NCBI GenBank assembly: GCA_965261985.1
Contig: OZ253490.1
Location: 5,378,141-5,442,140 of the forward strand
Length of the DNA stretch: 64,000 bases
Origin: Alphaproteobacteria bacterium
GTDB taxonomy: Bacteria; Pseudomonadota; Alphaproteobacteria; Bin95
Direction: 5' to 3'
A model generated the notes under the pieces. That model did not search any database. It had not been told where the DNA came from and worked only from the letters and a program-made list of their open reading frames with translations. Position 1 is the first letter of the stretch, and every line of letters starts with the position of its first letter. This document shows positions 1-64,000 of the stretch, one piece after another. Made by a program: the position numbers and the translations under genes.

Positions 1-80
1 GGTTCACCAACGCGAACTACGCCCATGTACAGGACGCTGCCGACTGACCGCCCGCGACCCGGAGGACGACCCTCGTCACC

Positions 81-1532
81 ATGCGCTTTGCCATTGCCCT
101 GATTCTGTTCGCTGTCATGGCGTCTGCGGCGCAGCCGCTTCGCGCCCACGGCACGCCGGACAGCTTTGCCGAGCTCGCCGAGAAGGCCCTGCCGGCGATC
201 GTCAACATCTCGACGCGGCAGACCGTGGAGCGGCAGCGCTCGCCCGACCTGCCGCAATTCCCGGAGGGTTCGCCCTTCGAGGAATTCTTCAAGAAGTTCT
301 TCGACCAGCAGCCGGGCGAGCGTCAGAACGCGCCGCCGCGCAGAGCCACATCGCTCGGTTCCGGCTTCCTCATCGACGCTTCGGGCATCATCGTCACCAA
401 CCACCATGTGATCGACAAGGCGGACGAAATCCTGGTCCGCCTCCAGGACGACAGGGAGTTGACGGCGGAGGTGGTGGGGCGCGACCCGAAGACCGACCTG
501 GCGGTGCTCCGGGTCTCGGCGGACGGGCCGCTGCCATTCCTTGAGTTCGGGGACTCGGACAAGGCGCGCGTGGGCGACTGGGTCGTGGTCATCGGCAATC
601 CGTTCGGATTCAGCAGCACGGTGACCGCGGGCATCGTCTCGGCCCGCAAGCGGGACATCCGCGCCGGACCCTATGACGACTTTATCCAGACCGACGCAGC
701 GATCAACAAAGGCAATTCCGGCGGTCCGATGCTGGACCTGGACGGCAAGGTGATCGGCGTGAACACCGCAATCACCTCGCCCTCGGGCGGCAGTGTGGGC
801 ATCGGGTTCGCGATTCCGTCCTCGCTCGCCGCGCCTGTGATCGACCAATTGCGCCGCTTCCGCGAGACCCGGCGCGGCTGGCTCGGCGTGCGTATCCAGA
901 ATGTGACCGAGGAAATCGCGGCGGCGTTCGAGGGCTTCGGCGAACCGCGCGGGGCACTGGTCGCGGCCGTCATGCCGGACAGCCCTGCCGACAAGGGGGG
1001 AATCCAGGCGAGCGATATCGTGCTTTCCTTCAACGGCAAGCAAGTGGAGAAGATGCGCGCCTTGCCGCGCATTGTGTCCGATGCGGAGGTCGGCGCGTCG
1101 GTGCCGGTCGAAGTGTGGCGGAAGGGCAAAGTCGAGCATCTGAAGGTCGTTGTCGGCCGCCTTGAAGAAAATGACCCGGCGAGCGCATCGGCGGAAAGCA
1201 CCACAAGCGAGCACCCGATCGAAGCGCTGGGGCTTGTGGTTGCGCAGCCGAACGACGACCTGCGCAAGGAATTCGAACTCGACGAGGAGACCCTGGAGCG
1301 GGGCGGTCTGGTCATTGTCGGGGTGGCGCCCGACAGCGACGCGGAACAGAAGGGGCTTGAGGCGGGCGACCTCATCCTGGAGGCCGACCACGGTTCCGTA
1401 AGCCGGCCGAAAGACTTGGAGGACCGCATCGCTGTCATGCGCGAGGCCGGACGGCGCTCGGTTCTGCTGCTCCTCAACCGGGGCGGCGAGGACCGTTTCG
1501 TGGCCGTACAGTTGCAGGCCGAAGCGGAGTAG
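81..1532 (+). CDS. degP: Do/DegQ-family periplasmic serine protease with two PDZ domains
   Basis: Signal peptide, TNHHV (His), DLAVL (Asp), QTDAAINKGNSGGP (Ser), RGWLGV PDZ start. Confidence 0.93.
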   Translation: MRFAIALILFAVMASAAQPLRAHGTPDSFAELAEKALPAIVNISTRQTVERQRSPDLPQFPEGSPFEEFFKKFFDQQPGERQNAPPRRATSLGSGFLIDASGIIVTNHHVIDKADEILVRLQDDRELTAEVVGRDPKTDLAVLRVSADGPLPFLEFGDSDKARVGDWVVVIGNPFGFSSTVTAGIVSARKRDIRAGPYDDFIQTDAAINKGNSGGPMLDLDGKVIGVNTAITSPSGGSVGIGFAIPSSLAAPVIDQLRRFRETRRGWLGVRIQNVTEEIAAAFEGFGEPRGALVAAVMPDSPADKGGIQASDIVLSFNGKQVEKMRALPRIVSDAEVGASVPVEVWRKGKVEHLKVVVGRLEENDPASASAESTTSEHPIEALGLVVAQPNDDLRKEFELDEETLERGGLVIVGVAPDSDAEQKGLEAGDLILEADHGSVSRPKDLEDRIAVMREAGRRSVLLLLNRGGEDRFVAVQLQAEAE

Positions 1533-1557
1533 GTCTCCTGAACGAGAGGACGGCGGC

Positions 1558-2688
1558 ATGAGCCGGATTGCACGCATCCGGATCGAGGTCTTTCGCGCGC
1601 CTATGCCGAGGCCGGTGGTTGCTTCCTTCGGCGCCATCGAGGAACGCGCCATCGCCATGGTCGCGGTGGAAGACGCCGACGGCGCGGTCGGCTGGGGCGA
1701 TATCTGGGGCAATTTCCCGTCGATCACGACGGAATACCGGGCCCGGCTGGCAGGCCGGTTGTTGCCGGACCTGCTGCTCGGCAAGACCGTGAACGACATC
1801 CCGGCGCACTACGCCGACACGATGCGGCAGTTGCGGGTGCTCTCGATCCAGTCGGGGGAATACGGCCCGATCGCGGCAGCGGTCGCCGCGGCCGACCAGG
1901 CGCTCTGGGACCTTGCGGCGCGGCGCCGGGGCGTTCCGCTGCGCCGGCTGCTCGATTCGGCCGCGCGGGACCGCATTCCCGCTTATGCGAGCGGCCTCAA
2001 TCCCGATGACGGGCCGGAAATGGCCGTGCGGGCGCGGCAGGCCGGCTACCGGAACTTCAAGCTCAAGGTCGGTTTCGGGGACGAGATCGACCGGGGCAAT
2101 GTCGCGGCGATCTGCCGGGACATGACGGACGGCGAGCGCCTCTTCGTGGACGCGAACCAGAGATGGGACCTGGAAACGGCGGAATGGGCGGCGGGCTGGC
2201 TCGCGGATGCCGGCGTCGGCTGGCTGGAGGAACCGATGCGGGCCGATACGCCGGACGAGGACTGGCGCCGGCTACGGTCGGCCACGCGCCTGCCGCTCGC
2301 CGGCGGGGAGAACCTGACTGACCACGGCCTGATCGACCGGGCGCTCGGCTGGCTCGACATCGTGCAGCCCGATGTCGGCAAGTGGGGCGGCGTTTCGGAC
2401 AACGCGGCCATCGCACGGCGCGCGCTCGCCGCCGGCCGGACCTATTGCCCGCACTGGCTCGCCGGCGGGCTGGGCCTGCTCCACTCGGCCAATATCCTGG
2501 CCGCCGTCGGCGGCGACGGGCTGCTGGAAATGGACGTCAACGCAAACCCGCTCCGCGAAGCGGTGGTCGGCGAGGCGCTCAAGGTCGAGGACGGCCATGT
2601 CCGCCTGCCGGACGGGCCGGGGCTCGGCATCGAGATCGACCTCGCTGCGATGGCCGGCTGGCAGGTCGGCTCCGCCGAGTTCGCCTGA
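1558..2688 (+). CDS. Mandelate racemase/muconate lactonizing enzyme (enolase superfamily) protein
   Basis: DQALWDL, KLKVG, VDANQ, WLEEP, GGEN and PGLGIE motifs; GAGGA RBS upstream. Confidence 0.88.
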   Translation: MSRIARIRIEVFRAPMPRPVVASFGAIEERAIAMVAVEDADGAVGWGDIWGNFPSITTEYRARLAGRLLPDLLLGKTVNDIPAHYADTMRQLRVLSIQSGEYGPIAAAVAAADQALWDLAARRRGVPLRRLLDSAARDRIPAYASGLNPDDGPEMAVRARQAGYRNFKLKVGFGDEIDRGNVAAICRDMTDGERLFVDANQRWDLETAEWAAGWLADAGVGWLEEPMRADTPDEDWRRLRSATRLPLAGGENLTDHGLIDRALGWLDIVQPDVGKWGGVSDNAAIARRALAAGRTYCPHWLAGGLGLLHSANILAAVGGDGLLEMDVNANPLREAVVGEALKVEDGHVRLPDGPGLGIEIDLAAMAGWQVGSAEFA

Positions 2689-2711
2689 AGCCGGCCTCGC
2701 ATCCGGTTCGC

Positions 2712-2811
2712 CGCCCCGGCCCCGGAGCCGGGTCCCATCCCCAGCCGTTTCGGCTTGGCGGGAAGGCCGGAAGATGGACCCCGGATATTCGCTTCGCTCC
2801 GTCCGGGGCGA
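2712..2811. repeat. REP/REPIN-like nested palindromic intergenic element
   Basis: Outer inverted repeat CGCCCCGG/CCGGGGCG, inner imperfect pair CCGGGTCCCAT/ATGGACCCCGG, central hairpin AGCCG-TTT-CGGCT; directly after a stop codon. Confidence 0.55.
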
Positions 2812-2909
2812 GGCGCAACACGGTCGGTTTCCGGTCTGACGGGAGCATCGGGTCCATGGCCGATGACTGCAATTCGTTCATGAATCATGAAATAATTCCC
2901 GGTAAGGGC

Positions 2910-2936
2910 TTGACCCCTGTAAAACCGTGGTAGGAT
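2910..2936 (+). promoter_or_regulatory. Possible sigma70 promoter (TTGACC-15 nt-TAGGAT, extended -10 TGG)
   Basis: AT-richer patch with -35/-10-like hexamers; spacer is short (15 nt). Confidence 0.3.
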
Positions 2937-3159
2937 GAGACAGGAGGAAGCGGCATCCGGAGGCCGCTTCGTCTCTCACCTCGCGCCGGCGCGAAAAAAC
3001 CCCAACGGAACGGACGGGAGACGTGCGCCCTGCGCTGGGCTCGCGCACGCAATCAGGCGCGCGATCCGCGCCGGCGCAGACGCATGCGCGCGAAACAGGG
3101 ACGCGCCGCAGGCAAGCCGGCGGCGGCGCGAACGGAACGAAACGCGATGGAGGAACGAC

Positions 3160-3315
3160 ATGCAGGATGCAGACGGGCGGAGCTTCACCGGGGCCGGCGG
3201 AGAGGGGCGCGGCGCGGCGGAACATGACATCGCATGCAGCGCGTCGATCAAGGTGAGATTCCGCGTCGATCTGGATGAGACGGGGACGGCGGGCCGAGAC
3301 GGAGGGAGGGCGTAG
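3160..3315 (+). pseudogene. 5' stub of a hypothetical gene truncated at the IS21 left end
   Basis: Strong GGAGG RBS before ATG 3160; the stop falls inside the IS21 terminus. Confidence 0.35.
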
Positions 3316-5771
<2,456 letters not shown>

Positions 5772-6041
5772 GCCATGCAACGGCGCCGACAGAGCGGCGC
5801 CGCCAACAACCGTTCCCGGCCCGCAGGAATACCCTTCCTTGCGGGCCGTCTTCTGCCTCCACACCTCCCCGGCGCGACACTGACCGATGGCGGCGAAATG
5901 CCTGTTTGTCGCTCCGCGACAATCAAAATAACCAAGCCCCTTGAAATCTCCGTCACCACCCGCAATCATCCTCACGCCGCTGACGCCGTGAATCTCATCC
6001 TGATTGTCGCGCGCGGTATCACCCTGATTGTCGCGCTATAG

Positions 6042-7532
6042 ACGGGAGACCGTGTTCTCGTTCATGCCTTTGCCAAGGGCACAGCGGCCGCCTGTCCTCG
6101 TTGCGGTCGGCTTTCACGGCAGGTGCACAGCCGTTATCGACGTGGACTGACAGACCTTCCGGCACACGGCCGCGAGGTGAAGATTTCTCTTGCCGTCCGG
6201 CGTTTCCGGTGTCGGACGAACCGCTGCCGGACGGCGATTTTCGCGGAACGGTTTTCCTCCGAGGTTACCAGCCCTCATGCACGGCGCACCTCCCGATTAC
6301 AGGGCCTGGTGCTCCAGCTGGGTCTCATGTTGGGCGGAAGGCCGGCGCAGGCGTTGGCAGAGCGGCTGTTGTTTCCGGTGAGCAAGGATACGTTCCTTCG
6401 GAGCGTGCGTGCTGCATCGCGCTGCGCGCCGGAACAGCTGCGCGTGATCGGGATCGACGATTGGGCCTGGCGACGCGGTCGGCGGTACGGAACCCTGATC
6501 TGCGATCTGGAACGGCGGCGGATCGTCGACCTTCTTCCGGACCGCGAACCTGCCACGGTCGAGGCCTGGCTGGCCCGCCACCCCGGGGTCGAGATCGTGG
6601 CCCGCGACCGCGATGGCGGTTACGGTCGCGCCGTTTCCCGGGCTCTTCCGAACGCAGTGCAGGTCGCGGACCGGTGGCATCTGCTCGACAATTGCGGGAA
6701 GGCCTTCCTGGCCGCGGTCCGTCGTTCGATGCCCGACATCCGAAAGGCCTTCGGTTCCAGGGCCATCGATCCCGACCTGCTGACGGGAGCCGAGAGGCTT
6801 CTGTATGAAGGGTTCCTGCGCCGCCAGTACACCAACTCGACGGTTCGACGCCTGGCCGGCGACGGCCTGCCGATCAAGCAGATCGTCCGCATGACCGGAT
6901 TGAGCCGCAATCTCGTTCGCCAGATTCTGCACGGCGAACGCGAGGATGCCTTTCGGCTGCGACAGAGCAGTATCGAGCCGTGGTTGCCCTGGCTCACGAG
7001 GGAATGGGAAAGCGGTTGCCGGAATGGCGCCGAACTGTGGCGCCGTCTTCGCGCAAAGGGGTTCGGAGGAAGCCTGCGTGTCGTCGGCGAATGGGCGACA
7101 CGACAGCGGCGCGCGGAAGCGTCTGCCTACTCCGCGCCGGGCAGATGTCCATCGGCGCGCAGGATTGCCCGCATGATGACGACGGCGCGCGATCGTCTCT
7201 CAAGGTCCGACGCCGTAACCGTGGCCCGGATCGAAGCCGCCGTTCCGGATCTTGCCGCAGCCTGTGCCTTGACCGGGCGCTTCGCCAACATGGTCAGAAA
7301 CGGCGAACACGACAATCTCGAAGAATGGCTGAGCGAGGCCGGAGGCAGCCTTCTCGCATCCCTCGCCCGAGGTCTGAACGCCGACAAGCATGCGGTTCTG
7401 GCAGCCCTTCGCGAGCCGTGGTCGAACGGGCAAACGGAAGGCCAGATCAACAAGCTGAAGGCCCTCAAGCGCCAGATGTATGGACGCGCCAACCTCGACC
7501 TGCTCAGAGCGCGCCTCGTGCCTGCCGCATGA
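6042..7532 (+). pseudogene. ISL3-family transposase, 5'-truncated by IS21
   Basis: Frame open from 6042 (TGDRVLVH...CPRCG...VHSRY), [32 protein letters not shown]; no start or left end before the IS21 boundary; right end GTCAGACC at about 7560. Confidence 0.85.
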
Positions 7533-7560
7533 CGAAACGTCATCGAAAGTGAGTCAGACC

Positions 7561-7606
7561 CAATATTGCACGCCGATCGGGGGTCAAACTTCAAAGCCGA
7601 TTGACA
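7561..7606. mobile_element. Orphan IS21-type terminal repeat remnant
   Basis: Reverse complement TGTCAATCGGCTTTGAAGTTTGACCCCCGATCGGCGTGCAATATTG: TG start and internal ATCGGC repeats typical of IS21 ends. Confidence 0.55.
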
Positions 7607-7704
7607 AACCATCAACGCCAAGCGGCTTAACATCAAACAAAGATGAGCCAGATCCTCCCTTATGAAACACGCTCAACAGTCCCATTTGTTTTGATGACGG
7701 ACAG

Positions 7705-8309
7705 GAGGTATAGAGCCGGCCCCAGGCGTAGCGGCTGTGGCAGTCGATGACGCTCTGCAGATAGACCTTGCCGATGCCCTTCAAGTGGCCGACGAAGAAG
7801 GTGTCCACGGCCACCAGGTCGCCCGTGTAGCGGGTCTCGATGTGGCGCTCGCGGAACTCCGGCGAGAAGCGTTCCAGCAGCCGGATCTGATCCTCGGAGA
7901 GCTCGATTCGCCTCTGGGCGACGCTCTTCTCCAACTGCAACAGCCGCTCGTGCTTGGTCAGCAGCTTGTGCCGGCTCCAGACCCCGCGCACCCCGCTGGA
8001 GGACACCTGGACGCCCGTCAGCATCAGCTCGTGCGAGACCCTGAGAGCTCCATGGCCCGGATGGTCCAGGCTGTGCGCCAGGATGGCGGCCTCGATCTCC
8101 GCGCTCACCCGGTTGGGGTGCGGCCCCCTGGCGCCGGGCAGACGGTCGATCAGCCCGTCGGCGCCGTAGGTCTGATAATTGCGCCGGATCTCGTAGAACT
8201 GTTGCCGGCTATAGCCCATGATCCGGCAGGCGCGGGACACGTTCTCCATCTCGCTCGCCAGTTCCAGCAATGAAAGCTTGCGTCGTGCTACCTTGTCCTT
8301 CGTGGTCAT
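7705..8309 (-). pseudogene. IS481-family transposase, 3'-truncated
   Basis: MTTKDKVARRKLSLLELA...NVSRACRIMGYSRQQFYE HTH, first DDE Asp (VAVDTF); homology stops after GRLYTS; left end TGT at about 8430. Confidence 0.85.
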
Positions 8310-8432
8310 GTCGTCTCTCCTGGCTCGGGTTGGCGATGAAGCTGCGAACTCCATCTTACAACCCCTCCAGGGGCGGCATGGCCACACCTCTCAGCGGGCC
8401 AAGGTGTCAGGTGAATACCGTCTCAGCACACA

Positions 8433-8593
8433 TTGTAGGATGCGCCGATCTCGGAAGCAGCGGTGACCAGCGGCTCGGCGCTCTGCTTGCTATGAATGTC
8501 GTGCAGTATCAGAAGCTCGGTGCCCTCCTCGGCCGCGCCAAGGAGGCTGACAGCCATTCTGGCATTCGTGAGTTTAGTCTGTGCTGAATCCAT
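8433..8593 (-). pseudogene. N-terminal fragment of an M29/aminopeptidase-T-fold protein, cut by IS481
   Basis: GGAGG RBS; KLTNARMAVSLLGAAEEGTELLILHD...AASEIGAS aligns by eye with KMPNARKLVNLLGQAKPGMEVLVLHD...AVTESGAS of the 19233 protein. Confidence 0.7.
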
Positions 8594-8709
8594 CTTTCCC
8601 TCCACCACGCATTTGTTCCGCTGCACCGCGACCTGAGACAGCTCCCCGGTGAAGGCGGGTTACGCTTCCTCCGCACCCCGCTGTGGGCTACGCAGGCGAG
8701 TTTCCGGCT

Positions 8710-10110
8710 TTAAGCCTGATCGCGCGCCATTTTTGGAATCTGCCCCTCCGTGCCGGCTCCCACTTCGTGCGATCGCGCGATCCGGAAGAGGAGTGCTTCT
8801 TCGTAGGGCGGAGCGATGACTTGCACTCCGACCGGCAGATTCGGGCCGACAATTCCAGAAGGAATGCATATCGCTGGCAATCCCAGCAGGTTCGCGGGAA
8901 GGGCCAGCCTTGAGAAGGCAGAAAGAATGGACTCGGAAGTACCGTCTGGCGCAACCCAGCTGTCCTCGCCGACTCGACTAGCCGGCGCTGCCACCGACGG
9001 CACGACGAGCGCGTCAATTTCAGAGAACATTTCCGCCCAGGCGCGTTGAACGAGGCCCCGCGCGCGCTGGGCGGAGATGTATTCCGTGGCCGACAAGAGT
9101 TCGCCGACGCGAAGCAGGGCGCGGACCTCCTCCCCATATCCATTGGGATCGCGATGCAGGGTATCCTGGTGATAGGCGCTTGCTTCCGCGAACATGATGC
9201 AGAAGTGAGTGGCCAGGAGCTCCCCCGAATACGGGAGCTTCAGCGTCACGCGACGGGCTCCCTGGGCCTCGAGAAGCGCGACGGAAGCCATCACACAATG
9301 AGATACATCGGGATGGATGTTGTCAAAGTAGTAGTCTTGTGGAACTCCGATCCTTAGACCCGAGACGCCACGGTCGATGTCGCTCGTATAGTCTTTGCTC
9401 TTCGCGTTGGAAGATGCGCCCACAGGCGGAGCGACGATGGCAGTCAGCCCGGCGGCCAAGTCCCAAACCGAACGCGTAAACGCCCCAACATGATCGAGCG
9501 ACCAACTCAGCGCGACTACCCCATTGCGGCTGACCAGGTCATAGGTGGGCTTCAAACCGTAAATACCGCAATGGCTGGCTGGACTGCGTATCGACCCGCC
9601 GGTATCCGAGCCGAGGGCGAGGTAACAATCGCCAGCCGCAATAGAAGCGGCCGAACCACCACTTGAGCCCCCGGGGACATGACCAGTGTTCCAAGGGTTG
9701 CGCGTCGTCGGTGTCGTGCAGCCGAATGCACATTCATGGGTGTTCGTCTTGCCGACGATCACCGCTCCCGCCGCCCGGAGCAGTGAAACGCAATCCGCGT
9801 CCTTCGTTGCCTTCACTCCGCTCCCGTAGTTGGAGCCAGCCATGGTTGGATGCCCCGCCACATCGAAGATATCCTTCACGGCCACAGGAATTCCGTGTAA
9901 CGGGCCAAGATAGTTGCCCGACGCGATTTCCCGCTCGGCAGCTCCAGCCTCCGCCATTGCGCTATCGGCAAACACCTCCACGAACGCGCCTATTTCTGCA
10001 TCCGTGGATCCGATGCGTGCCAGGCTTTGCGCCGCCAGTTCGACGGGCGAGACCGCTCCGGTCTTCACCTTCGCCGACAGCTCGCGGACCGTCAGCTCAT
10101 GTAGGCTCAT
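8710..10110 (-). CDS. Amidase signature family enzyme
   Basis: GIPVAVKD (Lys), PGGSSGGS, GSDTGGSIRSPA (Ser-cisSer-Lys triad). Confidence 0.92.
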   Translation of the reverse strand: MSLHELTVRELSAKVKTGAVSPVELAAQSLARIGSTDAEIGAFVEVFADSAMAEAGAAEREIASGNYLGPLHGIPVAVKDIFDVAGHPTMAGSNYGSGVKATKDADCVSLLRAAGAVIVGKTNTHECAFGCTTPTTRNPWNTGHVPGGSSGGSAASIAAGDCYLALGSDTGGSIRSPASHCGIYGLKPTYDLVSRNGVVALSWSLDHVGAFTRSVWDLAAGLTAIVAPPVGASSNAKSKDYTSDIDRGVSGLRIGVPQDYYFDNIHPDVSHCVMASVALLEAQGARRVTLKLPYSGELLATHFCIMFAEASAYHQDTLHRDPNGYGEEVRALLRVGELLSATEYISAQRARGLVQRAWAEMFSEIDALVVPSVAAPASRVGEDSWVAPDGTSESILSAFSRLALPANLLGLPAICIPSGIVGPNLPVGVQVIAPPYEEALLFRIARSHEVGAGTEGQIPKMARDQA

Positions 10111-10312
10111 GCGCGCCCCAATCTCTTCCCGGATCGAATTTCTGCGCTGGCTCCGAGTCCCTCAGATCGATCACCCTAAGCGGCCGCAATTGGACAGTCA
10201 GTTGCTGGAAGCTGTTCGTCACCAATTCCGCGTCGGCAAGCGGCATGCGCTGACGCACCAGACGGCGCACCTCTGATACAATGGACGCTATTTCTGTGTC
10301 GTCGCGTGACAT
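10097..10312 (-). CDS. Small (71 aa) AtzG/GatC-like putative amidase partner subunit
   Basis: AGGAGG RBS; overlaps the amidase start; C-terminal LRVIDLRDSEPAQKF resembles the partner at 53959. Confidence 0.65.
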   Translation of the reverse strand: MSRDDTEIASIVSEVRRLVRQRMPLADAELVTNSFQQLTVQLRPLRVIDLRDSEPAQKFDPGRDWGAHEPT

Positions 10313-10326
10313 TGTTCCGTCCTCCT

Positions 10327-11343
10327 TCACGAACGCCCGGGCGTTGCCGGGATATCCGCCGCCACGCTCGTTCGACTGTTGCCTCTGAAATAGCTGGCGA
10401 TCCAAGTCAAAAATCGCTCAATAAACGCCATCAATCCTCCGGGGAACAGTATAACGACCACAATAATAAGCGCCGAACTGATAATGTAGCGCCAAGGTCC
10501 AAAATTGAACATGAGTTCTGAAACAAAAATAAGGAGAAAGGCCGCGACTATGGGGCCATATATCGTCCCAATTCCCCCGAACACCAAGAAGCTCAGAATA
10601 AGCGTCAATAGATCAAAGCTAAATAAATCCGGCGATGCCACGCGGAAATACGTTGCGTAAAATCCACCGATCATTCCGGTGAAAAGTCCACTAGCCATCA
10701 GCATCAATAGCCGATTACGGGAGAGAGAGACTCCGCGACATACGGCATAGTCCTCGTTGTCCTTTAACGCCACAACTGCCAATCCGAAGTTGGATGTCAC
10801 CACAAATCTCAAGAATGTCGTGGATGCAATTAAGAGAGCTAGTCCAGCATAGTAGTAACCGATCTTTCCATCCAAGGCGAAATTATACTCCCCAATCCGA
10901 AGCGGAGGCAGCAGAACCATGCCGGTTGCGCCTCCTGTTACTTCGCGCTGGCTGAGCACCACCCGCAGCGCGAGCTCTGACACGGCGAAGGTGATCAGTA
11001 TGACGTAGATCCCGCGCAACCGGCGGATAGGGAAGGAAACAACCGAGGCCAGGATGACCGCCATTGCGCCGGCGCAGAGCATGGCGAGCCAAGGGTTTAC
11101 ATCCAACAACTTGCTCAAGATCGCACAGGTGTACGCGCCAACCGCAAAAAACCCCACGTGGGCCATATTGAACACGCCGCCGTAACCAAGACTGAGATCC
11201 CAGTTAGACACAACTACCGCATAGATGAACGCGGTGATCATCAGATGTAGAATGTATGTATCGCGCACGAGCAGGGGCAAAATAAGTAGGAGCAGCAGAA
11301 CGATGCCAAGCATAATAATTCGCGCAGTGAACAGATTTCTCAC
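10327..11343 (-). CDS. Branched-chain amino acid-type ABC permease (LivM-like)
   Basis: Multiple TM segments, GYGGVFNMAH, TGGATG, FGGIGTIYGP. Confidence 0.88.
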   Translation of the reverse strand: MRNLFTARIIMLGIVLLLLLILPLLVRDTYILHLMITAFIYAVVVSNWDLSLGYGGVFNMAHVGFFAVGAYTCAILSKLLDVNPWLAMLCAGAMAVILASVVSFPIRRLRGIYVILITFAVSELALRVVLSQREVTGGATGMVLLPPLRIGEYNFALDGKIGYYYAGLALLIASTTFLRFVVTSNFGLAVVALKDNEDYAVCRGVSLSRNRLLMLMASGLFTGMIGGFYATYFRVASPDLFSFDLLTLILSFLVFGGIGTIYGPIVAAFLLIFVSELMFNFGPWRYIISSALIIVVVILFPGGLMAFIERFLTWIASYFRGNSRTSVAADIPATPGRS

Positions 11344-11352
11344 GCTAGTGAC

Positions 11353-12225
11353 CTATTGCTTCCCGAACAAGCCCGTAGGCCGGGCAATCAGAATGATGAT
11401 CATAAGGACAAAAAGCAGCACGGGTGTCCAGTAGAGGCCGATAAAGGCCGTGCTTGTCGCCTCGATGAGCCCGATGACGTAGGCACCCCCGATAGTGCCG
11501 GCAAGGCTGCCGATTCCGCCAAAGATACATACGATGAGCGCCTTGACGAGGGGCTCCGTCCCCATGCCGGGGACAATGAAGCGGATTGAGCCCAACAGGA
11601 CGCCGGCAAAAGCAGCGAGGCCCGCGGAAAGTCCGAAGGCGAGGCTGTACAACGCACGAACGTTCAGGCCAATCAGGAGCGCAACCTCGGGATTCTGGCT
11701 CACCGCGCGGATTGCCGCTCCGACGCGTGACACCTTGAGAAACACCCAAAGCGCAACGAGGAGAAGCGGCGAGAGGGTAATGACGACCGCCTCATGCGCC
11801 GACAACTTCACGGGACCGAGAGTGAACACGTCGTCGATGATAGGGGGAAGTTGCTTGAGCCTTGGCCCCCATGTTAGCAGAATGGAATTCTCGATGACAT
11901 TCGAGGCCGCAAGTGTCGTGATTGCTACAAGAAGAAGAACGTTGGCGCGACCGAGGAGCGGACGAACCAGAATCATCTCCGCAAGCGAACCCACGCCGAT
12001 CATGAAAGCCACGCTCGCTACCAAGCCGATGGTGGCACCAAGTCCGAAGCCCTCCGCCATTCCTATTTGCCAGGCCAGATAGGCTCCTAGCGTCATGAAG
12101 GCTCCGTGCGCAAAATTGAAGATGCCGAGCGTGGACCAAATGAGGGAGAGGCCGGTGGCCATGGCGGCGTAGAGCGACCCCAGTACGATCCCACTGACAA
12201 TTATGGTGAGAGCAGTATCGACCAT
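11353..12225 (-). CDS. Branched-chain amino acid-type ABC permease (LivH-like)
   Basis: GLSLIWSTLGIFNFAHG, GAAIRAVSQNPEVA, GGIGSLAG. Confidence 0.9.
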   Translation of the reverse strand: MVDTALTIIVSGIVLGSLYAAMATGLSLIWSTLGIFNFAHGAFMTLGAYLAWQIGMAEGFGLGATIGLVASVAFMIGVGSLAEMILVRPLLGRANVLLLVAITTLAASNVIENSILLTWGPRLKQLPPIIDDVFTLGPVKLSAHEAVVITLSPLLLVALWVFLKVSRVGAAIRAVSQNPEVALLIGLNVRALYSLAFGLSAGLAAFAGVLLGSIRFIVPGMGTEPLVKALIVCIFGGIGSLAGTIGGAYVIGLIEATSTAFIGLYWTPVLLFVLMIIILIARPTGLFGKQ

Positions 12226-12227
12226 AT

Positions 12228-12950
12228 TTACTTGCGGCCAAAATACATGGCGACAATGTCGGACTGGGTCAGTTGGGAGTCTTTATCGAATGCTGAAGTG
12301 ACGGCTCCATGGTTGATGAAATAAAGCTTGTTGCTGAAGGACATGAGAAACTCAACGTCCTGATCCACCGTAATGAGGGGAAGTCCCGCTGAACCGATTC
12401 GAATGATCGCCTCGCAAAGGCTTTTCTTGGCGCGTGGCGCGAGTCCGAGTGTTGGCTCGTCGAGCATAAGAATCTTGGGGTCCGCCATAAGTCCCATTCC
12501 GATGGCCAGCATCTGCCGTTCGCCGCCGGAAAGAGTACGAGACAGCTGCTTGCGGCGCTCAGCGAGGTGCGGAAAGAGCTCGAACACCTTTTCAAGGTAG
12601 GTGGTCCAGGCCGCCCGGACTCGCTTCGGCTGTCCGGCAAGCCACAGGTTCTCAAGCACCGTCATCTCAGGAAAGAGCAGACTGCTCTGCGCCACGTGAG
12701 TGATACCGCGGGCCACGATCTGTGTCGGTGACAGACCGTCGATGCGTTCTCCCTGCTCACGGATCGTTCCGCGCCAAGGGCGCAAGAGACCGGAAATAGT
12801 CTTTAGAAGGGTGGATTTTCCGTGGCCGTTCGGGCCGAAGAGTCCGATGTTTTGACCATACGCAAGCTGAATTGAAAGGCCGTGGAGGACCTGAGTTTTT
12901 CCATACCCCACCTCGATATCCGACGTCTCAAGCAGGTTTTCAGCGCTCAT
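12228..12950 (-). CDS. ABC ATP-binding protein (LivF-like)
   Basis: GPNGHGKS, LSGGERQMLA, LDEPTLGLAP. Confidence 0.92.
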   Translation of the reverse strand: MSAENLLETSDIEVGYGKTQVLHGLSIQLAYGQNIGLFGPNGHGKSTLLKTISGLLRPWRGTIREQGERIDGLSPTQIVARGITHVAQSSLLFPEMTVLENLWLAGQPKRVRAAWTTYLEKVFELFPHLAERRKQLSRTLSGGERQMLAIGMGLMADPKILMLDEPTLGLAPRAKKSLCEAIIRIGSAGLPLITVDQDVEFLMSFSNKLYFINHGAVTSAFDKDSQLTQSDIVAMYFGRK

Positions 12951-13690
12951 GACGCCGTCGCCCCGAGATACGCCTCGACCACGCTCCGATCCTTCACGAC
13001 TATTTCTGGACCGCCGATCGCAAGGATCTCGCCATGACTAAGAACCATTATTTGATGCGAGACAGAGAGAAGCAGCGAGAGCACATGCTCGATGAGAAGG
13101 ATGGTCATCCCCTGGCCATTCAGCTTCAGAATGAGATCCTTCACGACCTCAACCTCCGGCCTGGTGAGCCCGGAAGCCGGCTCGTCCAACAGGAGTATCT
13201 GGGGAGCCATCGCAATGGCGGAGGCAATCATCATTCGCTTCTTGTGGAGAATGGAGAGGCCCGCCACCGGGCGCTCAAATTCGTCCTCACTGATGCCGAC
13301 AAAGGACAACGCCTCCTTCGCCGCCAACCGGGCCGCCGCAGCGCTTCGCTGAGGACCGCCGTAACTTGCGCCTATGAGCGCATTCTCGATCACCGATAGC
13401 GAAGCGAATTCGGTTTCCTTCTGAAACGTCCGGGCGAGGCCTCGCCTGGCAATCTCGTCCCCTCTCGCACGTCTGATCGATTGCCCGTTGAGCATGATTT
13501 CGCCGGCATCGGCGGAGAACGGCACTCCCGTAATGACGCCAAAGAGCGTACTCTTTCCACTACCGTTGGGGCCGGCAATACCGAAAATCTCGCCTCGGTT
13601 GACCTCGAATGAAACGTCATTGACGGCCTGCAGTGCCCCGAATGACTTCCTAGCGCCTTCGACCACGAGAATCTTGTCGACATCCTGCAT
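12947..13690 (-). CDS. ABC ATP-binding protein (LivG-like)
   Basis: GPNGSGKS, LLDEPASGL, VVEAYLG. Confidence 0.92.
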   Translation of the reverse strand: MQDVDKILVVEGARKSFGALQAVNDVSFEVNRGEIFGIAGPNGSGKSTLFGVITGVPFSADAGEIMLNGQSIRRARGDEIARRGLARTFQKETEFASLSVIENALIGASYGGPQRSAAAARLAAKEALSFVGISEDEFERPVAGLSILHKKRMMIASAIAMAPQILLLDEPASGLTRPEVEVVKDLILKLNGQGMTILLIEHVLSLLLSVSHQIMVLSHGEILAIGGPEIVVKDRSVVEAYLGATAS

Positions 13691-13777
13691 TTCACGCCTT
13701 CCGGGAACCGGAGAGCGAACTGGCAAGCCGAAGACGGCCGGCCCCGGCTGCCCCCTATCGGCTTGCTGCTCCCCAAG

Positions 13778-15055
13778 TCATTTCATCCAGGGTGGCGTCA
13801 TATATTCACCATTTGCGTATTTATCGGGCCAGAAGGTGAAGATGTCTCCATCGCGAACCTGCAAGAACTGCAGCGGGAAATAATCCTCCCCCCACCTCGC
13901 AAGGTGCGTCTTGGGATCGAACTCGAGATGACCGAACATGGTCTCAATCTCGAGCTTGCTGATCGCGTCAGCAACGGCCATTCGATCTTTAGGATCGCCA
14001 ACCTGCCGCAGCCCGGTATCGTAGAGCTTCACGAGCTCGTAAAGTACGGCGCCCTGCGAGCCCGTTTCAACGCCGTACCGCTCTTTGAAGGCGGTCTTAA
14101 ACCTCGGCCAGTCATCATAGCCTTCATACTGTACAGGATACATCATGATATCCGCGACGACCCCGTCGGAATTTTTCCCGGTCAGCTTCCGGTACTCCGG
14201 AATTGAGGGGGGGTACACACTAATCATCAGACTGGGCGTAGGATCCTGCATAAATTGATTCTGAAAGGCCACCGCGTTGTTTAGAGCGTAGTCAATATAC
14301 GCAATGACGTCTGGCGGATCTTGACGAATCTGATTCAGAATCGGGCGCCAGTCACTAATCTCCGAAGCAGGTACTACTTCATCGACTGTGATAGTCCATC
14401 CGAGTTTGTCGAACTCGGGCTTCATGTCCTGGTACATCGCCATGGACCAGGCATTGTCGGCTGCGACAATCGCGACCTTCTTGTTATTCAGCTTGAAAAG
14501 GCCTTGCTGTCGCATTGCCTCCAGGCGGTGGGGGGGGACCAGCCCGTACGCCTTGTAAAGTGGAGCGAGCGACCACACCGTCGGGTACTTGTTTGGGTCC
14601 GGCTCGATTATGACCCGCGTCTGCTCGGCATTGCCTCCAATCAGGTAGAGCATCTTGGCTTCGGCCATATACTCGATCTCGAAGTTCGTCGTACTTGGAT
14701 ATGACCCGATGATCACCTGCACTTCAGGATCGCCGGAAAGCCGCTCGAAAGCGCTGACGACAGCTTCAGTGCTTTGCTCGCGGACGTCTCCGAGAACAAG
14801 CTCGAACCCGTAATTGCTCGCAGCGTCGGCATTGAGTTCGTCCACCGCCATCTGCGCTCCGCGCACACCCTCCTCGCCCTCGGCCGCTCCGGAACCGGAG
14901 ACGAAAGTCAGGACGCCGATCTTGATATTTGGCTTCTGCGCTTCGGCGGTGCCCTGAACGCTCAGCAGCACTGACAAACCGATGGCCGCTGACATCATAA
15001 GCCGCGTGAGGCCCACGCCCCGTTTCAATCGACTGCAGAACTTCATGGTGCTCAT
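13778..15055 (-). CDS. ABC substrate-binding protein (Leu/Ile/Val-binding fold)
   Basis: Signal peptide (AEA), IKIGVL, GAQMAVDELNA; GGAGG RBS; first gene of the operon. Confidence 0.85.
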   Translation of the reverse strand: MSTMKFCSRLKRGVGLTRLMMSAAIGLSVLLSVQGTAEAQKPNIKIGVLTFVSGSGAAEGEEGVRGAQMAVDELNADAASNYGFELVLGDVREQSTEAVVSAFERLSGDPEVQVIIGSYPSTTNFEIEYMAEAKMLYLIGGNAEQTRVIIEPDPNKYPTVWSLAPLYKAYGLVPPHRLEAMRQQGLFKLNNKKVAIVAADNAWSMAMYQDMKPEFDKLGWTITVDEVVPASEISDWRPILNQIRQDPPDVIAYIDYALNNAVAFQNQFMQDPTPSLMISVYPPSIPEYRKLTGKNSDGVVADIMMYPVQYEGYDDWPRFKTAFKERYGVETGSQGAVLYELVKLYDTGLRQVGDPKDRMAVADAISKLEIETMFGHLEFDPKTHLARWGEDYFPLQFLQVRDGDIFTFWPDKYANGEYMTPPWMK

Positions 15056-15391
15056 CGTCGCCTCCTTTGGATAATGCGCCCTTGGTTGTCAGATAAAGCC
15101 TGCCTCCCCTTGAGTCGCGCCGGGCCCCAAGGCTGCCGTCAATTTGGATCAACAAACTAGGTCACCGAAAAGAGGAAAGCAAGAGTTTTGTCGTTTTGTC
15201 GCCGCCCGGGCCGAGTGGCGTCAACTCGCCGCGTGAGAGTCTTGACCGCTTCTGATCAGCCAACTCACGCCCAGTTACTCCGACAAAGCCTTCGGGACCC
15301 ACAGGTGGGTTCCGACGGCCGTTCGACCGTGGGAATGCGGGGTGCGGCGCGTCCGCCCAGCGCCGGCCGGGCCCGTGCCGACTGGCGCACG

Positions 15392-16609
15392 CTAGGCGGC
15401 CACCACCGAGCCGTCGCCGATCAGCGCGTCGATGCCGGCGTCGTCGTAGCCATATTCCGCCAAGACCGCGCACGTGTGCTCGCCATAGATCGGCGCGCCG
15501 GATGCGATCCTGGCCGGGGTCCCGGTGAACTTCACCGGGAAGCCGATGGTTTTGAGCGCGCCCAGGCGGCTATGTTGGACCTGCGTCACCATCTCGCGCG
15601 CCTGCGTCTGCGGGTCGTCGAGCATCTCCCGCACCGTACGGATCGGGCCAGCGGGGAATCCGACTTCCTCGAAGGCGTCCAGCCACTCCTGGGAGCTGCG
15701 CCGGCGGAACAGCGGCTCAAGCGCCTCGTCGAGGGCGGGCTTGTTTTGCATGCGGCGGTTGTTGTCGCAGAAGCGCGGGTCGTCGTTCAGGTGCTCCGCC
15801 CCCAGGACCTTCAGCAAGCGCACCCAGTTCGACTGGTTGCCGCCGCCGATGGTGATCCAGCCGTCGGCGGTCTGGTAGGCTTGGTAGGGGGTGTTCAGCG
15901 GATGGGCCGAACCCAGCGCGCCGGGATTGTCGCCAGTGGCGAAGCAGATCGCTGAGTGCCAGTAGGTTAGGGTGATGCCGGCCTCGTAGAGGGAGGTATC
16001 GACCATCTGTCCCTTGCCGGTGACCTCGCGGGCGTATAGGGCGGAGGTGACGCCCATGGCGGCCAGCAGGCCGGCGGTGATGTCGGTGACCGGCGGGCCG
16101 ACCTTCACCGGCGGGCGGGCGGGAGCCTCCCCGGTGATGCTCATCAGGCCGCTCATGCCCTGGGCGATCAGGTCGAAGCCGCCGTGCTCGGCGTAGGGGC
16201 CAGTGCGCCCAAAGCCCGAGACCGCGCAGTAGATCAGGCGTGGGTGGCGCTTGTGCAGCTCCTCGTAGCCGAAGCCCAGTTTCTTCATAGTGTCGTGACG
16301 GTAGTTCTCGATCACCACATCGGCCTTGGACAGCAGCGTCTCGAGCACCTGCTTGCCGCCCTCGGTCTTCAGGTTGACCGCCAAGCCGCGTTTGTTGCGG
16401 TTCATCATTATGAAGGCTTGGGAATCGCCCTCGTCGGTGGCGGAGATCGTGTCGCGGCGGGAATCATCGCCGCCGGGCACCCGCTCGACCTTGATCACGT
16501 CCGCGCCCATATCGGCCAGCATGCGGCCGCAGGTGGGACCGGCCATCACATGGGCCAACTCGATGACGGTGATCCCGCTCAGGGCCCCCTTGGAACCGCC
16601 GCTGTTCAT
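15392..16609 (-). CDS. Family III CoA-transferase (CaiB/BaiF)
   Basis: AGPTCGRMLADMGADVIKVE, NRNKRG, GFDLIAQGMSG, APIYGEHT. Confidence 0.92.
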   Translation of the reverse strand: MNSGGSKGALSGITVIELAHVMAGPTCGRMLADMGADVIKVERVPGGDDSRRDTISATDEGDSQAFIMMNRNKRGLAVNLKTEGGKQVLETLLSKADVVIENYRHDTMKKLGFGYEELHKRHPRLIYCAVSGFGRTGPYAEHGGFDLIAQGMSGLMSITGEAPARPPVKVGPPVTDITAGLLAAMGVTSALYAREVTGKGQMVDTSLYEAGITLTYWHSAICFATGDNPGALGSAHPLNTPYQAYQTADGWITIGGGNQSNWVRLLKVLGAEHLNDDPRFCDNNRRMQNKPALDEALEPLFRRRSSQEWLDAFEEVGFPAGPIRTVREMLDDPQTQAREMVTQVQHSRLGALKTIGFPVKFTGTPARIASGAPIYGEHTCAVLAEYGYDDAGIDALIGDGSVVAA

Positions 16610-16690
16610 GTCTCCTGTCTCCCAGGTTCAATCTTGCTGTTTTCAGCTTCGTTTCTTCGTTCGTTGGGCGGGGGCGTTCCGAACCCTCGC

Positions 16691-17496
16691 TCAGCGACCG
16701 ATGAACTTCGGCCGCGCCTTGGCGGCGAAGGCGCGGATGCCCGCCGGGTAATCCTCGGTGTCGAAGCAGGCGAAGCCCTCGTCACGCTCGTCCAGCGTCA
16801 GCGACGTCTCCTCGGCCATGCGGCGGATGAACTTCTTGTGCCAGCGGTTGACCAGCGGTTGACCAGCGGCGCGGCGCGCGCAATGCGGTCGACGCAGGCG
16901 GCGACCTCGTCGTCCAGCGATCCGGGCACGACCGAGCGCGAGGCGATGTTCTTGGCGACCGCCTCATCGGCGCCGAAGATCCGGCCTTCTAGCAGGACCT
17001 CAAGCATCGGCCGGAGGCCGACCAGCTCGCACAGCCCCTCCAGCTCCTCGTAGTCTGCGGTCAAGCCGATGCGGTTCACCGGGACGCCGAAGCCTGCGTC
17101 GCTCGCGGCGATGCGGATGTCGCACATGCCGGCGATGTAGAGTTGGCGATGTAGAGGCCGCCGCCCACGCACACGCCACGGATCTTCGCGATGGTCGGGT
17201 GGGGGCAGAAGCGCAGCTTGGACATCACCGAATTGTCGAGTGCGGCGTACTCCTTCGCCTGCTCGGAGCCGCTGCGCGAGTCGTCGAAGTCGCCGATGTC
17301 CGCGCCGGCGCGGATGGCCTTTCTCGCCCGCGCCCCGCAGGACGATCGCGCCGATCGTCTCGCCTTCCGAGAGGTGGGTGAAGATCTCGCCGAACTGGCG
17401 GTACATCTCGACGCTGACTGCGTTCAGCTTCGTCGGCTGATTGAGAGTGACCGTCGCTAAGTGGTCGACGATCTCAAGGTTCACTTCACCTGCCAC
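16691..17496 (-). pseudogene. Enoyl-CoA hydratase/isomerase pseudogene
   Basis: KLNAV, AGADI, CVGGG, CDIRIAA and C-terminal GIRAFAAKARPKFIGR lie in different frames; +1 A at about 17320, a 14-nt duplication at about 17131-17155 and an 11-nt duplication at about 16847-16869. Confidence 0.85.
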
Positions 17497-17612
17497 GCTG
17501 TTCCTCCCTGGCCTCGAGGTCACTCTCCCGGACCAGCTGATGGTGAGCCAGGCGCTAGGACGACGACCTGTTCGGCTCGGCGTTCTCCGGCCGATTTGCT
17601 ATGGCGGCATTA

Positions 17613-17639
17613 TTGCATTTTGTCGACAACCAGTATAAT
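17613..17639 (+). promoter_or_regulatory. Putative promoter overlapped by the palindrome TTGTCGACAA (candidate GntR/FadR operator)
   Basis: TTGCAT..TATAAT enclosing a perfect 10-bp palindrome at 17620-17629 in the divergent intergenic region. Confidence 0.5.
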
Positions 17640-17831
17640 CGCTGCCATGATTCAAGGTCAACTCGCAAAGCACTCGCAAAGCACGTTGCGAAATGGCTTT
17701 CGATCAGACGCCGGCCGATCTGGTGCGAATCGGTCGTATTCAGAGCCCCAGATGGTATCAAATGCCGACATCGCACCGGTGCCGGCGGCGGTGGAAGAAG
17801 GCAGTTGCCCCATCGTAAAAGGTTGGGAACT

Positions 17832-18569
17832 ATGGACCGTCAGACGCCTCGAGACGGAGTGGCATAGTTTATCGCGCCGCCGACGCTGATGACCGCAGTC
17901 GTCGACTATCTAAAGGAAGCAATCCTCAACGGCCGCCATCCTCCCGGCAGCGAGCTGCCGGAAATCCCACCGGCCAAGGCCGTTTCCACCTCGCGGACTA
18001 CGGTGCGCGAGGCCCTGCGGGTCCTGCAGGACATGAGCTTGGTGGTGATGCATCCGCGCCGCGGCGCGAGCGTGGCGTCCATGTCGCCGAAGCTGGTGCG
18101 GGAGATAGTCAGTCTGCGCGCGGTTCTCGAGGCTTTCGCGGTGCGTCTGGCGATCACAGAAGGCCGTATTGGGCGGGCGGACCTGGCGGACATCGAGGCG
18201 GCTTTTGAGCACCTGCGGCTCACCTCCGACAAGGGCGTTTCCTTCGCCACCATCGAGGCCGATATGGCCTTCCACAGGTCCTTCCGCGCCCTCTCGGAGC
18301 GCGAAGTGCTGCTGGAGCAGCTCCGCTCGCTGGACCCGGACCGGGCGGAGGCGGTCGTGAAGACCCACATCACCAGCGTGGGTGAGCGGCTGCCCGTGCG
18401 CCTGCTGGAGCACGCCGGCGAGCATCGCCTAACCGAGGGGCCAGCCCGAGACTCCGCCCGAGCCTCGCCTTCAATTCGCATGAGAACCGCACCGTGCCGG
18501 GCTTTGGATGTCAGCGTCCTGGCGGCTTTGCCTCCTGCGATCATCACGGTGATCCGTAGCTGTCCCTGA
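17832..18569 (+). pseudogene. GntR/FadR-family regulator, degraded
   Basis: wHTH (SRTTVREAL) plus FCD; in-frame TAG at 17865 after ATG 17832; FCD looks internally shortened (LLEQLRSL|DPDRAE). Confidence 0.75.
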
Positions 18570-18671
18570 CGATCAGCGCGATAATCGAATGCGTTCTTCC
18601 TATCCAGCATCCGGTGTGTCACCCTATTTTCGCGCCTCAACCCAGGTCGAGCTGGGGCTATAGCGTGATCT

Positions 18672-18689
18672 TTGCAAACTTGTCGACAG
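18672..18689. promoter_or_regulatory. Second candidate GntR operator (TTGCA-AAC-TTGTCGACAG)
   Basis: Near copy of the 17613-17629 motif, upstream of the TRAP gene. Confidence 0.45.
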
Positions 18690-18855
18690 AAACCAAATCT
18701 GGCAGGGTTTTCCTGAACAGACGATCAAGAATGGCCGCGCCACCGGATTTCCGGGGATCTTCGGCCTGCCGCCATGCGACGGACACAGGGGCCGGAGAAG
18801 GCGACTCCTGCCGCTGGCAATAGGGTGGAATCAGACATTTGGGAGGCGACAGAGA

Positions 18856-19236
18856 TTGGGACATACCTTGTCCGGCCGGAGGAACAGCGGCCTCGATGCT
18901 CGGCGCGCCCGCCCGGCCCGTGCTTTGCTGTGCGGCGCGGCGCTCGGGCTGCTGCTGGACGCGGCCGCCGTGGCCGGCGCTTCGGTGGAGGCCGCCGCGC
19001 AGGAAGTGGGCGCCAACTTCAACCACGAGATGACCGGCTCGGTCGTCGACGACGCAGTCAAGCAAATGGCTGAGGCGCTGGCCGAACGATCGGACGGGCG
19101 TATCGACATCACCGTCCACTCGCGTGGCGAGATGGGCGGCGAGCGCGCGATGTACCACCTAATGCAAGCCGGCGCGATCGAGTTGGGCGTGTCCGGGGCG
19201 GCACGAAGCGGCCGATTCCAGGAGTACTCAGCATGA
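18856..19236 (+). pseudogene. TRAP substrate-binding protein (DctP) N-terminal fragment
   Basis: Signal peptide, ERSDGRIDITVHSRGEMGGERAM...GAIEL; only about 120 aa; no dctQM. Confidence 0.75.
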
Positions 19237-20207
19237 TTCCCTTGATCATGAAGATGCCTAACGCCCGCAAGCTGGTGAACCTTCTCGGGCAGGCGAAGCC
19301 GGGCATGGAGGTGCTCGTCCTTCACGATCCCTTCACCGCCGCCAACGCGAAGGCGCTAGCCATCGCCGTCACCGAGTCCGGTGCATCGCTGACCACCATG
19401 CAGGCGATGCCCGGAGGCTATCATGGGAGCCAACTCTCCAAGCCCGTCGCCGCCGCGATGAAGACCAGCGACCTGATCATCGCCCCGATGCGCCAGAACG
19501 TGGCGCACACTGAGGCGCGGCGGGAGGCCCAGGCGGCCGGCGCGCGGGTGATCGTGCTGCCGGAAGCGCACGAGGACGACTTCTTCCTCGCCCGCGGCTG
19601 GAACGCCGACTTCGAGGCGTTGCGCCCGAAGATCGACGCGGTGGCGAAGGCCTTCCATGAGGCCGAGACCGCCCGCGTCTGGTCGCGCCACGGCACCGAC
19701 ATCACCATGAGCATCAAGGGTCGGCGCGGCCGCTCGCTCAACGGCTTCGTCAACACCATCGACATCTCCGCCGGCTACTGCCTAGAAGCGAGCATCGCGC
19801 CGGTGGAGGGGACCGCTGGGGGCAAGATCGTCGTCAACGCCAGCATCCCCGGCATCGGTCTGATCGAGATGGCGCCCGTCGAGATCATCTACGAGAAGGG
19901 CCTTGCGGTCTCCATAACCGGCGGGCGGGAGGCAGAGACCTTCCGCAAGTTGCTGGAGAGCTTCAACGACCCGAACGTCTACAACCTCGGCGAACTGGGT
20001 GTGGGCATGAACCCGGAGTGCTGCCTCGACGGCACCATGCTCAGCGACGAAAGCGTCTGGGGCGGTATCCAGCTCGCCCTGGGCACCAGCGCGCCCGGCG
20101 GTGAGTGCCGCGCTGCGGCGCACTACGACACCGTCCTGACCGATGCGGTGCTGGAGCTGGACGGGCAGACGATCTTCGACGGCGACGAGCTCGTCCTGAA
20201 GGTCTGA
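19233..20207 (+). CDS. M29/aminopeptidase T-fold protein (NicX-like fold)
   Basis: HGTDITM, EASIAPVEGTAGG, NLGELGVGMNP, DESVWG, HYDTVL; AGGAG RBS. Confidence 0.75.
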   Translation: MIPLIMKMPNARKLVNLLGQAKPGMEVLVLHDPFTAANAKALAIAVTESGASLTTMQAMPGGYHGSQLSKPVAAAMKTSDLIIAPMRQNVAHTEARREAQAAGARVIVLPEAHEDDFFLARGWNADFEALRPKIDAVAKAFHEAETARVWSRHGTDITMSIKGRRGRSLNGFVNTIDISAGYCLEASIAPVEGTAGGKIVVNASIPGIGLIEMAPVEIIYEKGLAVSITGGREAETFRKLLESFNDPNVYNLGELGVGMNPECCLDGTMLSDESVWGGIQLALGTSAPGGECRAAAHYDTVLTDAVLELDGQTIFDGDELVLKV

Positions 20208-21185
20208 GAGCCTGACTCGAAACTCGTTCAATGCTGGCAAGACCTTGCGATCCGCCGCGTTGTGAGTCGGATATGGGCGATGTTGATCCATGCCTCGCTG
20301 GAGGCGGTGGATTTCTCCCAGTCTTTTGCCAGCCGCCGACATCGCCCGAGCCATGCAAAGGTGCGTTCGACGACCCATCGTCGGGGCAGGACTTCGAAGC
20401 CCCCCGCCTCCGCGGGGGCAGGCTCCTGGCGGTGTCGGAGCGCTTGACGATCTCGAGCGTCCACTTTCCGATCCTGTCCAGGGCGCCGCGCAGTTTCGGT
20501 CCGGCGTATCCGCCGTCGGCAAACAGGTGACGCAGCCAGGGGCATGTATGGCGTATCGCTTTCAGCACTGCCGGAGCGCCGTCGCGGTCCTGAACGTCGG
20601 CTGCGTGCACCACCAGTCCGAAGAGCATTCCGGTGGTGTCGACGACGGCGTGACGCTTGCGGCCCCCGGATCGGGTCCGGGGCAGGCTCTTGATCTTCTT
20701 TCCGGCATCGTAGCCGCTAACCCCGCCTGCCTCCGTGGTTTTCACCGTCTGGCTGTCGATGACGCCTGCGGTCGGCTGGGCCTCGCGACCCTCCCGTTCA
20801 CGCGCCTGCATGGCCAGATGGAACCGGATCGTCTGCCACAGCCTGCTGTCGCGCCACTCGTAGAAATAGCGCTGCACCGTCGAGACCGGCGGGAAGTCCT
20901 TGGGCAGCATTCGCCATTGGCATCCCGTCGAGGCCATATACAGCACCGCGTTCACAACCTCGCGCAGGTCGGTCTTGCGCGGGCGACCGATACGCTGCGG
21001 CGCCGGCATGAAGGGCTCGATCAACGCCCACTCGCGGTCGGTCAAATCGCTTGCGTAGCGCGGGCAGTCGCGCCGATACTCACGGCGGGCGGTTTCGGTC
21101 CAGGGCATTTGTGGCTCCGTTCAGCTTCGTAACCGAACAGAATCACAAACCCTTGAAACCGCTCAACTCTTTTCGGGTCAGGCTC
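20208..21185 (-). mobile_element. IS5-family element (IS1031/IS427-like), copy 1, transposase frameshifted
   Basis: IRs GAGCCTGAC...GTCAGGCTC, TNA flanks; transposase from 21108 ([26 protein letters not shown]) with two hairpin insertions. Confidence 0.92.
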
Positions 21186-21188
21186 TAA

Positions 21189-21220
21189 GGGAAATCCAGC
21201 CCAAAGTCCGACAGACTGCT
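21189..21220 (-). mobile_element. Displaced left end of the IS1182 element at 34037-35570
   Basis: CCCAAAGTCCGACAGACTGCT is identical to the IS1182 right end at 35550-35570. Confidence 0.8.
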
Positions 21221-22656
21221 AGGACACTCTGGACGTCCGCCTTGACGGCGAGATCGGGCACCCGTTGGTTCACGCCGTCCAGAAAGGCGTCGAAGCATTC
21301 GCCGGCCACCTCGAACCACTCTCCCTTGCTGGCGCTATACATGCCCACGTCGGCATACGGGATTCCTGCCTTCGCCGCGACTTCGCTCACTTGGTGCAGA
21401 ATGTCGGACCGCTGGCTCCTGGGTACCTTGTCGGCTTTGCTTATCACGAGGTAGATGCCGTCGTCCGTCCTCCCCGCACCGTCGCCCGCGCCCCGCTGGT
21501 CGACGAACCGCTTGATTTACTCGACATCTCCCGCTAGCAGCGTGCCGCGCTCGCAGTCGATCACCCACACGAGGTGGTGCGCGGCCAGGACCTCGTCTAA
21601 CGTCAGATCCACATCGCGACGCTGCACTTGGTCCGCCTCCGGGTTCGTGTAGCCAGGCGTGTCCACGAAGGCGACCCGGCTCCACACGGCCAGATCCGGC
21701 GTCGACACGACCACGCGGTCGACGATCTCCTTGAGGGCGATACCGTACATTTTCTCGAAGTCGTGCGTGATCGCGCGCCGCGTTCGCTCGTCAAGCTGCT
21801 TCTTCCCACCCGCCTTGTTGAACGACGAGATGTCCAACGGGGCGTCCGGCACGTGGTGCACGTATGTCGGGATCGAGGTCGTTGGCGTGATCCGGGTAGG
21901 CAGCAGGCTGGATTCCGCACCGATCAGCGAGTTGATGAAGCTGGACTTCCCGCTGCTGAACCCGCCCGCGACGGCGACGATGCTCTTGCCCACAAGCCGC
22001 GGTGCGTACCGCATCCGCGCCATCTTGGACTGGATGATGGTCAACTCCGCATAGGCGTCCGCCTTCGCCGGGAAGTCGTCGAGACGGGACTCTTCCCGGT
22101 ACTCGGACAGCAGCTCAGCGAATTCCTTGAACGCGCCTTCGATGTCCTCGTCGACGTGCGCCTCGGCCAACATGATCGACCCGACCAAGCGGATATCGTC
22201 GCAGTAGCGGACCGCGTGGTCCGCCAGGATGTCAACTGCCTCCTCGCCGCGCTCCACATCAGCGGCGACCTCCTCCAACCGGCGATCCGCCCCTTCGTAC
22301 ATCTGCGCTGCTTTCCCGTCCCGCGGCGCGAGCCACTCGTCCTTCATGTCAGCTCGAAGCAGCGTCTTCGCCGACGCGACCGCCGACTCCAGCCGCCGCA
22401 AGTCCCCAACGAGCGCGTCTAGGTCGTCGAAATCCGCGCGGATGCGCGAGGCAGCGCGGTCGAGTGCCGAACGGAGCGACTCGACGGGTACGGAGCCCTC
22501 CAGGCCACGCCGTCCGCGCAACAGCCACCGGAAACGGTCCGCGAGCGCCCGGATGCGCCGAAACCGCAGCGCCTGCTCCGCCAGTCGCTCGACGTCCCGT
22601 TCGGATTCGTCGAGACATGTCCGTATCGCTTCCAGACGACGCGAGCAGTCGGCGGC
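21221..22656 (-). pseudogene. Dynamin-like GTPase, truncated at both ends with an internal stop
   Basis: G1 AGGFSSGKSSFIN, G2 PTTSIPT, G3 FVDTPG, G4 ISKAD in the same frame beyond TAA at 21517-21519; coiled-coil N-part cut by IS630. Confidence 0.8.
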
Positions 22657-22658
22657 TA

Positions 22659-23877
22659 GTGTCCTGTCATACATGATATGTCGTATATTTTATGGTAGCT
22701 TTCTCGTCGTCCAACGACGGCGAGGAGGTCGGGATGAAGCGTTACGTGGTGACCTTGGAGAAGGAGGAGCGGGACGAGCTCGCGGGGGTCACGCGCAAGG
22801 GCTCGCATCAATCGCAGAAAGTGATCAACGCGCTGATCCTGCTCAACTGCGACGAGGGCGAGTTCAACGAGCACCGGGCGCGCGGGGAGGCCATTGCCGA
22901 GATCCTGCGCATCAGTGCGCGCAAGGTGGATCGGGTCAAGAAGCGTTTCGTCGAGGCGGGCATGGAGGCGGCGCTCGGCGGCCGACAAGGTCGCCGTCCC
23001 AGCTACGTGCGCAAGGCCGACGGCGAGTTCGAGGCGCGCCTGGTGGCACTGAGCTGCGCCGAGCCGCCGGAGGGCTACTCGCAGTGGTCGCTACGGTTGC
23101 TGGCGGACCGTGTCGTGGAGCTCGGCCACATCGACAGTGTGTCGCACGAGACGGTGCGCCGGGTCCTAAAAAAAACGCAATCAAGCCGTGGCGACGCGTC
23201 GGCTGGGTGATTCCCCCACAGGGCAACGCGGACTTCGCCGCGGCGATGGAGAAGGTACTCGACATCTACCGGCGTCCCTACGATGCGACCTTTCCGGTGG
23301 TGTGCATGGACGAGACGCCCCGGCAACTGGTCAGCGAGACACGCGAACCGGTTCGCGCGGCGCCGGGTCGCCCGGCGCGCGAGGACTACGAGTACCGACG
23401 CTGCGGAAGCTGCAACGTGTTCATGGCGACCGAACCCCTGGCCGGGCGGCGCATGACCAAGGTGACGGCGCGCAGAACCAAAACCGACTGGGCGCACTTC
23501 CTCAACGACATCGCCGAGCGCTACCCCGGTGCCAAGAGGATCACGCTGTTGATGGACAACCTGAACACCCACCGCCCCGGCGCCCTCTACGAGGCCTTTC
23601 CGCCGGCCGAGGCCAAGGCCCTGTGGAACCGCTTCGAGTTCGTCTATACGCCCAAGCACGGCAGTTGGCTCAACGTCGCCGAGGTCGAACTCAACGTCAT
23701 GACCCGTCAGTGCCTCAACCGCCGCATCGCCTCCCTTGAGGTCCTGCGCGACGAGGTCGCGGCTTGGCAGGCGGACCGAGACCGCATCCAGAGCAAGGTC
23801 AACTGGCAGTTCACCACCGACGACGCCCGCGTGAAGTTGAAACGTCTTTATCCGACACTTGATGAATGACAGGACAC
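22659..23877 (+). mobile_element. IS630-family element with programmed -1 frameshift
   Basis: IRs GTGTCCTGTCAT/ATGACAGGACAC flanked by TA; orfA from 22734, A8C slippery site at 23168-23176, DDE (CMDET, MDNLNTH, SWLNVAE) to 23869. Confidence 0.92.
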
Positions 23878-23879
23878 TA

Positions 23880-24880
23880 GGTTGTGCGGGGAATCCAATC
23901 ACATGTCGAAACACATCCTCCCCTGTTTCTGTCACCACCGCACGAAATCGACGGGGATTCGATTGCCACTCCCGCAGTCTTCCTTCAACTCTCAACTCTC
24001 GTGTATTCGCGTCACCCTCTATCGACAGAGCAATCAGATTGTAACTCGGCGACCAACCAAGCTCATTGTGGTCGGGATTCACCGCCCCCGCATTAAACCG
24101 GACATGAGTTGCATCTCTCTCGATTCTCTGCCTGTGTTTATGGCCAAACATCTGTATCGCGACCGATCCATTAATCGCGTCGAGCACATCGTCCTGGTCT
24201 TTAAGCCAGTCGGGTGGGTGGTGGCTAATAACAAGATACAACACATCCTCTTCCGGGTCGATCGCCGTTTGCAACGGGCTCAAATATAGTTCACCACGTA
24301 CGTCATCACCTCCGTTTAGACCGGAAAGGACCGTGGATGTTAGACCATGCAGTCGCAACCTAGCGCCCTTTCCAAGATCCAAATCCTGCACCCATTTGAG
24401 TCGATCAGGAAGATAAACCTGGCAATTGTATTTCGCCGCAAAATTATTATATTCGGAAATTGGAGCCAGCAACGCTTGCGCAGTGTCCTTGTCAAATATT
24501 TGTTCCCTGAATACTTTTCCCCGCCGCTCTTCAGGTGCATCGGCGATCGCGGCCTGGGCATTTTTTGTAGCAACGTGAGCCCTAATTGTTGCACGATTTA
24601 CGTCGTGATTACCGGGAACCAAGAATACTCGCTCTTGCGGACAACCAGCCGCAGCGCACAGTTCGCTTATCCAAGCCTTTGCTGTTTGATATTCTTCTCT
24701 AGCACCCCGAAACGCGATGTCTCCGCCGATCAATATAGCCGCTGCAGGACCAAGCGTGACGACTTGTTGTTGAATGTCACGGACCATATACGACCTTATA
24801 GGCCGATTTGGGTCACTGGCTGGATTGATACAATCCGGAGCCTTGAAATGAATATCAGAGATGTGAAGCAGCAACATCTG
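23880..24880 (-). pseudogene. Calcineurin-like metallophosphoesterase, 3'-truncated by IS630
   Basis: LHISDIH, GGDIA, VPGNHD, SHHP, FGHKH motifs; markedly lower GC than the flanks. Confidence 0.85.
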
Positions 24881-25305
24881 ATTACTTTTCCTATTTCTCT
24901 TGTCTGTCTTCTGTCCCAACCCCGGTCAATGTTCCGGAATGCAATTCCACCGGAGCTTCGTCTCCAATCGTCATATACACCCCACGGTCTTACCTTGCAT
25001 CCGAGTTTCTATCCGAGCCGGTATCCTGTTAGCTCGCAATCTCAAACGCATATCGGCTCTTCTCTGCAGTTGGTCGTAAGGCCGCCACCTCGGTCGTCGT
25101 ATAACAATCGACCGCTCCCATCTCTGCGTTCTGCATAGCATCTTCAGGCGGTCTCCACGATAACCTAGCATCCGCAACCTTGTATGGCCTCACGAACGCC
25201 TGCATCGGCGTCCATTCATCTCTGTCACATCGCCCCTCCGCTCATTGGAGCCCGCCGTCCAGCTCCTCCATCGCCAAGTCCCTGTAAGTTCTCTCGCAGA
25301 CATAC

Positions 25306-25533
25306 TCATGATGGGAATCGTCTCCAGCGCCTAGCCTTCCAGCAGGGCCATTCCAGGCTGTAATCCCGATCAGTGTCATGTACACCGAGCGCCCAACCGA
25401 TCAGCACAGCGGCGACACCCTCCATCGCGAGCAGCGCGACCCGGTTCTCCCCGGCCACCGTATCGGCGATTGCGATTTCGTCCGAATCGCGCATCTCGTC
25501 CAGGAAGGCCAGGACCAGTTCTTCTGGCGGCAT
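25306..25533 (-). CDS. Small hypothetical protein or fragment
   Basis: MPPEELVLAFLDEMRDSDEI...; plausible coding composition only. Confidence 0.3.
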   Translation of the reverse strand: MPPEELVLAFLDEMRDSDEIAIADTVAGENRVALLAMEGVAAVLIGWALGVHDTDRDYSLEWPCWKARRWRRFPS

Positions 25534-25797
25534 GGCGGGGCTTTCCCTCTCCAGACAATCGATGCCGCACGGCCGCAGCACAGTGCAGTTTCGCACGCCG
25601 GGCCGCCGGCTTGAAGGCCGTGCTCCGGTATTCGTCGCTTTGGCCGCAGCACCGCCCCCCTCGCCGCCGCTGGGGCGGGCGTCGGCAGGAGGCGGCGGGT
25701 CGCGTTTCCCGGGCGGATTTCGGAGCCGGAGAGCGGCCTCCGTACCTCCACCGGGCCGACCGTGCAGCCCCTCCCCTCTATTGAGTGCCTCGCTAGT

Positions 25798-25950
25798 TTA
25801 GCCCGTTTCCTTCAGCGACTGGATGCGCCAGACGGTCTCGTCGCCATGGCGCACCGCAGTTCGGCTCTGGTGCGTGAGGATCGCTTCGTCGAACGGCTCG
25901 AACAGCGGCAGGAAGCGGGGCACGCTGTCGGCGTCCCGACCGAGATCGGC
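25798..25950 (-). pseudogene. IS66 transposase (TnpC) fragment
   Basis: RFLPLFEPFDEAIL...VRHGDETVWRI resembles the IS66 HADET motif region. Confidence 0.6.
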
Positions 25951-26174
25951 AGCCCCTGGTCCGACATCCATGCGGAGAACCGGCACGGCCACGGGCATCC
26001 ACCTCCGCCCAGCGTAGCTCTTCTGCGCGCGCCTCAGCCGCATCGGCTCGCGAGCGCTCCCGTTACGCCCGGGCATGCGCCTGATCGTACAGGGACCGCC
26101 AGTCACGCGCCGGCGCGTGACTGGCGACCAAATCGCGTCGTTCCCCTCGGTCAACGGTCAACTCGTCAATGTTT

Positions 26175-27320
26175 CTACACTTTGCGCTCATCCTTAATGC
26201 CAAGAGGATGATCCGGAGAAATACCAAGAAGGGCTAGTGCAAGGTTGTGGGCAACCAAATCAGACCACTTCATAAATTGTTCTTCCGAGAGTGCCTGGCC
26301 GGATTTCACACCACACTGTAAATTCGCTCTCTCAACAGCATTAGTGGTCATCAAATGCTTTAGGCACGTAGCCAAAACTCCCTTCAAGCAATCTTCAACT
26401 CTCCCATCATCCACTCTTTCATTGGCGAGTATCGCGGGAACCTCGTCTTGGGTAAACTCTAATGCGACATCCAAATCAAGACTTTCGCCGGACACGGGAT
26501 CGATTGCATAGCATATGCTAAATGCGTCTCCACGATAATTGCCGGATAAACGCGCGACGATCCTTTGGTAGCCAAAAAATTCCACATAGGCTAGGATATG
26601 GCCCTGCGTTGGATCGCCATATACGCAAATGCAATGAAAACAGATCCCGACTGGTCGATTCTTGACCAAGTCAATCTCATTATAGTGACCGAAGCATGCA
26701 TCGCCGGTTCCTTTCAGGTACTTCCTTGCGTCCTCACAGTCATCTGTGGACACACCTGCCTGGTAAGCCAATCCAAGACATGATTTAATGATCGAACGCC
26801 CAACATCATCGCCGCTCAGAAAAAGTGGAAGTGATATTCGGAGAGGGAATTGTATTTGCTCTCGTATGTCAGTTGCATTCGATAGAATTTCCTCAACCTT
26901 CAGATTAAAACGCTTCCGAGCTTCTTGCTTAAGTAGTCGTTTCGCCTCTTGCATCGATTTGGCCTCTATGGCCACTTCGATCACGCCAGCGAGAGTGCGC
27001 TTAGTGCGAATAGTGTGAGGTATAGATACTGAGGCGTCGGGATTGAGGACAAATTTCTTGCCATCAGCACCTCTCACGGCCATTGGCCGATTGGTTCCTC
27101 TGGCTCTCTTGACGCCTAACATCGTGCAGAATGGCTTTAGTTGGTCGAAAAGTGCGTTATCCCAACTTCGTCCAGTTTCGCTGTTGCAACTCTCACAAAT
27201 AAAAGTCCTCGCCGTCTTACGTCCACCTATGGAATTTGGAATAATATGCTCATTGCTGCTGTTCTCTGTCGTAAGCGGAGTTTGACAAAGAGCACAGAAA
27301 CTGGTCATCTGATGATACAC
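26175..27320 (-). CDS. HNH endonuclease (N-terminal Zn-bound HNH) with an unknown C-terminal domain
   Basis: CALC...NEHIIPNSIGG...ICESCNSETG; low GC. Confidence 0.82.
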   Translation of the reverse strand: MYHQMTSFCALCQTPLTTENSSNEHIIPNSIGGRKTARTFICESCNSETGRSWDNALFDQLKPFCTMLGVKRARGTNRPMAVRGADGKKFVLNPDASVSIPHTIRTKRTLAGVIEVAIEAKSMQEAKRLLKQEARKRFNLKVEEILSNATDIREQIQFPLRISLPLFLSGDDVGRSIIKSCLGLAYQAGVSTDDCEDARKYLKGTGDACFGHYNEIDLVKNRPVGICFHCICVYGDPTQGHILAYVEFFGYQRIVARLSGNYRGDAFSICYAIDPVSGESLDLDVALEFTQDEVPAILANERVDDGRVEDCLKGVLATCLKHLMTTNAVERANLQCGVKSGQALSEEQFMKWSDLVAHNLALALLGISPDHPLGIKDERKV

Positions 27321-27339
27321 CTTTGATGTGGCGACGTCC

Positions 27340-27575
27340 TGGCGCGGACGGAAGGCGCCGAGTCATGGTTGTCCAGTCGGGCGAGTATGAACGCCTTAAG
27401 AGGCGGGATCGTCAAGCGCTTGCGGTGGAAGAGCTTTCCGCTAGCGAGATCGAAGCGATCAGCCGCGCCGAGCCGCCGGCCGAAGCTGCACGGTACGATC
27501 ATGAGGTGACGGTCGGGCAGGGCGGTTCAGACTTCTCGGACACGGGCATCGACGTGATCGATCCTTGGGAGAGCG
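27340..27575 (+). pseudogene. Fused remnants of a Phd/YefM antitoxin and a PIN (VapC) toxin
   Basis: EYERLKRRDRQALAVEELS...EPPAEAARYDHE (Phd-type C-part) then SDFSDTGIDVIDPWE (VapC C-terminus). Confidence 0.55.
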
Positions 27576-27652
27576 CAAGAGCACCTCGCCCGAATGCGTG
27601 GCCGTCCCAAGATCATCCGTATGCGGGCACCCTACGATGGGCACGAGCTGCC

Positions 27653-27730
27653 ATGACGCCAGGCTCGTTCATTGCCAAATGGCGGGCAACGGAATTTAAG
27701 GGGCGTTCGGCGACGCAATCACATTTCAAC
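27653..27730 (+). pseudogene. N-terminal stub of a type IIG/IIL (MmeI/YeeA-like) restriction-modification enzyme
   Basis: MTPGSFIAKWRATEFKGRSATQSHFN matches the recalled start MTPxxFIAKW...ERSAxQxHF. Confidence 0.55.
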
Positions 27731-27836
27731 CGGTATTCCCCATATGGAACCCTCCCAGCCCGTCAAGTGTGACTCGAAACCGCTCGACGTGCGATTCGTC
27801 TTCGAATGACGGCCATTTTCGCGCCGATCCGGATGA

Positions 27837-28859
27837 TTGAGGACCAATTGGCGGCGTTGGTGGCGCGGAATGGCATTCTTGCCGGCGATCCGGGCGCTCC
27901 GATCCTGTCGGCGGCGACGCGAAGGAACGGGGGTGTCGCTCATGCTCAACTGGCAGGGACTGCGCGCGTATCTCGACAATCCCGTGTTTCTGTCATCGCT
28001 GCCAGGAAAAAGTGCGGTCGAGCAAGTCATGGGCGCAGTCGTCGATGGCGGCTTCGAAAGCGTACTCGACGAGCATTTCTGGCTTCGCGCCCAAAATCTC
28101 CAAGAGGGCGCCGCCGGTCTCGCCAAGGATCTGCAATCGTCGCTCGGGCTACGTGCAGGCAGCTTTAGCTTTCATGGCATTGGTGGACGGCCGGACAAAA
28201 TACCGGTGCGTTGCCATGTCGCCGTGCCCTTCGGCGACGCCGAGATCCAGCCCGTCACCAAGGTAGCGGGCGGCGAGGCGCAAGCCACCCCAGTCCGCCC
28301 CAATGAAGTCCGCAGGAGTTTCAATACGCCATTCTGGCCACATGTCTTGGCAACAACGTCCGTTGGGCAGGAGGGTCTCGATTTTCACTCATGGTGCTCG
28401 AATGTGGTTCATTGGGATCTCTCGTCCAATCCACTCGACCTCGAACAACGAGAGGGTCGTGTCCAGCGCTATGCGGGCCTGGCCGTCAGGCGCCGGCTTT
28501 CGGAGGTGCTGCGTGACGAGGTGTTGAGCGATCCTGTTATGGCCGAAGGTTCCCCTTGGCGATGCGTTGAGAGGCACGCGGAGCGCTCCGTGGATGCGAG
28601 CGGCCTTCGTCCTTGGTGGGTGCTCGATGGTGCCGAAATCAGCCGTCATGTATTTGAGCGCCCTTTTGGGACGGACGTTGCGCGTTTCGTCCAACTTCGA
28701 GAGCAGCGCATGATCTATCGACTGGCTCTTGGACAGCCCAACCAAGAGGACCTCATCGACGTGTTGTCGCGGGGTACCGAAGCAACCCGCTCGATACTGC
28801 AATCGTTGGTTCTTGATCTCTCTGCCATGGGACCGAATCAGGCACCGAAGGAGAACTAA
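27837..28859 (+). pseudogene. C-terminal half of a superfamily 2 helicase (defence-associated type)
   Basis: FNTPFWPHVLATTSVGQEGLDFH...HWDLSSNPLDLEQREGRVQRY (motifs V/VI), YRLALGQPNQED; no Walker A/B half. Confidence 0.78.
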
Positions 28860-29014
28860 ACCGGTGCGGCTAACGGGCATGGAAGCCAGAGATATATTAG
28901 CGATGGGTGTCGTTAAGGGCCGGGTCCTGACTCCTCACGATCCAACGCGATCCATCACTTATGATGCCAATCGGCGTCCAAGCGGCGCGCTGAGCAACAT
29001 ATAGGAACGATATT

Positions 29015-29560
29015 TTGGAATTTGTTCTTTGTCATTTGGACGCAATTTACAAGATTGGGTTAATCGTTGGCGGTGTTATTGGCATTGGCCTTGGTGTGTG
29101 GAGATGCAGAACTGCTGACAAAAATTTGTTGCAGGAACGATTCAGAATTGAGGCCGAACTCATGGATATGGACAAACATCACTATTCAGTCCGGGTCTCT
29201 GGAGCCGTCACCCTTGTGGAACTGGCAAAGAACTATCCGGCAATCTACGAGATGTCTGTGATGACCACATTCGAGGCATTCCTGGAATACCCTCCATGCT
29301 TTAGTGAACAGATAGCGCAAAAGATGCATGGCTACGGTACGACAGATAGATTGGTCGATTATGGCAGTAGAGACACTATATCTATCATCAACGCAATACA
29401 TAACAGAACAAGAAAGCAAAAGGCCATATACAAGAACTTTCATCTGTCTCCGTTGTCTCCGTTCTATGTGGACCACAAAGGCCGCATATATGCGAGTGAG
29501 TACGATTCGTCATACCAATCCTGGGTCAACGAAAGAGGGATGCCGCCCACTTTTACCTGA
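29015..29560 (+). CDS. Hypothetical single-TM protein
   Basis: N-terminal TM, then ERF...SVRVSGAVTLVELA (resembles the domain found before pentapeptide repeats); low GC. Confidence 0.55.
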   Translation: MEFVLCHLDAIYKIGLIVGGVIGIGLGVWRCRTADKNLLQERFRIEAELMDMDKHHYSVRVSGAVTLVELAKNYPAIYEMSVMTTFEAFLEYPPCFSEQIAQKMHGYGTTDRLVDYGSRDTISIINAIHNRTRKQKAIYKNFHLSPLSPFYVDHKGRIYASEYDSSYQSWVNERGMPPTFT

Positions 29561-29618
29561 TCGTTGACAACCACGATATTGGAAACTATCTTTCTTCGTG
29601 CAAGCATGGAGAAAGACG

Positions 29619-30040
29619 ATGGAAGCGTACGATGTGGTCGGCTGGGCCACTTTGCTGATCGCCGGTGCGGCCCTAGGAGTGACGATTGCCATACTTCATT
29701 ACCAGAAAAGATTGTCTAGGACCAATCTCCACATAGAATTAATCGAGCAAAGGTACGGATTTCAAACGGTGATAGCCGGGAACAAGAGCACTGAACCTGA
29801 GAGATATGAGAAGCGAACAGCAGTATCAATCTACTTCAGGATATCAAACCGATCTCACAGTAGACCAAATAGGCTAGTCGAACTGCACATCAAGGCACCA
29901 CGCGATACAGAGGACGTGTCCAATTTCCGATTTAGAAATTTTGGCAAGCATATGACTTGGGACGCAACCAGAAGAATTCTGCACGGAGCAATGGACACTG
30001 GACACATCCAAGGACTGTTGGTTGGTGAACCATGGCTTGA
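29619..30040 (+). pseudogene. Hypothetical membrane-anchored protein truncated by a transposase fragment
   Basis: TM VVGWATLLIAGAALGVTIAILH; GC jumps at about 30040. Confidence 0.45.
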
Positions 30041-30391
30041 AGCGTCTCGTACCTCGTCATCCAGAGCGATATGGCCATGCCGTTCCATGGACTCCACCAG
30101 CATCGGAAGCAATGGCTTCAGGCGCTTGCCGCAGATGCGGTCCGAGGCCTCCCACAACACCACCAGGGCCTCCCGCACCGTATCGTCATAAAGGCGCCGG
30201 GAGGGGCGTGCCGCCCCCGCCGGCCGCGCCGGCGAGCCGCGCTGCAACAGCCGCATGGCATGCTTCCGATGATAACCCGTGATCGCCACGAACTCGTCGA
30301 GAATACGTGTCTTCTCCGCACGGTCGCCCTCGACATACCGACGGCGAGCCGCCGCCAAAAGTTCATCGCGTGTCGCCATGCTCACCCTCAT
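30040..30391 (-). pseudogene. N-terminal fragment of an integrase-core (ISNCY-type) transposase
   Basis: SMATRDELL...ILDEFVAITGYHRKHAMRLL...LWEASDRICGKRLKP; repeated GAGGCAA units upstream (30444-30476). Confidence 0.75.
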
Positions 30392-30758
30392 TTCGATAGC
30401 CCCCGAGACATTCCTCTCGGGAGCATTCCAAGTGAGGCAACGGCCCAGTCAAAAGGAACAATTCAGGCGAGGCAATGCGCTCAGGTTCCTGTATGTCGAG
30501 ACGCTGGGATGCCCCGAGCGCGTGGCCCTGGCGCTCCATGATGGCGTAGCTCTCCTGTCAATTGTCGAAACAATTCGATTGCCAGGACAATCGGTTTGGC
30601 ATAGGTTCCGCGTCCTTGAGAACACGGTCAGCCGATGACGGCCCGGGGGGCGCGAGTGCCCGGGAGGCCGTCCGCCCTTCGATGTTGTAGAACGGCTCCG
30701 GACGAGGTGTGACGGACCCCGACGGAGCGGAGCCCGGCTCTACAGCCGGGACCCCCTT

Positions 30759-31908
30759 GTGCAAGCCCGCTACGATCCCGAAGGCGCTCTTCAGCGCCCG
30801 GCCGGAGGGAGTCCGGCCCCGACGCATACCGTCCGGCTGATCGACCTCCCGCAATACGACACCGCCCGCGCCCCGATCGAAAAGCGCCTGAAGGCGTTCC
30901 TGACGGGGCTGCGCAAACGGCGCCTGCTGCTGGCGTATTTCCGCGATCTGCGGGAACGGGAGCGAAGGTCCGCTCCTGCGTCGGCGCCGCCTTACGACTG
31001 GGCGGACTTTCGGGAATTGCGTCATGAGGCCGGGCTGTCGCGTTTCCGGCTTCCTTCGAACACCCTGATCCGCCTCGGGTGCCGGGTGGACGCCGTGGTC
31101 GCGCGCCGGCACAAGGCAAGCGGTCTGGGGCATCTGAAGGACAAGGGGGAGAAGGAGCGCCTGCGCCCTCTCCTGGGCGATGTGCCGGCAGTGACGGTCC
31201 CCTCGGAGCACCGGGCCGACGAGATCGCGGCGTCATTGCACGAGGAGATGCCCTGGATGGCGCCGGCGACGGAGGCGGCCTGGCACGCCCTCCGGCGCAG
31301 CGCGCGCGAGGGAGGGCCGGTCCGGATCGGGCCGCTCCTCCTGGTCGGGCCTCCGGGCGTCGGCAAGACGGCCTGGGCCAACCGGCTCGCCGGGCGTCTG
31401 GGGACGGCCTCTTCCGTCATCGACGCCTCCCGGGGCCTGTCCTCGTTTTCGCTGGCCGGCACCGAGCGCGGCTGGGGCTCGGCGCAGCCCGGCCGGCCGC
31501 TCGCGGCCATGCTCGATGCGCGTCTCGCCAATCCCGTCATCGTGGTCGACGAAGTGTGCAAGGCGGGCAGCATCCGGTCCGCGGGCGGCGTCTCGGTGGG
31601 CTTCCTGCCGGCTTTGCTGGGCCTTCTGGAGCCGGAGAGCGCGCGGGCCTGGGACTGTCCGTATTTTCGTGTCCGGATCGATATGAGCCATCTGAGCTGG
31701 GTGATGACGGCGAACACGCTCGAGACCCTGCCGGAGCCGGTTCTGAGCTGCTGCCAGGTGCTGCGCATCCCCGATGTGACGCCGGCGCAGCTTCAGGGCT
31801 TCGCGCGCCGCCAGGGAGCGGCGCTGGGGCTCCCGGATACGGCGATCGAGGCCGTGGCCGAGGTCATCGACCGGGCGCCGGAGGTCCTGCGCCTCCGGCT
31901 CAGTCTCA
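30759..31908 (+). pseudogene. Lon-like AAA+ ATPase (no protease domain), C-terminus cut by IS5
   Basis: GPPGVGKT, NPVIVVDEVCKA, LLGLLEP, SWVMTAN; runs into the IS at 31909. Confidence 0.78.
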
Positions 31909-32886
31909 GAGCCTGACCCGAAAAGAGTTGAGCGGTTTCAAGGGATTGTGATTCAGTCCGGTTACGAAGCTGAACGGAGCCACGAATGCCCTGGACCGAA
32001 ACCGCCCGCCGTGAGTATCGGCGCGACTGCCCGCGCTACGCAAGCGATTTGACCGACCGCGAGTGGGCGTTGATCGAGCCCTTCATGCCGGCGCCGCAGC
32101 GTATCGGTCGCCCGCGCAAGACCGACCTGCGCGAGGTTGTGAACGCGGTGCTGTATATGGCCTCGACGGGATGCCAATGGCGAATGCTGCCCAAGGACTT
32201 CCCGCCGGTCTCGACGGTGCAGCGCTATTTCTACCAGTGGCGCGACAGCAGGCTGTGGCAGACGATCCGGTTCCATCTGGCCATGCAGGCGCGTGAACGG
32301 GAGGGTCGCGAGGCCCAGCCGACCGCAGGCGTCATCGACAGCCAGACGGTGAAAACCACGGAGGCAGGCGGGGTTAGCGGCTACGATGCCGGAAAGAAGA
32401 TCAAGAGCCTGCCCCGGACCCGATCCGGGGGCCGCAAGCGCCACGCCGTCGTCGACACCACCGGGATGCTCTTCGGACTGGTGGTGCATGCAGCCGACGT
32501 TCAGGACCGCGATGGCGCGCCGGCAGTGCTGAAATCGATACGCCATGCATGCCCCTGGCTGCGTCACCTGTTTGCCGACGGCGGATACGCCGGACCGAAA
32601 CTGCGCGGCGCCCTGGACAGAATCGGAAAGTGGACGCTCGAGATCGTCAAGCGCTCCGACACCGCCAAGAGCCTGCCCCCGCGGAGGCGGGGGGCTTCGA
32701 AGTCCTCCCCCGACGATGGGTCGTCGAACGCACCTTTGCATGGCTCGGGCGCTGCCGACGGCTGGCAAAAGACTGGGAAAAATCCGTCGCCTCCAGCGAG
32801 GCGTGGATCAACATCGCCCATATCCGACTCACAACCCGGCGGCTCGCAAGGTCTTGGCAGACTTGAAGGAGTTTCGAGTCAGGCTC
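31909..32886 (+). mobile_element. IS5-family element, copy 2 (near-identical to copy 1, opposite orientation)
   Basis: Same 978 bp length, same IRs, same two hairpin insertions; transposase from 31986. Confidence 0.92.
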
Positions 32887-32889
32887 TAA

Positions 32890-33820
32890 GAGTCTGGCCC
32901 AAAAAGAATGTTTGTTTTTCAGTATCTTACGATTCTTCTGGTGAGGAGTTGAACGGAGGCGATGAAGAGCCAGGCTTGCGCTGTAGCGATCATTGCCTCG
33001 AAGTCTTTCGCCAGTCGCCGGTTTCGGTTTAGCCACGCCAGCGTGCGTTCGACGACCCATCGGCGGGGGAGGACTTCGAAGCCTTGGGCGCCGTTCGGGC
33101 GTTTGACGATCTCGAGGGTCCATCGCCCGACCCGCTTCAGGGCGGCTTCGAGTTTGGGGCCGGCATAAGCGCCGTCGGCGAAGACATGGCGCAGCCACGG
33201 GAAGCTGTACCGGATGGAGGCGAGCAGGGCGGGCGCGCCGTCGCGATCCTGGATGTTGGCGGCGTGGACCCGGGCGGCTACCAGCAGGCCGCCGGTGTCG
33301 GTGAGGATATGACGCTTGCGACCCTTGACCTTCTTGCCTGCATCGAAGCCCCGTGGGCCGCCGCTTTCGGTGGTTTTCACGCTCTGGCTGTCGATGACGC
33401 CGGCCGAAGGGCTGGCTTCGCGCCCCGCCGCCTCGCGGACCGCCATCAGGAGATGGCGATTGATCCGCATCCACAGACCGCCGTCCCGCCACGCGGCGAA
33501 ATAGCGCTGTATCGTCGAACGGGGCGGAAACTCCTTCGGCAACATCCGCCAGGGGCAGCCCGAACGCAAAACATACAGGATGGCGTTCACCACCTCCCGC
33601 AAATCCGTCGTCCGCGGCCGGCCCAAAGCCTTCTCCGGCGGCATATGAGGGGCGATCACCCGCCACTCCGCATCGCTCAGATCGCTTGCGTAACGAAGGC
33701 CCGTGCGGGCATATTTCGGGCGAGTGATTTCAGTCCACATCTTGTGCCTCGCTGATTGCTTCAACACATCCAGTGAATCACAACACGCTGAAATCACTCA
33801 ATTCATTTCGGGCCGGACAC
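32890..33820 (-). mobile_element. Related IS5-family element with an intact transposase (33740-32919)
   Basis: IRs GAGTCTGGCCC/GGGCCGGACAC, TAA on both sides; GKKVKGRKRH and [13 protein letters not shown] uninterrupted. Confidence 0.9.
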
Positions 33821-33823
33821 TAA

Positions 33824-34033
33824 GAGCCTGACTCATAAAGAAAGGTTGTCTTTCAATATCTTGCGAGCCGTCGCGTGACGAGTTGAACGGGACCGACGCG
33901 GTGCCGAGCGTGGGCGGAGGGGATTGCCACCATCGAAGTCTTTCGCCAGTCATCGCATACACCTTGCCAGTAGCCTGGACAAATCAAGGAGCATAATCCG
34001 TTGAAATTACGTGATTCATTTTGGGTCAGGCTC
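33824..34033 (-). mobile_element. 210-bp internally deleted IS5 derivative (MITE-like)
   Basis: GAGCCTGACTC...GGGTCAGGCTC ends; interior retains a degenerate LAKDF...RRLARY transposase tail. Confidence 0.75.
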
Positions 34034-34046
34034 TTAGAATCTCAGG

Positions 34047-35399
34047 ATGAGCAACTTCGTGGACTGTGATCGGGACCAAGCGTTTCTGCTTCCTCCCGAT
34101 CTGCGGGACTGGATCCCGGCGGATGATTTGGCGCACTTCGTGATCGAGGCGGTCGAACGCGTCGATCTGGGCGCCTTCAAGGTGAACCATCGTGGCACGG
34201 GCTCGGCGCAGTATCACCCCCGGATGATGCTGGCGCTGCTGATCTACTGCTACGCCAACGGGATCTTTTCCAGCCGTCGTATCGAGCGGGCGACGCACCG
34301 CGATATCGGTGTTCGCTTCGTTGCGGCGAACCGGCACCCCGACCACGATACGATCGCGCGCTTCCGGCGGGAGAACTTCGACGCGGTGTCGGAGAGCTTC
34401 TTGCAGGTTCTGCTTCTGGCCAAGGAGTTGAAGCTGTTGCGCGTGGGCTTGGTGAGCGTCGACGGCTCCAAGTTCAAGGCCAACGCCAGCAAGCATCGTT
34501 CGGTGACGTATGAGCGCGCGGGCGGGTTGATCGCCCAACTGGAAGGCGAGATCGCGGCGTTGCTGAGCCGGGCGGAGGCGGCGGACGTGGCTGGCGAGGA
34601 GGATCCCCAGGCCTTGCCGAAGGAGATTGCCCGCCGCGCGGCCTTGCGCGACAAGCTCGATGCGGCCCGTCGCCATCTGGAGGCGCAGGCTGAGGCGCGG
34701 GCGGCAGCGGAGCGCGCGGCCTGGGAGGCCAAGGTGGCGGCGCGGGAGAAGCGCCGGGGTCGTGCCAAGGGCAAGCATCCGAAGCCGCCGGCCGAGACCC
34801 CGGCTGCGGACGCGCAAAGCAATCTGAGCGACCCGGACAGTCGGCTGATGCGCAAGAGCAAGCAGCATGAGTATCGCCAGGCCTACAACGCGCAGGCGGC
34901 GGTGGATGCCGGCGGCAGTCAGTTGATCGTGAGCGCGCGGATCGGCCAATGCGCCAGCGACCGCAACGACCTGGTGGCGGACATCGCGGCGATCCCGGCG
35001 GTGCTGGGCCGGCCGGAGACGGTGCTCGCGGACAACGGCTATGCCAACGGAGCGGAGGTGGCGGCGCTGGAGACGAGCGGCATCGAGGTCCTGGTGTCGA
35101 CCGCGGCGGAAGGCCGCCGCCGAACCCACGACTTCCGCCCGGTGAAGGCTCTGCCAGCGGTAAAGGAGCCCAAGGCCGACTGGTTGAAGGCGATGGCCGA
35201 GAAGCTCGCGAGCGAAGAGGGCCGTGCCCTCTACAAGCTGCGCCGGCAGACCGTCGAGCCGGTCTTCGGCGTCATCAAGGCGGTGCTCGGCTTCGCCGGG
35301 TTCTCGCTGCGCGGCCTCGACAAGGTCGAGGGCGAGTGGACCCTGGTGGCTCTCGCTTACAACTGCAAGCGCTTGCACAAGCTGAGCCTGGCGACATGA
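34047..35399 (+). CDS. IS1182-family transposase
   Basis: DQAFLLPPDLRDW, YHPRMMLALL, SVDGSK, QAYNAQ, LADNGY, RRQTVEPVFG; right end at about 35570. Confidence 0.92.
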   Translation: MSNFVDCDRDQAFLLPPDLRDWIPADDLAHFVIEAVERVDLGAFKVNHRGTGSAQYHPRMMLALLIYCYANGIFSSRRIERATHRDIGVRFVAANRHPDHDTIARFRRENFDAVSESFLQVLLLAKELKLLRVGLVSVDGSKFKANASKHRSVTYERAGGLIAQLEGEIAALLSRAEAADVAGEEDPQALPKEIARRAALRDKLDAARRHLEAQAEARAAAERAAWEAKVAAREKRRGRAKGKHPKPPAETPAADAQSNLSDPDSRLMRKSKQHEYRQAYNAQAAVDAGGSQLIVSARIGQCASDRNDLVADIAAIPAVLGRPETVLADNGYANGAEVAALETSGIEVLVSTAAEGRRRTHDFRPVKALPAVKEPKADWLKAMAEKLASEEGRALYKLRRQTVEPVFGVIKAVLGFAGFSLRGLDKVEGEWTLVALAYNCKRLHKLSLAT

Positions 35400-35578
35400 G
35401 GCGCCGCGGCGGAGCAGGTCGTGACAGAGCTAGCCCGCCCACGCCGCGATCCGCCGCAGAACCGGCAAACCGCCTCTATCGGGAAGAAACCAGCCCCACC
35501 TCAGCCCGACGCCAAAACCACCGGCCACAAAGCCATACTCAATCGATGACCCAAAGTCCGACAGACTGCTAACCGGCA

Positions 35579-35956
35579 ACGAGGATATTGCTGGACACCC
35601 ACGCCTTTCTTTGGTGGTTGACGGACGATTCCCGCTTGTCGCGCCCCGCTCGCCGCATGATCGGAGACAATGCGAATGACGTCGTGGTGAGCGCCGCTTC
35701 CGTCTGGGAAATCGCGACCAAGGCCCGGCTCGGCAGGCTGCCGGACATCGGCGCCGACATCGCCGGTTCCATCGCCAGAGAAGGCTTCGAGCAAATCGCG
35801 ATCTCGGTCGCCGATGCCGAGCGCGCCGGACGGCTGCCGGGGCCCCATCGAGACCCGTTCGACCGGATGCTCATCGCCCAGGCCATAGGACACGGCATGC
35901 CGATTGTGTCCATCGACGCAGCGTTCGACCGCTACGACATCCGCCGCCTCTGGTAG
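35579..35956 (+). CDS. vapC: PIN-domain VapC toxin, orphan, with non-ATG start
   Basis: (T)RILLDTHAFLWW, SAASVWEIA, HRDPFDRMLIAQA; ACG stands where the ATG is expected. Confidence 0.8.
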   Translation, partial: TRILLDTHAFLWWLTDDSRLSRPARRMIGDNANDVVVSAASVWEIATKARLGRLPDIGADIAGSIAREGFEQIAISVADAERAGRLPGPHRDPFDRMLIAQAIGHGMPIVSIDAAFDRYDIRRLW

Positions 35957-36051
35957 CCGGTCCAGCCTGCCGGACGCAGCATTGGCAAAGGACGCGCTGC
36001 CGGACTAGGATTCCCGTAGCGACGAAGAGCCGGAATGCGGGGATACGGGCG

Positions 36052-38325
36052 ATGGTTGACAACGACACGCTGGGGCGCGAGGCGCTGCGGATGCACGCCT
36101 CCGGACGGCCCGGCAAGGTGGAGGTGACGCCGACCAAGCCGCTCACCACCCAGTACCAGCTCTCGCTCGCCTATTCGCCGGGCGTGGCCGCGCCCTGCCT
36201 GGAGATCGAGAAAGACCCCGCCCTCGCCTACGACTATACCGCCCGGGGCAATATGGTGGCCGTGATCTCCAACGGCACCGCCGTGCTCGGCCTCGGCAAT
36301 ATCGGCGCGCTCGCCTCCAAGCCCGTCATGGAAGGAAAGGCGGTTCTTTTCAAGCGCTTCGCCGATGTGGACGGAATCGACCTGGAGGTGGACACAGAGG
36401 ATGTCGATGCCTTCATCGATTGCGTGCGCTATCTCGGCAAGAGCTTCGGCGGCATCAACCTGGAGGACATCAAGGCGCCGGAGTGCTTCATCATCGAGGA
36501 GCGCCTGCGCGAACTGCTGGACATCCCGGTCTTCCACGACGACCAGCACGGCACGGCGATCATCTCGGCCGCCGGCCTCATCAACGCGCTCCACCTGACC
36601 GGGCGGCGCATCCAGGACTGCCGCATGGTGGTGAACGGCGCCGGCGCCTCCGGCATCGCCTGCGTGGAGCTGTTCAAGTCGCTCGGACTGCCGGCGGAGA
36701 ATGTCGTGCTCTGCGACACGCGCGGCATCATTTACCGGGGACGCACCGAGGGCATGAACCAGTGGAAATCGGCCCATGCGGTCGAGACCGAAGCGCGCAC
36801 GCTGGACGACGCGATGGCGGGCGCGGACATCGCCTTCGGCCTGTCGGCGAAGGGCGCCTTCACCCAGGCGATGGTCGCCTCCATGGCGGAGAAGCCGATT
36901 ATCTTCGCGCTCGCCAATCCCGATCCGGAGATCACGCCGGAGGAGGTGCGCGAGGTGCGCAGCGACGCGATCGTCTGCACCGGGCGGTCCGACTACCCCA
37001 ACCAGGTCAACAATGTGCTGGGTTTTCCCTATATCTTCCGGGGCGCGCTGGATGTCCGCGCGACGACGGTGAACGACGCGATGAAGATTGCCGCCGCCGA
37101 TGCGCTGGCGGCGCTCGCGCGCGAGGACGTGCCGGACGAGGCGGCCGCGGCCTATCCCGGCAAACGCCTGCAATACGGCCCCGACTACATCATCCCGGTG
37201 CCTTTCGACCCGCGCCTGGTGGTCAAGATTCCCGAGGCTGTAGCCCGCGCCGCCATCGACAGCGGGGTTGCGCAGAAACCGATTGAGGACTGGTCCGCTT
37301 ACCGGGCTGCGCTCGCCGCCCGCCTCGACTCGACCTCCGGCAGCCTTCAGCGCATCTATGCCGAGGTGCAGGCCGCGCCGCGTCGCGTCGTCTTCGCCGA
37401 GGGCGAGGAAGAGCGCGCCATCCGTGCCGCGCTCGCCTTCCGCGCCCAGGGCTTCGGCACGCCAGTGCTGGTCGGGCGGGAAAATATCATCCGCGACCAG
37501 ATGGAGCGGCTAGGCATCGCCGCAGGAGAGCCGCTCGAGATCCACAACGCCGCGCTCTCGGAAGACAATGCCCGCTATATCGCCATGCTCTACGAGCGCC
37601 TGCAGCGCCAGGGATACCTACAGCGCGACGTGCAACGCATGGTGCACCAGGACCGCAATTGCTTCGCCGCCTGCATGGTGGCGGCGGGCGCGGCCGACGC
37701 CATGGTCACCGGGCTCACGCGGTCCTTCCAGGTGAGCTTCGCCGACGTGTCTCACGTACTGGCGCCCATTGCCGATTCGACGCCCTGCGGCGTCACCCTC
37801 TATGTGAACCGCAACCAGACGGTTTTCCTCGCGGACACGACGGTGAACGAGCGGCCGGGGCCGCAAGAACTCGCCGACATCGCGACTGCAGGGGCCCATA
37901 TGGCGCGCAATATGGGCGCGGAACCGCGCGTCGCCCTGCTCTCCTTCTCCAATTTCGGCAACCCGCCCTTCGAGGAGGCCGCCCATGTCCGCGAGGCGGT
38001 GGCCGCGCTCGACCGGCGGCAGGTGGACTTCGAATATGAGGGCGAGATGTCGGCCGATGCCGCGCTCGACGGCGACCTGATGCGCCAGCTCTATCCCTTT
38101 GCGCGCCTCTCCGGGCCGGCCAATGTGCTCGTCATGCCGGGCCTGCACGCCGCCAACATCTCCGCCAAGATGCTGCAAATGCTGGGCGGCGGAGCCGTGA
38201 TCGGGCCGGTTCTGCTCGGGCTTTCCAAGCCGGTCCAGATCGTCCAGATGGGCGCCAAGGTCTCCGAGATCGTCAATATGGCCGTCTTCGCCGCCCATGC
38301 GGCGCAGGAACGCGCGGTTCAGTAG
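36052..38325 (+). CDS. maeB: NADP-dependent malic enzyme with phosphotransacetylase-like domain
   Basis: [44 protein letters not shown]-terminal PTA domain. Confidence 0.95.
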
Positions 38326-38987
38326 CCTCTGTCGGGCAGCGCCTCGTGCAGGGGGCGCACGCGGGGGTCCAGTTGCCGCTCGGTATAGTAGTCGGCCGCC
38401 GGTTTCCAGGCATCGAAGACGCGCCTGAGTTCACCGACGGGCTCGTCGTGGATATCGACGCGAAGATCGACGCGCGGGAAATCATGGTCGGCCCAAGTGA
38501 CGAGAGCGGCGGAGTTCTGCCCGCCATGCTGCCCGCCGGCATCGCGGCCGGCTTCGAGTGCCGCGAGCAGGCGTTCGGAAAGCGTGTCGCCCGCAAAGCC
38601 CTCCTCGATGGCGTCGAGTACATGCTCGCCCAACAGCACATTGCCGAGCGCAATCAGCCCGTCGCGAACATGATGGCCGGCAAAATCGCGGTTCTGCGTG
38701 CCGGTGCGCGCCGCCGCCCCGCCGTCCGCGTCGATCACGCCCAATTGCCGGTATTCGGGATGCGGATCGGCCGCGGCGAGCGCCGCGATCACAGCCGGCG
38801 CGGGGCAGCCATTGGCCAGCAGGTCCTGCGCAAGCCTGCCGAGGCGGAAGTCGGCAATCGCCATGATGGCGACGGCGCCGAGGCGCGAGACATGCGGCAC
38901 GCGGGAACCGACCGCGAGCGAGCGCGTCGCGGTAGCGATGCCGACCTCGCCGGTTGCCAGGTCGCGGGCGATGCAGGTGAAGGTCAT
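38319..38987 (-). CDS. DUF1028-family (Ntn-hydrolase-like) protein
   Basis: MTFTCIARD, LAVGSRVP, RQLGVID, AGRDAGG, DLRVDIHDEPVGEL. Confidence 0.85.
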   Translation of the reverse strand: MTFTCIARDLATGEVGIATATRSLAVGSRVPHVSRLGAVAIMAIADFRLGRLAQDLLANGCPAPAVIAALAAADPHPEYRQLGVIDADGGAAARTGTQNRDFAGHHVRDGLIALGNVLLGEHVLDAIEEGFAGDTLSERLLAALEAGRDAGGQHGGQNSAALVTWADHDFPRVDLRVDIHDEPVGELRRVFDAWKPAADYYTERQLDPRVRPLHEALPDRGY

Positions 38988-39448
38988 CAGAGCACCCTGA
39001 ACACGTCGTAAACGGGCCCTTCCGGCAACCGCCGACCGGTGCCGACGAACAGCGACCGGTTCATCCAGGCATAGGTCTCGGAGGCTGTCTCGAACACCGG
39101 CACGGTGCGGAAATACACCTCGGACGGGTCCACAGGCTCGCCCCGGTTCATGCGCTCCATGGCTTCGGGCGAGCCGTGGCGCAGGCCGCGATAGCTCATG
39201 AAGATCAGCGCGCCGTCATCGGTCTCGAGCGTCACGCGGACATCGAGTTGCAGCACGCCGTCATGGCGCAGCATCAACCAGTCGCCGCCGCCGCCATGGA
39301 CGATGCCCTTGATCGACGGCCCTTCGAAGCTGCCGCCGCCCACCTTCGCGATGCGCCGCCGCCCCCAGGGCACATCGCCCAGATCGGCGATCGGCTCGGT
39401 TACCGATAGCGAGACGGTCATCGCATATTCGGTCTGGATCGGGTCCAT
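38987..39448 (-). CDS. DUF3237-family protein
   Basis: GRRRIAKVGGGSFEG, GGGDW, LDVRVTLETDDGALI, YFRTVPVFET. Confidence 0.85.
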   Translation of the reverse strand: MDPIQTEYAMTVSLSVTEPIADLGDVPWGRRRIAKVGGGSFEGPSIKGIVHGGGGDWLMLRHDGVLQLDVRVTLETDDGALIFMSYRGLRHGSPEAMERMNRGEPVDPSEVYFRTVPVFETASETYAWMNRSLFVGTGRRLPEGPVYDVFRVL

Positions 39449-39488
39449 CGGTCTTTCTCCCCCAAGCCTCACGCAATCGAGGCCGCCG

Positions 39489-40934
39489 CTAGAATGTCAG
39501 CGCCCAGCGCTTGAGCAAATGCCGCTCCAGTTCCTTCGCCCGCGCGAGCCAGGCTTCCGCCCGCTCCCGGTCTTCGGCACCGGGCTCGGGACCGAGCAGG
39601 TCGTGGCGCCGGCGCTCGTCGAGATCGCTGATGAAGAGCGCAAAGACCGTCCGGCGCCCGGAAACCGTGTAGAGATAACCGGCAAGGCCACGGCCGTAGA
39701 ACATGCTGCCGGTCTTGGCCCACACCCGGAAAGCGAGCGCCGGTTCGTCCTCCCAACCTGAGAGCGACCCCTTCCAGCCGGAAATCGGCAGGAGCGATTC
39801 GAAGCTGCGGCCCGCATAGCGCCGGCCGGCGGCATAGCGCAGCAGCGCGGCCATGCGGCGCGGCGAGGCGCGCGCGTGGCTGCTGAGGCCGGAATGGCGG
39901 TCGAGCCGCCAATCCGGCCCGGCCCCGCCGATGCGCCGGTCCAGTTCCGCTTGCAGGCGTGCGGCGGACGCCGCCAGCGTCTCCGGCTTGCCGGCCAGCT
40001 TGAGAGCGGCCCCGAGGCCGACCAGTTCGGCGAGCAGGTTGTTGCTGTAGTGGAGGGTAAGCCCCACGACATCGACCAGCCGCTGCCCGCGGTGCCGGGC
40101 GACTATCCGGGCATCGGCGGGCGCGGTTCCGGCCTGCGGTTCTTCGAGCGCGAGCCCCTGCATGGCCGCGAGGTCGCGGAACAGGTCGGCGGCAAACCGG
40201 GCGGGCCGCGATACCGGAACCCAGGTTTTGCCATCCCCGCGCCCTGCCACATCCCAGGCGGGGCCTTCCGGTGTCTCAATGCGCCGTACAACGGGTTCGC
40301 CTTTGCCCAGGGCCGCCACCGGCGGCGCCAGGTCGTCGCCCGGCAGGGCGAACGCCTCCAGTCCGCCTCCCGGTGCAGCGCGCCATATGAGCCGGCGCCG
40401 GTTGAAGGAAAGCGAAAGCGCCGAAACGCCGGGGTTGTACACCGCCCTGCCGCTTTGCCCGGCGTCGATCTCGGAGGTGTGCGGGAGCAGGCTGTCGTCG
40501 TAGAAGAACTCCGCTTCGGTCAAGCCGGCCTCCACGCCGGCCCGCGCAAGCGACATCAGGTCCTCGACAGCAAGCAGCGGGTCGCCGCCCCCGACCAGAT
40601 AGAGGCGGTCGCCGGAGAGTTGCAGCGTGGTTTCGAAACGGTGTTCGCCGCCCAGAATTTCGAGCGCGGCGATGGCGGTTGCAATCTTGACCGTGGAGGC
40701 GGGGAGAAAGGCCTCGTCCGCGCGCCGCGACACCAGCATGTCGCCACCGTCGAGGTCCGTTACGATATAGCCGACACGCGCACCGTCCAACCCGGCTGCC
40801 GCAATCGGTTCCTCGGCCGGAGGCGGGAGCCGTTCCGTTCCCGATTGCGCATCCAGCGATATGACGGCGGCGCAAAGCGCCAGCATCGCCACCCGCCGAA
40901 GCGTGCGACTCAACTCGGCAGGAAACGCTCGCAA
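39489..40934 (-). CDS. dacB: D-Ala-D-Ala carboxypeptidase/endopeptidase (peptidase S13, PBP4)
   Basis: PASTVK (SxxK), YSNN (SxN), AKTGS (KTG); signal peptide. Confidence 0.88.
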   Translation of the reverse strand: MRAFPAELSRTLRRVAMLALCAAVISLDAQSGTERLPPPAEEPIAAAGLDGARVGYIVTDLDGGDMLVSRRADEAFLPASTVKIATAIAALEILGGEHRFETTLQLSGDRLYLVGGGDPLLAVEDLMSLARAGVEAGLTEAEFFYDDSLLPHTSEIDAGQSGRAVYNPGVSALSLSFNRRRLIWRAAPGGGLEAFALPGDDLAPPVAALGKGEPVVRRIETPEGPAWDVAGRGDGKTWVPVSRPARFAADLFRDLAAMQGLALEEPQAGTAPADARIVARHRGQRLVDVVGLTLHYSNNLLAELVGLGAALKLAGKPETLAASAARLQAELDRRIGGAGPDWRLDRHSGLSSHARASPRRMAALLRYAAGRRYAGRSFESLLPISGWKGSLSGWEDEPALAFRVWAKTGSMFYGRGLAGYLYTVSGRRTVFALFISDLDERRRHDLLGPEPGAEDRERAEAWLARAKELERHLLKRWALTF

Positions 40935-41866
40935 TGGATGCGCTCCTCCGCGACCCCAACTTTCCGGAGCCGCACGCGGGCCGCGTCGATCATCGCCGGC
41001 GGGCCGCAGACATAGGCGTCGATGTCCGGTTCGGGGGGATCGATCAGGTCGGTCACGAAGCCCGTGTGGAAGGACGGACCGGCGCCCGGCGCCTCCACGG
41101 CAATGCGCACCCGCGCCCCGCTCGCGGCGAGGCGGTCGAGCGCGAACAACCGGCCCGCAGATGCCGCGCCGAACAGCACGACCGCCGGCTGCCGGCCTTC
41201 CAGCGCCTCCAGCATGGCGAGGATCGGGGCGAGGCCGGTGCCGCCCGCCACCATCAGCACCGGCCGCGCCGGTTCGCGCAGGAAAAACCCGCCATAGGGG
41301 CCCGATACATCGAGCCGGTCGCCCGGCTTCGCGCGCGCCGCCAGATAGCCGGACATGAGGCCGTCCGGCAGCAGGCGCGCAAAGAACTCACCGCCCTGCC
41401 GGCGGGAGAAGGAGAAGGCGCGCTCCGCATCCGTGCCGGGCACGCCGAGCCGGGCATATTGGCCCGGCAGGAAGGTGAACTCCCGGTCGAGCGCGAGGTC
41501 GAGCCGGACGGTGTCGTCCGCCACGGTCTCGACCGCGGTTACCGTTGCCTGCGTGACTGCCGCCCCGCCGGTCAGCGCGAAGGGATAGGGGAAACGGAGC
41601 GTGCAATCGCCGAGCGGGCGCATCTGGCAGGTCAGCAAAAGCCCGGCGGCTTCCTCCTCGGCGGTGAGCGCCTCGGGGCTGGCGTCGCCCACATCGTATT
41701 CGCCCTCGATGCACTGCGCCTTGCAGGTTCCGCAGGCGCCTTCGCGGCAGTCCGTCGCGAGCTCGACACCCTGCGCCTGGGCGGACTGGAACACCGTCTG
41801 CCAGGGCTCGCCGACGATCTCGCGCTCCACGCCGTCCTCGAAGGCGAGGCGGAGCCGCAGGCTCAT
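40910..41866 (-). CDS. [2Fe-2S] ferredoxin-NAD(P)H reductase (BenC/XylZ-type oxygenase reductase)
   Basis: DCREGACGTCK..LLTC, RAFSFS, GLMSGYL, AGGTGLAP, CGPPAMI. Confidence 0.88.
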   Translation of the reverse strand: MSLRLRLAFEDGVEREIVGEPWQTVFQSAQAQGVELATDCREGACGTCKAQCIEGEYDVGDASPEALTAEEEAAGLLLTCQMRPLGDCTLRFPYPFALTGGAAVTQATVTAVETVADDTVRLDLALDREFTFLPGQYARLGVPGTDAERAFSFSRRQGGEFFARLLPDGLMSGYLAARAKPGDRLDVSGPYGGFFLREPARPVLMVAGGTGLAPILAMLEALEGRQPAVVLFGAASAGRLFALDRLAASGARVRIAVEAPGAGPSFHTGFVTDLIDPPEPDIDAYVCGPPAMIDAARVRLRKVGVAEERIHCERFLPS

Positions 41867-41876
41867 GGGCGCGCGG

Positions 41877-42665
41877 CTACTCCGCTGCGGCGGCGTGCGG
41901 TGCGAGGCAGTCGTCGGCAAGCGGCAGGATGGGGTCGAAATCGCGGTGCGCGATCCACTCGGCGCGCTTGAAGCGCGTGATGCGGTTGGAGACCGCGCAG
42001 AGGCTGAGATAGACGATCACCCGGTCCCACGGGCTGATATTGGGCGGGCTCGCATGGACGAGGTTGGCGTGGAACATCACCACCGAGCCCGGCTCGCCCG
42101 TCGGCGCCGCGATGCCGCCCTCGCCTGCGAGCCGCGCGACCGTCGCACGGTCCAGCGTCCAGAGCGGGTAGCTGGTCGTCTCAAGGTCGTGGCCGGCCTC
42201 GAAAACACCCTCGCGGTGGCTGCCCGTCAGGAACATCAGCGGCCCGTTGGCGGCGGTCACGGGATCGAGGAACACGGCGATGTTCATCGCATGCGGCTCG
42301 GGCATGCCGTCGTCGCGATGCCAGGTGCCGAAATCCTGGTGCCACTGCCAGACGGCGCCGTCGAAGGCCGCTTTGGCGTTCACCTTGTACTGGTGCATGT
42401 ACACCGACTCGCCGAGCAATTGCTCGACCGGGCGGATCAGGCGCGGATGCGCGCCCAAGCGGCCGAACATGTCGTTGTAGCGGTGCGCGGCAAACGCGGT
42501 GCGCGGCGCGCCATTGTCCTCGCGCCAGACTTCCTCACGCCCGCTCGCGAATACGACATCGGCCTCGCAGCGCAGCATTGAGGCTTCTTCGGCGCTGAAC
42601 ACGCCTTCCAGAAAGAGGTGGCCGTCCCGCTCGTAGCGGGAGACCTGTTCGGGGGTGAGTTGCAT
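41877..42665 (-). CDS. PhyH-family Fe(II)/2-oxoglutarate dioxygenase (proline/ectoine hydroxylase-like)
   Basis: WHQD, NGPL..GSH, VHASPPN..R. Confidence 0.88.
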   Translation of the reverse strand: MQLTPEQVSRYERDGHLFLEGVFSAEEASMLRCEADVVFASGREEVWREDNGAPRTAFAAHRYNDMFGRLGAHPRLIRPVEQLLGESVYMHQYKVNAKAAFDGAVWQWHQDFGTWHRDDGMPEPHAMNIAVFLDPVTAANGPLMFLTGSHREGVFEAGHDLETTSYPLWTLDRATVARLAGEGGIAAPTGEPGSVVMFHANLVHASPPNISPWDRVIVYLSLCAVSNRITRFKRAEWIAHRDFDPILPLADDCLAPHAAAAE

Positions 42666-42679
42666 CGCTCCGGTCCTCC

Positions 42680-44170
42680 TCAGCTCAGGTCGCGTTTCAT
42701 GATCTTGCCCGTCGCATTGAGCGGCAGGCTCTCCCGCAGCTCGACGATACGGGGATATTTGTAACCCGCCAGCCGCTCGCGCGCCCAGCCGATAATGGCA
42801 TCGGGGTCGGGAGCGGCGCCGGCGACGGGCACGACGAACGCCTTGATCTCCTCTCCGTATTGCTCGTCCGGCACGCCCATCACGGCGGCAAGCGAGACTT
42901 CCGGGTGCGTCACCAGAAGTTCCTCGACCTCGCGCGGATAGACGTTGAACCCGCCGCGGATGATCATCTCCTTCAGCCGGTCCACGATATACAGGTAGCC
43001 GTCCTCGTCGAAGCGGCCGATATCGCCGGTGTGGAACCAGCCGCCGCGCAGCGCCTCCGCGGTCTCCTCCGGGCGGCCCAGATAGCCTTTCATCACGCAG
43101 TGGCCGCGCACGACCACCTCGCCCGGCTCGCCTGCAGCCACGGGATTGTCCTCCGGGTCCACAACCCGCACCTCGACGCCCCAGACGGGCAGCCCGACCG
43201 AGCCCACCTTCCGCTCACGGTCGAGCTGGTTGAAGCTCACGCCGGGCGAGGTCTCCGAAAGGCCGTAGCCTTCCAGCACCGTCACATCGAACTTCGCCTC
43301 GAAGCCGCGCAGGATTTCGACCGGCGTCGAGGCGCCGCCCACCGTGACCTGGCGGAGGGTCGAGGCGATGGCGGCGAGGTCGTGCTTTTCGGCGTCGGGA
43401 TAGGTCAGCAGCGCCCAGAGCATGGTCGGCACGCCGGAAAACAGCGTCACCTTCTCGCTCTCCATCAACCCGAGGCAAAGGCTAGGCTCGAACCGGGGCG
43501 CGAGCACCATGGTCGCGGCCTTGCGGAACGCCGCCAGCATCTGCACCACCTGGCCGAACACATGGAACAGCGGCAGCGCGACCAGTACGACATCGCTCAT
43601 GCGCACCTCGCCGAGGTCCACGCAGAGCTGCGCGTTCATCAGCAGGTTGGAGTGGGTCAGCATCGCGCCCTTGGGCCGGCCCGTCGTGCCGGAGGTGTAG
43701 AGCACGACGGCCGTGTCGTCAGGGCTGCACTGCACGGTGTCGAAAGACGCCTCCGCCACAGGCGCGCCGGCCTCGATGAAATGCTCGCAGGCCGGAGCGT
43801 CTTCGAAGGCGGCGCGGCCGACGGAGCCCAACGGCAGTTCGGCCGAACCCTCGTGGCAGACCAGCGCCTTCGCCCTGCTGTCGTTCAGCAGATAAGCCAT
43901 CTCGTCCCGCTTCAGCAGGATGGACACCGGCAGCACGGTCGCCCCGGTCTTCAGCACGCCGAAATAGAAGGCCGCGAAGGCAGGCACATTGGGACAGGCG
44001 AGCGCCACGATATCCCCCGGCCCGATTCCCCGCCCGGCGAGGTCGGCAGCAACCGCCTGCGCCCGCGCATCGAGCTCCCGGTAGCTGACGCGCGCCGGCC
44101 CCTGCACGATAGCCGTCTTATCCGGCCGGTCGCGGGCGCTGGTCTCGAGAATCGTGGCGAGTGAGAGCAT
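42680..44170 (-). CDS. Long-chain acyl-CoA ligase (ANL family)
   Basis: YTSGTTGRPKG, EGYGLSET, TGDIG, DRLKEMIIRGG, GKIMK. Confidence 0.92.
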   Translation of the reverse strand: MLSLATILETSARDRPDKTAIVQGPARVSYRELDARAQAVAADLAGRGIGPGDIVALACPNVPAFAAFYFGVLKTGATVLPVSILLKRDEMAYLLNDSRAKALVCHEGSAELPLGSVGRAAFEDAPACEHFIEAGAPVAEASFDTVQCSPDDTAVVLYTSGTTGRPKGAMLTHSNLLMNAQLCVDLGEVRMSDVVLVALPLFHVFGQVVQMLAAFRKAATMVLAPRFEPSLCLGLMESEKVTLFSGVPTMLWALLTYPDAEKHDLAAIASTLRQVTVGGASTPVEILRGFEAKFDVTVLEGYGLSETSPGVSFNQLDRERKVGSVGLPVWGVEVRVVDPEDNPVAAGEPGEVVVRGHCVMKGYLGRPEETAEALRGGWFHTGDIGRFDEDGYLYIVDRLKEMIIRGGFNVYPREVEELLVTHPEVSLAAVMGVPDEQYGEEIKAFVVPVAGAAPDPDAIIGWARERLAGYKYPRIVELRESLPLNATGKIMKRDLS

Positions 44171-44334
44171 GGAGGCGGGTCTCCGGTTGATCGCCGCGCA
44201 GGGCGGCAACTCCCTATGCCGCAGCTTAAGGCCCCCGTCCCCCGCCGCCAAGACCGCATGCGCCCGCTTCCCTTTCCGCCGCTGCCGATATATCGGTGCG
44301 GCCGTCCTGCGCCCGTTGCCCGGAGGGGAGAGGC

Positions 44335-45552
44335 ATGTACGACCTGCTGGAAGGCCTGCGCATCGTGGAGGGGTCGGCCTTCGTTGCGGCGCCGCTCGGG
44401 GGCATGGCGCTCGGCCAGCTCGGCGCCGATGTGATCCGCTTCGACGCGCTGGAAGGCGGGCTCGACTACCGGCGCTGGCCGGTGACCGACAAGGGCGACA
44501 GCATCTACTGGGCGGGGCTCAACAAGGGCAAGCGGTCCTTTCGCGTCGATATCCGCAGCCCGCGCGGTCGTGAACTGGTGCAGGCGCTGATTGCCGCGCC
44601 GGGACCGGGCGCCGGCATCTTCCTCACCAACCTGCCGGCGCGGGGCTGGATCGGCTACGACGAGCTCTCGGCGATGCGCGCGGACCTCATCCTGCTGAAT
44701 GTGCTCGGCACCCGCAGCGGCGCGCCGCAGGTGGACTACACCGTCAACGCCTCGGTCGGCTTTCCCTATGTCACCGGGCCGGAAGGCTGGGAGGGGCCGG
44801 TCGACAACGTGCTTCCCGCCTGGGACATTGCGACCGGCATGATCGCCGCCGCAGGCCTGCTCGCAGCCGAGCGCCGGCGGTCGCGCACGGGCGAGGGGCA
44901 GCTTATCCGCCTCCCCCTTCTCGACGTGGCGCTCTGGGCGACGGCCACACTCGGCTATGTCGGCGAGGCGGTCGTCAACGACGACGACCGGGCGCGCGTC
45001 GGCAACCACATATACGGCACCTTCGGGCGGGATTTCCGCACGGCCGACGGCCGCGATGTCATGGTCTGCCTGTTCACCTCCCGCAACCTCCGGGGCATCG
45101 CCGAGGCGGCCGATCTCGGCCTCGCTTTCAGCAGGATCGAGGCGGAGCACGGCGCAGACCTGAACGACGAGGCGGATCGCTGGCGCCTGCGCGAGGAGAT
45201 TACGGCGGCGGTCGAACCCTGGATCGCAGCGCGCCCGCTCGACGAGGTCGCCGAGGCCTTCGACGCGGGCGGCGTACTCTGGGGGCCGTACCGGACTTTC
45301 CGGGAGATGGCCGTCGATCCGGTGCTCGTCGAGGACAATCCGCTGTTCGCGCGCATAGAGCAGCCCGGCATGGGCACCTGGCCGGTACCGGGCTCGCCGC
45401 TCGATTTCGCGGGTCTGGAACGCGGTCGCCCTCGGCCCGCGCCGCGCCTCGGCGAACACACGGACGAGATTCTGGCCGACATATTGCGCCTGCCCGATGC
45501 GGAGATCGGGCGCCTGCACGATGAAGGCGTGGTAAGGGGTCCGGACGGATAG
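44335..45552 (+). CDS. mct: Family III CoA-transferase, mesaconyl-CoA C1-C4 transferase (2-methylfumaryl-CoA isomerase)-like
   Basis: VEGSAFVAAPLGGM, GGLDYRRWP, WAGLNKGKRS, VDYTVN, LPAWD subfamily motifs. Confidence 0.7.
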   Translation: MYDLLEGLRIVEGSAFVAAPLGGMALGQLGADVIRFDALEGGLDYRRWPVTDKGDSIYWAGLNKGKRSFRVDIRSPRGRELVQALIAAPGPGAGIFLTNLPARGWIGYDELSAMRADLILLNVLGTRSGAPQVDYTVNASVGFPYVTGPEGWEGPVDNVLPAWDIATGMIAAAGLLAAERRRSRTGEGQLIRLPLLDVALWATATLGYVGEAVVNDDDRARVGNHIYGTFGRDFRTADGRDVMVCLFTSRNLRGIAEAADLGLAFSRIEAEHGADLNDEADRWRLREEITAAVEPWIAARPLDEVAEAFDAGGVLWGPYRTFREMAVDPVLVEDNPLFARIEQPGMGTWPVPGSPLDFAGLERGRPRPAPRLGEHTDEILADILRLPDAEIGRLHDEGVVRGPDG

Positions 45553-45631
45553 CGCCGTCCGGCCGCTTGGCCGGCGCGCAGAACAGCGTTATGTTTCCTG
45601 CGTCCCGGACGATGCGGAAATTTCAATCGGA

Positions 45632-46150
45632 ATGTCCAGAATGTTGGCACGCCCGCTAATCGTTTTGTCGATGCTCCTGGCTCTTCCTGCCATGGCCCAG
45701 GAACCGAAGCGCCTGTCGACGCACCAGAGTTGGGTGGCTTACGTTTACGGGTCGGGCAAGGAAAAGATCTGCTACATCGCCTCCAGCCCCACGAGCCATA
45801 AACCGAAGGGCATCAACCGCGACCCGGCCTACTTCCAGGTGGCGCATTTTCCGGGTCGGTCGCTCAAGGGCGAGATCCATGTCGAGGTCGGCTATCCGCT
45901 CAAGCCGAACAGCCGGCCCCGCGCACGGGTCAAGGTGAGGAAGAAAACGCAGGATTTCCGCTTCTTCGTGAAGGACAGTTCCGCCTGGGTGGTCGACCAG
46001 AAGAACGTGCCCGTAGTGGAAGCGATGAAGGCCGGCAGCACGATGAGATTCACGGCCACCTCCGCGCGCGGCACGGTGGTCACCGACAGCTATTCGCTCA
46101 AGGGCTTTACCGCCGCCTACAAGGCGATCACCAGGGCGTGCCGGTCCTGA
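45632..46150 (+). CDS. Invasion-associated locus B (IalB)-family exported protein
   Basis: Signal peptide, [24 protein letters not shown]; usual position before rlmN. Confidence 0.8.
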
Positions 46151-47283
46151 CACGCAAGCCCGCGCTTGTCGGCCTGCCCAAATCCGCACTGGCCGAGTCG
46201 CTGGGCGAGGCAGGGCTTTCCGGCTACCGCGTCTCCCAGGTGTATCGCTGGCTCTATGTACGCGGCGCGCGCGATTTCGACGAAATGACAGACCTCTCGA
46301 AGCAGGACCGCACCGCCCTAGCGGAGCGCTTCTCGATTGCACGGCCCGAAATATCGCAAGAGCAGGTCTCCGTGGACGGCTCGCGCAAATGGCTGCTCCG
46401 GCTGGCGGACGGCGGCGAGATCGAGACCGTCTATATCCCCGAAGCCGACCGGGGTACGCTCTGCGTCTCCTCCCAGATCGGCTGCACGCTCACCTGCCGC
46501 TTCTGCCACACCGGCACCCAGCGCCTGGTGCGCAATCTGGATGCCGGCGAGATCGTCGGCCAGATCCTGCATGCCCGCGACGTCTTCGGCGAATGGTCGG
46601 GCCGCGCGGCGCCGCTGACCGACCGCGGCCGCCATGTCACCAATATCGTGCTGATGGGCATGGGCGAGCCGCTCTATAATTTCGACCATGTGAAGGCGGC
46701 GATGGCGGTGGCGACCGACGGCGACGGGCTCGCCGTCTCGAAGCGCCGGATCACGCTCTCCACCGCCGGCGTCGTGCCGATGATGGACCGCTGCGGGGAC
46801 GAAATCGGCGTCAATCTGGCGGTTTCGCTCCATGCCGTGACGGACGAGCTGCGCGACGAGCTGGTGCCGCTCAACCGCAAATACCCGCTGAAGGAGCTGA
46901 TGGCGGCCTGCCGGCGCTACCCGACTGCGAGCAATGTCCGGCGTATCACTTTCGAATATGTGATGCTGGCGGGCATCAACGACAGCCCGGCCGAGGCGCG
47001 CGCGCTCGCGCGGCTGATCGCCGGCATCCCGGCCAAGGTCAACCTCATTCCGTTCAATCCCTGGCCCGGCTCGCCCTACGGGTGTTCGACGCCCGAGGCC
47101 ATCCAGCGCTTCTCCGACATCCTGGCCGCCGCCGGCTATACGAGCCCGGTGCGCACCCCGCGCGGTCGGGACATCCTCGCGGCTTGCGGACAGCTGAAAT
47201 CCGAGAGCCGGCGGCCGACGGCGCGCGAACGACGCGAAGCCGAACAGGCGCGGGAACATGCAGCCCTGGAGGAGGCGCGATGA
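46138..47283 (+). CDS. rlmN: Dual-specificity 23S rRNA/tRNA m2A methyltransferase (radical SAM)
   Basis: [32 protein letters not shown]. Confidence 0.95.
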
Positions 47284-48488
47284 GCGACGAGGTCAAGCGG
47301 GTGGTGCTCGCCTATTCCGGCGGTCTCGACACCTCCGTCATCCTGCACTGGCTGCGGGAGACCTATCGCTGCGAGGTGGTCACCTTCACGGCCGACCTCG
47401 GCCAGGGCGAGGAGGTCGAGCCGGCCCGCGCCAAGGCCGAGGCGATGGGCGTGCAGCAGATCTTCATCGACGACCTGCGCGAGGAATTCGTGCGGGACTT
47501 CGTCTTCCCCATGTTCCGCGCCAATGCGCTCTATGAGGGGCAATATCTGCTCGGCACCTCGATCGCGCGCCCGCTGATCGCCAAGCGCCAGATCGAGATC
47601 GCGCGCGAGACCGGCGCGGACGCCGTCTCGCACGGCGCGACCGGCAAGGGCAACGACCAGGTCCGCTTCGAGCTCGCTTACTATGCGCTCGAGCCGCGCA
47701 TCCGGGTGATCGCGCCCTGGCGCGAATGGAACCTCGGCTCCCGCAACCGGCTGATCGCCTATGCCGAGGCGCGCCAGATCCCGATTGCGCGCGGCAAGCG
47801 GGGCGAGCCGCCCTATTCGACCGACGCCAACCTCCTGCACATCTCCTATGAGGGCCGCGCGCTGGAAGACCCCTGGATCGAGCCGGACGAGGAGATGTTC
47901 ACTCGAACCGTCTCGCCGGCGGCGGCCCCAGACGAGCCCGAATATGTCGAGATCGACTTCGAGCGGGGCGATCCGGTGGCGGTGGACGGCGCGCGCCTCT
48001 CTCCGGCGGCACTGCTGGAGCGGCTGAACGAGGTCGCCGGCCGGCACGGCGTCGGACGGCTTGACCTGGTGGAGAACCGCTTCGTCGGCATGAAGTCGCG
48101 CGGCGTTTACGAGACGCCCGGCGGCACGCTGCTGCTGGCGGCCCGGCGTGCGCTGGAGAGCATCGTGCTGGACCGGGGCGCGGCCCATCTCAAGGACGAG
48201 CTCATGCCGCGCTATGCGGAGCTCATCTATAACGGCTTCTGGTTCTCGCCCGAGCGGCGCATGCTCCAAGCTGCTATCGATGCGAGCCAGGACAGGGTGG
48301 CGGGCCGCGTCAGGATGAAGCTCTTCAAGGGCGCCTGCTGGACCGTCGGCCGCCAGTCGCCCAACTCCATCTATCACGAGGGCTTCGCCACCTTCGAGGA
48401 AGACACGGTGTACGACCAGCGCGACGCCGAGGGCTTCATCAAGCTCAACGCACTCCGCCTCCGCCTCGAAGGCCTGATGGGGCGCTGA
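47280..48488 (+). CDS. argG: Argininosuccinate synthase
   Basis: [33 protein letters not shown]. Confidence 0.96.
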
Positions 48489-48571
48489 CGCCCGCCTCCC
48501 GCGCTTCCCGGCCGCCCGCCGGCACCCTATATTGAGGCACGGTTCCCCGCCGCTCCCGGCAAGAGGCTTCC

Positions 48572-48856
48572 ATGGACGCGACTGCGGACTTTATCCGGAA
48601 AGGACTCGGCAGGCTCAAGGGGCTGCCGGCCCCGGTCGCCGACTGGCGGGTCGAAACCGGCGAAGACTGGGTGGGCGACCCCGCCGTCTGGGTCTGGCCG
48701 GTGCTTGCCGACGAGGACACCGATTTCGACACCTGCGATGAATTGCAGGACATAGTCCGCGATGAAGTGGCCAGATTGACGCGCGCCAAGACCGGCGAGC
48801 CTCTTTGGGCGTTTGTACGCTTCCTTTTGCCCTCCGATATCGAGAACGGTTTTTGA
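48572..48856 (+). CDS. Small acidic protein, putative antitoxin/degenerate nucleotidyltransferase partner of the HEPN gene
   Basis: GEDWVGDPAVWVW motif; stop overlaps the next TTG start (TTGA). Confidence 0.65.
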   Translation: MDATADFIRKGLGRLKGLPAPVADWRVETGEDWVGDPAVWVWPVLADEDTDFDTCDELQDIVRDEVARLTRAKTGEPLWAFVRFLLPSDIENGF

Positions 48857-49362
48857 GCTACCATGCGGACCTGCTGGAGCAGGCGGAGCATCTGGCCAGG
48901 CGGGAGCGAAGACGGCCCAGACAGGCCAGCCTGCGACGATCCATTTCGGCTTCCTACTACGCGCTCTTTCACCTGCTGATCGACGAAGCGGTCGGCCGCA
49001 TGTTGCGTGGGAACGACAGAGAGGCTCTCCGTGACTGCATGGTACGAGCCTTCGCCCACAGCACCATGCGCGAAGCGGCAAGGCGATTCGCCGGCGGGAA
49101 CGTTACGCCGAAACTCATTGCGGGCCTGAACGGCCTGTCACTCCAGCCGGAACTGGTCACCGTCGCAAAGATATTCCTGGACCTCCAGCAAGCCCGGCAC
49201 GAGGCGGAGTATGACCGGACCATCCGCTTCACCCGGCCCCAAGTCCTCAGATTGTCGAACCAGGCCCGCCGGGCATTCTCGAGCTGGCGGCGAGTGCGAA
49301 AGAGTTTGCAGGCAGACGTGTTTCTTGTTGCGCTGCTTACACATGCTCAACTGCGAGGCTGA
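48853..49362 (+). CDS. HEPN-domain protein
   Basis: RRSISASYYALFH, LQQARHEAEYD (Rx4Y HEPN variant). Confidence 0.75.
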   Translation: MSYHADLLEQAEHLARRERRRPRQASLRRSISASYYALFHLLIDEAVGRMLRGNDREALRDCMVRAFAHSTMREAARRFAGGNVTPKLIAGLNGLSLQPELVTVAKIFLDLQQARHEAEYDRTIRFTRPQVLRLSNQARRAFSSWRRVRKSLQADVFLVALLTHAQLRG

Positions 49363-49372
49363 CCGCCCGCGC

Positions 49373-50020
49373 TCAGCCGCCGCCCTCTTCGCGCAGCACG
49401 ATGTCGCCGTACCAGGCTCGGGCGCGCTGGCGGCTGTTGTCGGCGTCGGTCATCACGGCGACGCCTTCGAGCTTGTCCACCTCGCGGCCGAACAGGCGGC
49501 GGAAGTCCTCGCGGAGATTGCGGCGGTAGCTGCGCCACGCATCGGCATGGGCCGGACCGGACTCGACCGCCACCATCCGCACCTTGGAAGTAAAGGGATT
49601 GGGCCAGTCCGCGCCGACCGGCGCGCTGCCCGACCAGACATAGGAGATCGCGATCGGCAGGGCGAACAACCCTTCGCCGGGCGCCACGACATAGACCCTG
49701 GCCGCGAAGTCGTCGCCGGCCTTGACGCGCTCATCCGCTACCGCAAGCGGCGCCTCGATCCTCCAGCGCCACTCCAGCACCGGGCGCTCCGCTAGATCGA
49801 TCTCCCGTTCGAGATAAAGGCTGGACGCGGCGCCATCGCTTTGCGCTTCCAGCACCCAGGTCCCGCCGGCTTCGACGATCCGGTAACGGGTCTCGCCCTC
49901 GAAGTGGCGGAGGTCCCAGCCTTCCGTGTCGCCGGCCGAGAAGCGGCCCAGCAGCAGCGGCTCCGCCCGGAGCGGCAGGGCGGCGATGAGGACGGCGGCG
50001 ATGAGGGCGAGGCGGAGCAT
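49373..50020 (-). CDS. DUF3047-family exported protein
   Basis: LEWRWRI, DDFAARVYV, ISYVWS, VAVMTDADN, AWYGDI. Confidence 0.85.
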   Translation of the reverse strand: MLRLALIAAVLIAALPLRAEPLLLGRFSAGDTEGWDLRHFEGETRYRIVEAGGTWVLEAQSDGAASSLYLEREIDLAERPVLEWRWRIEAPLAVADERVKAGDDFAARVYVVAPGEGLFALPIAISYVWSGSAPVGADWPNPFTSKVRMVAVESGPAHADAWRSYRRNLREDFRRLFGREVDKLEGVAVMTDADNSRQRARAWYGDIVLREEGGG

Positions 50021-50159
50021 CGTGGGGCCTCCATATCGCAGCCCGCACTCCCCGTCACGCGGCTGCGGCAAAGCGGTCTGCGGGGCGCCGGAGTCCTTCC
50101 GCCGTCGGGCATTTCCCTTTAGCATCGGGCGGACCCTGTGCCGGAGGTGTTGCCCGCCC

Positions 50160-50924
50160 ATGTTCGAGATCGAGATCGTCCCCGCGCTGTCGGACAATTA
50201 CGTCTATATCGCCCATGACGCTGCGGCGGGCGCGACCGCCGTAGTGGACCCGGCCGAGGCCCCGCCGGTGCTCGCCGCGCTGGAGCGGCGCGGGCTCCGG
50301 CTCACCCATATCCTCAACACCCACCACCATTTCGACCATATCGGCGGCAATGCCGAACTGGTGGAGCGCTACGGCGCGCCGGTGATCGGCCCGAGGGCCG
50401 ACAGCGCGCGTATTCCGGGGCTCGATGTCGAGGTCGGCGACGGCGACACCTATACGGTCGGCACGCAGACGGCGCGGGTCTTCGATGTGCCGGGCCACAC
50501 CAGCGGCCATATCGCCTTCTGGTTCGAGGAGAGCCGGGCGCTCTTCTGCGGCGACACGCTGTTCGCGCTCGGCTGCGGGCGGATGTTCGAGGGCACGCCG
50601 GAACAATTCTGGTCTTCGCTCGGCAAGCTGCGCGCCCTGCCGGACAACACCCGCGTCTTTTGCGGGCACGAATACACCCAGTCCAATGCGCGTTTCGCCC
50701 TTTCGGTGGACCCCGACAACGAGGCGCTCAAGGTGGCCTCGCAGCGCATCGACGACCTGCGCTCGCGCGGTGAGCGCACCGTCCCCTCCGAGCTCGGCGA
50801 GGAGAAGATCGCCAACCCCTTCCTGCGCGCCGACGACCCGGCCATGCAGCGCCTGGTCGGCATGGAGGGCCGGGCGCCCGAGGCCGTCTTCGCCGAAATC
50901 CGCCGCCGCAAGGACAATTTTTGA
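50160..50924 (+). CDS. gloB: Hydroxyacylglutathione hydrolase (glyoxalase II)
   Basis: DNYVY, THHHFDHIGG, GHTSGH, GDTLF, GHEYT, RRRKDNF. Confidence 0.93.
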   Translation: MFEIEIVPALSDNYVYIAHDAAAGATAVVDPAEAPPVLAALERRGLRLTHILNTHHHFDHIGGNAELVERYGAPVIGPRADSARIPGLDVEVGDGDTYTVGTQTARVFDVPGHTSGHIAFWFEESRALFCGDTLFALGCGRMFEGTPEQFWSSLGKLRALPDNTRVFCGHEYTQSNARFALSVDPDNEALKVASQRIDDLRSRGERTVPSELGEEKIANPFLRADDPAMQRLVGMEGRAPEAVFAEIRRRKDNF

Positions 50925-51412
50925 CCGGCTCCGGGTCCTTGTCCGGAACAGGCCCTGTGCTTTTCGACGCGGTGCTGACGCCGCACCGTTCCCTGTCGCC
51001 CGCCGGCTTCCGGCTACTGATCGGCGCACTCTCTGCGGTCGGCCTGACGGCCGGCATCGCGTTCCTCGCGCTCGGCGCCTGGCCGGTGCTCGGGTTCTTC
51101 GGCCTCGATATCGCGCTGCTCGCCTGGTGCTTCCATGCGAACTACCGCCAGGGCCGGCAGAGGGAGCGGCTGAGACTCACCCCCGACGCCCTCACGGTGG
51201 AGCGGACCAACCCGGCCGGGGCGGTCGAACGGGTGCGCCTGCCGCCCTGGTGGCTCCGGGTCGAGATCGACGAAAGCGGCGAGCGACCGGGCCCGCTGAC
51301 CCTGGCGACGCACGGCCGGCGCGAGACTGTCGGCGCCTTTCTGGCACCCTGGGAGCGCGTCGAGGTCGCGGATGCGCTCCGCCGGGCGCTCGCTCCGCTC
51401 CGGGCCGGATGA
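50921..51412 (+). CDS. DUF2244-family membrane protein
   Basis: LTPHRSLS, GAWPVLGFFGLD, VGAFL. Confidence 0.82.
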   Translation: MTGSGSLSGTGPVLFDAVLTPHRSLSPAGFRLLIGALSAVGLTAGIAFLALGAWPVLGFFGLDIALLAWCFHANYRQGRQRERLRLTPDALTVERTNPAGAVERVRLPPWWLRVEIDESGERPGPLTLATHGRRETVGAFLAPWERVEVADALRRALAPLRAG

Positions 51413-51449
51413 CGGCCGCAAGACTCCATCGACACCGAAACGAAGCCCG

Positions 51450-52322
51450 ATGACAGATCCCGGACCGATCCCGCCGCGTTTCCAGCGCTTCGAAGGCAGC
51501 CAAGGGCTCTCGCTCGCCGCCGATATTCTGGGCGACAACGACTGCCCGACCGTGCTGCTCGCGCATGGCGGCGGGCAGACCCGCCATGCCTGGGGCGGGG
51601 CGGCGCTGGCGCTGGCGCTCCGGGGCTGGCGGGCCGTCAGCATCGACCAGCGCGGCCATGGCGACAGCGACCGCTCCCCCGAAAAGAACTACCTGATGGG
51701 CCATTTCGGGGCCGATTTGCGCGCCGTCGCAGGCCGGCTCGACCGGCCGGTCGCGGTCGGCGCCTCGCTCGGCGGCATCGCCGCGCTGGTCGCCGAAGGC
51801 GAATCGCCGGAGCCGGTGCTGCGCGCCGTGGTGCTGGTGGACATCACGCCGCGCGTGCGCCCGGAAGGGGCGGCGCGCGTCGTCGATTTCATGAAGGCCC
51901 ATGTCGAGACCGGCTTCGGCTCGCTGGAGGAGGCCGCCGATGCGGTCGTGGCCTACCTGCCGAACCGCCGGCGCCCGCGCGACCTCACCGGCCTGCAAAA
52001 GAACCTGCGCGCCGGCGAAGACGGCCGCTGGTACTGGCACTGGGACCCGGCTTTCATCACCGATGCCCGCGCTCGGCAGGAAGACCGGGACCCCGAACGG
52101 CTCGAAGCCTGCGCGCGCGTGCTTGACCGCCGGCGCACCCCCACCCTGCTGGTGCGCGGCGGCAGCAGCGACCTGGTGACCGAGACCGAGGCGCGCGCCT
52201 TTCTCGACCTCGTGCCCCATGCACGCTTCGTCGATGTCTCGGGCGCGGGCCACATGGTCGCCGGGGACCGCAACGACGCCTTCAACACGGCCATCATCCG
52301 CTTCCTGCGCGATTTGCCCTGA
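51450..52322 (+). CDS. Alpha/beta hydrolase
   Basis: HGGGQ, GASLGG, AGHMVAGD. Confidence 0.88.
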   Translation: MTDPGPIPPRFQRFEGSQGLSLAADILGDNDCPTVLLAHGGGQTRHAWGGAALALALRGWRAVSIDQRGHGDSDRSPEKNYLMGHFGADLRAVAGRLDRPVAVGASLGGIAALVAEGESPEPVLRAVVLVDITPRVRPEGAARVVDFMKAHVETGFGSLEEAADAVVAYLPNRRRPRDLTGLQKNLRAGEDGRWYWHWDPAFITDARARQEDRDPERLEACARVLDRRRTPTLLVRGGSSDLVTETEARAFLDLVPHARFVDVSGAGHMVAGDRNDAFNTAIIRFLRDLP

Positions 52323-52389
52323 GCCGCCGGACAGGGTTGAATGCGCATGGTCGCCCGCCGCGGCGGCCGATCTCCGGAGGCCCCCGAAC

Positions 52390-53697
52390 ATGCCGAGCGA
52401 CCGCACCAATTTCGACCTCGCCGCCGCCCTCGAAGACTCCGAGGCCCGCTTCGCCGACGCCAACCCCACCAGCGCCGGCCTCTATGAGCAGGCCTGCCGC
52501 GCCATGCCCGGCGGCAACACCCGCACGGTGCTCTACTACCCGCCCTTCCCGGTCTCGCTCGCACGCGGCGACGGCTGCTATGTCGAGGACGCGGACGGCC
52601 ACCGCTATGCCGATTTCGTCGTCGAGCAGACCGCCGGCATTTACGGCCATTCCGAGCCGGCGATCCAGCGGGCGATCTCCTCCGCGCTCGCCCAGGGCAT
52701 TACATTGGGCGGCCCGACGCCGCGCGAGGGCCGGCTTGCGGAAATCATGTGCGAGCGTTTCCCCTCGCTCGACATGGTGCGCTTCACCAATTCCGGCACA
52801 GAGGCGAACCTGATGGCGCTGAGCGCGGCGCGCGCCTTTACCGGGCGCACCGGCGTGCTCGCCTTCGAAGGCAGCTACCATGGCAGCGTGCTCTCCTTCG
52901 GCGCCTATGGAAACCGGATGAACGTGCCCTTCGACTGGGTGATGGCGCGCTACAACGACATGGAGGGCACGCGCGAGATCATCGAGGCGAACAAGGACAA
53001 TCTGGCGGCGATCATCATCGAGCCGATGACCGGCAGCGGCGGCTGCATCCCGGCCGCGCCCGAGTTCCTGCAAATGCTGCGCGATGCGGCCGACGAGCAC
53101 GGCTTCCTGCTGCAATTCGACGAGGTGATGACCTCGCGTCTCGGCCCCGGCGGCTTGCAGAAGGTGCATGGCATCACCCCGGACATGACCTCCTTCGGGA
53201 AATATGTCGGCGGGGGGCTCACCTTCGGCGCGTTCGGCGGCAAGGCGGAGGTGATGTCGCGCTTCGACCCGCGCGAGGCCGGCCATTTCGGCCATGCCGG
53301 CACCTTCAACAACAATGTGCTGACCATGCAGGCCGCCATTGCAGGGCTGACCGAGGTGTTCACCGAGCAGGCGGCGGTCGAGGTCAACGCCGAGGGCGAC
53401 TTGCTCCGCCAAAACCTCAACGGCGCTATCGAGGCCCGCAACCTGCCCTTGCAGGTCACCGGCTACGGCTCGATGATGATGTTCCACCCGACCGACGCCG
53501 AGCTCACCGGACCGACCGACACGGACGCCGCGCCGAAGGAGGCCCGCGCCCTCTTCCACCTGGAGATGATGGCCCGCGCCCACTATGTGTCGCGGCGCGG
53601 CATGATGGTCCTCTCCCTCCCCATGGGCCCCGACGAGTTCGACGGCCTGACGTCGGCGTTCGAGGACATCCTGGATACTTACGGGGCTTTGTTTTGA
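52390..53697 (+). CDS. Class III PLP aminotransferase (GSA/beta-amino-acid transaminase-like)
   Basis: MPGGNTRTVL, FTNSGTEA, FDEVMT, SFGKY, HAGTFNNN. Confidence 0.88.
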   Translation: MPSDRTNFDLAAALEDSEARFADANPTSAGLYEQACRAMPGGNTRTVLYYPPFPVSLARGDGCYVEDADGHRYADFVVEQTAGIYGHSEPAIQRAISSALAQGITLGGPTPREGRLAEIMCERFPSLDMVRFTNSGTEANLMALSAARAFTGRTGVLAFEGSYHGSVLSFGAYGNRMNVPFDWVMARYNDMEGTREIIEANKDNLAAIIIEPMTGSGGCIPAAPEFLQMLRDAADEHGFLLQFDEVMTSRLGPGGLQKVHGITPDMTSFGKYVGGGLTFGAFGGKAEVMSRFDPREAGHFGHAGTFNNNVLTMQAAIAGLTEVFTEQAAVEVNAEGDLLRQNLNGAIEARNLPLQVTGYGSMMMFHPTDAELTGPTDTDAAPKEARALFHLEMMARAHYVSRRGMMVLSLPMGPDEFDGLTSAFEDILDTYGALF

Positions 53698-53700
53698 GGG
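53434..53700 (+). repeat. Direct repeat copy 1 (aminotransferase 3' end)
   Basis: Matches 60183-60419. Confidence 0.85.
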
Positions 53701-53958
53701 CGTCGTAATCGTCGCGGCCCGCATATCGATCTTGAGCCGATACCCATAGCGGCTCCAGCCCGCTATCGCCGGCCGGGACTCTCAGGGACCGAGCGGCTCG
53801 ACCGCCCGTGCGGCCTTCCGGAGCCATCCTAGCCTTCAAGAATCGGGGCAATTTGATACAGATTGTAACGCCCTACATAGTGTAGTCTTCTCAGGGAGGG
53901 GATCGGCTCTGCGCCGCTAGTCGAATATGCGAAATCGCGTCTTTCCGATTCACCTGCG

Positions 53959-54186
53959 GTGGAGGTCAAGCCTGTGGACTTTGCTAATCGACCCAGTCCG
54001 ACACCCGATGCCGTAATTCGGGCGGCAAATGCGACCGCGCTTGCGCTCGACCGGACGAGGGCCGAGGCCGTTCAACCCTGGTTGAGCGTTATCTATTCGG
54101 CGCTCGACAGCCTGAAAGCCGTCGATCTCGGCGAGACCCCGCCATCGTTCGCCTTCAAGAGCCGCAAGACGGACCGCGCGTCATGA
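53959..54186 (+). CDS. Small AtzG/GatC-like putative amidase partner subunit
   Basis: ATGA overlap with the amidase; GGAGG precedes an alternative GTG start at 53974; C-terminal LKAVDLGETPPSFAF. Confidence 0.62.
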   Translation: MEVKPVDFANRPSPTPDAVIRAANATALALDRTRAEAVQPWLSVIYSALDSLKAVDLGETPPSFAFKSRKTDRAS

Positions 54187-55583
54187 GCCTTCATGACCTG
54201 ACCATGGCCGAGGCGGCGGCGCGGCTGAGGGCCGGGGATATTTCGGCGGTTGAGCTCACCGAGAGCTGCCTTGCCCGGATACGCGAGACCGAGGGGGCGC
54301 TCAACGCCTATGTCACCGTCACCGGGGAGCTGGCGCTCGAAGCCGCAGCCGCGGCCGGGAAGGAAATCGCCGCGGGCCGGGTTCGCGGGCCGATGCACGG
54401 AATCCCGGTTTGCGTGAAGGACATCTGCGACATGGCGGGCCTCGCCACAACGGCGAGCTCGAAGGTGCGCCATGACCACAAGGCGGACTCGGATTCGGCG
54501 GTCGTGACCCGGCTGCAGGATGCCGGAGCCGTGATCGTCGGCAAGACCCACACCCACGAGTTCGCCTTTGGCATTACGACTCCGACCACGCGCAACCCCT
54601 GGAACACCGATCATATTCCGGGCGGCTCCAGCGGCGGCACGGGGGCGAGCGTTGCCGCGCGCGGCTGCTTTGCCGGCATCGGCACCGATACCGGCGGGTC
54701 GATCCGCATTCCCGCGGCGCTCTGCGGCCTGGTCGGGCTGAAACCGACCTACGGGCGGGTCAGCCGTGCCGGCGTCACCTCGCTGAGCTGGTCGCTCGAC
54801 CATGTAGGTCCGCTCGCCCGCACGGTCGAGGACGCGGCCAACATGCTGGGCGTGCTCGCCGGATACGATGCGCGCGATCCGGGCAGCGTCGATCTGCCGG
54901 TGCCGGACTACACCGCGGGCATGAACGACGGCATTGCGGGTCTGCGTCTCGGCAAGCCGACCAATTTCTATTTCGACCAGATGGACGACGAGGCCCGGGG
55001 CCTGGTTGAGGCGGCCTTCGAGGTTCTCCGCGCGGCCGGCGCGGAAATCGTGCCGGTCGAGCTGCCGCTCGCCGAGACCTACATGGCGGTCGAATTCGGC
55101 CTCTGCCTGCCCGAGGCCAGCGCCTACCACGAGAAGGAGTTGCGCACGCGCGCGGACCTCTATGGCGAGGATGTCCGCACTTTCCTCGAAGCCGGCGAAC
55201 TGATACCGGCGACCGACTATATCCGGGCGCTGAGGGTGCGCGAACGGATCAAGCAGGGCTGGGCGGCCCTCATGGCGCCGGGAGGCGTCGATGCGGTCGT
55301 GGCCCCGACGGTGCCCGCCGCCGCTGCGCGCGTGGACCGGGAAATGTTCACCTGGCCCGACGGCACGGAGGAAACCGCTACCAACGCCTATGTGCGCCAT
55401 TCCTGCCCGGCCAATGTGACCGGGCTGCCGTCGATCACCGTGCCATGCGGCTTCACGGCCGCTGGCCTGCCGGTCGGCTTCCAGACCATCGGGCGGCCCT
55501 TTGCCGAAGCGGAGATCGTGCGCATTGCGCGCAGCTACGAAGCGACCGTCGATTGGAGCGCCCGCGCGCCCGATCCCAGGTAA
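54183..55583 (+). CDS. Amidase signature family enzyme (paralog of 8710-10110)
   Basis: GIPVCVKD, PGGSSGG, GTDTGGSIRIPA. Confidence 0.92.
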   Translation: MSLHDLTMAEAAARLRAGDISAVELTESCLARIRETEGALNAYVTVTGELALEAAAAAGKEIAAGRVRGPMHGIPVCVKDICDMAGLATTASSKVRHDHKADSDSAVVTRLQDAGAVIVGKTHTHEFAFGITTPTTRNPWNTDHIPGGSSGGTGASVAARGCFAGIGTDTGGSIRIPAALCGLVGLKPTYGRVSRAGVTSLSWSLDHVGPLARTVEDAANMLGVLAGYDARDPGSVDLPVPDYTAGMNDGIAGLRLGKPTNFYFDQMDDEARGLVEAAFEVLRAAGAEIVPVELPLAETYMAVEFGLCLPEASAYHEKELRTRADLYGEDVRTFLEAGELIPATDYIRALRVRERIKQGWAALMAPGGVDAVVAPTVPAAAARVDREMFTWPDGTEETATNAYVRHSCPANVTGLPSITVPCGFTAAGLPVGFQTIGRPFAEAEIVRIARSYEATVDWSARAPDPR

Positions 55584-55600
55584 AGCGGGGCCAACCGGTC

Positions 55601-56452
55601 ATGCCGATCGACGCGGCGTTCGACATTATCAGCTTCACCTCGTTTGTCGTCCTGGTGGTGCTGGGGCTCGGCGTGATCGCCAGCATGATGGGGATCTTCA
55701 ATCTCGGCCACGGCGATTTCGTCCTGCTCGGCGCCTATACCGTCTTCGTGTTCGACGAATTGGGCTTGCCGATCTGGCTCGGCATGACGACGGCGCCGTT
55801 TGCGGTTGCGCTTGTCGGGCTGGTGCTCGAACGCACCATCATCCGCCGGTTCTATGCCGCCCCGGTCATCGCGATGCTCGGCACCTATGCCATCGGCGTG
55901 GTGATCCGCGAAACGGTCCGCGGCCTGATCGGCGGGCTCTACCACGCAATTCCCGAACCGCTCCCCGGCATGATCGATATCGGCGAAATCAGCATTTCCA
56001 AATGGCGGCTCACCGTCATCCTGATCACCGTCCTGGTGGTGCTGGGGTCCTATCTGCTGCTCCGCCGCACGACGCTCGGCCTCAAGATCCGCGCCTCGCT
56101 GGAGAATCCCGCGCTTGCGCGAAGTGCCGCCATCTCGACCGGCCAGATTTACGCGCTCACCTTTGCGTTCGGCTGCGGTCTCGCCGGCCTCGCCGGCGCG
56201 CTGATGGTGCCGGCATTTTCGCTGAGCGCCGATCTCGGCGTGCGTTTCCTGATCCAGGCGTTTCTCGCGATCATGCTGGGCGGGATCGGGACCTTCGAGG
56301 GACCCATCGGGGGCGCCGCGCTCATCGGCGCATCGACCGCCGCATTCCCCTGGGTCATGAACCCGATTCTTGCCGACATCATGGTTTTTGTTCTGGCGAT
56401 TGTTGCAATCCGACTCAGGCCGCGGGGCCTGTTCACCAAGAGGAGACTCTGA
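55601..56452 (+). CDS. Urea/amide-type ABC permease (UrtB/LivH-like)
   Basis: MGIFNLGHGDF, GLKIRASLEN, LGGIG. Confidence 0.88.
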   Translation: MPIDAAFDIISFTSFVVLVVLGLGVIASMMGIFNLGHGDFVLLGAYTVFVFDELGLPIWLGMTTAPFAVALVGLVLERTIIRRFYAAPVIAMLGTYAIGVVIRETVRGLIGGLYHAIPEPLPGMIDIGEISISKWRLTVILITVLVVLGSYLLLRRTTLGLKIRASLENPALARSAAISTGQIYALTFAFGCGLAGLAGALMVPAFSLSADLGVRFLIQAFLAIMLGGIGTFEGPIGGAALIGASTAAFPWVMNPILADIMVFVLAIVAIRLRPRGLFTKRRL

Positions 56453-56453
56453 G

Positions 56454-57698
56454 ATGAGTGAACGTGAATCTGCTAACGGAGGATGGGGGGCGCTCCCTCG
56501 CCGCCGTTTCCTTTCGAGCACCGCCTGGACGGCCGGCGCCGTGGCGACGGGGCTTGGCAGCTGGGTGATCCCGGCGAAATGGGCCAGCGCGGCCGATCCC
56601 ATCAAGGTGGGCATCGCAACCGACCTGACCGGCGCCATCGGCTTTGCCGGCAATGCCTGCGCCAACACCGCCCGCATGATGGTCGAGGACATCAACGCCG
56701 CCGGGGGCGTTATCGACCGGCCGCTCGAGCTTTACATCGAGGATACCGCGTCCAATGAATCGGTCGCGGTCAACAATGTGCGCAAGCTGGTGCAGCGCCA
56801 CCGGGTCGATGTGGTCCTGGGCGGCATCACCAGTTCCATGCGCAATGCGATCAAGGATGTGATCGTCAATCGCGGACGCACGCTCTACATCTACCCGCAG
56901 CTCTATGAGGGCCGCGAGTGCACGCCCTACCTGTTCTGCACCGGCCCCACTCCGGCGCAGCAATGCGATGCGCTGATTCCCTGGCTGATGGCAGACGGCG
57001 CCAAGCGCTTCGCCTTCCCCTCGGCGAACTACATCTGGCCGCACCGGCTCAACGAGTATGCCCGCAAGGTGGTCGAGGCCAATGGCGGCGAGGTGGTGTT
57101 CGAGGAGTATTATCCGCTCGACCAGATCGAATACAGCGCGACCGTCTCCAAGATCATGAACGAGGACATCGACATCGTGTTCTTCACCGTGATCCCGCCC
57201 GGCCTCGCGCCGTTCGTGAAGCAGATGTACGAGGCCGGATATCAGGAGCGGGGCGGGCGCCTGTCCTGCGTCTATTACGACGAGAACCTGCTCAATTTCC
57301 ATCCGCCCCACGAGATGGAGGGCCTGGTGAGCTGTCTCGATTACTTCCGCGCCATATCGGAAGGCGGAGAACATCAGTTCAGCGCAGACCTGCACGCCAA
57401 ATACGACGCGAAGTTCCCGGACGGTCCGGGTTTCGCTGCGGGCAGCGCCGCGACCGGCATCTATCGCGGCCTCAAGATGTGGGAAGGCGCGGTCACCGAG
57501 GCCGGCAATCTGGAGCGCGACGATGTCGCCGCCGCGATCGACCACGCGCGGATCGAGAACGGTCCGGGCGGAGGTTCGGAAATGGTGCCGGGCACGTACC
57601 ATTGCCGCATGAACATGTATATCGCGGTCTGCAAGAGCGGACGCTACGAGATCGCACAACAGAGCGACGGCATGGTCGAGCCGGGGGAATGCGCTTGA
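56454..57698 (+). CDS. Tat-exported amide/urea-type substrate-binding protein (UrtA/AmiC-like)
   Basis: RRRFL twin-arginine signal, PIKVG, YIYPQLYEG, NYIWP. Confidence 0.88.
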   Translation: MSERESANGGWGALPRRRFLSSTAWTAGAVATGLGSWVIPAKWASAADPIKVGIATDLTGAIGFAGNACANTARMMVEDINAAGGVIDRPLELYIEDTASNESVAVNNVRKLVQRHRVDVVLGGITSSMRNAIKDVIVNRGRTLYIYPQLYEGRECTPYLFCTGPTPAQQCDALIPWLMADGAKRFAFPSANYIWPHRLNEYARKVVEANGGEVVFEEYYPLDQIEYSATVSKIMNEDIDIVFFTVIPPGLAPFVKQMYEAGYQERGGRLSCVYYDENLLNFHPPHEMEGLVSCLDYFRAISEGGEHQFSADLHAKYDAKFPDGPGFAAGSAATGIYRGLKMWEGAVTEAGNLERDDVAAAIDHARIENGPGGGSEMVPGTYHCRMNMYIAVCKSGRYEIAQQSDGMVEPGECA

Positions 57699-57711
57699 TC
57701 CCCGACCTGCC

Positions 57712-58725
57712 ATGACCCTCAACCCGCGCGGCTGGCCCGTCATTCTGGTGCTGGAATTGGCGGTGCTGGCCGCGCTCCTGGTGATGCCTGCGGGGCTGGA
57801 CCATTTCTGGGTGATCTTCGTCACCCGGGTGATGATCCTTGCCCTGCTCGCGATCAGCTTCGACCTCGTCTGGGGCTATGCCGGGATCATGAGTTTCGGC
57901 CAGGCCCTGTTCTTCGGCGGGGCGGGATATGCCGTGGCGGTCGCCGCGCGCGACCTCGAAATCACTTCGGTGTTCATCGCCCTGCCGATGGCGGTCGTCG
58001 TCGGCTTCGTGTTTTCGCTGTTCGTCGGGTGGTTCCTGTTGATGACCCGGTTTCCGCCGCCGATCATTTTCGTCGCCCTCGGCACGCTCACCGGCTCCTA
58101 TGTCGGGCAAAGGCTGGCGCTGTCCTGGTACTATCTCGGCGGCCAGAACGGCATTCCCTCGATTCCCTCGCTCACCGTCGGCGACTATCCGCTCTATGAG
58201 GGCCCCGAGTTCTACTACATGGTGCTCGGCCTGGTGCTTGTCGTGTACCTGCTGTGCCGCTGGCTGGTGCGCTCGCAGTTCGGCCTGGTGCTTGCCGGCA
58301 TTCGCCAGCAGGAGTCGCGGTTGACCTTCCTCGGCTACCGCGTGCAGACCTACAAGACGATGATGTTTGCGCTCGCCGGCTCCATCGCCGGCCTGGGCGG
58401 CGGCCTGCTGGCCTTCCATGACGGGTTCATCTGGCCCAACTCGATCGGAATACTGCTGTCCACCCAGGCCGTGATCTTCGTCCTGTTCGGCGGCATCGGC
58501 ACCCTGATCGGCGCGGTAATCGGGGTCGGGGCGATTGAATATGTCGGTTTCGAGCTGGCCGACCGATACCCGCAAATCTGGCCGATCATTCTTGGAGCGC
58601 TGCTTCTGGTGGTGGTCATGTTCCGCCCGACGGGCCTGATCGGCCTGCTGGTGCCCGAACGGGAGCGATACGGCCGGTTCGGGAAACCCCCGAAGAGCGA
58701 GGACGGCGACAATGGCGCTGCTTGA
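57712..58725 (+). CDS. ABC permease (UrtC/LivM-like)
   Basis: DLVWGYAGIMSFGQ, GGQNG, GGIGTLIG. Confidence 0.88.
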   Translation: MTLNPRGWPVILVLELAVLAALLVMPAGLDHFWVIFVTRVMILALLAISFDLVWGYAGIMSFGQALFFGGAGYAVAVAARDLEITSVFIALPMAVVVGFVFSLFVGWFLLMTRFPPPIIFVALGTLTGSYVGQRLALSWYYLGGQNGIPSIPSLTVGDYPLYEGPEFYYMVLGLVLVVYLLCRWLVRSQFGLVLAGIRQQESRLTFLGYRVQTYKTMMFALAGSIAGLGGGLLAFHDGFIWPNSIGILLSTQAVIFVLFGGIGTLIGAVIGVGAIEYVGFELADRYPQIWPIILGALLLVVVMFRPTGLIGLLVPERERYGRFGKPPKSEDGDNGAA

Positions 58726-59446
58726 AGCCGAAGGCGTCGTCCAGCTCTACGGCGCCTTGCGGGCGCTCGACGGGGTGGCCTTCTCGGTCGCCGAAGGCCA
58801 GTTCCACGGTCTGGTCGGTCCCAACGGATCGGGCAAATCGACCCTGATGAAATGCATTGCGGGGGCGGAAATCCCGACAGGGGGCGCGATCCGTTTCGCC
58901 GGCGCCGATATCACCGCACTCCCGCCCGAGCGGCGGGCGAGGCTCGGCATCAGCCTCAAGTTCCAGATCACCAGCGTGATGCCCAACCTCACCGTCTATG
59001 ACAATGTCCTGCTGGCGCTCCAGGCGGGCGACCGCCTGCGCGACCTGGTGCGCTCGGTGACCCGAGGCGGCTACGACGCGCGGATCCGCGAGACCCTGGC
59101 CCGCTTCCGCCTGATAGAGCGCAGCGACGATCTCGCCGGCATCCTGTCCCACGGCCAGCAGCAATGGCTGGAAATCGCCATGGCGGTCGTCCGGCAACCC
59201 AAACTTCTGCTTCTGGACGAACCCACCGCCGGGATGAGCCCCGAGGAGCGCTGGGCCACCGCCGAAATCCTGGAGCCGGTGCGCGGCCACTGCGCCATGG
59301 TCATCGTCGAGCACGACCTCGACTTCATCCGCGATATCTGCGACCGGCTGACGGTGCTGAACCAGGGCGTCGTCGTGGACAGCGGCACGGTCGCCGAGAT
59401 CCAGAACAGCGAGAAAGTGCGCGAGGTGTATCTCAGCCGTGTCTGA
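58712..59446 (+). CDS. ABC ATP-binding protein (UrtD/LivG-like)
   Basis: GPNGSGKS, LSHGQQQWLEI, LDEPTAGM. Confidence 0.92.
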   Translation: MALLEAEGVVQLYGALRALDGVAFSVAEGQFHGLVGPNGSGKSTLMKCIAGAEIPTGGAIRFAGADITALPPERRARLGISLKFQITSVMPNLTVYDNVLLALQAGDRLRDLVRSVTRGGYDARIRETLARFRLIERSDDLAGILSHGQQQWLEIAMAVVRQPKLLLLDEPTAGMSPEERWATAEILEPVRGHCAMVIVEHDLDFIRDICDRLTVLNQGVVVDSGTVAEIQNSEKVREVYLSRV

Positions 59447-60140
59447 CGGGCCGCTCCTCGAAGTGCACGACCTGTGCACCTTCTACAGCCGCAGCCAGGT
59501 GCTGTTCGACCTGTCGCTGAAGGCTCCGCACACGGGAGCGGTCGCGATATTGGGGCGCAACGGCGCGGGCAAGACCACCCTGTTGCAGAGCATCGCCGGG
59601 GAACTGCGCCCGCGCAGCGGACGGATCGTTGTCGATGGCGAGGACTGCACGCGGCTCTCCACCGAACGGCGCGCGCGGCGCGGGCTCGGATATGTGCCGC
59701 AGGAGCATGCCGTGTTCAGCGGCCTCAGCGTGCGCGAGAACCTCGCCATCGGCGCGCTCGGCAATCCCGACTCTCGGGAGATCGACCAGAGCCTCTCCCT
59801 GTTTCCGAAACTGGCGGACCGGCTGGACCAGATCGCCGGCACGCTCAGCGGGGGCGAACGCAAGATGCTCGCCATCGGCCGCGCGCTCCTGGGCCAGCCG
59901 AAGCTGCTGCTGCTCGACGAGCCGACGGAAGGCGTGTGGATCGGCGTGATCGAGGAGATCGCCGAACGGCTCGCGGCCTTGAGCAAGGAAATGGCGCTGG
60001 TGATCGTCGAACAGCATATGGAGCTCGCCTTTTCCATCGCCGACTATGCCTATGTCATCGACCGCGGCGAGGTCGCGATAGAAGGAACGGCAGACGAGGT
60101 GCAAGCCGATCCCGGCCTGCTGCGCCTCCTCGCCCCCTGA
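59439..60140 (+). CDS. ABC ATP-binding protein (UrtE/LivF-like)
   Basis: GRNGAGKT, LSGGERKML, LDEPTEG. Confidence 0.92.
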   Translation: MSDGPLLEVHDLCTFYSRSQVLFDLSLKAPHTGAVAILGRNGAGKTTLLQSIAGELRPRSGRIVVDGEDCTRLSTERRARRGLGYVPQEHAVFSGLSVRENLAIGALGNPDSREIDQSLSLFPKLADRLDQIAGTLSGGERKMLAIGRALLGQPKLLLLDEPTEGVWIGVIEEIAERLAALSKEMALVIVEQHMELAFSIADYAYVIDRGEVAIEGTADEVQADPGLLRLLAP

Positions 60141-60182
60141 GCGCACGCTGTCGATTCGCCTGTGTGCGCGAACGCGCGGAAA

Positions 60183-60419
60183 CCCGCAACCGGCCCACGC
60201 AGGTGACCGGCTACGGCTCGATGATGATGTTCCACCCGACCGATGCCGACCTAACCGGCTGGAAGGATGCCGACGCCGCGCCGAAGGAGGCACACGGCCA
60301 TTTTGTGTCGCGGCGCGGCATGATGGTCTTCTCCCTCCCCATGGGGCCGGACGAATTCGACGGCTCGACGGCCGCGTTCGAGGACATGCCGGATACTTAC
60401 GGGGCCTTGTTTTGAAGGG
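60183..60419 (+). repeat. Direct repeat copy 2: degenerate duplicate of the aminotransferase 3' end
   Basis: QVTGYGSMMMFHPTDA...YGALF* repeated, with a 30-nt internal deletion. Confidence 0.85.
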
Positions 60420-60529
60420 GCGCTACGCCTGAAATTGAGTGATTGGTCTTCGTGAATTCGCCGTGCTTCGCGCCATTGAGCGTTCTCGACGGGCGGATAT
60501 TGGCGTCTGCCGGAAAGTTACTGATGCAG

Positions 60530-61282
60530 TCACGCGCCCATCAAGGCAACAATTGCGTCAAGCCAATCGCGCGCCTCCTCACCGGCGTCGGTAATGTTGC
60601 AGACGAATTCCTGACCCCGACCCACGGTGCGGAGAATTCCGTCTTCACGCCACAATTCGGGATTACCGTGGAAGGACACTCCCTTGTGGCGGTGCAGCCA
60701 TGCCGGAACCTTCCATAAAGAGGTCGAACCTTCTGGCGCGGTCAATCGAAGGCAAGGGTGACAATAATCGGCAGTGCCTCCCTCGCCGACATAAAGGGTG
60801 TTGTTCTTGTGCCAACGACCCACGGTATTCGGATGCCGATAGGGCAACCAACAAGGCGAATCCTCGCTATTGGGACTCTCGCCAAGGTGGCACACGGTGT
60901 CTACACGCAGATATCCGAACAGCCAGTGCTCGCGTTTTCCCGTGTCCGCGTTCGCGAACAGTCCGAAGAAAAGGAACAGGCTGCCCAGACCGACCCCCTG
61001 CTTGCACAGGTGTCCTTGCGCTGCTCCCGTCTGTCCGAGCGCGCAACGGCCTTCGTGGAAGGCGGGGTCCGCATGACACCAGCGGTGGCGCGAAATACGG
61101 CCCTTGGTCTGGCGCTCGACAAGGTCGCCGAGCCCCAACATTTCATAGGTAGTGCCGCTATAGGTTTTCCCGCTGCAATCCTTGTTCAAGATCGGCAATG
61201 AGCACGGTCGTCCCTCCTCAAATGGAGACGGTGCGCGTCCATTGCTGCTGTCAAACCCCTTGCGGCTGAATATGACCTTCAT
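60530..61282 (-). CDS. Nucleotide-modification-associated domain 3 (Nmad3)-like protein
   Basis: MKVIFSRKGFDSSNG..PSP, CHADP, GQTGAAQGHL, FLFFGLF, GRGQEFV (recalled family pattern). Confidence 0.7.
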   Translation of the reverse strand: MKVIFSRKGFDSSNGRAPSPFEEGRPCSLPILNKDCSGKTYSGTTYEMLGLGDLVERQTKGRISRHRWCHADPAFHEGRCALGQTGAAQGHLCKQGVGLGSLFLFFGLFANADTGKREHWLFGYLRVDTVCHLGESPNSEDSPCWLPYRHPNTVGRWHKNNTLYVGEGGTADYCHPCLRLTAPEGSTSLWKVPAWLHRHKGVSFHGNPELWREDGILRTVGRGQEFVCNITDAGEEARDWLDAIVALMGA

Positions 61283-61453
61283 TGTGCCGCGCGATTCCTC
61301 TCTGAGACGGAAGCAACCACAAAAAGGGGGATGGCTTCGAAACTCTATCGGTATCGCACCTTCGGATGAGACTGCAAAGCGTTATCGGGTTGACAGTCGA
61401 GGGCCGCAAGACTCCGGACGCCCACCGTTAGCGGGGAAAAAGGGGGCCCTTCC

Positions 61454-61699
61454 TCAGGGGAGACCCGCGGCTTTTCGGAGTGCTTCGTTGATGCGGCTTT
61501 GCCAACCGGGCCCGCCGGAGCGGAAAGCGGCGAGGACGTCAGGATCGAGACGGAGCGTGGTTCGAACTTTCGTCACGTCGGATTTCGGTCGGCCGCGGCG
61601 CACCGGGGCCTTGGCGAATTTCGCCTGCCACTCGGGGGTGCTGAAATCCGGCAGGTCATCATCGGAACCGGGGTGTGTAGAGCTCTTGTTCACGGGCAT
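61454..61699 (-). CDS. brnA: BrnA antitoxin
   Basis: RGRPK...TLRLDPDVLAAFRSGGPGWQSRINEALR. Confidence 0.9.
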   Translation of the reverse strand: MPVNKSSTHPGSDDDLPDFSTPEWQAKFAKAPVRRGRPKSDVTKVRTTLRLDPDVLAAFRSGGPGWQSRINEALRKAAGLP

Positions 61700-61931
61700 T
61701 GGCCTTTCTCATGCTGATGATGCGGCGAGCGCCGTCGCGCGGGGTCCACGCCACGAACACCATGCGATCAGCGAGAAATCCAACGGTGATGTACCGGGTC
61801 TCGCCGTAGTCCCTGCGGTCGTCCTCGATGGTGATGGTCGCGCCGTCGAACAGGCTGCCGGCGTCGGCCATGTCGAGACCGCGGTCACGAAGCGTGGCGC
61901 TGCGCTTGGCGGGGTCGTATTCGATCCGCAT
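61659..61931 (-). CDS. brnT: BrnT ribonuclease toxin
   Basis: EYDPAK, DYGETR, RIISMRKANARE; overlaps brnA. Confidence 0.9.
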   Translation of the reverse strand: MRIEYDPAKRSATLRDRGLDMADAGSLFDGATITIEDDRRDYGETRYITVGFLADRMVFVAWTPRDGARRIISMRKANAREQELYTPRFR

Positions 61932-62113
61932 TATTTATGTCACTACAGAAAATAAGTGCCGTCAAGGGAGCCGATTCCGGCAGGAGGCGAAATCTTGCGG
62001 CAAGGAAACCCCCGATGCACGCCGCTACCGCCGGCGCTTCGCAGCGGCTATGAAGGTCAGTCGTCCCCGCCATGTAGGCGGGAGCAACAGGTAGCGGGAC
62101 GAGCGGGCGGGCC

Positions 62114-63283
62114 ATGAAGTATGACGTCATCATCATCGGCGGCGGCCTGCACGGTTGCAGCACGGCGTATCACCTGATCGTCCGCGAGCCGGGGCTGCGC
62201 ATCGCGGTGGTCGAGCGCGATCCGTCCTATGAACATGCCGCCTCGATCCGCACGACGGCCGGCGTGCGCGTCATGTTCTCGCAGGAAGAGAATGTGCGCA
62301 TGTCCCAATACGGCCACGAGTTCTACCAGGGCTACGAACGGGCGATGACGGTCGATGGCGAACTGGCCACCGTCTCCTTTCGCCGCCAGGGGTATCTGCA
62401 CATGGCGACTTCGGCCGATATGGCCGACATCATGCGGGCCAATCACGCGCTCCAGAGAAGCCTCGGCTGCAATGTCGATCTCATCGACGCAGCGGAGATG
62501 GCGGCCCGCTTCCCTTCGCTCCGCGTGGACGACGTCGTCTGCGCGACGCACTCTCCCGACGACGGCTGGATCGATTCGCACGGCGCACTCATGGCGCTCC
62601 GGCGCAAGGCGCGGGCGCTCGGCGTCAGCTATATCGCGGGTTCCGCGGTCGGGCTGAATGTCTCTTCCGGCCTGGTCCGTTCGGTCGCCCTCCAAAGCGG
62701 CGAGGTCCTGGAGGGCGATTGGATCGTAAACAATACCGGAGCCTGGGCGCATGAGGTCTGCGCGATGGTCGGCCTCGACATTCCGGTCCGGCCGATGCCG
62801 CGCACCACCTGGTATTTCGAATGCCGGGCGGAGATCGAGCCGATGCCGCTCACGACGGACGGGATGTCGATCGGGTTCCGGCCCGAAGGCGCGGGCTTCA
62901 TTGCAGGCATATCCGACTATGAGCGCGCCGGCGATTTCGAATGGGAGCCGGACCTGGATGCGTTCGAAAGCGAGGCGTGGCCGCGCCTTGCCCGCCGCCT
63001 GCCCACGTTCGAAGCGATCCGGCTCAGGAACGCCTGGGCCTGCCACTACGCCTACAACACATTCGACGGCAATATGATTATCGGCGCCTGGCCGGGCGCG
63101 CCGGCGAATTTCCTGATGGCCACCGGATTTTCGGGCCACGGGCTCCAGCACGCGCCCGCAACGGGCCGGGCCATGTCGGAATTGATCCTCGACGGGCGTT
63201 TCACGACCATCGACCTCGAGCGCTTTCATTGCCGGCGGGTTCCGGAAAACAGGCGCGAGCCGGAACGCGGCGTGACGGCCTGA
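62114..63283 (+). CDS. FAD-dependent oxidoreductase (DAO/sarcosine oxidase beta-like)
   Basis: IIGGGLHG, VVERD, ATGFSGHGLQHAP. Confidence 0.88.
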   Translation: MKYDVIIIGGGLHGCSTAYHLIVREPGLRIAVVERDPSYEHAASIRTTAGVRVMFSQEENVRMSQYGHEFYQGYERAMTVDGELATVSFRRQGYLHMATSADMADIMRANHALQRSLGCNVDLIDAAEMAARFPSLRVDDVVCATHSPDDGWIDSHGALMALRRKARALGVSYIAGSAVGLNVSSGLVRSVALQSGEVLEGDWIVNNTGAWAHEVCAMVGLDIPVRPMPRTTWYFECRAEIEPMPLTTDGMSIGFRPEGAGFIAGISDYERAGDFEWEPDLDAFESEAWPRLARRLPTFEAIRLRNAWACHYAYNTFDGNMIIGAWPGAPANFLMATGFSGHGLQHAPATGRAMSELILDGRFTTIDLERFHCRRVPENRREPERGVTA

Positions 63284-63387
63284 AGCGCCGCCGACGACAA
63301 CACGCGCGCCCGAACGGCATAGAGGCGGCCGGGACGGCGCGCCAGTAGCGATCCGGCGGCCAACCTGTCCAGGCCCAGGCCAGACCG

Positions 63388-64000
63388 TGAGCAACCGGAT
63401 AGATGGGTAACACTATAGACCGGTTACATGAGTAACAGTGTTCGCGGTTCGTTGTGCTTCCGGGCGGCCCGGCCGGGCCGCCCGGAAGCCATGAAGTCTT
63501 TTCGTCCGGCGATCGATGATCCCGAGGTCGATGTCGGCGAAGCGAACGATCCAGTCGCCGCTGTCGGTCTCGGCGATGCCGACCGGCTCGCCCGCCAGCG
63601 GCGAGCTGATGAACACCAGGTCGCCGCCCCACTTGATCGACCCGTCCGTGCGCGCACCCGGCGCATTGCGTGCCAGGCATCGTACCAAGGCTCCTGAAGC
63701 CGCTCGGGGTAAGCCCGCGGCGAGGGCCGGTAGAACGACGCAGGCGGCTGCTGGCCGAGCGCCTCGTGGGGCCGGTTGGCGTTGAAGTCCTGGCGGAAGC
63801 GGTCGAAGCGGTCCTGTTGGCGCTCCATGCTCGCAGCCGGCGGCCTGGTCGTCTCGGTCGCCAAGGTCTTGTGCATGCGCTCGTGCCGCCCGTTCTGCTG
63901 GGGCTGGCCCGGGTCGATCCGCTCCAGCGCAATGCCGGCCTTGAGCCAGCCGACCGACAACCGGGACAGACCGCCCGCGCCCGTGCCGGCAAAGGGCGAC
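63388..64000 (-). mobile_element. IS481-family element, 3' part, transposase frameshifted; continues beyond the window
   Basis: PGQPQQNGRHERMH, NANRPHEAL; extra GC at about 63650 shifts DGSIKW; terminal repeats TGTTACTCATGTAACCGGT/TGTTACCCATCTATCCGGT. Confidence 0.85.

Follow-up and report, generated by a model that had tools for sequence, protein, structure and literature searches.

Small GC-rich hairpins preceded by a short, unpaired 5′ tag are found in several described systems. The CGTC-tagged REPs, mostly from Alphaproteobacteria, are hairpins of this type (Di Nocera et al. 2013, PMC3733652); the accessible text of that paper reports intragenic, codogenic copies and gives no enzyme for these REPs. 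In the IS200/IS605 and REP/RAYT systems, a tetranucleotide located 5′ of the hairpin selects the cleavage sites (PMC8266576), and REPs were proposed to be non-autonomous elements that are moved in trans as single-stranded DNA (PMC8266576; PMC3116915). As far as the accessible parts of these papers go, the way in which REP-like hairpins spread is unsettled (PMC3733652, PMC8266576, PMC3116915).

Here, we analyzed a window of 64,000 nucleotides from an alphaproteobacterial genome, labeled G000, together with the rest of this genome and its relatives, including the sister genomes G001, G005, G011 and G021. Two copies of an insertion sequence in the window each carry two short hairpin inserts, which on balance are probably copies of a REP-like, non-autonomous mobile hairpin.

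Results

Two hairpin inserts in an IS5-family element

The host element of the inserts (ISa and ISb, Table 1) is assigned by sequence comparison to the IS5 family. It matches 445 plasmid records, the best of which are annotated as "IS5 family / ISRm4-3 transposase" (69–75% identity over 100% of the query), and these nearest annotated plasmid relatives of ISb are approximately 932–936 bp long. Its end GAGCCTGACCC is resembled by the head of the inserts at 10 of 11 positions.

Table 1. Coordinates of the IS5-family elements and their hairpin inserts in the window.
Feature	Position	Strand	Description
IS5-family insertion sequence (ISRm4-like), ISb	31910..32888	+	979 bp; terminal inverted repeats begin GAGCCTGACCC
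Second copy of ISb, ISa	20207..21184	-	97% identity to ISb
Related IS5-family element	32890..33820	-	66% identical; 8 genome copies; both insert sites empty
ISb transposase frame upstream of the 23-nt element	31986..32669	+	228 codons including the in-frame 24-nt element
ISb transposase C-terminal 57 codons and stop	32693..32866	+	-1 frame relative to the upstream part
Type A micro-element, ISb	32406..32429	+	24 nt: head AGCCTG + CCCCGGA-cccga-TCCGGG; in frame; adds SLPRTRSG between K and G
Type B micro-element, ISb	32670..32692	+	23 nt: head AGCCTG + CCCCCGC-ggag-GCGGGG; frameshifting
Type A micro-element, ISa	20665..20688	-	Site and sequence as in ISb
Type B micro-element, ISa	20402..20424	-	Same site as in ISb; 5′ flank AGG, not AAG

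When ISa and ISb were aligned with the related element, the latter showed exactly two gaps, one of 24 nt (AGCCTGCCCCGGACCCGATCCGGG) between AAG and GGC and one of 23 nt (AGCCTGCCCCCGCGGAGGCGGGG) between AAG or AGG and GGC. The alignment thus bears out an earlier note on this DNA, which had described both inserts as present in the two IS5 copies and absent from the relative, with a shared head, a single target context and no target duplication. The shared sequence AGCCTGCCCC is present in the window four times (forward strand, 32406 and 32670; reverse strand, 20415–20424 and 20679–20688), compared with a mean of 0.35 in shuffled sequence, and none of 100 shuffles reached four. Both inserts are 7-bp hairpins, the last G of each being supplied by the flank; their fold z-scores reach only about −1, since shuffled GC-rich sequences this short fold well too. 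The in-frame 24-nt form adds eight residues to the IS5 transposase, in agreement with the peptide given in the earlier note, while type B in ISb places the catalytic C-terminal part of the transposase in the −1 frame.

Both inserts are missing in IS copies with 84–85% identity from G005 (11 copies, 931–932 nt) and G011, and in the 75–78% identical copies of G001 and G021. The type A site of ISb is empty in these four genomes as well as in a copy elsewhere in G000 (4457939–4458892), which is 3 substitutions away from an occupied copy. An assembly artefact was also considered and rejected. Contigs from four public runs of four studies (assembled, not raw reads) cover the inserts: insert 1 is bridged in X1 record 4 and X5 record 28 and insert 2 in X1 record 7, and X13 record 9 runs through the complete IS with 0 gaps. 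There is no joint that bypasses one of the inserts.

A family of headed hairpins in the genome

The inserts consist of a 6-nt unpaired head, AGCCTG, a 7-bp GC stem and a 4–7-nt loop, giving 23–26 nt of inserted sequence. This head was counted 101 times in the genome, and no hexamer is more common 5′ of GC-rich hairpins (70 vs. 38 for the runner-up). Copies headed by CCTG number 99 and occupy 36 contexts, while the exact AGCCTG is found in 23; the head variants are CGCCTG, TGCCTG and AACCTG. IS elements host 28 copies in IS66, 9–10 in IS256, 6 + 6 in IS5 and 4 in an IS4-like element.

The stem modules GGA/TCC, GGC/GCC and CGC-GAAG-GCG, together with the loop orientation, match those of about 128 CGTC/TGTC-tagged REPs of the same genome. 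As repeats with a GC-rich stem-loop, the headed hairpins also lie in the REP size range of 20–40 nt. However, AGCCTG and its variants stand in place of the GTAG or CGTC tag, and instead of being mostly extragenic and of high copy number, the exact-head hairpins occupy 23 contexts, many of them intragenic. Whereas the CGTC REPs of this genome form tail-to-tail pairs about 65 nt apart, the headed insertions are single hairpins of 23–26 nt rather than inverted REP doublets.

Target site and occupied/empty pairs

In more than 12 occupied/empty pairs, the insertion is exact, lies at NAG^G(G/T)C and has left the target unduplicated. The inserted unit extends from the A of the head through the second-last G of the 3′ stem, and the target G completes the stem. 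Insertion took place after NAG in all clean pairs, a fixed-site mode without duplication like that of IS200/IS605-type elements; the features of a MITE (target duplication, a second end and a TNA target) are lacking. Besides IS5 sites 1 and 2, exact pairs were obtained for the IS4-like element (AAG^GGC), a repeated upstream region (GAG^GGC), IS256 (CCAG^GTG), another IS66 member (GCAG^GTG; empty in 8 copies), a duplicated region (CCAG^GGC, with an empty copy 93–98% identical), the TnpB paralogues (CAG^GTC) and sites in the genomes of relatives (CGG^GTC, GAG^GGC and AGG^GGC). Some junctions, namely IS5 site 1 (AAA GGC when empty vs. AAG...GGC when occupied) and IS66-1, are one base off the empty allele.

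Of the 23 contexts in this genome, 15 have A at position −2 and 18 have G at position −1, and in 13 the full hairpin is followed directly by G (target +2). Across phyla, the 91 unique contexts among the matches listed carry A at −2 in 62 cases and G at −1 in 53. The sites also differ between genomes: for 16 sites of relatives with a counterpart in G000, this counterpart is occupied in 2, cleanly empty in 6 and ragged in 8 cases, while L045, L086 and L087 are common to this genome and other species. In four TnpB paralogues, both the insertion and its site differ from one to the next.

Spread across genomes, phyla and viruses

Type A was detected in 14 of the 16 other genomes of the genus, but in only 1/10 and 0/10 genomes of sister genera, with zero hits for the reversed control in every genus and sister-genus genome set; type B was present in 5 of the 16. 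Type A copies per relative are low (1–17) and mostly singletons, unlike REPINs. Genome contigs of many phyla contain type A at 122 or more loci (reversed control 0), and it is present at 48 viral loci (reversed control 0). An identical 25-nt sequence occurs in very distant phyla; among the matches listed, conservation across phyla extends to the 6-nt head and to loop positions C1, G4 and A5. The genome and its relatives hence contain the further copies that the earlier note had called for (36 contexts in G000 and 14/16 genomes of the genus). Its proposal of a family of ultra-small, non-autonomous, target-specific hairpins is supported by these copies, the empty alleles and the target motif.

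Effect on host genes

The host genes encode IS5, IS66, IS256 and IS4-like transposases, TnpB and also a protease. The 24-nt form lies in frame within intact IS66, IS4-like and TnpB genes: the IS66 ORF of 501–505 aa continues through the element, and the TnpB ORFs containing it are intact at 430 and 421 aa. The IS66 insert was found in copies sharing only 80–89% identity.

In the IS256 subfamily, all 10 copies are split at profile position 134–136, with identities of 99.8% or more among 7 of them. Downstream of the element, dN/dS is 0.14–0.28, and between IS5 copies the −1 frame downstream shows 7 synonymous and 6 non-synonymous changes, compared with 1.5 and 11.5 in the continuing frame. Judged from this purifying selection and the recent copies, the split IS256 and IS5 transposases still look functional, which points to recoding or trans-complementation. 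For the latter, an intact, distant IS256 member at 250055–251158 could act in trans. Independent entry into diverged IS copies, or gene conversion, could have occurred and would weaken the dN/dS argument.

The suggestion that the hairpins inactivate IS elements is not supported, given the in-frame 24-nt form and the selection and near-identity of the split lineages. The idea of IS parasites holds in part. Of the 23 distinct AGCCTG contexts, 13 fall within repeated DNA (12.2% of the genome), a share for which the insertion tolerance of dispensable genes could equally account. However, the elements are not IS-specific, because they also occur in prophage, surface-protein (large genes), invertase and intergenic DNA.

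Search for a mover

A RAYT/Y1-like mover had also been suggested, and the search lends it no support. The Y1 HUH transposase domain PF01797 was found in none of the 16 other genomes of the genus and in none of 22 genomes from the family, using a search filter that may miss very divergent genes; G000 contains only a 95-aa Y1/RAYT fragment, and about 1.5 kb around it is free of hairpins. Consequently neither the genus genomes nor G000 show the Y1 gene flanked by repeats that characterizes a REP/RAYT system (REPtron). The search for Y2 (IS91-type) gave a single, partial match.

A simple RAYT guide rule applied to CCTG predicts cleavage after CA, whereas the cuts seen here follow AG. Read as its reverse complement, CAGGCT, the head is similar to the target CAG^G(G)C. 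If insertion occurred into the lagging-strand template, a replication strand bias would be expected; the orientations counted were 12 vs. 18 low-copy contexts, a small sample with genome rearrangements uncontrolled. No de novo insertion event was observed.

Discussion

In the reading that we prefer, an enzyme that recognizes the hairpin would act in trans and move the element in single-stranded form, and the head may serve as a target guide, comparable to the tetranucleotide 5′ of the hairpins recognized by IS200/IS605 TnpA and RAYTs. Within coding DNA, the surviving insertions would be the tolerated ones only. The 23-nt form imposes a −1 shift, which might most simply be rescued by slippage into the −1 frame on the 3′-terminal G run of the element. 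A more far-reaching version, in which a cosmopolitan, transposase-less 23–26-nt hairpin finds CAG^GGC-like targets by head pairing, is moved by an enzyme class new to transposition, and in its 23-nt form installs a programmed −1 frameshift in transposases of several IS families, is rather unlikely as a whole.

The AG and G that flank nearly all copies could instead be junction microhomologies. A nascent strand ending in AG would then switch to an AG-preceded element, copy the hairpin, at which polymerases stall, and return on the G run, with no dedicated enzyme involved. Such copy-choice would suit a genus without a detectable Y1/RAYT transposase, and the base changes at the IS5 site 1 and IS66-1 junctions fit the copying of 1–2 donor flank bases. 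We nevertheless hold it to be quite improbable: homology of 1–2 nt should yield ragged ends and variable lengths, whereas more than 12 independent events share the same boundaries (the A of AGCCTG at one end, the penultimate stem G at the other), and the cross-phylum conservation of the head and of loop positions C1, G4 and A5 is left unexplained. A similarly small chance is given to old, fixed inserts that are immobile now and spread by transposition of the host IS, duplication, gene conversion and horizontal transfer of IS elements and phages. Although the majority of genome copies ride on IS elements, the IS66 insert is shared by diverged copies, three sites are common to other species and the element is present in viral contigs, this explanation conflicts with the 23–36 distinct contexts in a single genome and with the mostly empty state of relatives' sites in G000. 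Empty alleles also exist in near-identical DNA (IS5 copy 4457939 and the duplicated region), the four TnpB paralogues differ in their insertions, and the target motif recurs at unrelated sites.

A near-universal host enzyme acting on single-stranded or hairpin DNA, such as a type IA topoisomerase or an Xer/integron-type tyrosine recombinase, would account for the cross-phylum spread of the same 25-nt sequence and for the failure to find a dedicated enzyme in the genus. The crossover lies inside the stem and the target completes the hairpin, a geometry also seen in integron cassettes, and C is enriched at −4 (15/23 contexts in this genome), the base that bacterial topoisomerase I prefers at this position. 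Across phyla, however, C at −4 shows no enrichment (22/91 contexts among the matches listed), and a universal enzyme predicts something other than the patchy distribution within one family (14/16, 1/10 and 0/10 genomes). Since we also know of no such hairpin-moving activity for either enzyme class, this origin appears very unlikely.

With REP-like mobile hairpins as the preferred reading, the headed hairpins offer what is rare for such elements: many exact occupied/empty pairs, a clear target, fixed boundaries and a simple anatomy. The copy-rich complete genome makes a direct test of mobility possible. A 25-nt sequence common to distant phyla and viral contigs calls for an explanation, be it a conserved mover or hitch-hiking of high efficiency, and recoding or trans-complementation, if true, would mean that a small repeat alters transposase expression in a novel manner. 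For annotation, the inserts lead to transposase and TnpB genes being called pseudogenes or two ORFs.

Among known systems, the cyanobacterial small dispersed repeats of Elhai et al. (2008) are reportedly mobile, about 21–27 nt long, located in otherwise conserved sequence and nested in repeats, by a mechanism said not to be known; the headed hairpins differ from them in sequence and phylum. Like Rickettsia palindromic elements and other codogenic palindromes, the headed hairpins are tolerated in frame in protein genes (PMC3733652). However, Rickettsia RPE-1 is much longer, and the accessible text of the same paper does not report that such palindromes force frameshifts or favor transposase genes. 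With the ends of IS200/IS605 they share insertion 3′ of a short specific sequence, the lack of duplication and a hairpin with a 5′ guide (as outlined for IS200/IS605 in the accessible part of PMC8266576), but they comprise one hairpin instead of two ends, measure only 23–26 nt and have no TnpA; the TnpB elements of the genome, whose 33–35-nt terminal inverted repeats bear no relation to the hairpin, are themselves among its hosts. The hairpin with a conserved motif directly 5′ recalls the GTAG REPs and REPINs with their RAYT (TnpAREP), from which the headed hairpins differ in that no RAYT was found in the genus, in the lack of REPIN doublets, in a different and longer head, and in a cut at AG^ that departs from the guide rule. 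Compared with CGTC REPs, they carry the tag AGCCTG, lack the CCA tail, are mostly singletons rather than dimers and are often intragenic. They also have exact empty sites and the target NAG^GKC, while no target is given for CGTC REPs in the accessible text of PMC3733652. Both are nevertheless small GC hairpins with an unpaired 5′ tag, and the headed hairpins match the REPs of their own genome in stems and loop orientation.

Two inserted hairpins in the IS5 copies of the window

The window carries two copies, ISa and ISb, of an IS5-family (ISRm4-like) element. Alignment with their 66% identical relative shows two gaps, one of 24 nt at site 1 (AGCCTGCCCCGGACCCGATCCGGG, type A) and one of 23 nt at site 2 (AGCCTGCCCCCGCGGAGGCGGGG, type B), and each of the two inserts is bounded by AAG (or AGG) on its 5′ side and GGC on its 3′ side. 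Both are predicted to fold into a 7-bp hairpin whose final stem G is supplied by the first flank base. The fold z-scores of the inserts are only about −1; for GC-rich sequences of this length such scores carry no information, and folding energy is no evidence here. The decamer AGCCTGCCCC occurs four times in the window, at precisely the positions read off in the earlier note, versus a shuffle mean of 0.35, and four occurrences were reached in none of 100 shuffles. Among DNA-type contigs, the inserts are covered in four public runs of four studies, none of which skips either insert, and one 3.5-kb public contig spans the whole IS without gaps. In the region 31900-34040, ISb, the relative and a further fragment abut end to end, and these IS5-family units meet at TAA/TTA/TCA junctions, which suggests repeated insertion beside or into each other.

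Alleles lacking the inserts are found in sister genomes within the genus. Genome G005 contains 11 copies of the IS without inserts (931–932 nt, 85% identity), both inserts are absent from the same IS in G011, G001 and G021, and the annotated plasmid relatives, labelled 'IS5 family / ISRm4', all measure about 932–936 bp. Site 1 in G016 bears a 25-nt version of the insert. In G000, the genome holding the window, insert 2 is present in all six copies covering site 2 and insert 1 in six of the seven covering site 1. The seventh copy reads ATCAAAGGCCGC at site 1 and lies merely three substitutions from an occupied copy; the base A of its junction (AAA GGC) is the outgroup state. Judged from its sequence, this copy could be an unoccupied ancestral allele, or the result of (re-)conversion or loss. 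Whichever applies, presence or absence of an insert varies among near-identical IS5 copies.

Coordinates of the features (window positions where stated; G000, genome holding the window; L-numbers, numbered loci)
Feature	Location	Strand	Basis
ISb, IS5-family element, 979 bp	window 31910-32888	+	alignment
ISa, second copy of the same element	window 20207-21184	-	alignment
Relative of ISa and ISb	window about 32890-33820	-	alignment
Fragment of a third IS5-family unit	window from 33823		
IS5 copy, site 1 empty	G000 4457939-4458892		
IS5 copy, site 1 occupied	G000 3857890-3858868		
Distant intact IS256 member	250055-251158		
Full-palindrome copy	L057:2231-2270 (G000 3043731-3043770)		
Serine invertase/resolvase gene	L115:910-1716		
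Large paralogous ORFs (outside window)	G000 61986-69998; G000 34007-36595		
TnpB paralogues	L059:6214-7476 (G000 2628213-2629475); G000 2405317-2406606; L059:2641-3811; L116:1056-1804		
IS4-family element	L063:1464-2801 (G000 4899963-4901300); G000 3617850-3619188; G000 599825-603081; L062:1532-3054		
95-aa Y1_Tnp frame	L001:1387-1674 (G000 about 3940965-3941252)		

A hairpin family related to REPs

G000 is a single contig of 5,605,802 bp with a G+C content of 66.5%, in which the head shared by the inserts is found 101 times. A survey of perfect stems of at least 7 bp with loops of 3–9 nt yielded 5,347 hairpins, and among these AGCCTG is the top hexamer 5′ of GC-rich stems (70 versus 38 for the runner-up). 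A head ending in CCTG is carried by 99 of the 255 hairpins of the two stem types, 73 of them type A (CCCCGG...CCGGGG) and 26 type B (CCCC[CT]GC-N4-GC[GA]GGGG); they fall into 36 flank contexts, 23 of which have the exact AGCCTG. Most of the other hairpins (128) combine a GTCG or GTCA head with a YCCA tail, often in tail-to-tail pairs at a spacing of about 65 nt, and match the anatomy of the CGTC-tagged repetitive extragenic palindromes (REPs) described by Di Nocera et al. 2013 (PMC3733652). The inserted hairpins, hereafter micro-elements (23–26 nt, with a 7-bp GC stem and a 4–7-nt loop), and these REPs of G000 have stems in common (GGA/TCC, GGC/GCC, CGC/GCG), and the orientation of the loop relative to the head is equal in both. 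This makes the micro-elements relatives of the REPs of G000 that bear a different tag.

A feature of the IS5 lineage alone is ruled out, as micro-elements also occur in other IS families, TnpB, a prophage and intergenic sites. A mini-MITE derived from the IS5 element was rejected as well: although 10 of 11 positions of the head agree with the IS end, a second end, a TNA target and a duplication are all missing. One copy, located towards the 5′ end of a prophage prohead-protease gene, is a full palindrome with the head mirrored 3′ (GAGAGCCTGCCCCGGA-ctgcga-TCCGGGGGGGCAGGCTCTC); two further copies lie near the 3′ end of the gene, and a duplicate of the entire region is present at about 811 kb.

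Target site and insert boundaries

Occupied sites were compared with their empty counterparts both within G000 and between G000 and its relatives. Among 29 type A elements of the relatives, from 28 loci, 13 had no counterpart in G000; at the other 16, the G000 site was occupied in 2 cases, cleanly empty in 6 (e.g., CGG^GTC, GAG^GGC, where ^ marks the insertion point) and ragged in 8. Five of the 13 type B loci map to 2 sites occupied in G000, while the remainder comprise one clean new site in the IS5 of G005 (AGG^GGC), 5 ragged cases and 2 without counterpart.

Occupied and empty alleles (^, insertion point in the empty allele)
Host sequence	Junction	Insert	Alleles and remarks
IS4-like element (Pfam DDE_Tnp_1 + DUF772)	CGCAAG^GGCGAG	24 nt	4 occupied, 1 empty at 1288063-1289536
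Repeated upstream region	GGGAG^GGCCGG	26 nt	4 occupied, about 7 empty
IS256 element	GCCAG^GTGTCG	23 nt	occupied/empty pair in G000
IS66 element		24 nt, antisense	about 27 occupied, 2 empty; junctions less clean
Second IS66 member	TGCAG^GTGGAC	23 nt	1 occupied, 8 empty
Recent duplication	ACCAG^GGCC	23 nt	empty copy 93–98% identical; empty site in the duplicated region at 2526414
Site at 797268 (G000)		24 nt	occupied/empty case
Four TnpB paralogues	e.g., GCAG^GTCTGG	23 nt	differing insertions; 23 nt is the length at the junction given

All clean cases share the same insert boundaries, the A of AGCCTG at one end and the second-last stem G at the other, with zero target duplication. The shared head, common target context and lack of duplication described for the two IS5 inserts in the earlier note are borne out. 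In the 23 AGCCTG contexts of G000, the head is preceded by C (15/23), N, A (15/23) and G (18/23), and the full hairpin is followed by G (13/23) and C (11/23). A topoisomerase-type C at position −4 was set aside, since its enrichment in G000 (15/23 contexts) does not extend across phyla (22/91 among the matches listed). The micro-elements very probably constitute a site-specific mobile family.

Invaded genes and reading frames

Repeats of at least 400 bp with 85% identity or higher make up 12.2% of G000 and house 13 of the 23 contexts. This chromosome is unusually IS-rich, its repeats including about 30 IS66, 11 IS256 and at least 16 IS5-family copies. The invaded sequences comprise three IS5 lineages or sites, two IS66 members and a third in G008, IS256, the IS4-like element, TnpB, the prophage prohead protease, a serine invertase and large surface-type ORFs.

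The 24-nt form is read through in frame by the IS66 transposase (501–505 aa, Pfam DDE_Tnp_IS66), many copies of which are 99.8–100% identical, and the IS4-like ORF (412 aa) likewise stays open. An intact TnpB ORF of 430 aa has a 24-nt in-frame insert, and an intact one of 421 aa a different, degenerate in-frame insert. The 23-nt form splits every copy of the IS256 subfamily at Pfam position 134–136, exactly at the element; seven split copies are at least 99.8% identical, and the sole empty copy is also broken. By our reading of the sequence, the C-terminal part lacks a separate start codon. Relatives of this IS256 without the element occur in G005 (20 copies), G013, G008 and G012. Between element-bearing lineages 10–13% apart, dN/dS in the −1 frame downstream of the element is 0.14–0.28, and upstream it is 0.36 over a stretch that includes some non-coding DNA. 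In IS5 a single comparison was informative: read in the −1 frame, it has 7 synonymous and 6 non-synonymous changes, versus 1.5 and 11.5 in the continuing frame.

The simplest reading of these patterns is that a full-length transposase would still be made despite the 23-nt form. Slipping back by one base within the G run (CGG GGG G/T) would yield ...SLPPRRRG followed by the original sequence. Alternatively, the frame data of the split transposases could reflect independent acquisition of the element or gene conversion, or the split IS256 copies could be served by trans-complementation from the distant intact IS256 member. The view of the earlier note that the micro-elements are IS inactivators is not supported: the 24-nt form is in frame, and the IS256 and IS5 lineages split by the 23-nt form look to be under purifying selection downstream of it and have near-identical copies.

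In the serine invertase/resolvase gene, a CGCCTG-headed hairpin lies in frame just before the C-terminal helix-turn-helix (GSPGSSSGAG). A second, inverted CGCCTG hairpin is found about 680 nt off, upstream of the gene; we took this REPtron-like pair as a coincidence. The large paralogous ORFs (862–1414 aa, GC3 0.85–0.91) hold one or two CACCTG/CGCCTG hairpins in frame as Gly/Ser-rich stretches (DPGSGSGAGG), and the number of hairpins varies between them.

TnpB units and a nested IS4-family element

The four TnpB (OrfB_IS605) paralogues lie on units of about 1.35 kb with 33–35-nt terminal inverted repeats (CTTACACAGAAAGGTTGACGG...), and no TnpA was found in G000. Two are intact; the two broken ORFs were not named by Pfam and were identified by a genome search with PF01385 and tblastn. 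As the source of the hairpin the TnpB element was rejected, since its end repeats are unrelated to it.

An IS4-family element (370-aa DDE_Tnp_1 transposase, terminal repeats beginning ATAAGCGCTAACTTGTTTA) sits four times in the loop or stem of a hairpin; two of these hairpins are CGTC-type REPs, the other two micro-elements located in an IS256 and an IS5 relative. Its insertion duplicates about 9–11 bp of the hairpin, and two of the insertions have the loop inverted on one side. At L062, a remnant of roughly 49 nt of this element has been entered by the IS4-like element, giving a four-level nest.

Distribution beyond this genome

Type A with the exact head is present in 14 of the 16 other genomes of the genus (1–17 copies each; 54 in G000) and in 1/10 and 0/10 genomes of two sister genera, while the backwards control of the pattern gave 0 in all 37 genomes. 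Type B occurs in 5 of the 16, with 25 copies in G000. When one genome from each species was scanned for AGCCTGCCCCGGA-N5-TCCGGGG, at least 122 loci came up; among the matches listed, record titles name Alpha-, Beta-, Gamma- and Deltaproteobacteria, Chloroflexota, Fibrobacter, Acidobacteria, Actinomycetes, Bacteroidetes, Planctomycetes and others, and the loop of the 122 is CTTGA in 62, CTCGA in 17 and CCCGA in 13. Among the 91 unique contexts of the matches listed, A occupies position −2 in 62 and G position −1 in 53, and in 18/91 the flanks can pair over at least 6 bp around the element, versus 3.2 expected. The element thus often occupies the loop of a further hairpin repeat. Viral contigs gave 48 loci versus 0 for the reversed control, and in a sample of 131 viral-contig hairpins of this stem AGCCTG (7) equals CCGTCA (7) and TCGTCA (7) in frequency as a head. 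Shuffles, reversed controls and public contigs together rule out chance or artefact as the origin of the inserts.

Possible mechanism

The fixed boundaries, the short 5′ target and the lack of duplication point to an enzyme recognising a folded single strand, as do the conserved motif just 5′ of the hairpin foot and the loop positions conserved across phyla. On the reading favoured here, such a putative enzyme would move the micro-element in trans as a single-strand hairpin. IS200/IS605 TnpA and RAYTs (REP-associated Y1 HUH transposases) act in this way, their cleavage being guided by a tetranucleotide 5′ of the hairpin (PMC8266576). The head of the micro-element may serve as a comparable guide, as its reverse complement CAGGCT is similar to the target CAG^G(G)C; in the predicted fold of IS5 site 2, AGCC of the head pairs with GGCT of the flank.

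That the mover is of the HUH type is conceivable but rather doubtful. The earlier note had proposed a check for co-occurrence with RAYT/TnpA-Y1 genes, and none emerged: PF01797 gave no match in the 16 other genomes of the genus and matched only one 95-aa fragment in G000, with no hairpins nearby, so that a RAYT adjoining the repeats was rejected. No clear replication-strand bias of the elements was seen in a small sample from G000 (12 against 18 low-copy contexts), and the simple guide rule predicts cleavage at CA^, while the observed cut is AG^. The PF01797 result, the lack of a clear strand bias and the cut site count against the HUH/guide reading. Rival accounts are that copy-choice switching produces the inserts, that a universal host enzyme moves the element, or that the micro-elements are immobile fossils spread by their hosts. 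The 95-aa frame, which includes a region with an IS200-type HUH motif, is flanked by transporter-like and oxidoreductase-like ORFs in DNA of lower GC content.

Comparison with known repeats

Among the matches listed in the literature searched, 15 of 75 and all on other subjects by title and abstract, the AGCCTG motif was not found in a bacterial-repeat context. The hairpin strings had no match in the literature searched, a keyword search on such elements returned only known REP/MITE papers, and Rfam, with an E cut-off of 1, matched no family between window positions 20000 and 34200, one chance snoRNA-like hit elsewhere aside. The very small cyanobacterial repeats reportedly described by Elhai et al. 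in 2008 may be a similar phenomenon.

The micro-elements behave like REPs. They lack the GTAG/CGTC tag that defines REPs, they are not extragenic and high-copy, which is the second defining feature, and they show no RAYT association. Intragenic REPs and transposase-less CGTC REPs have already been published (PMC3733652), and the reverse case, insertion of IS into REPs, is known (cited in PMC3733652 and PMC3116915). New here are a third tag, a target that is defined and has many empty sites, identity across phyla, and the repeated invasion of transposase and TnpB genes, including transposases that are frameshifted yet, judging from their sequences, apparently working.
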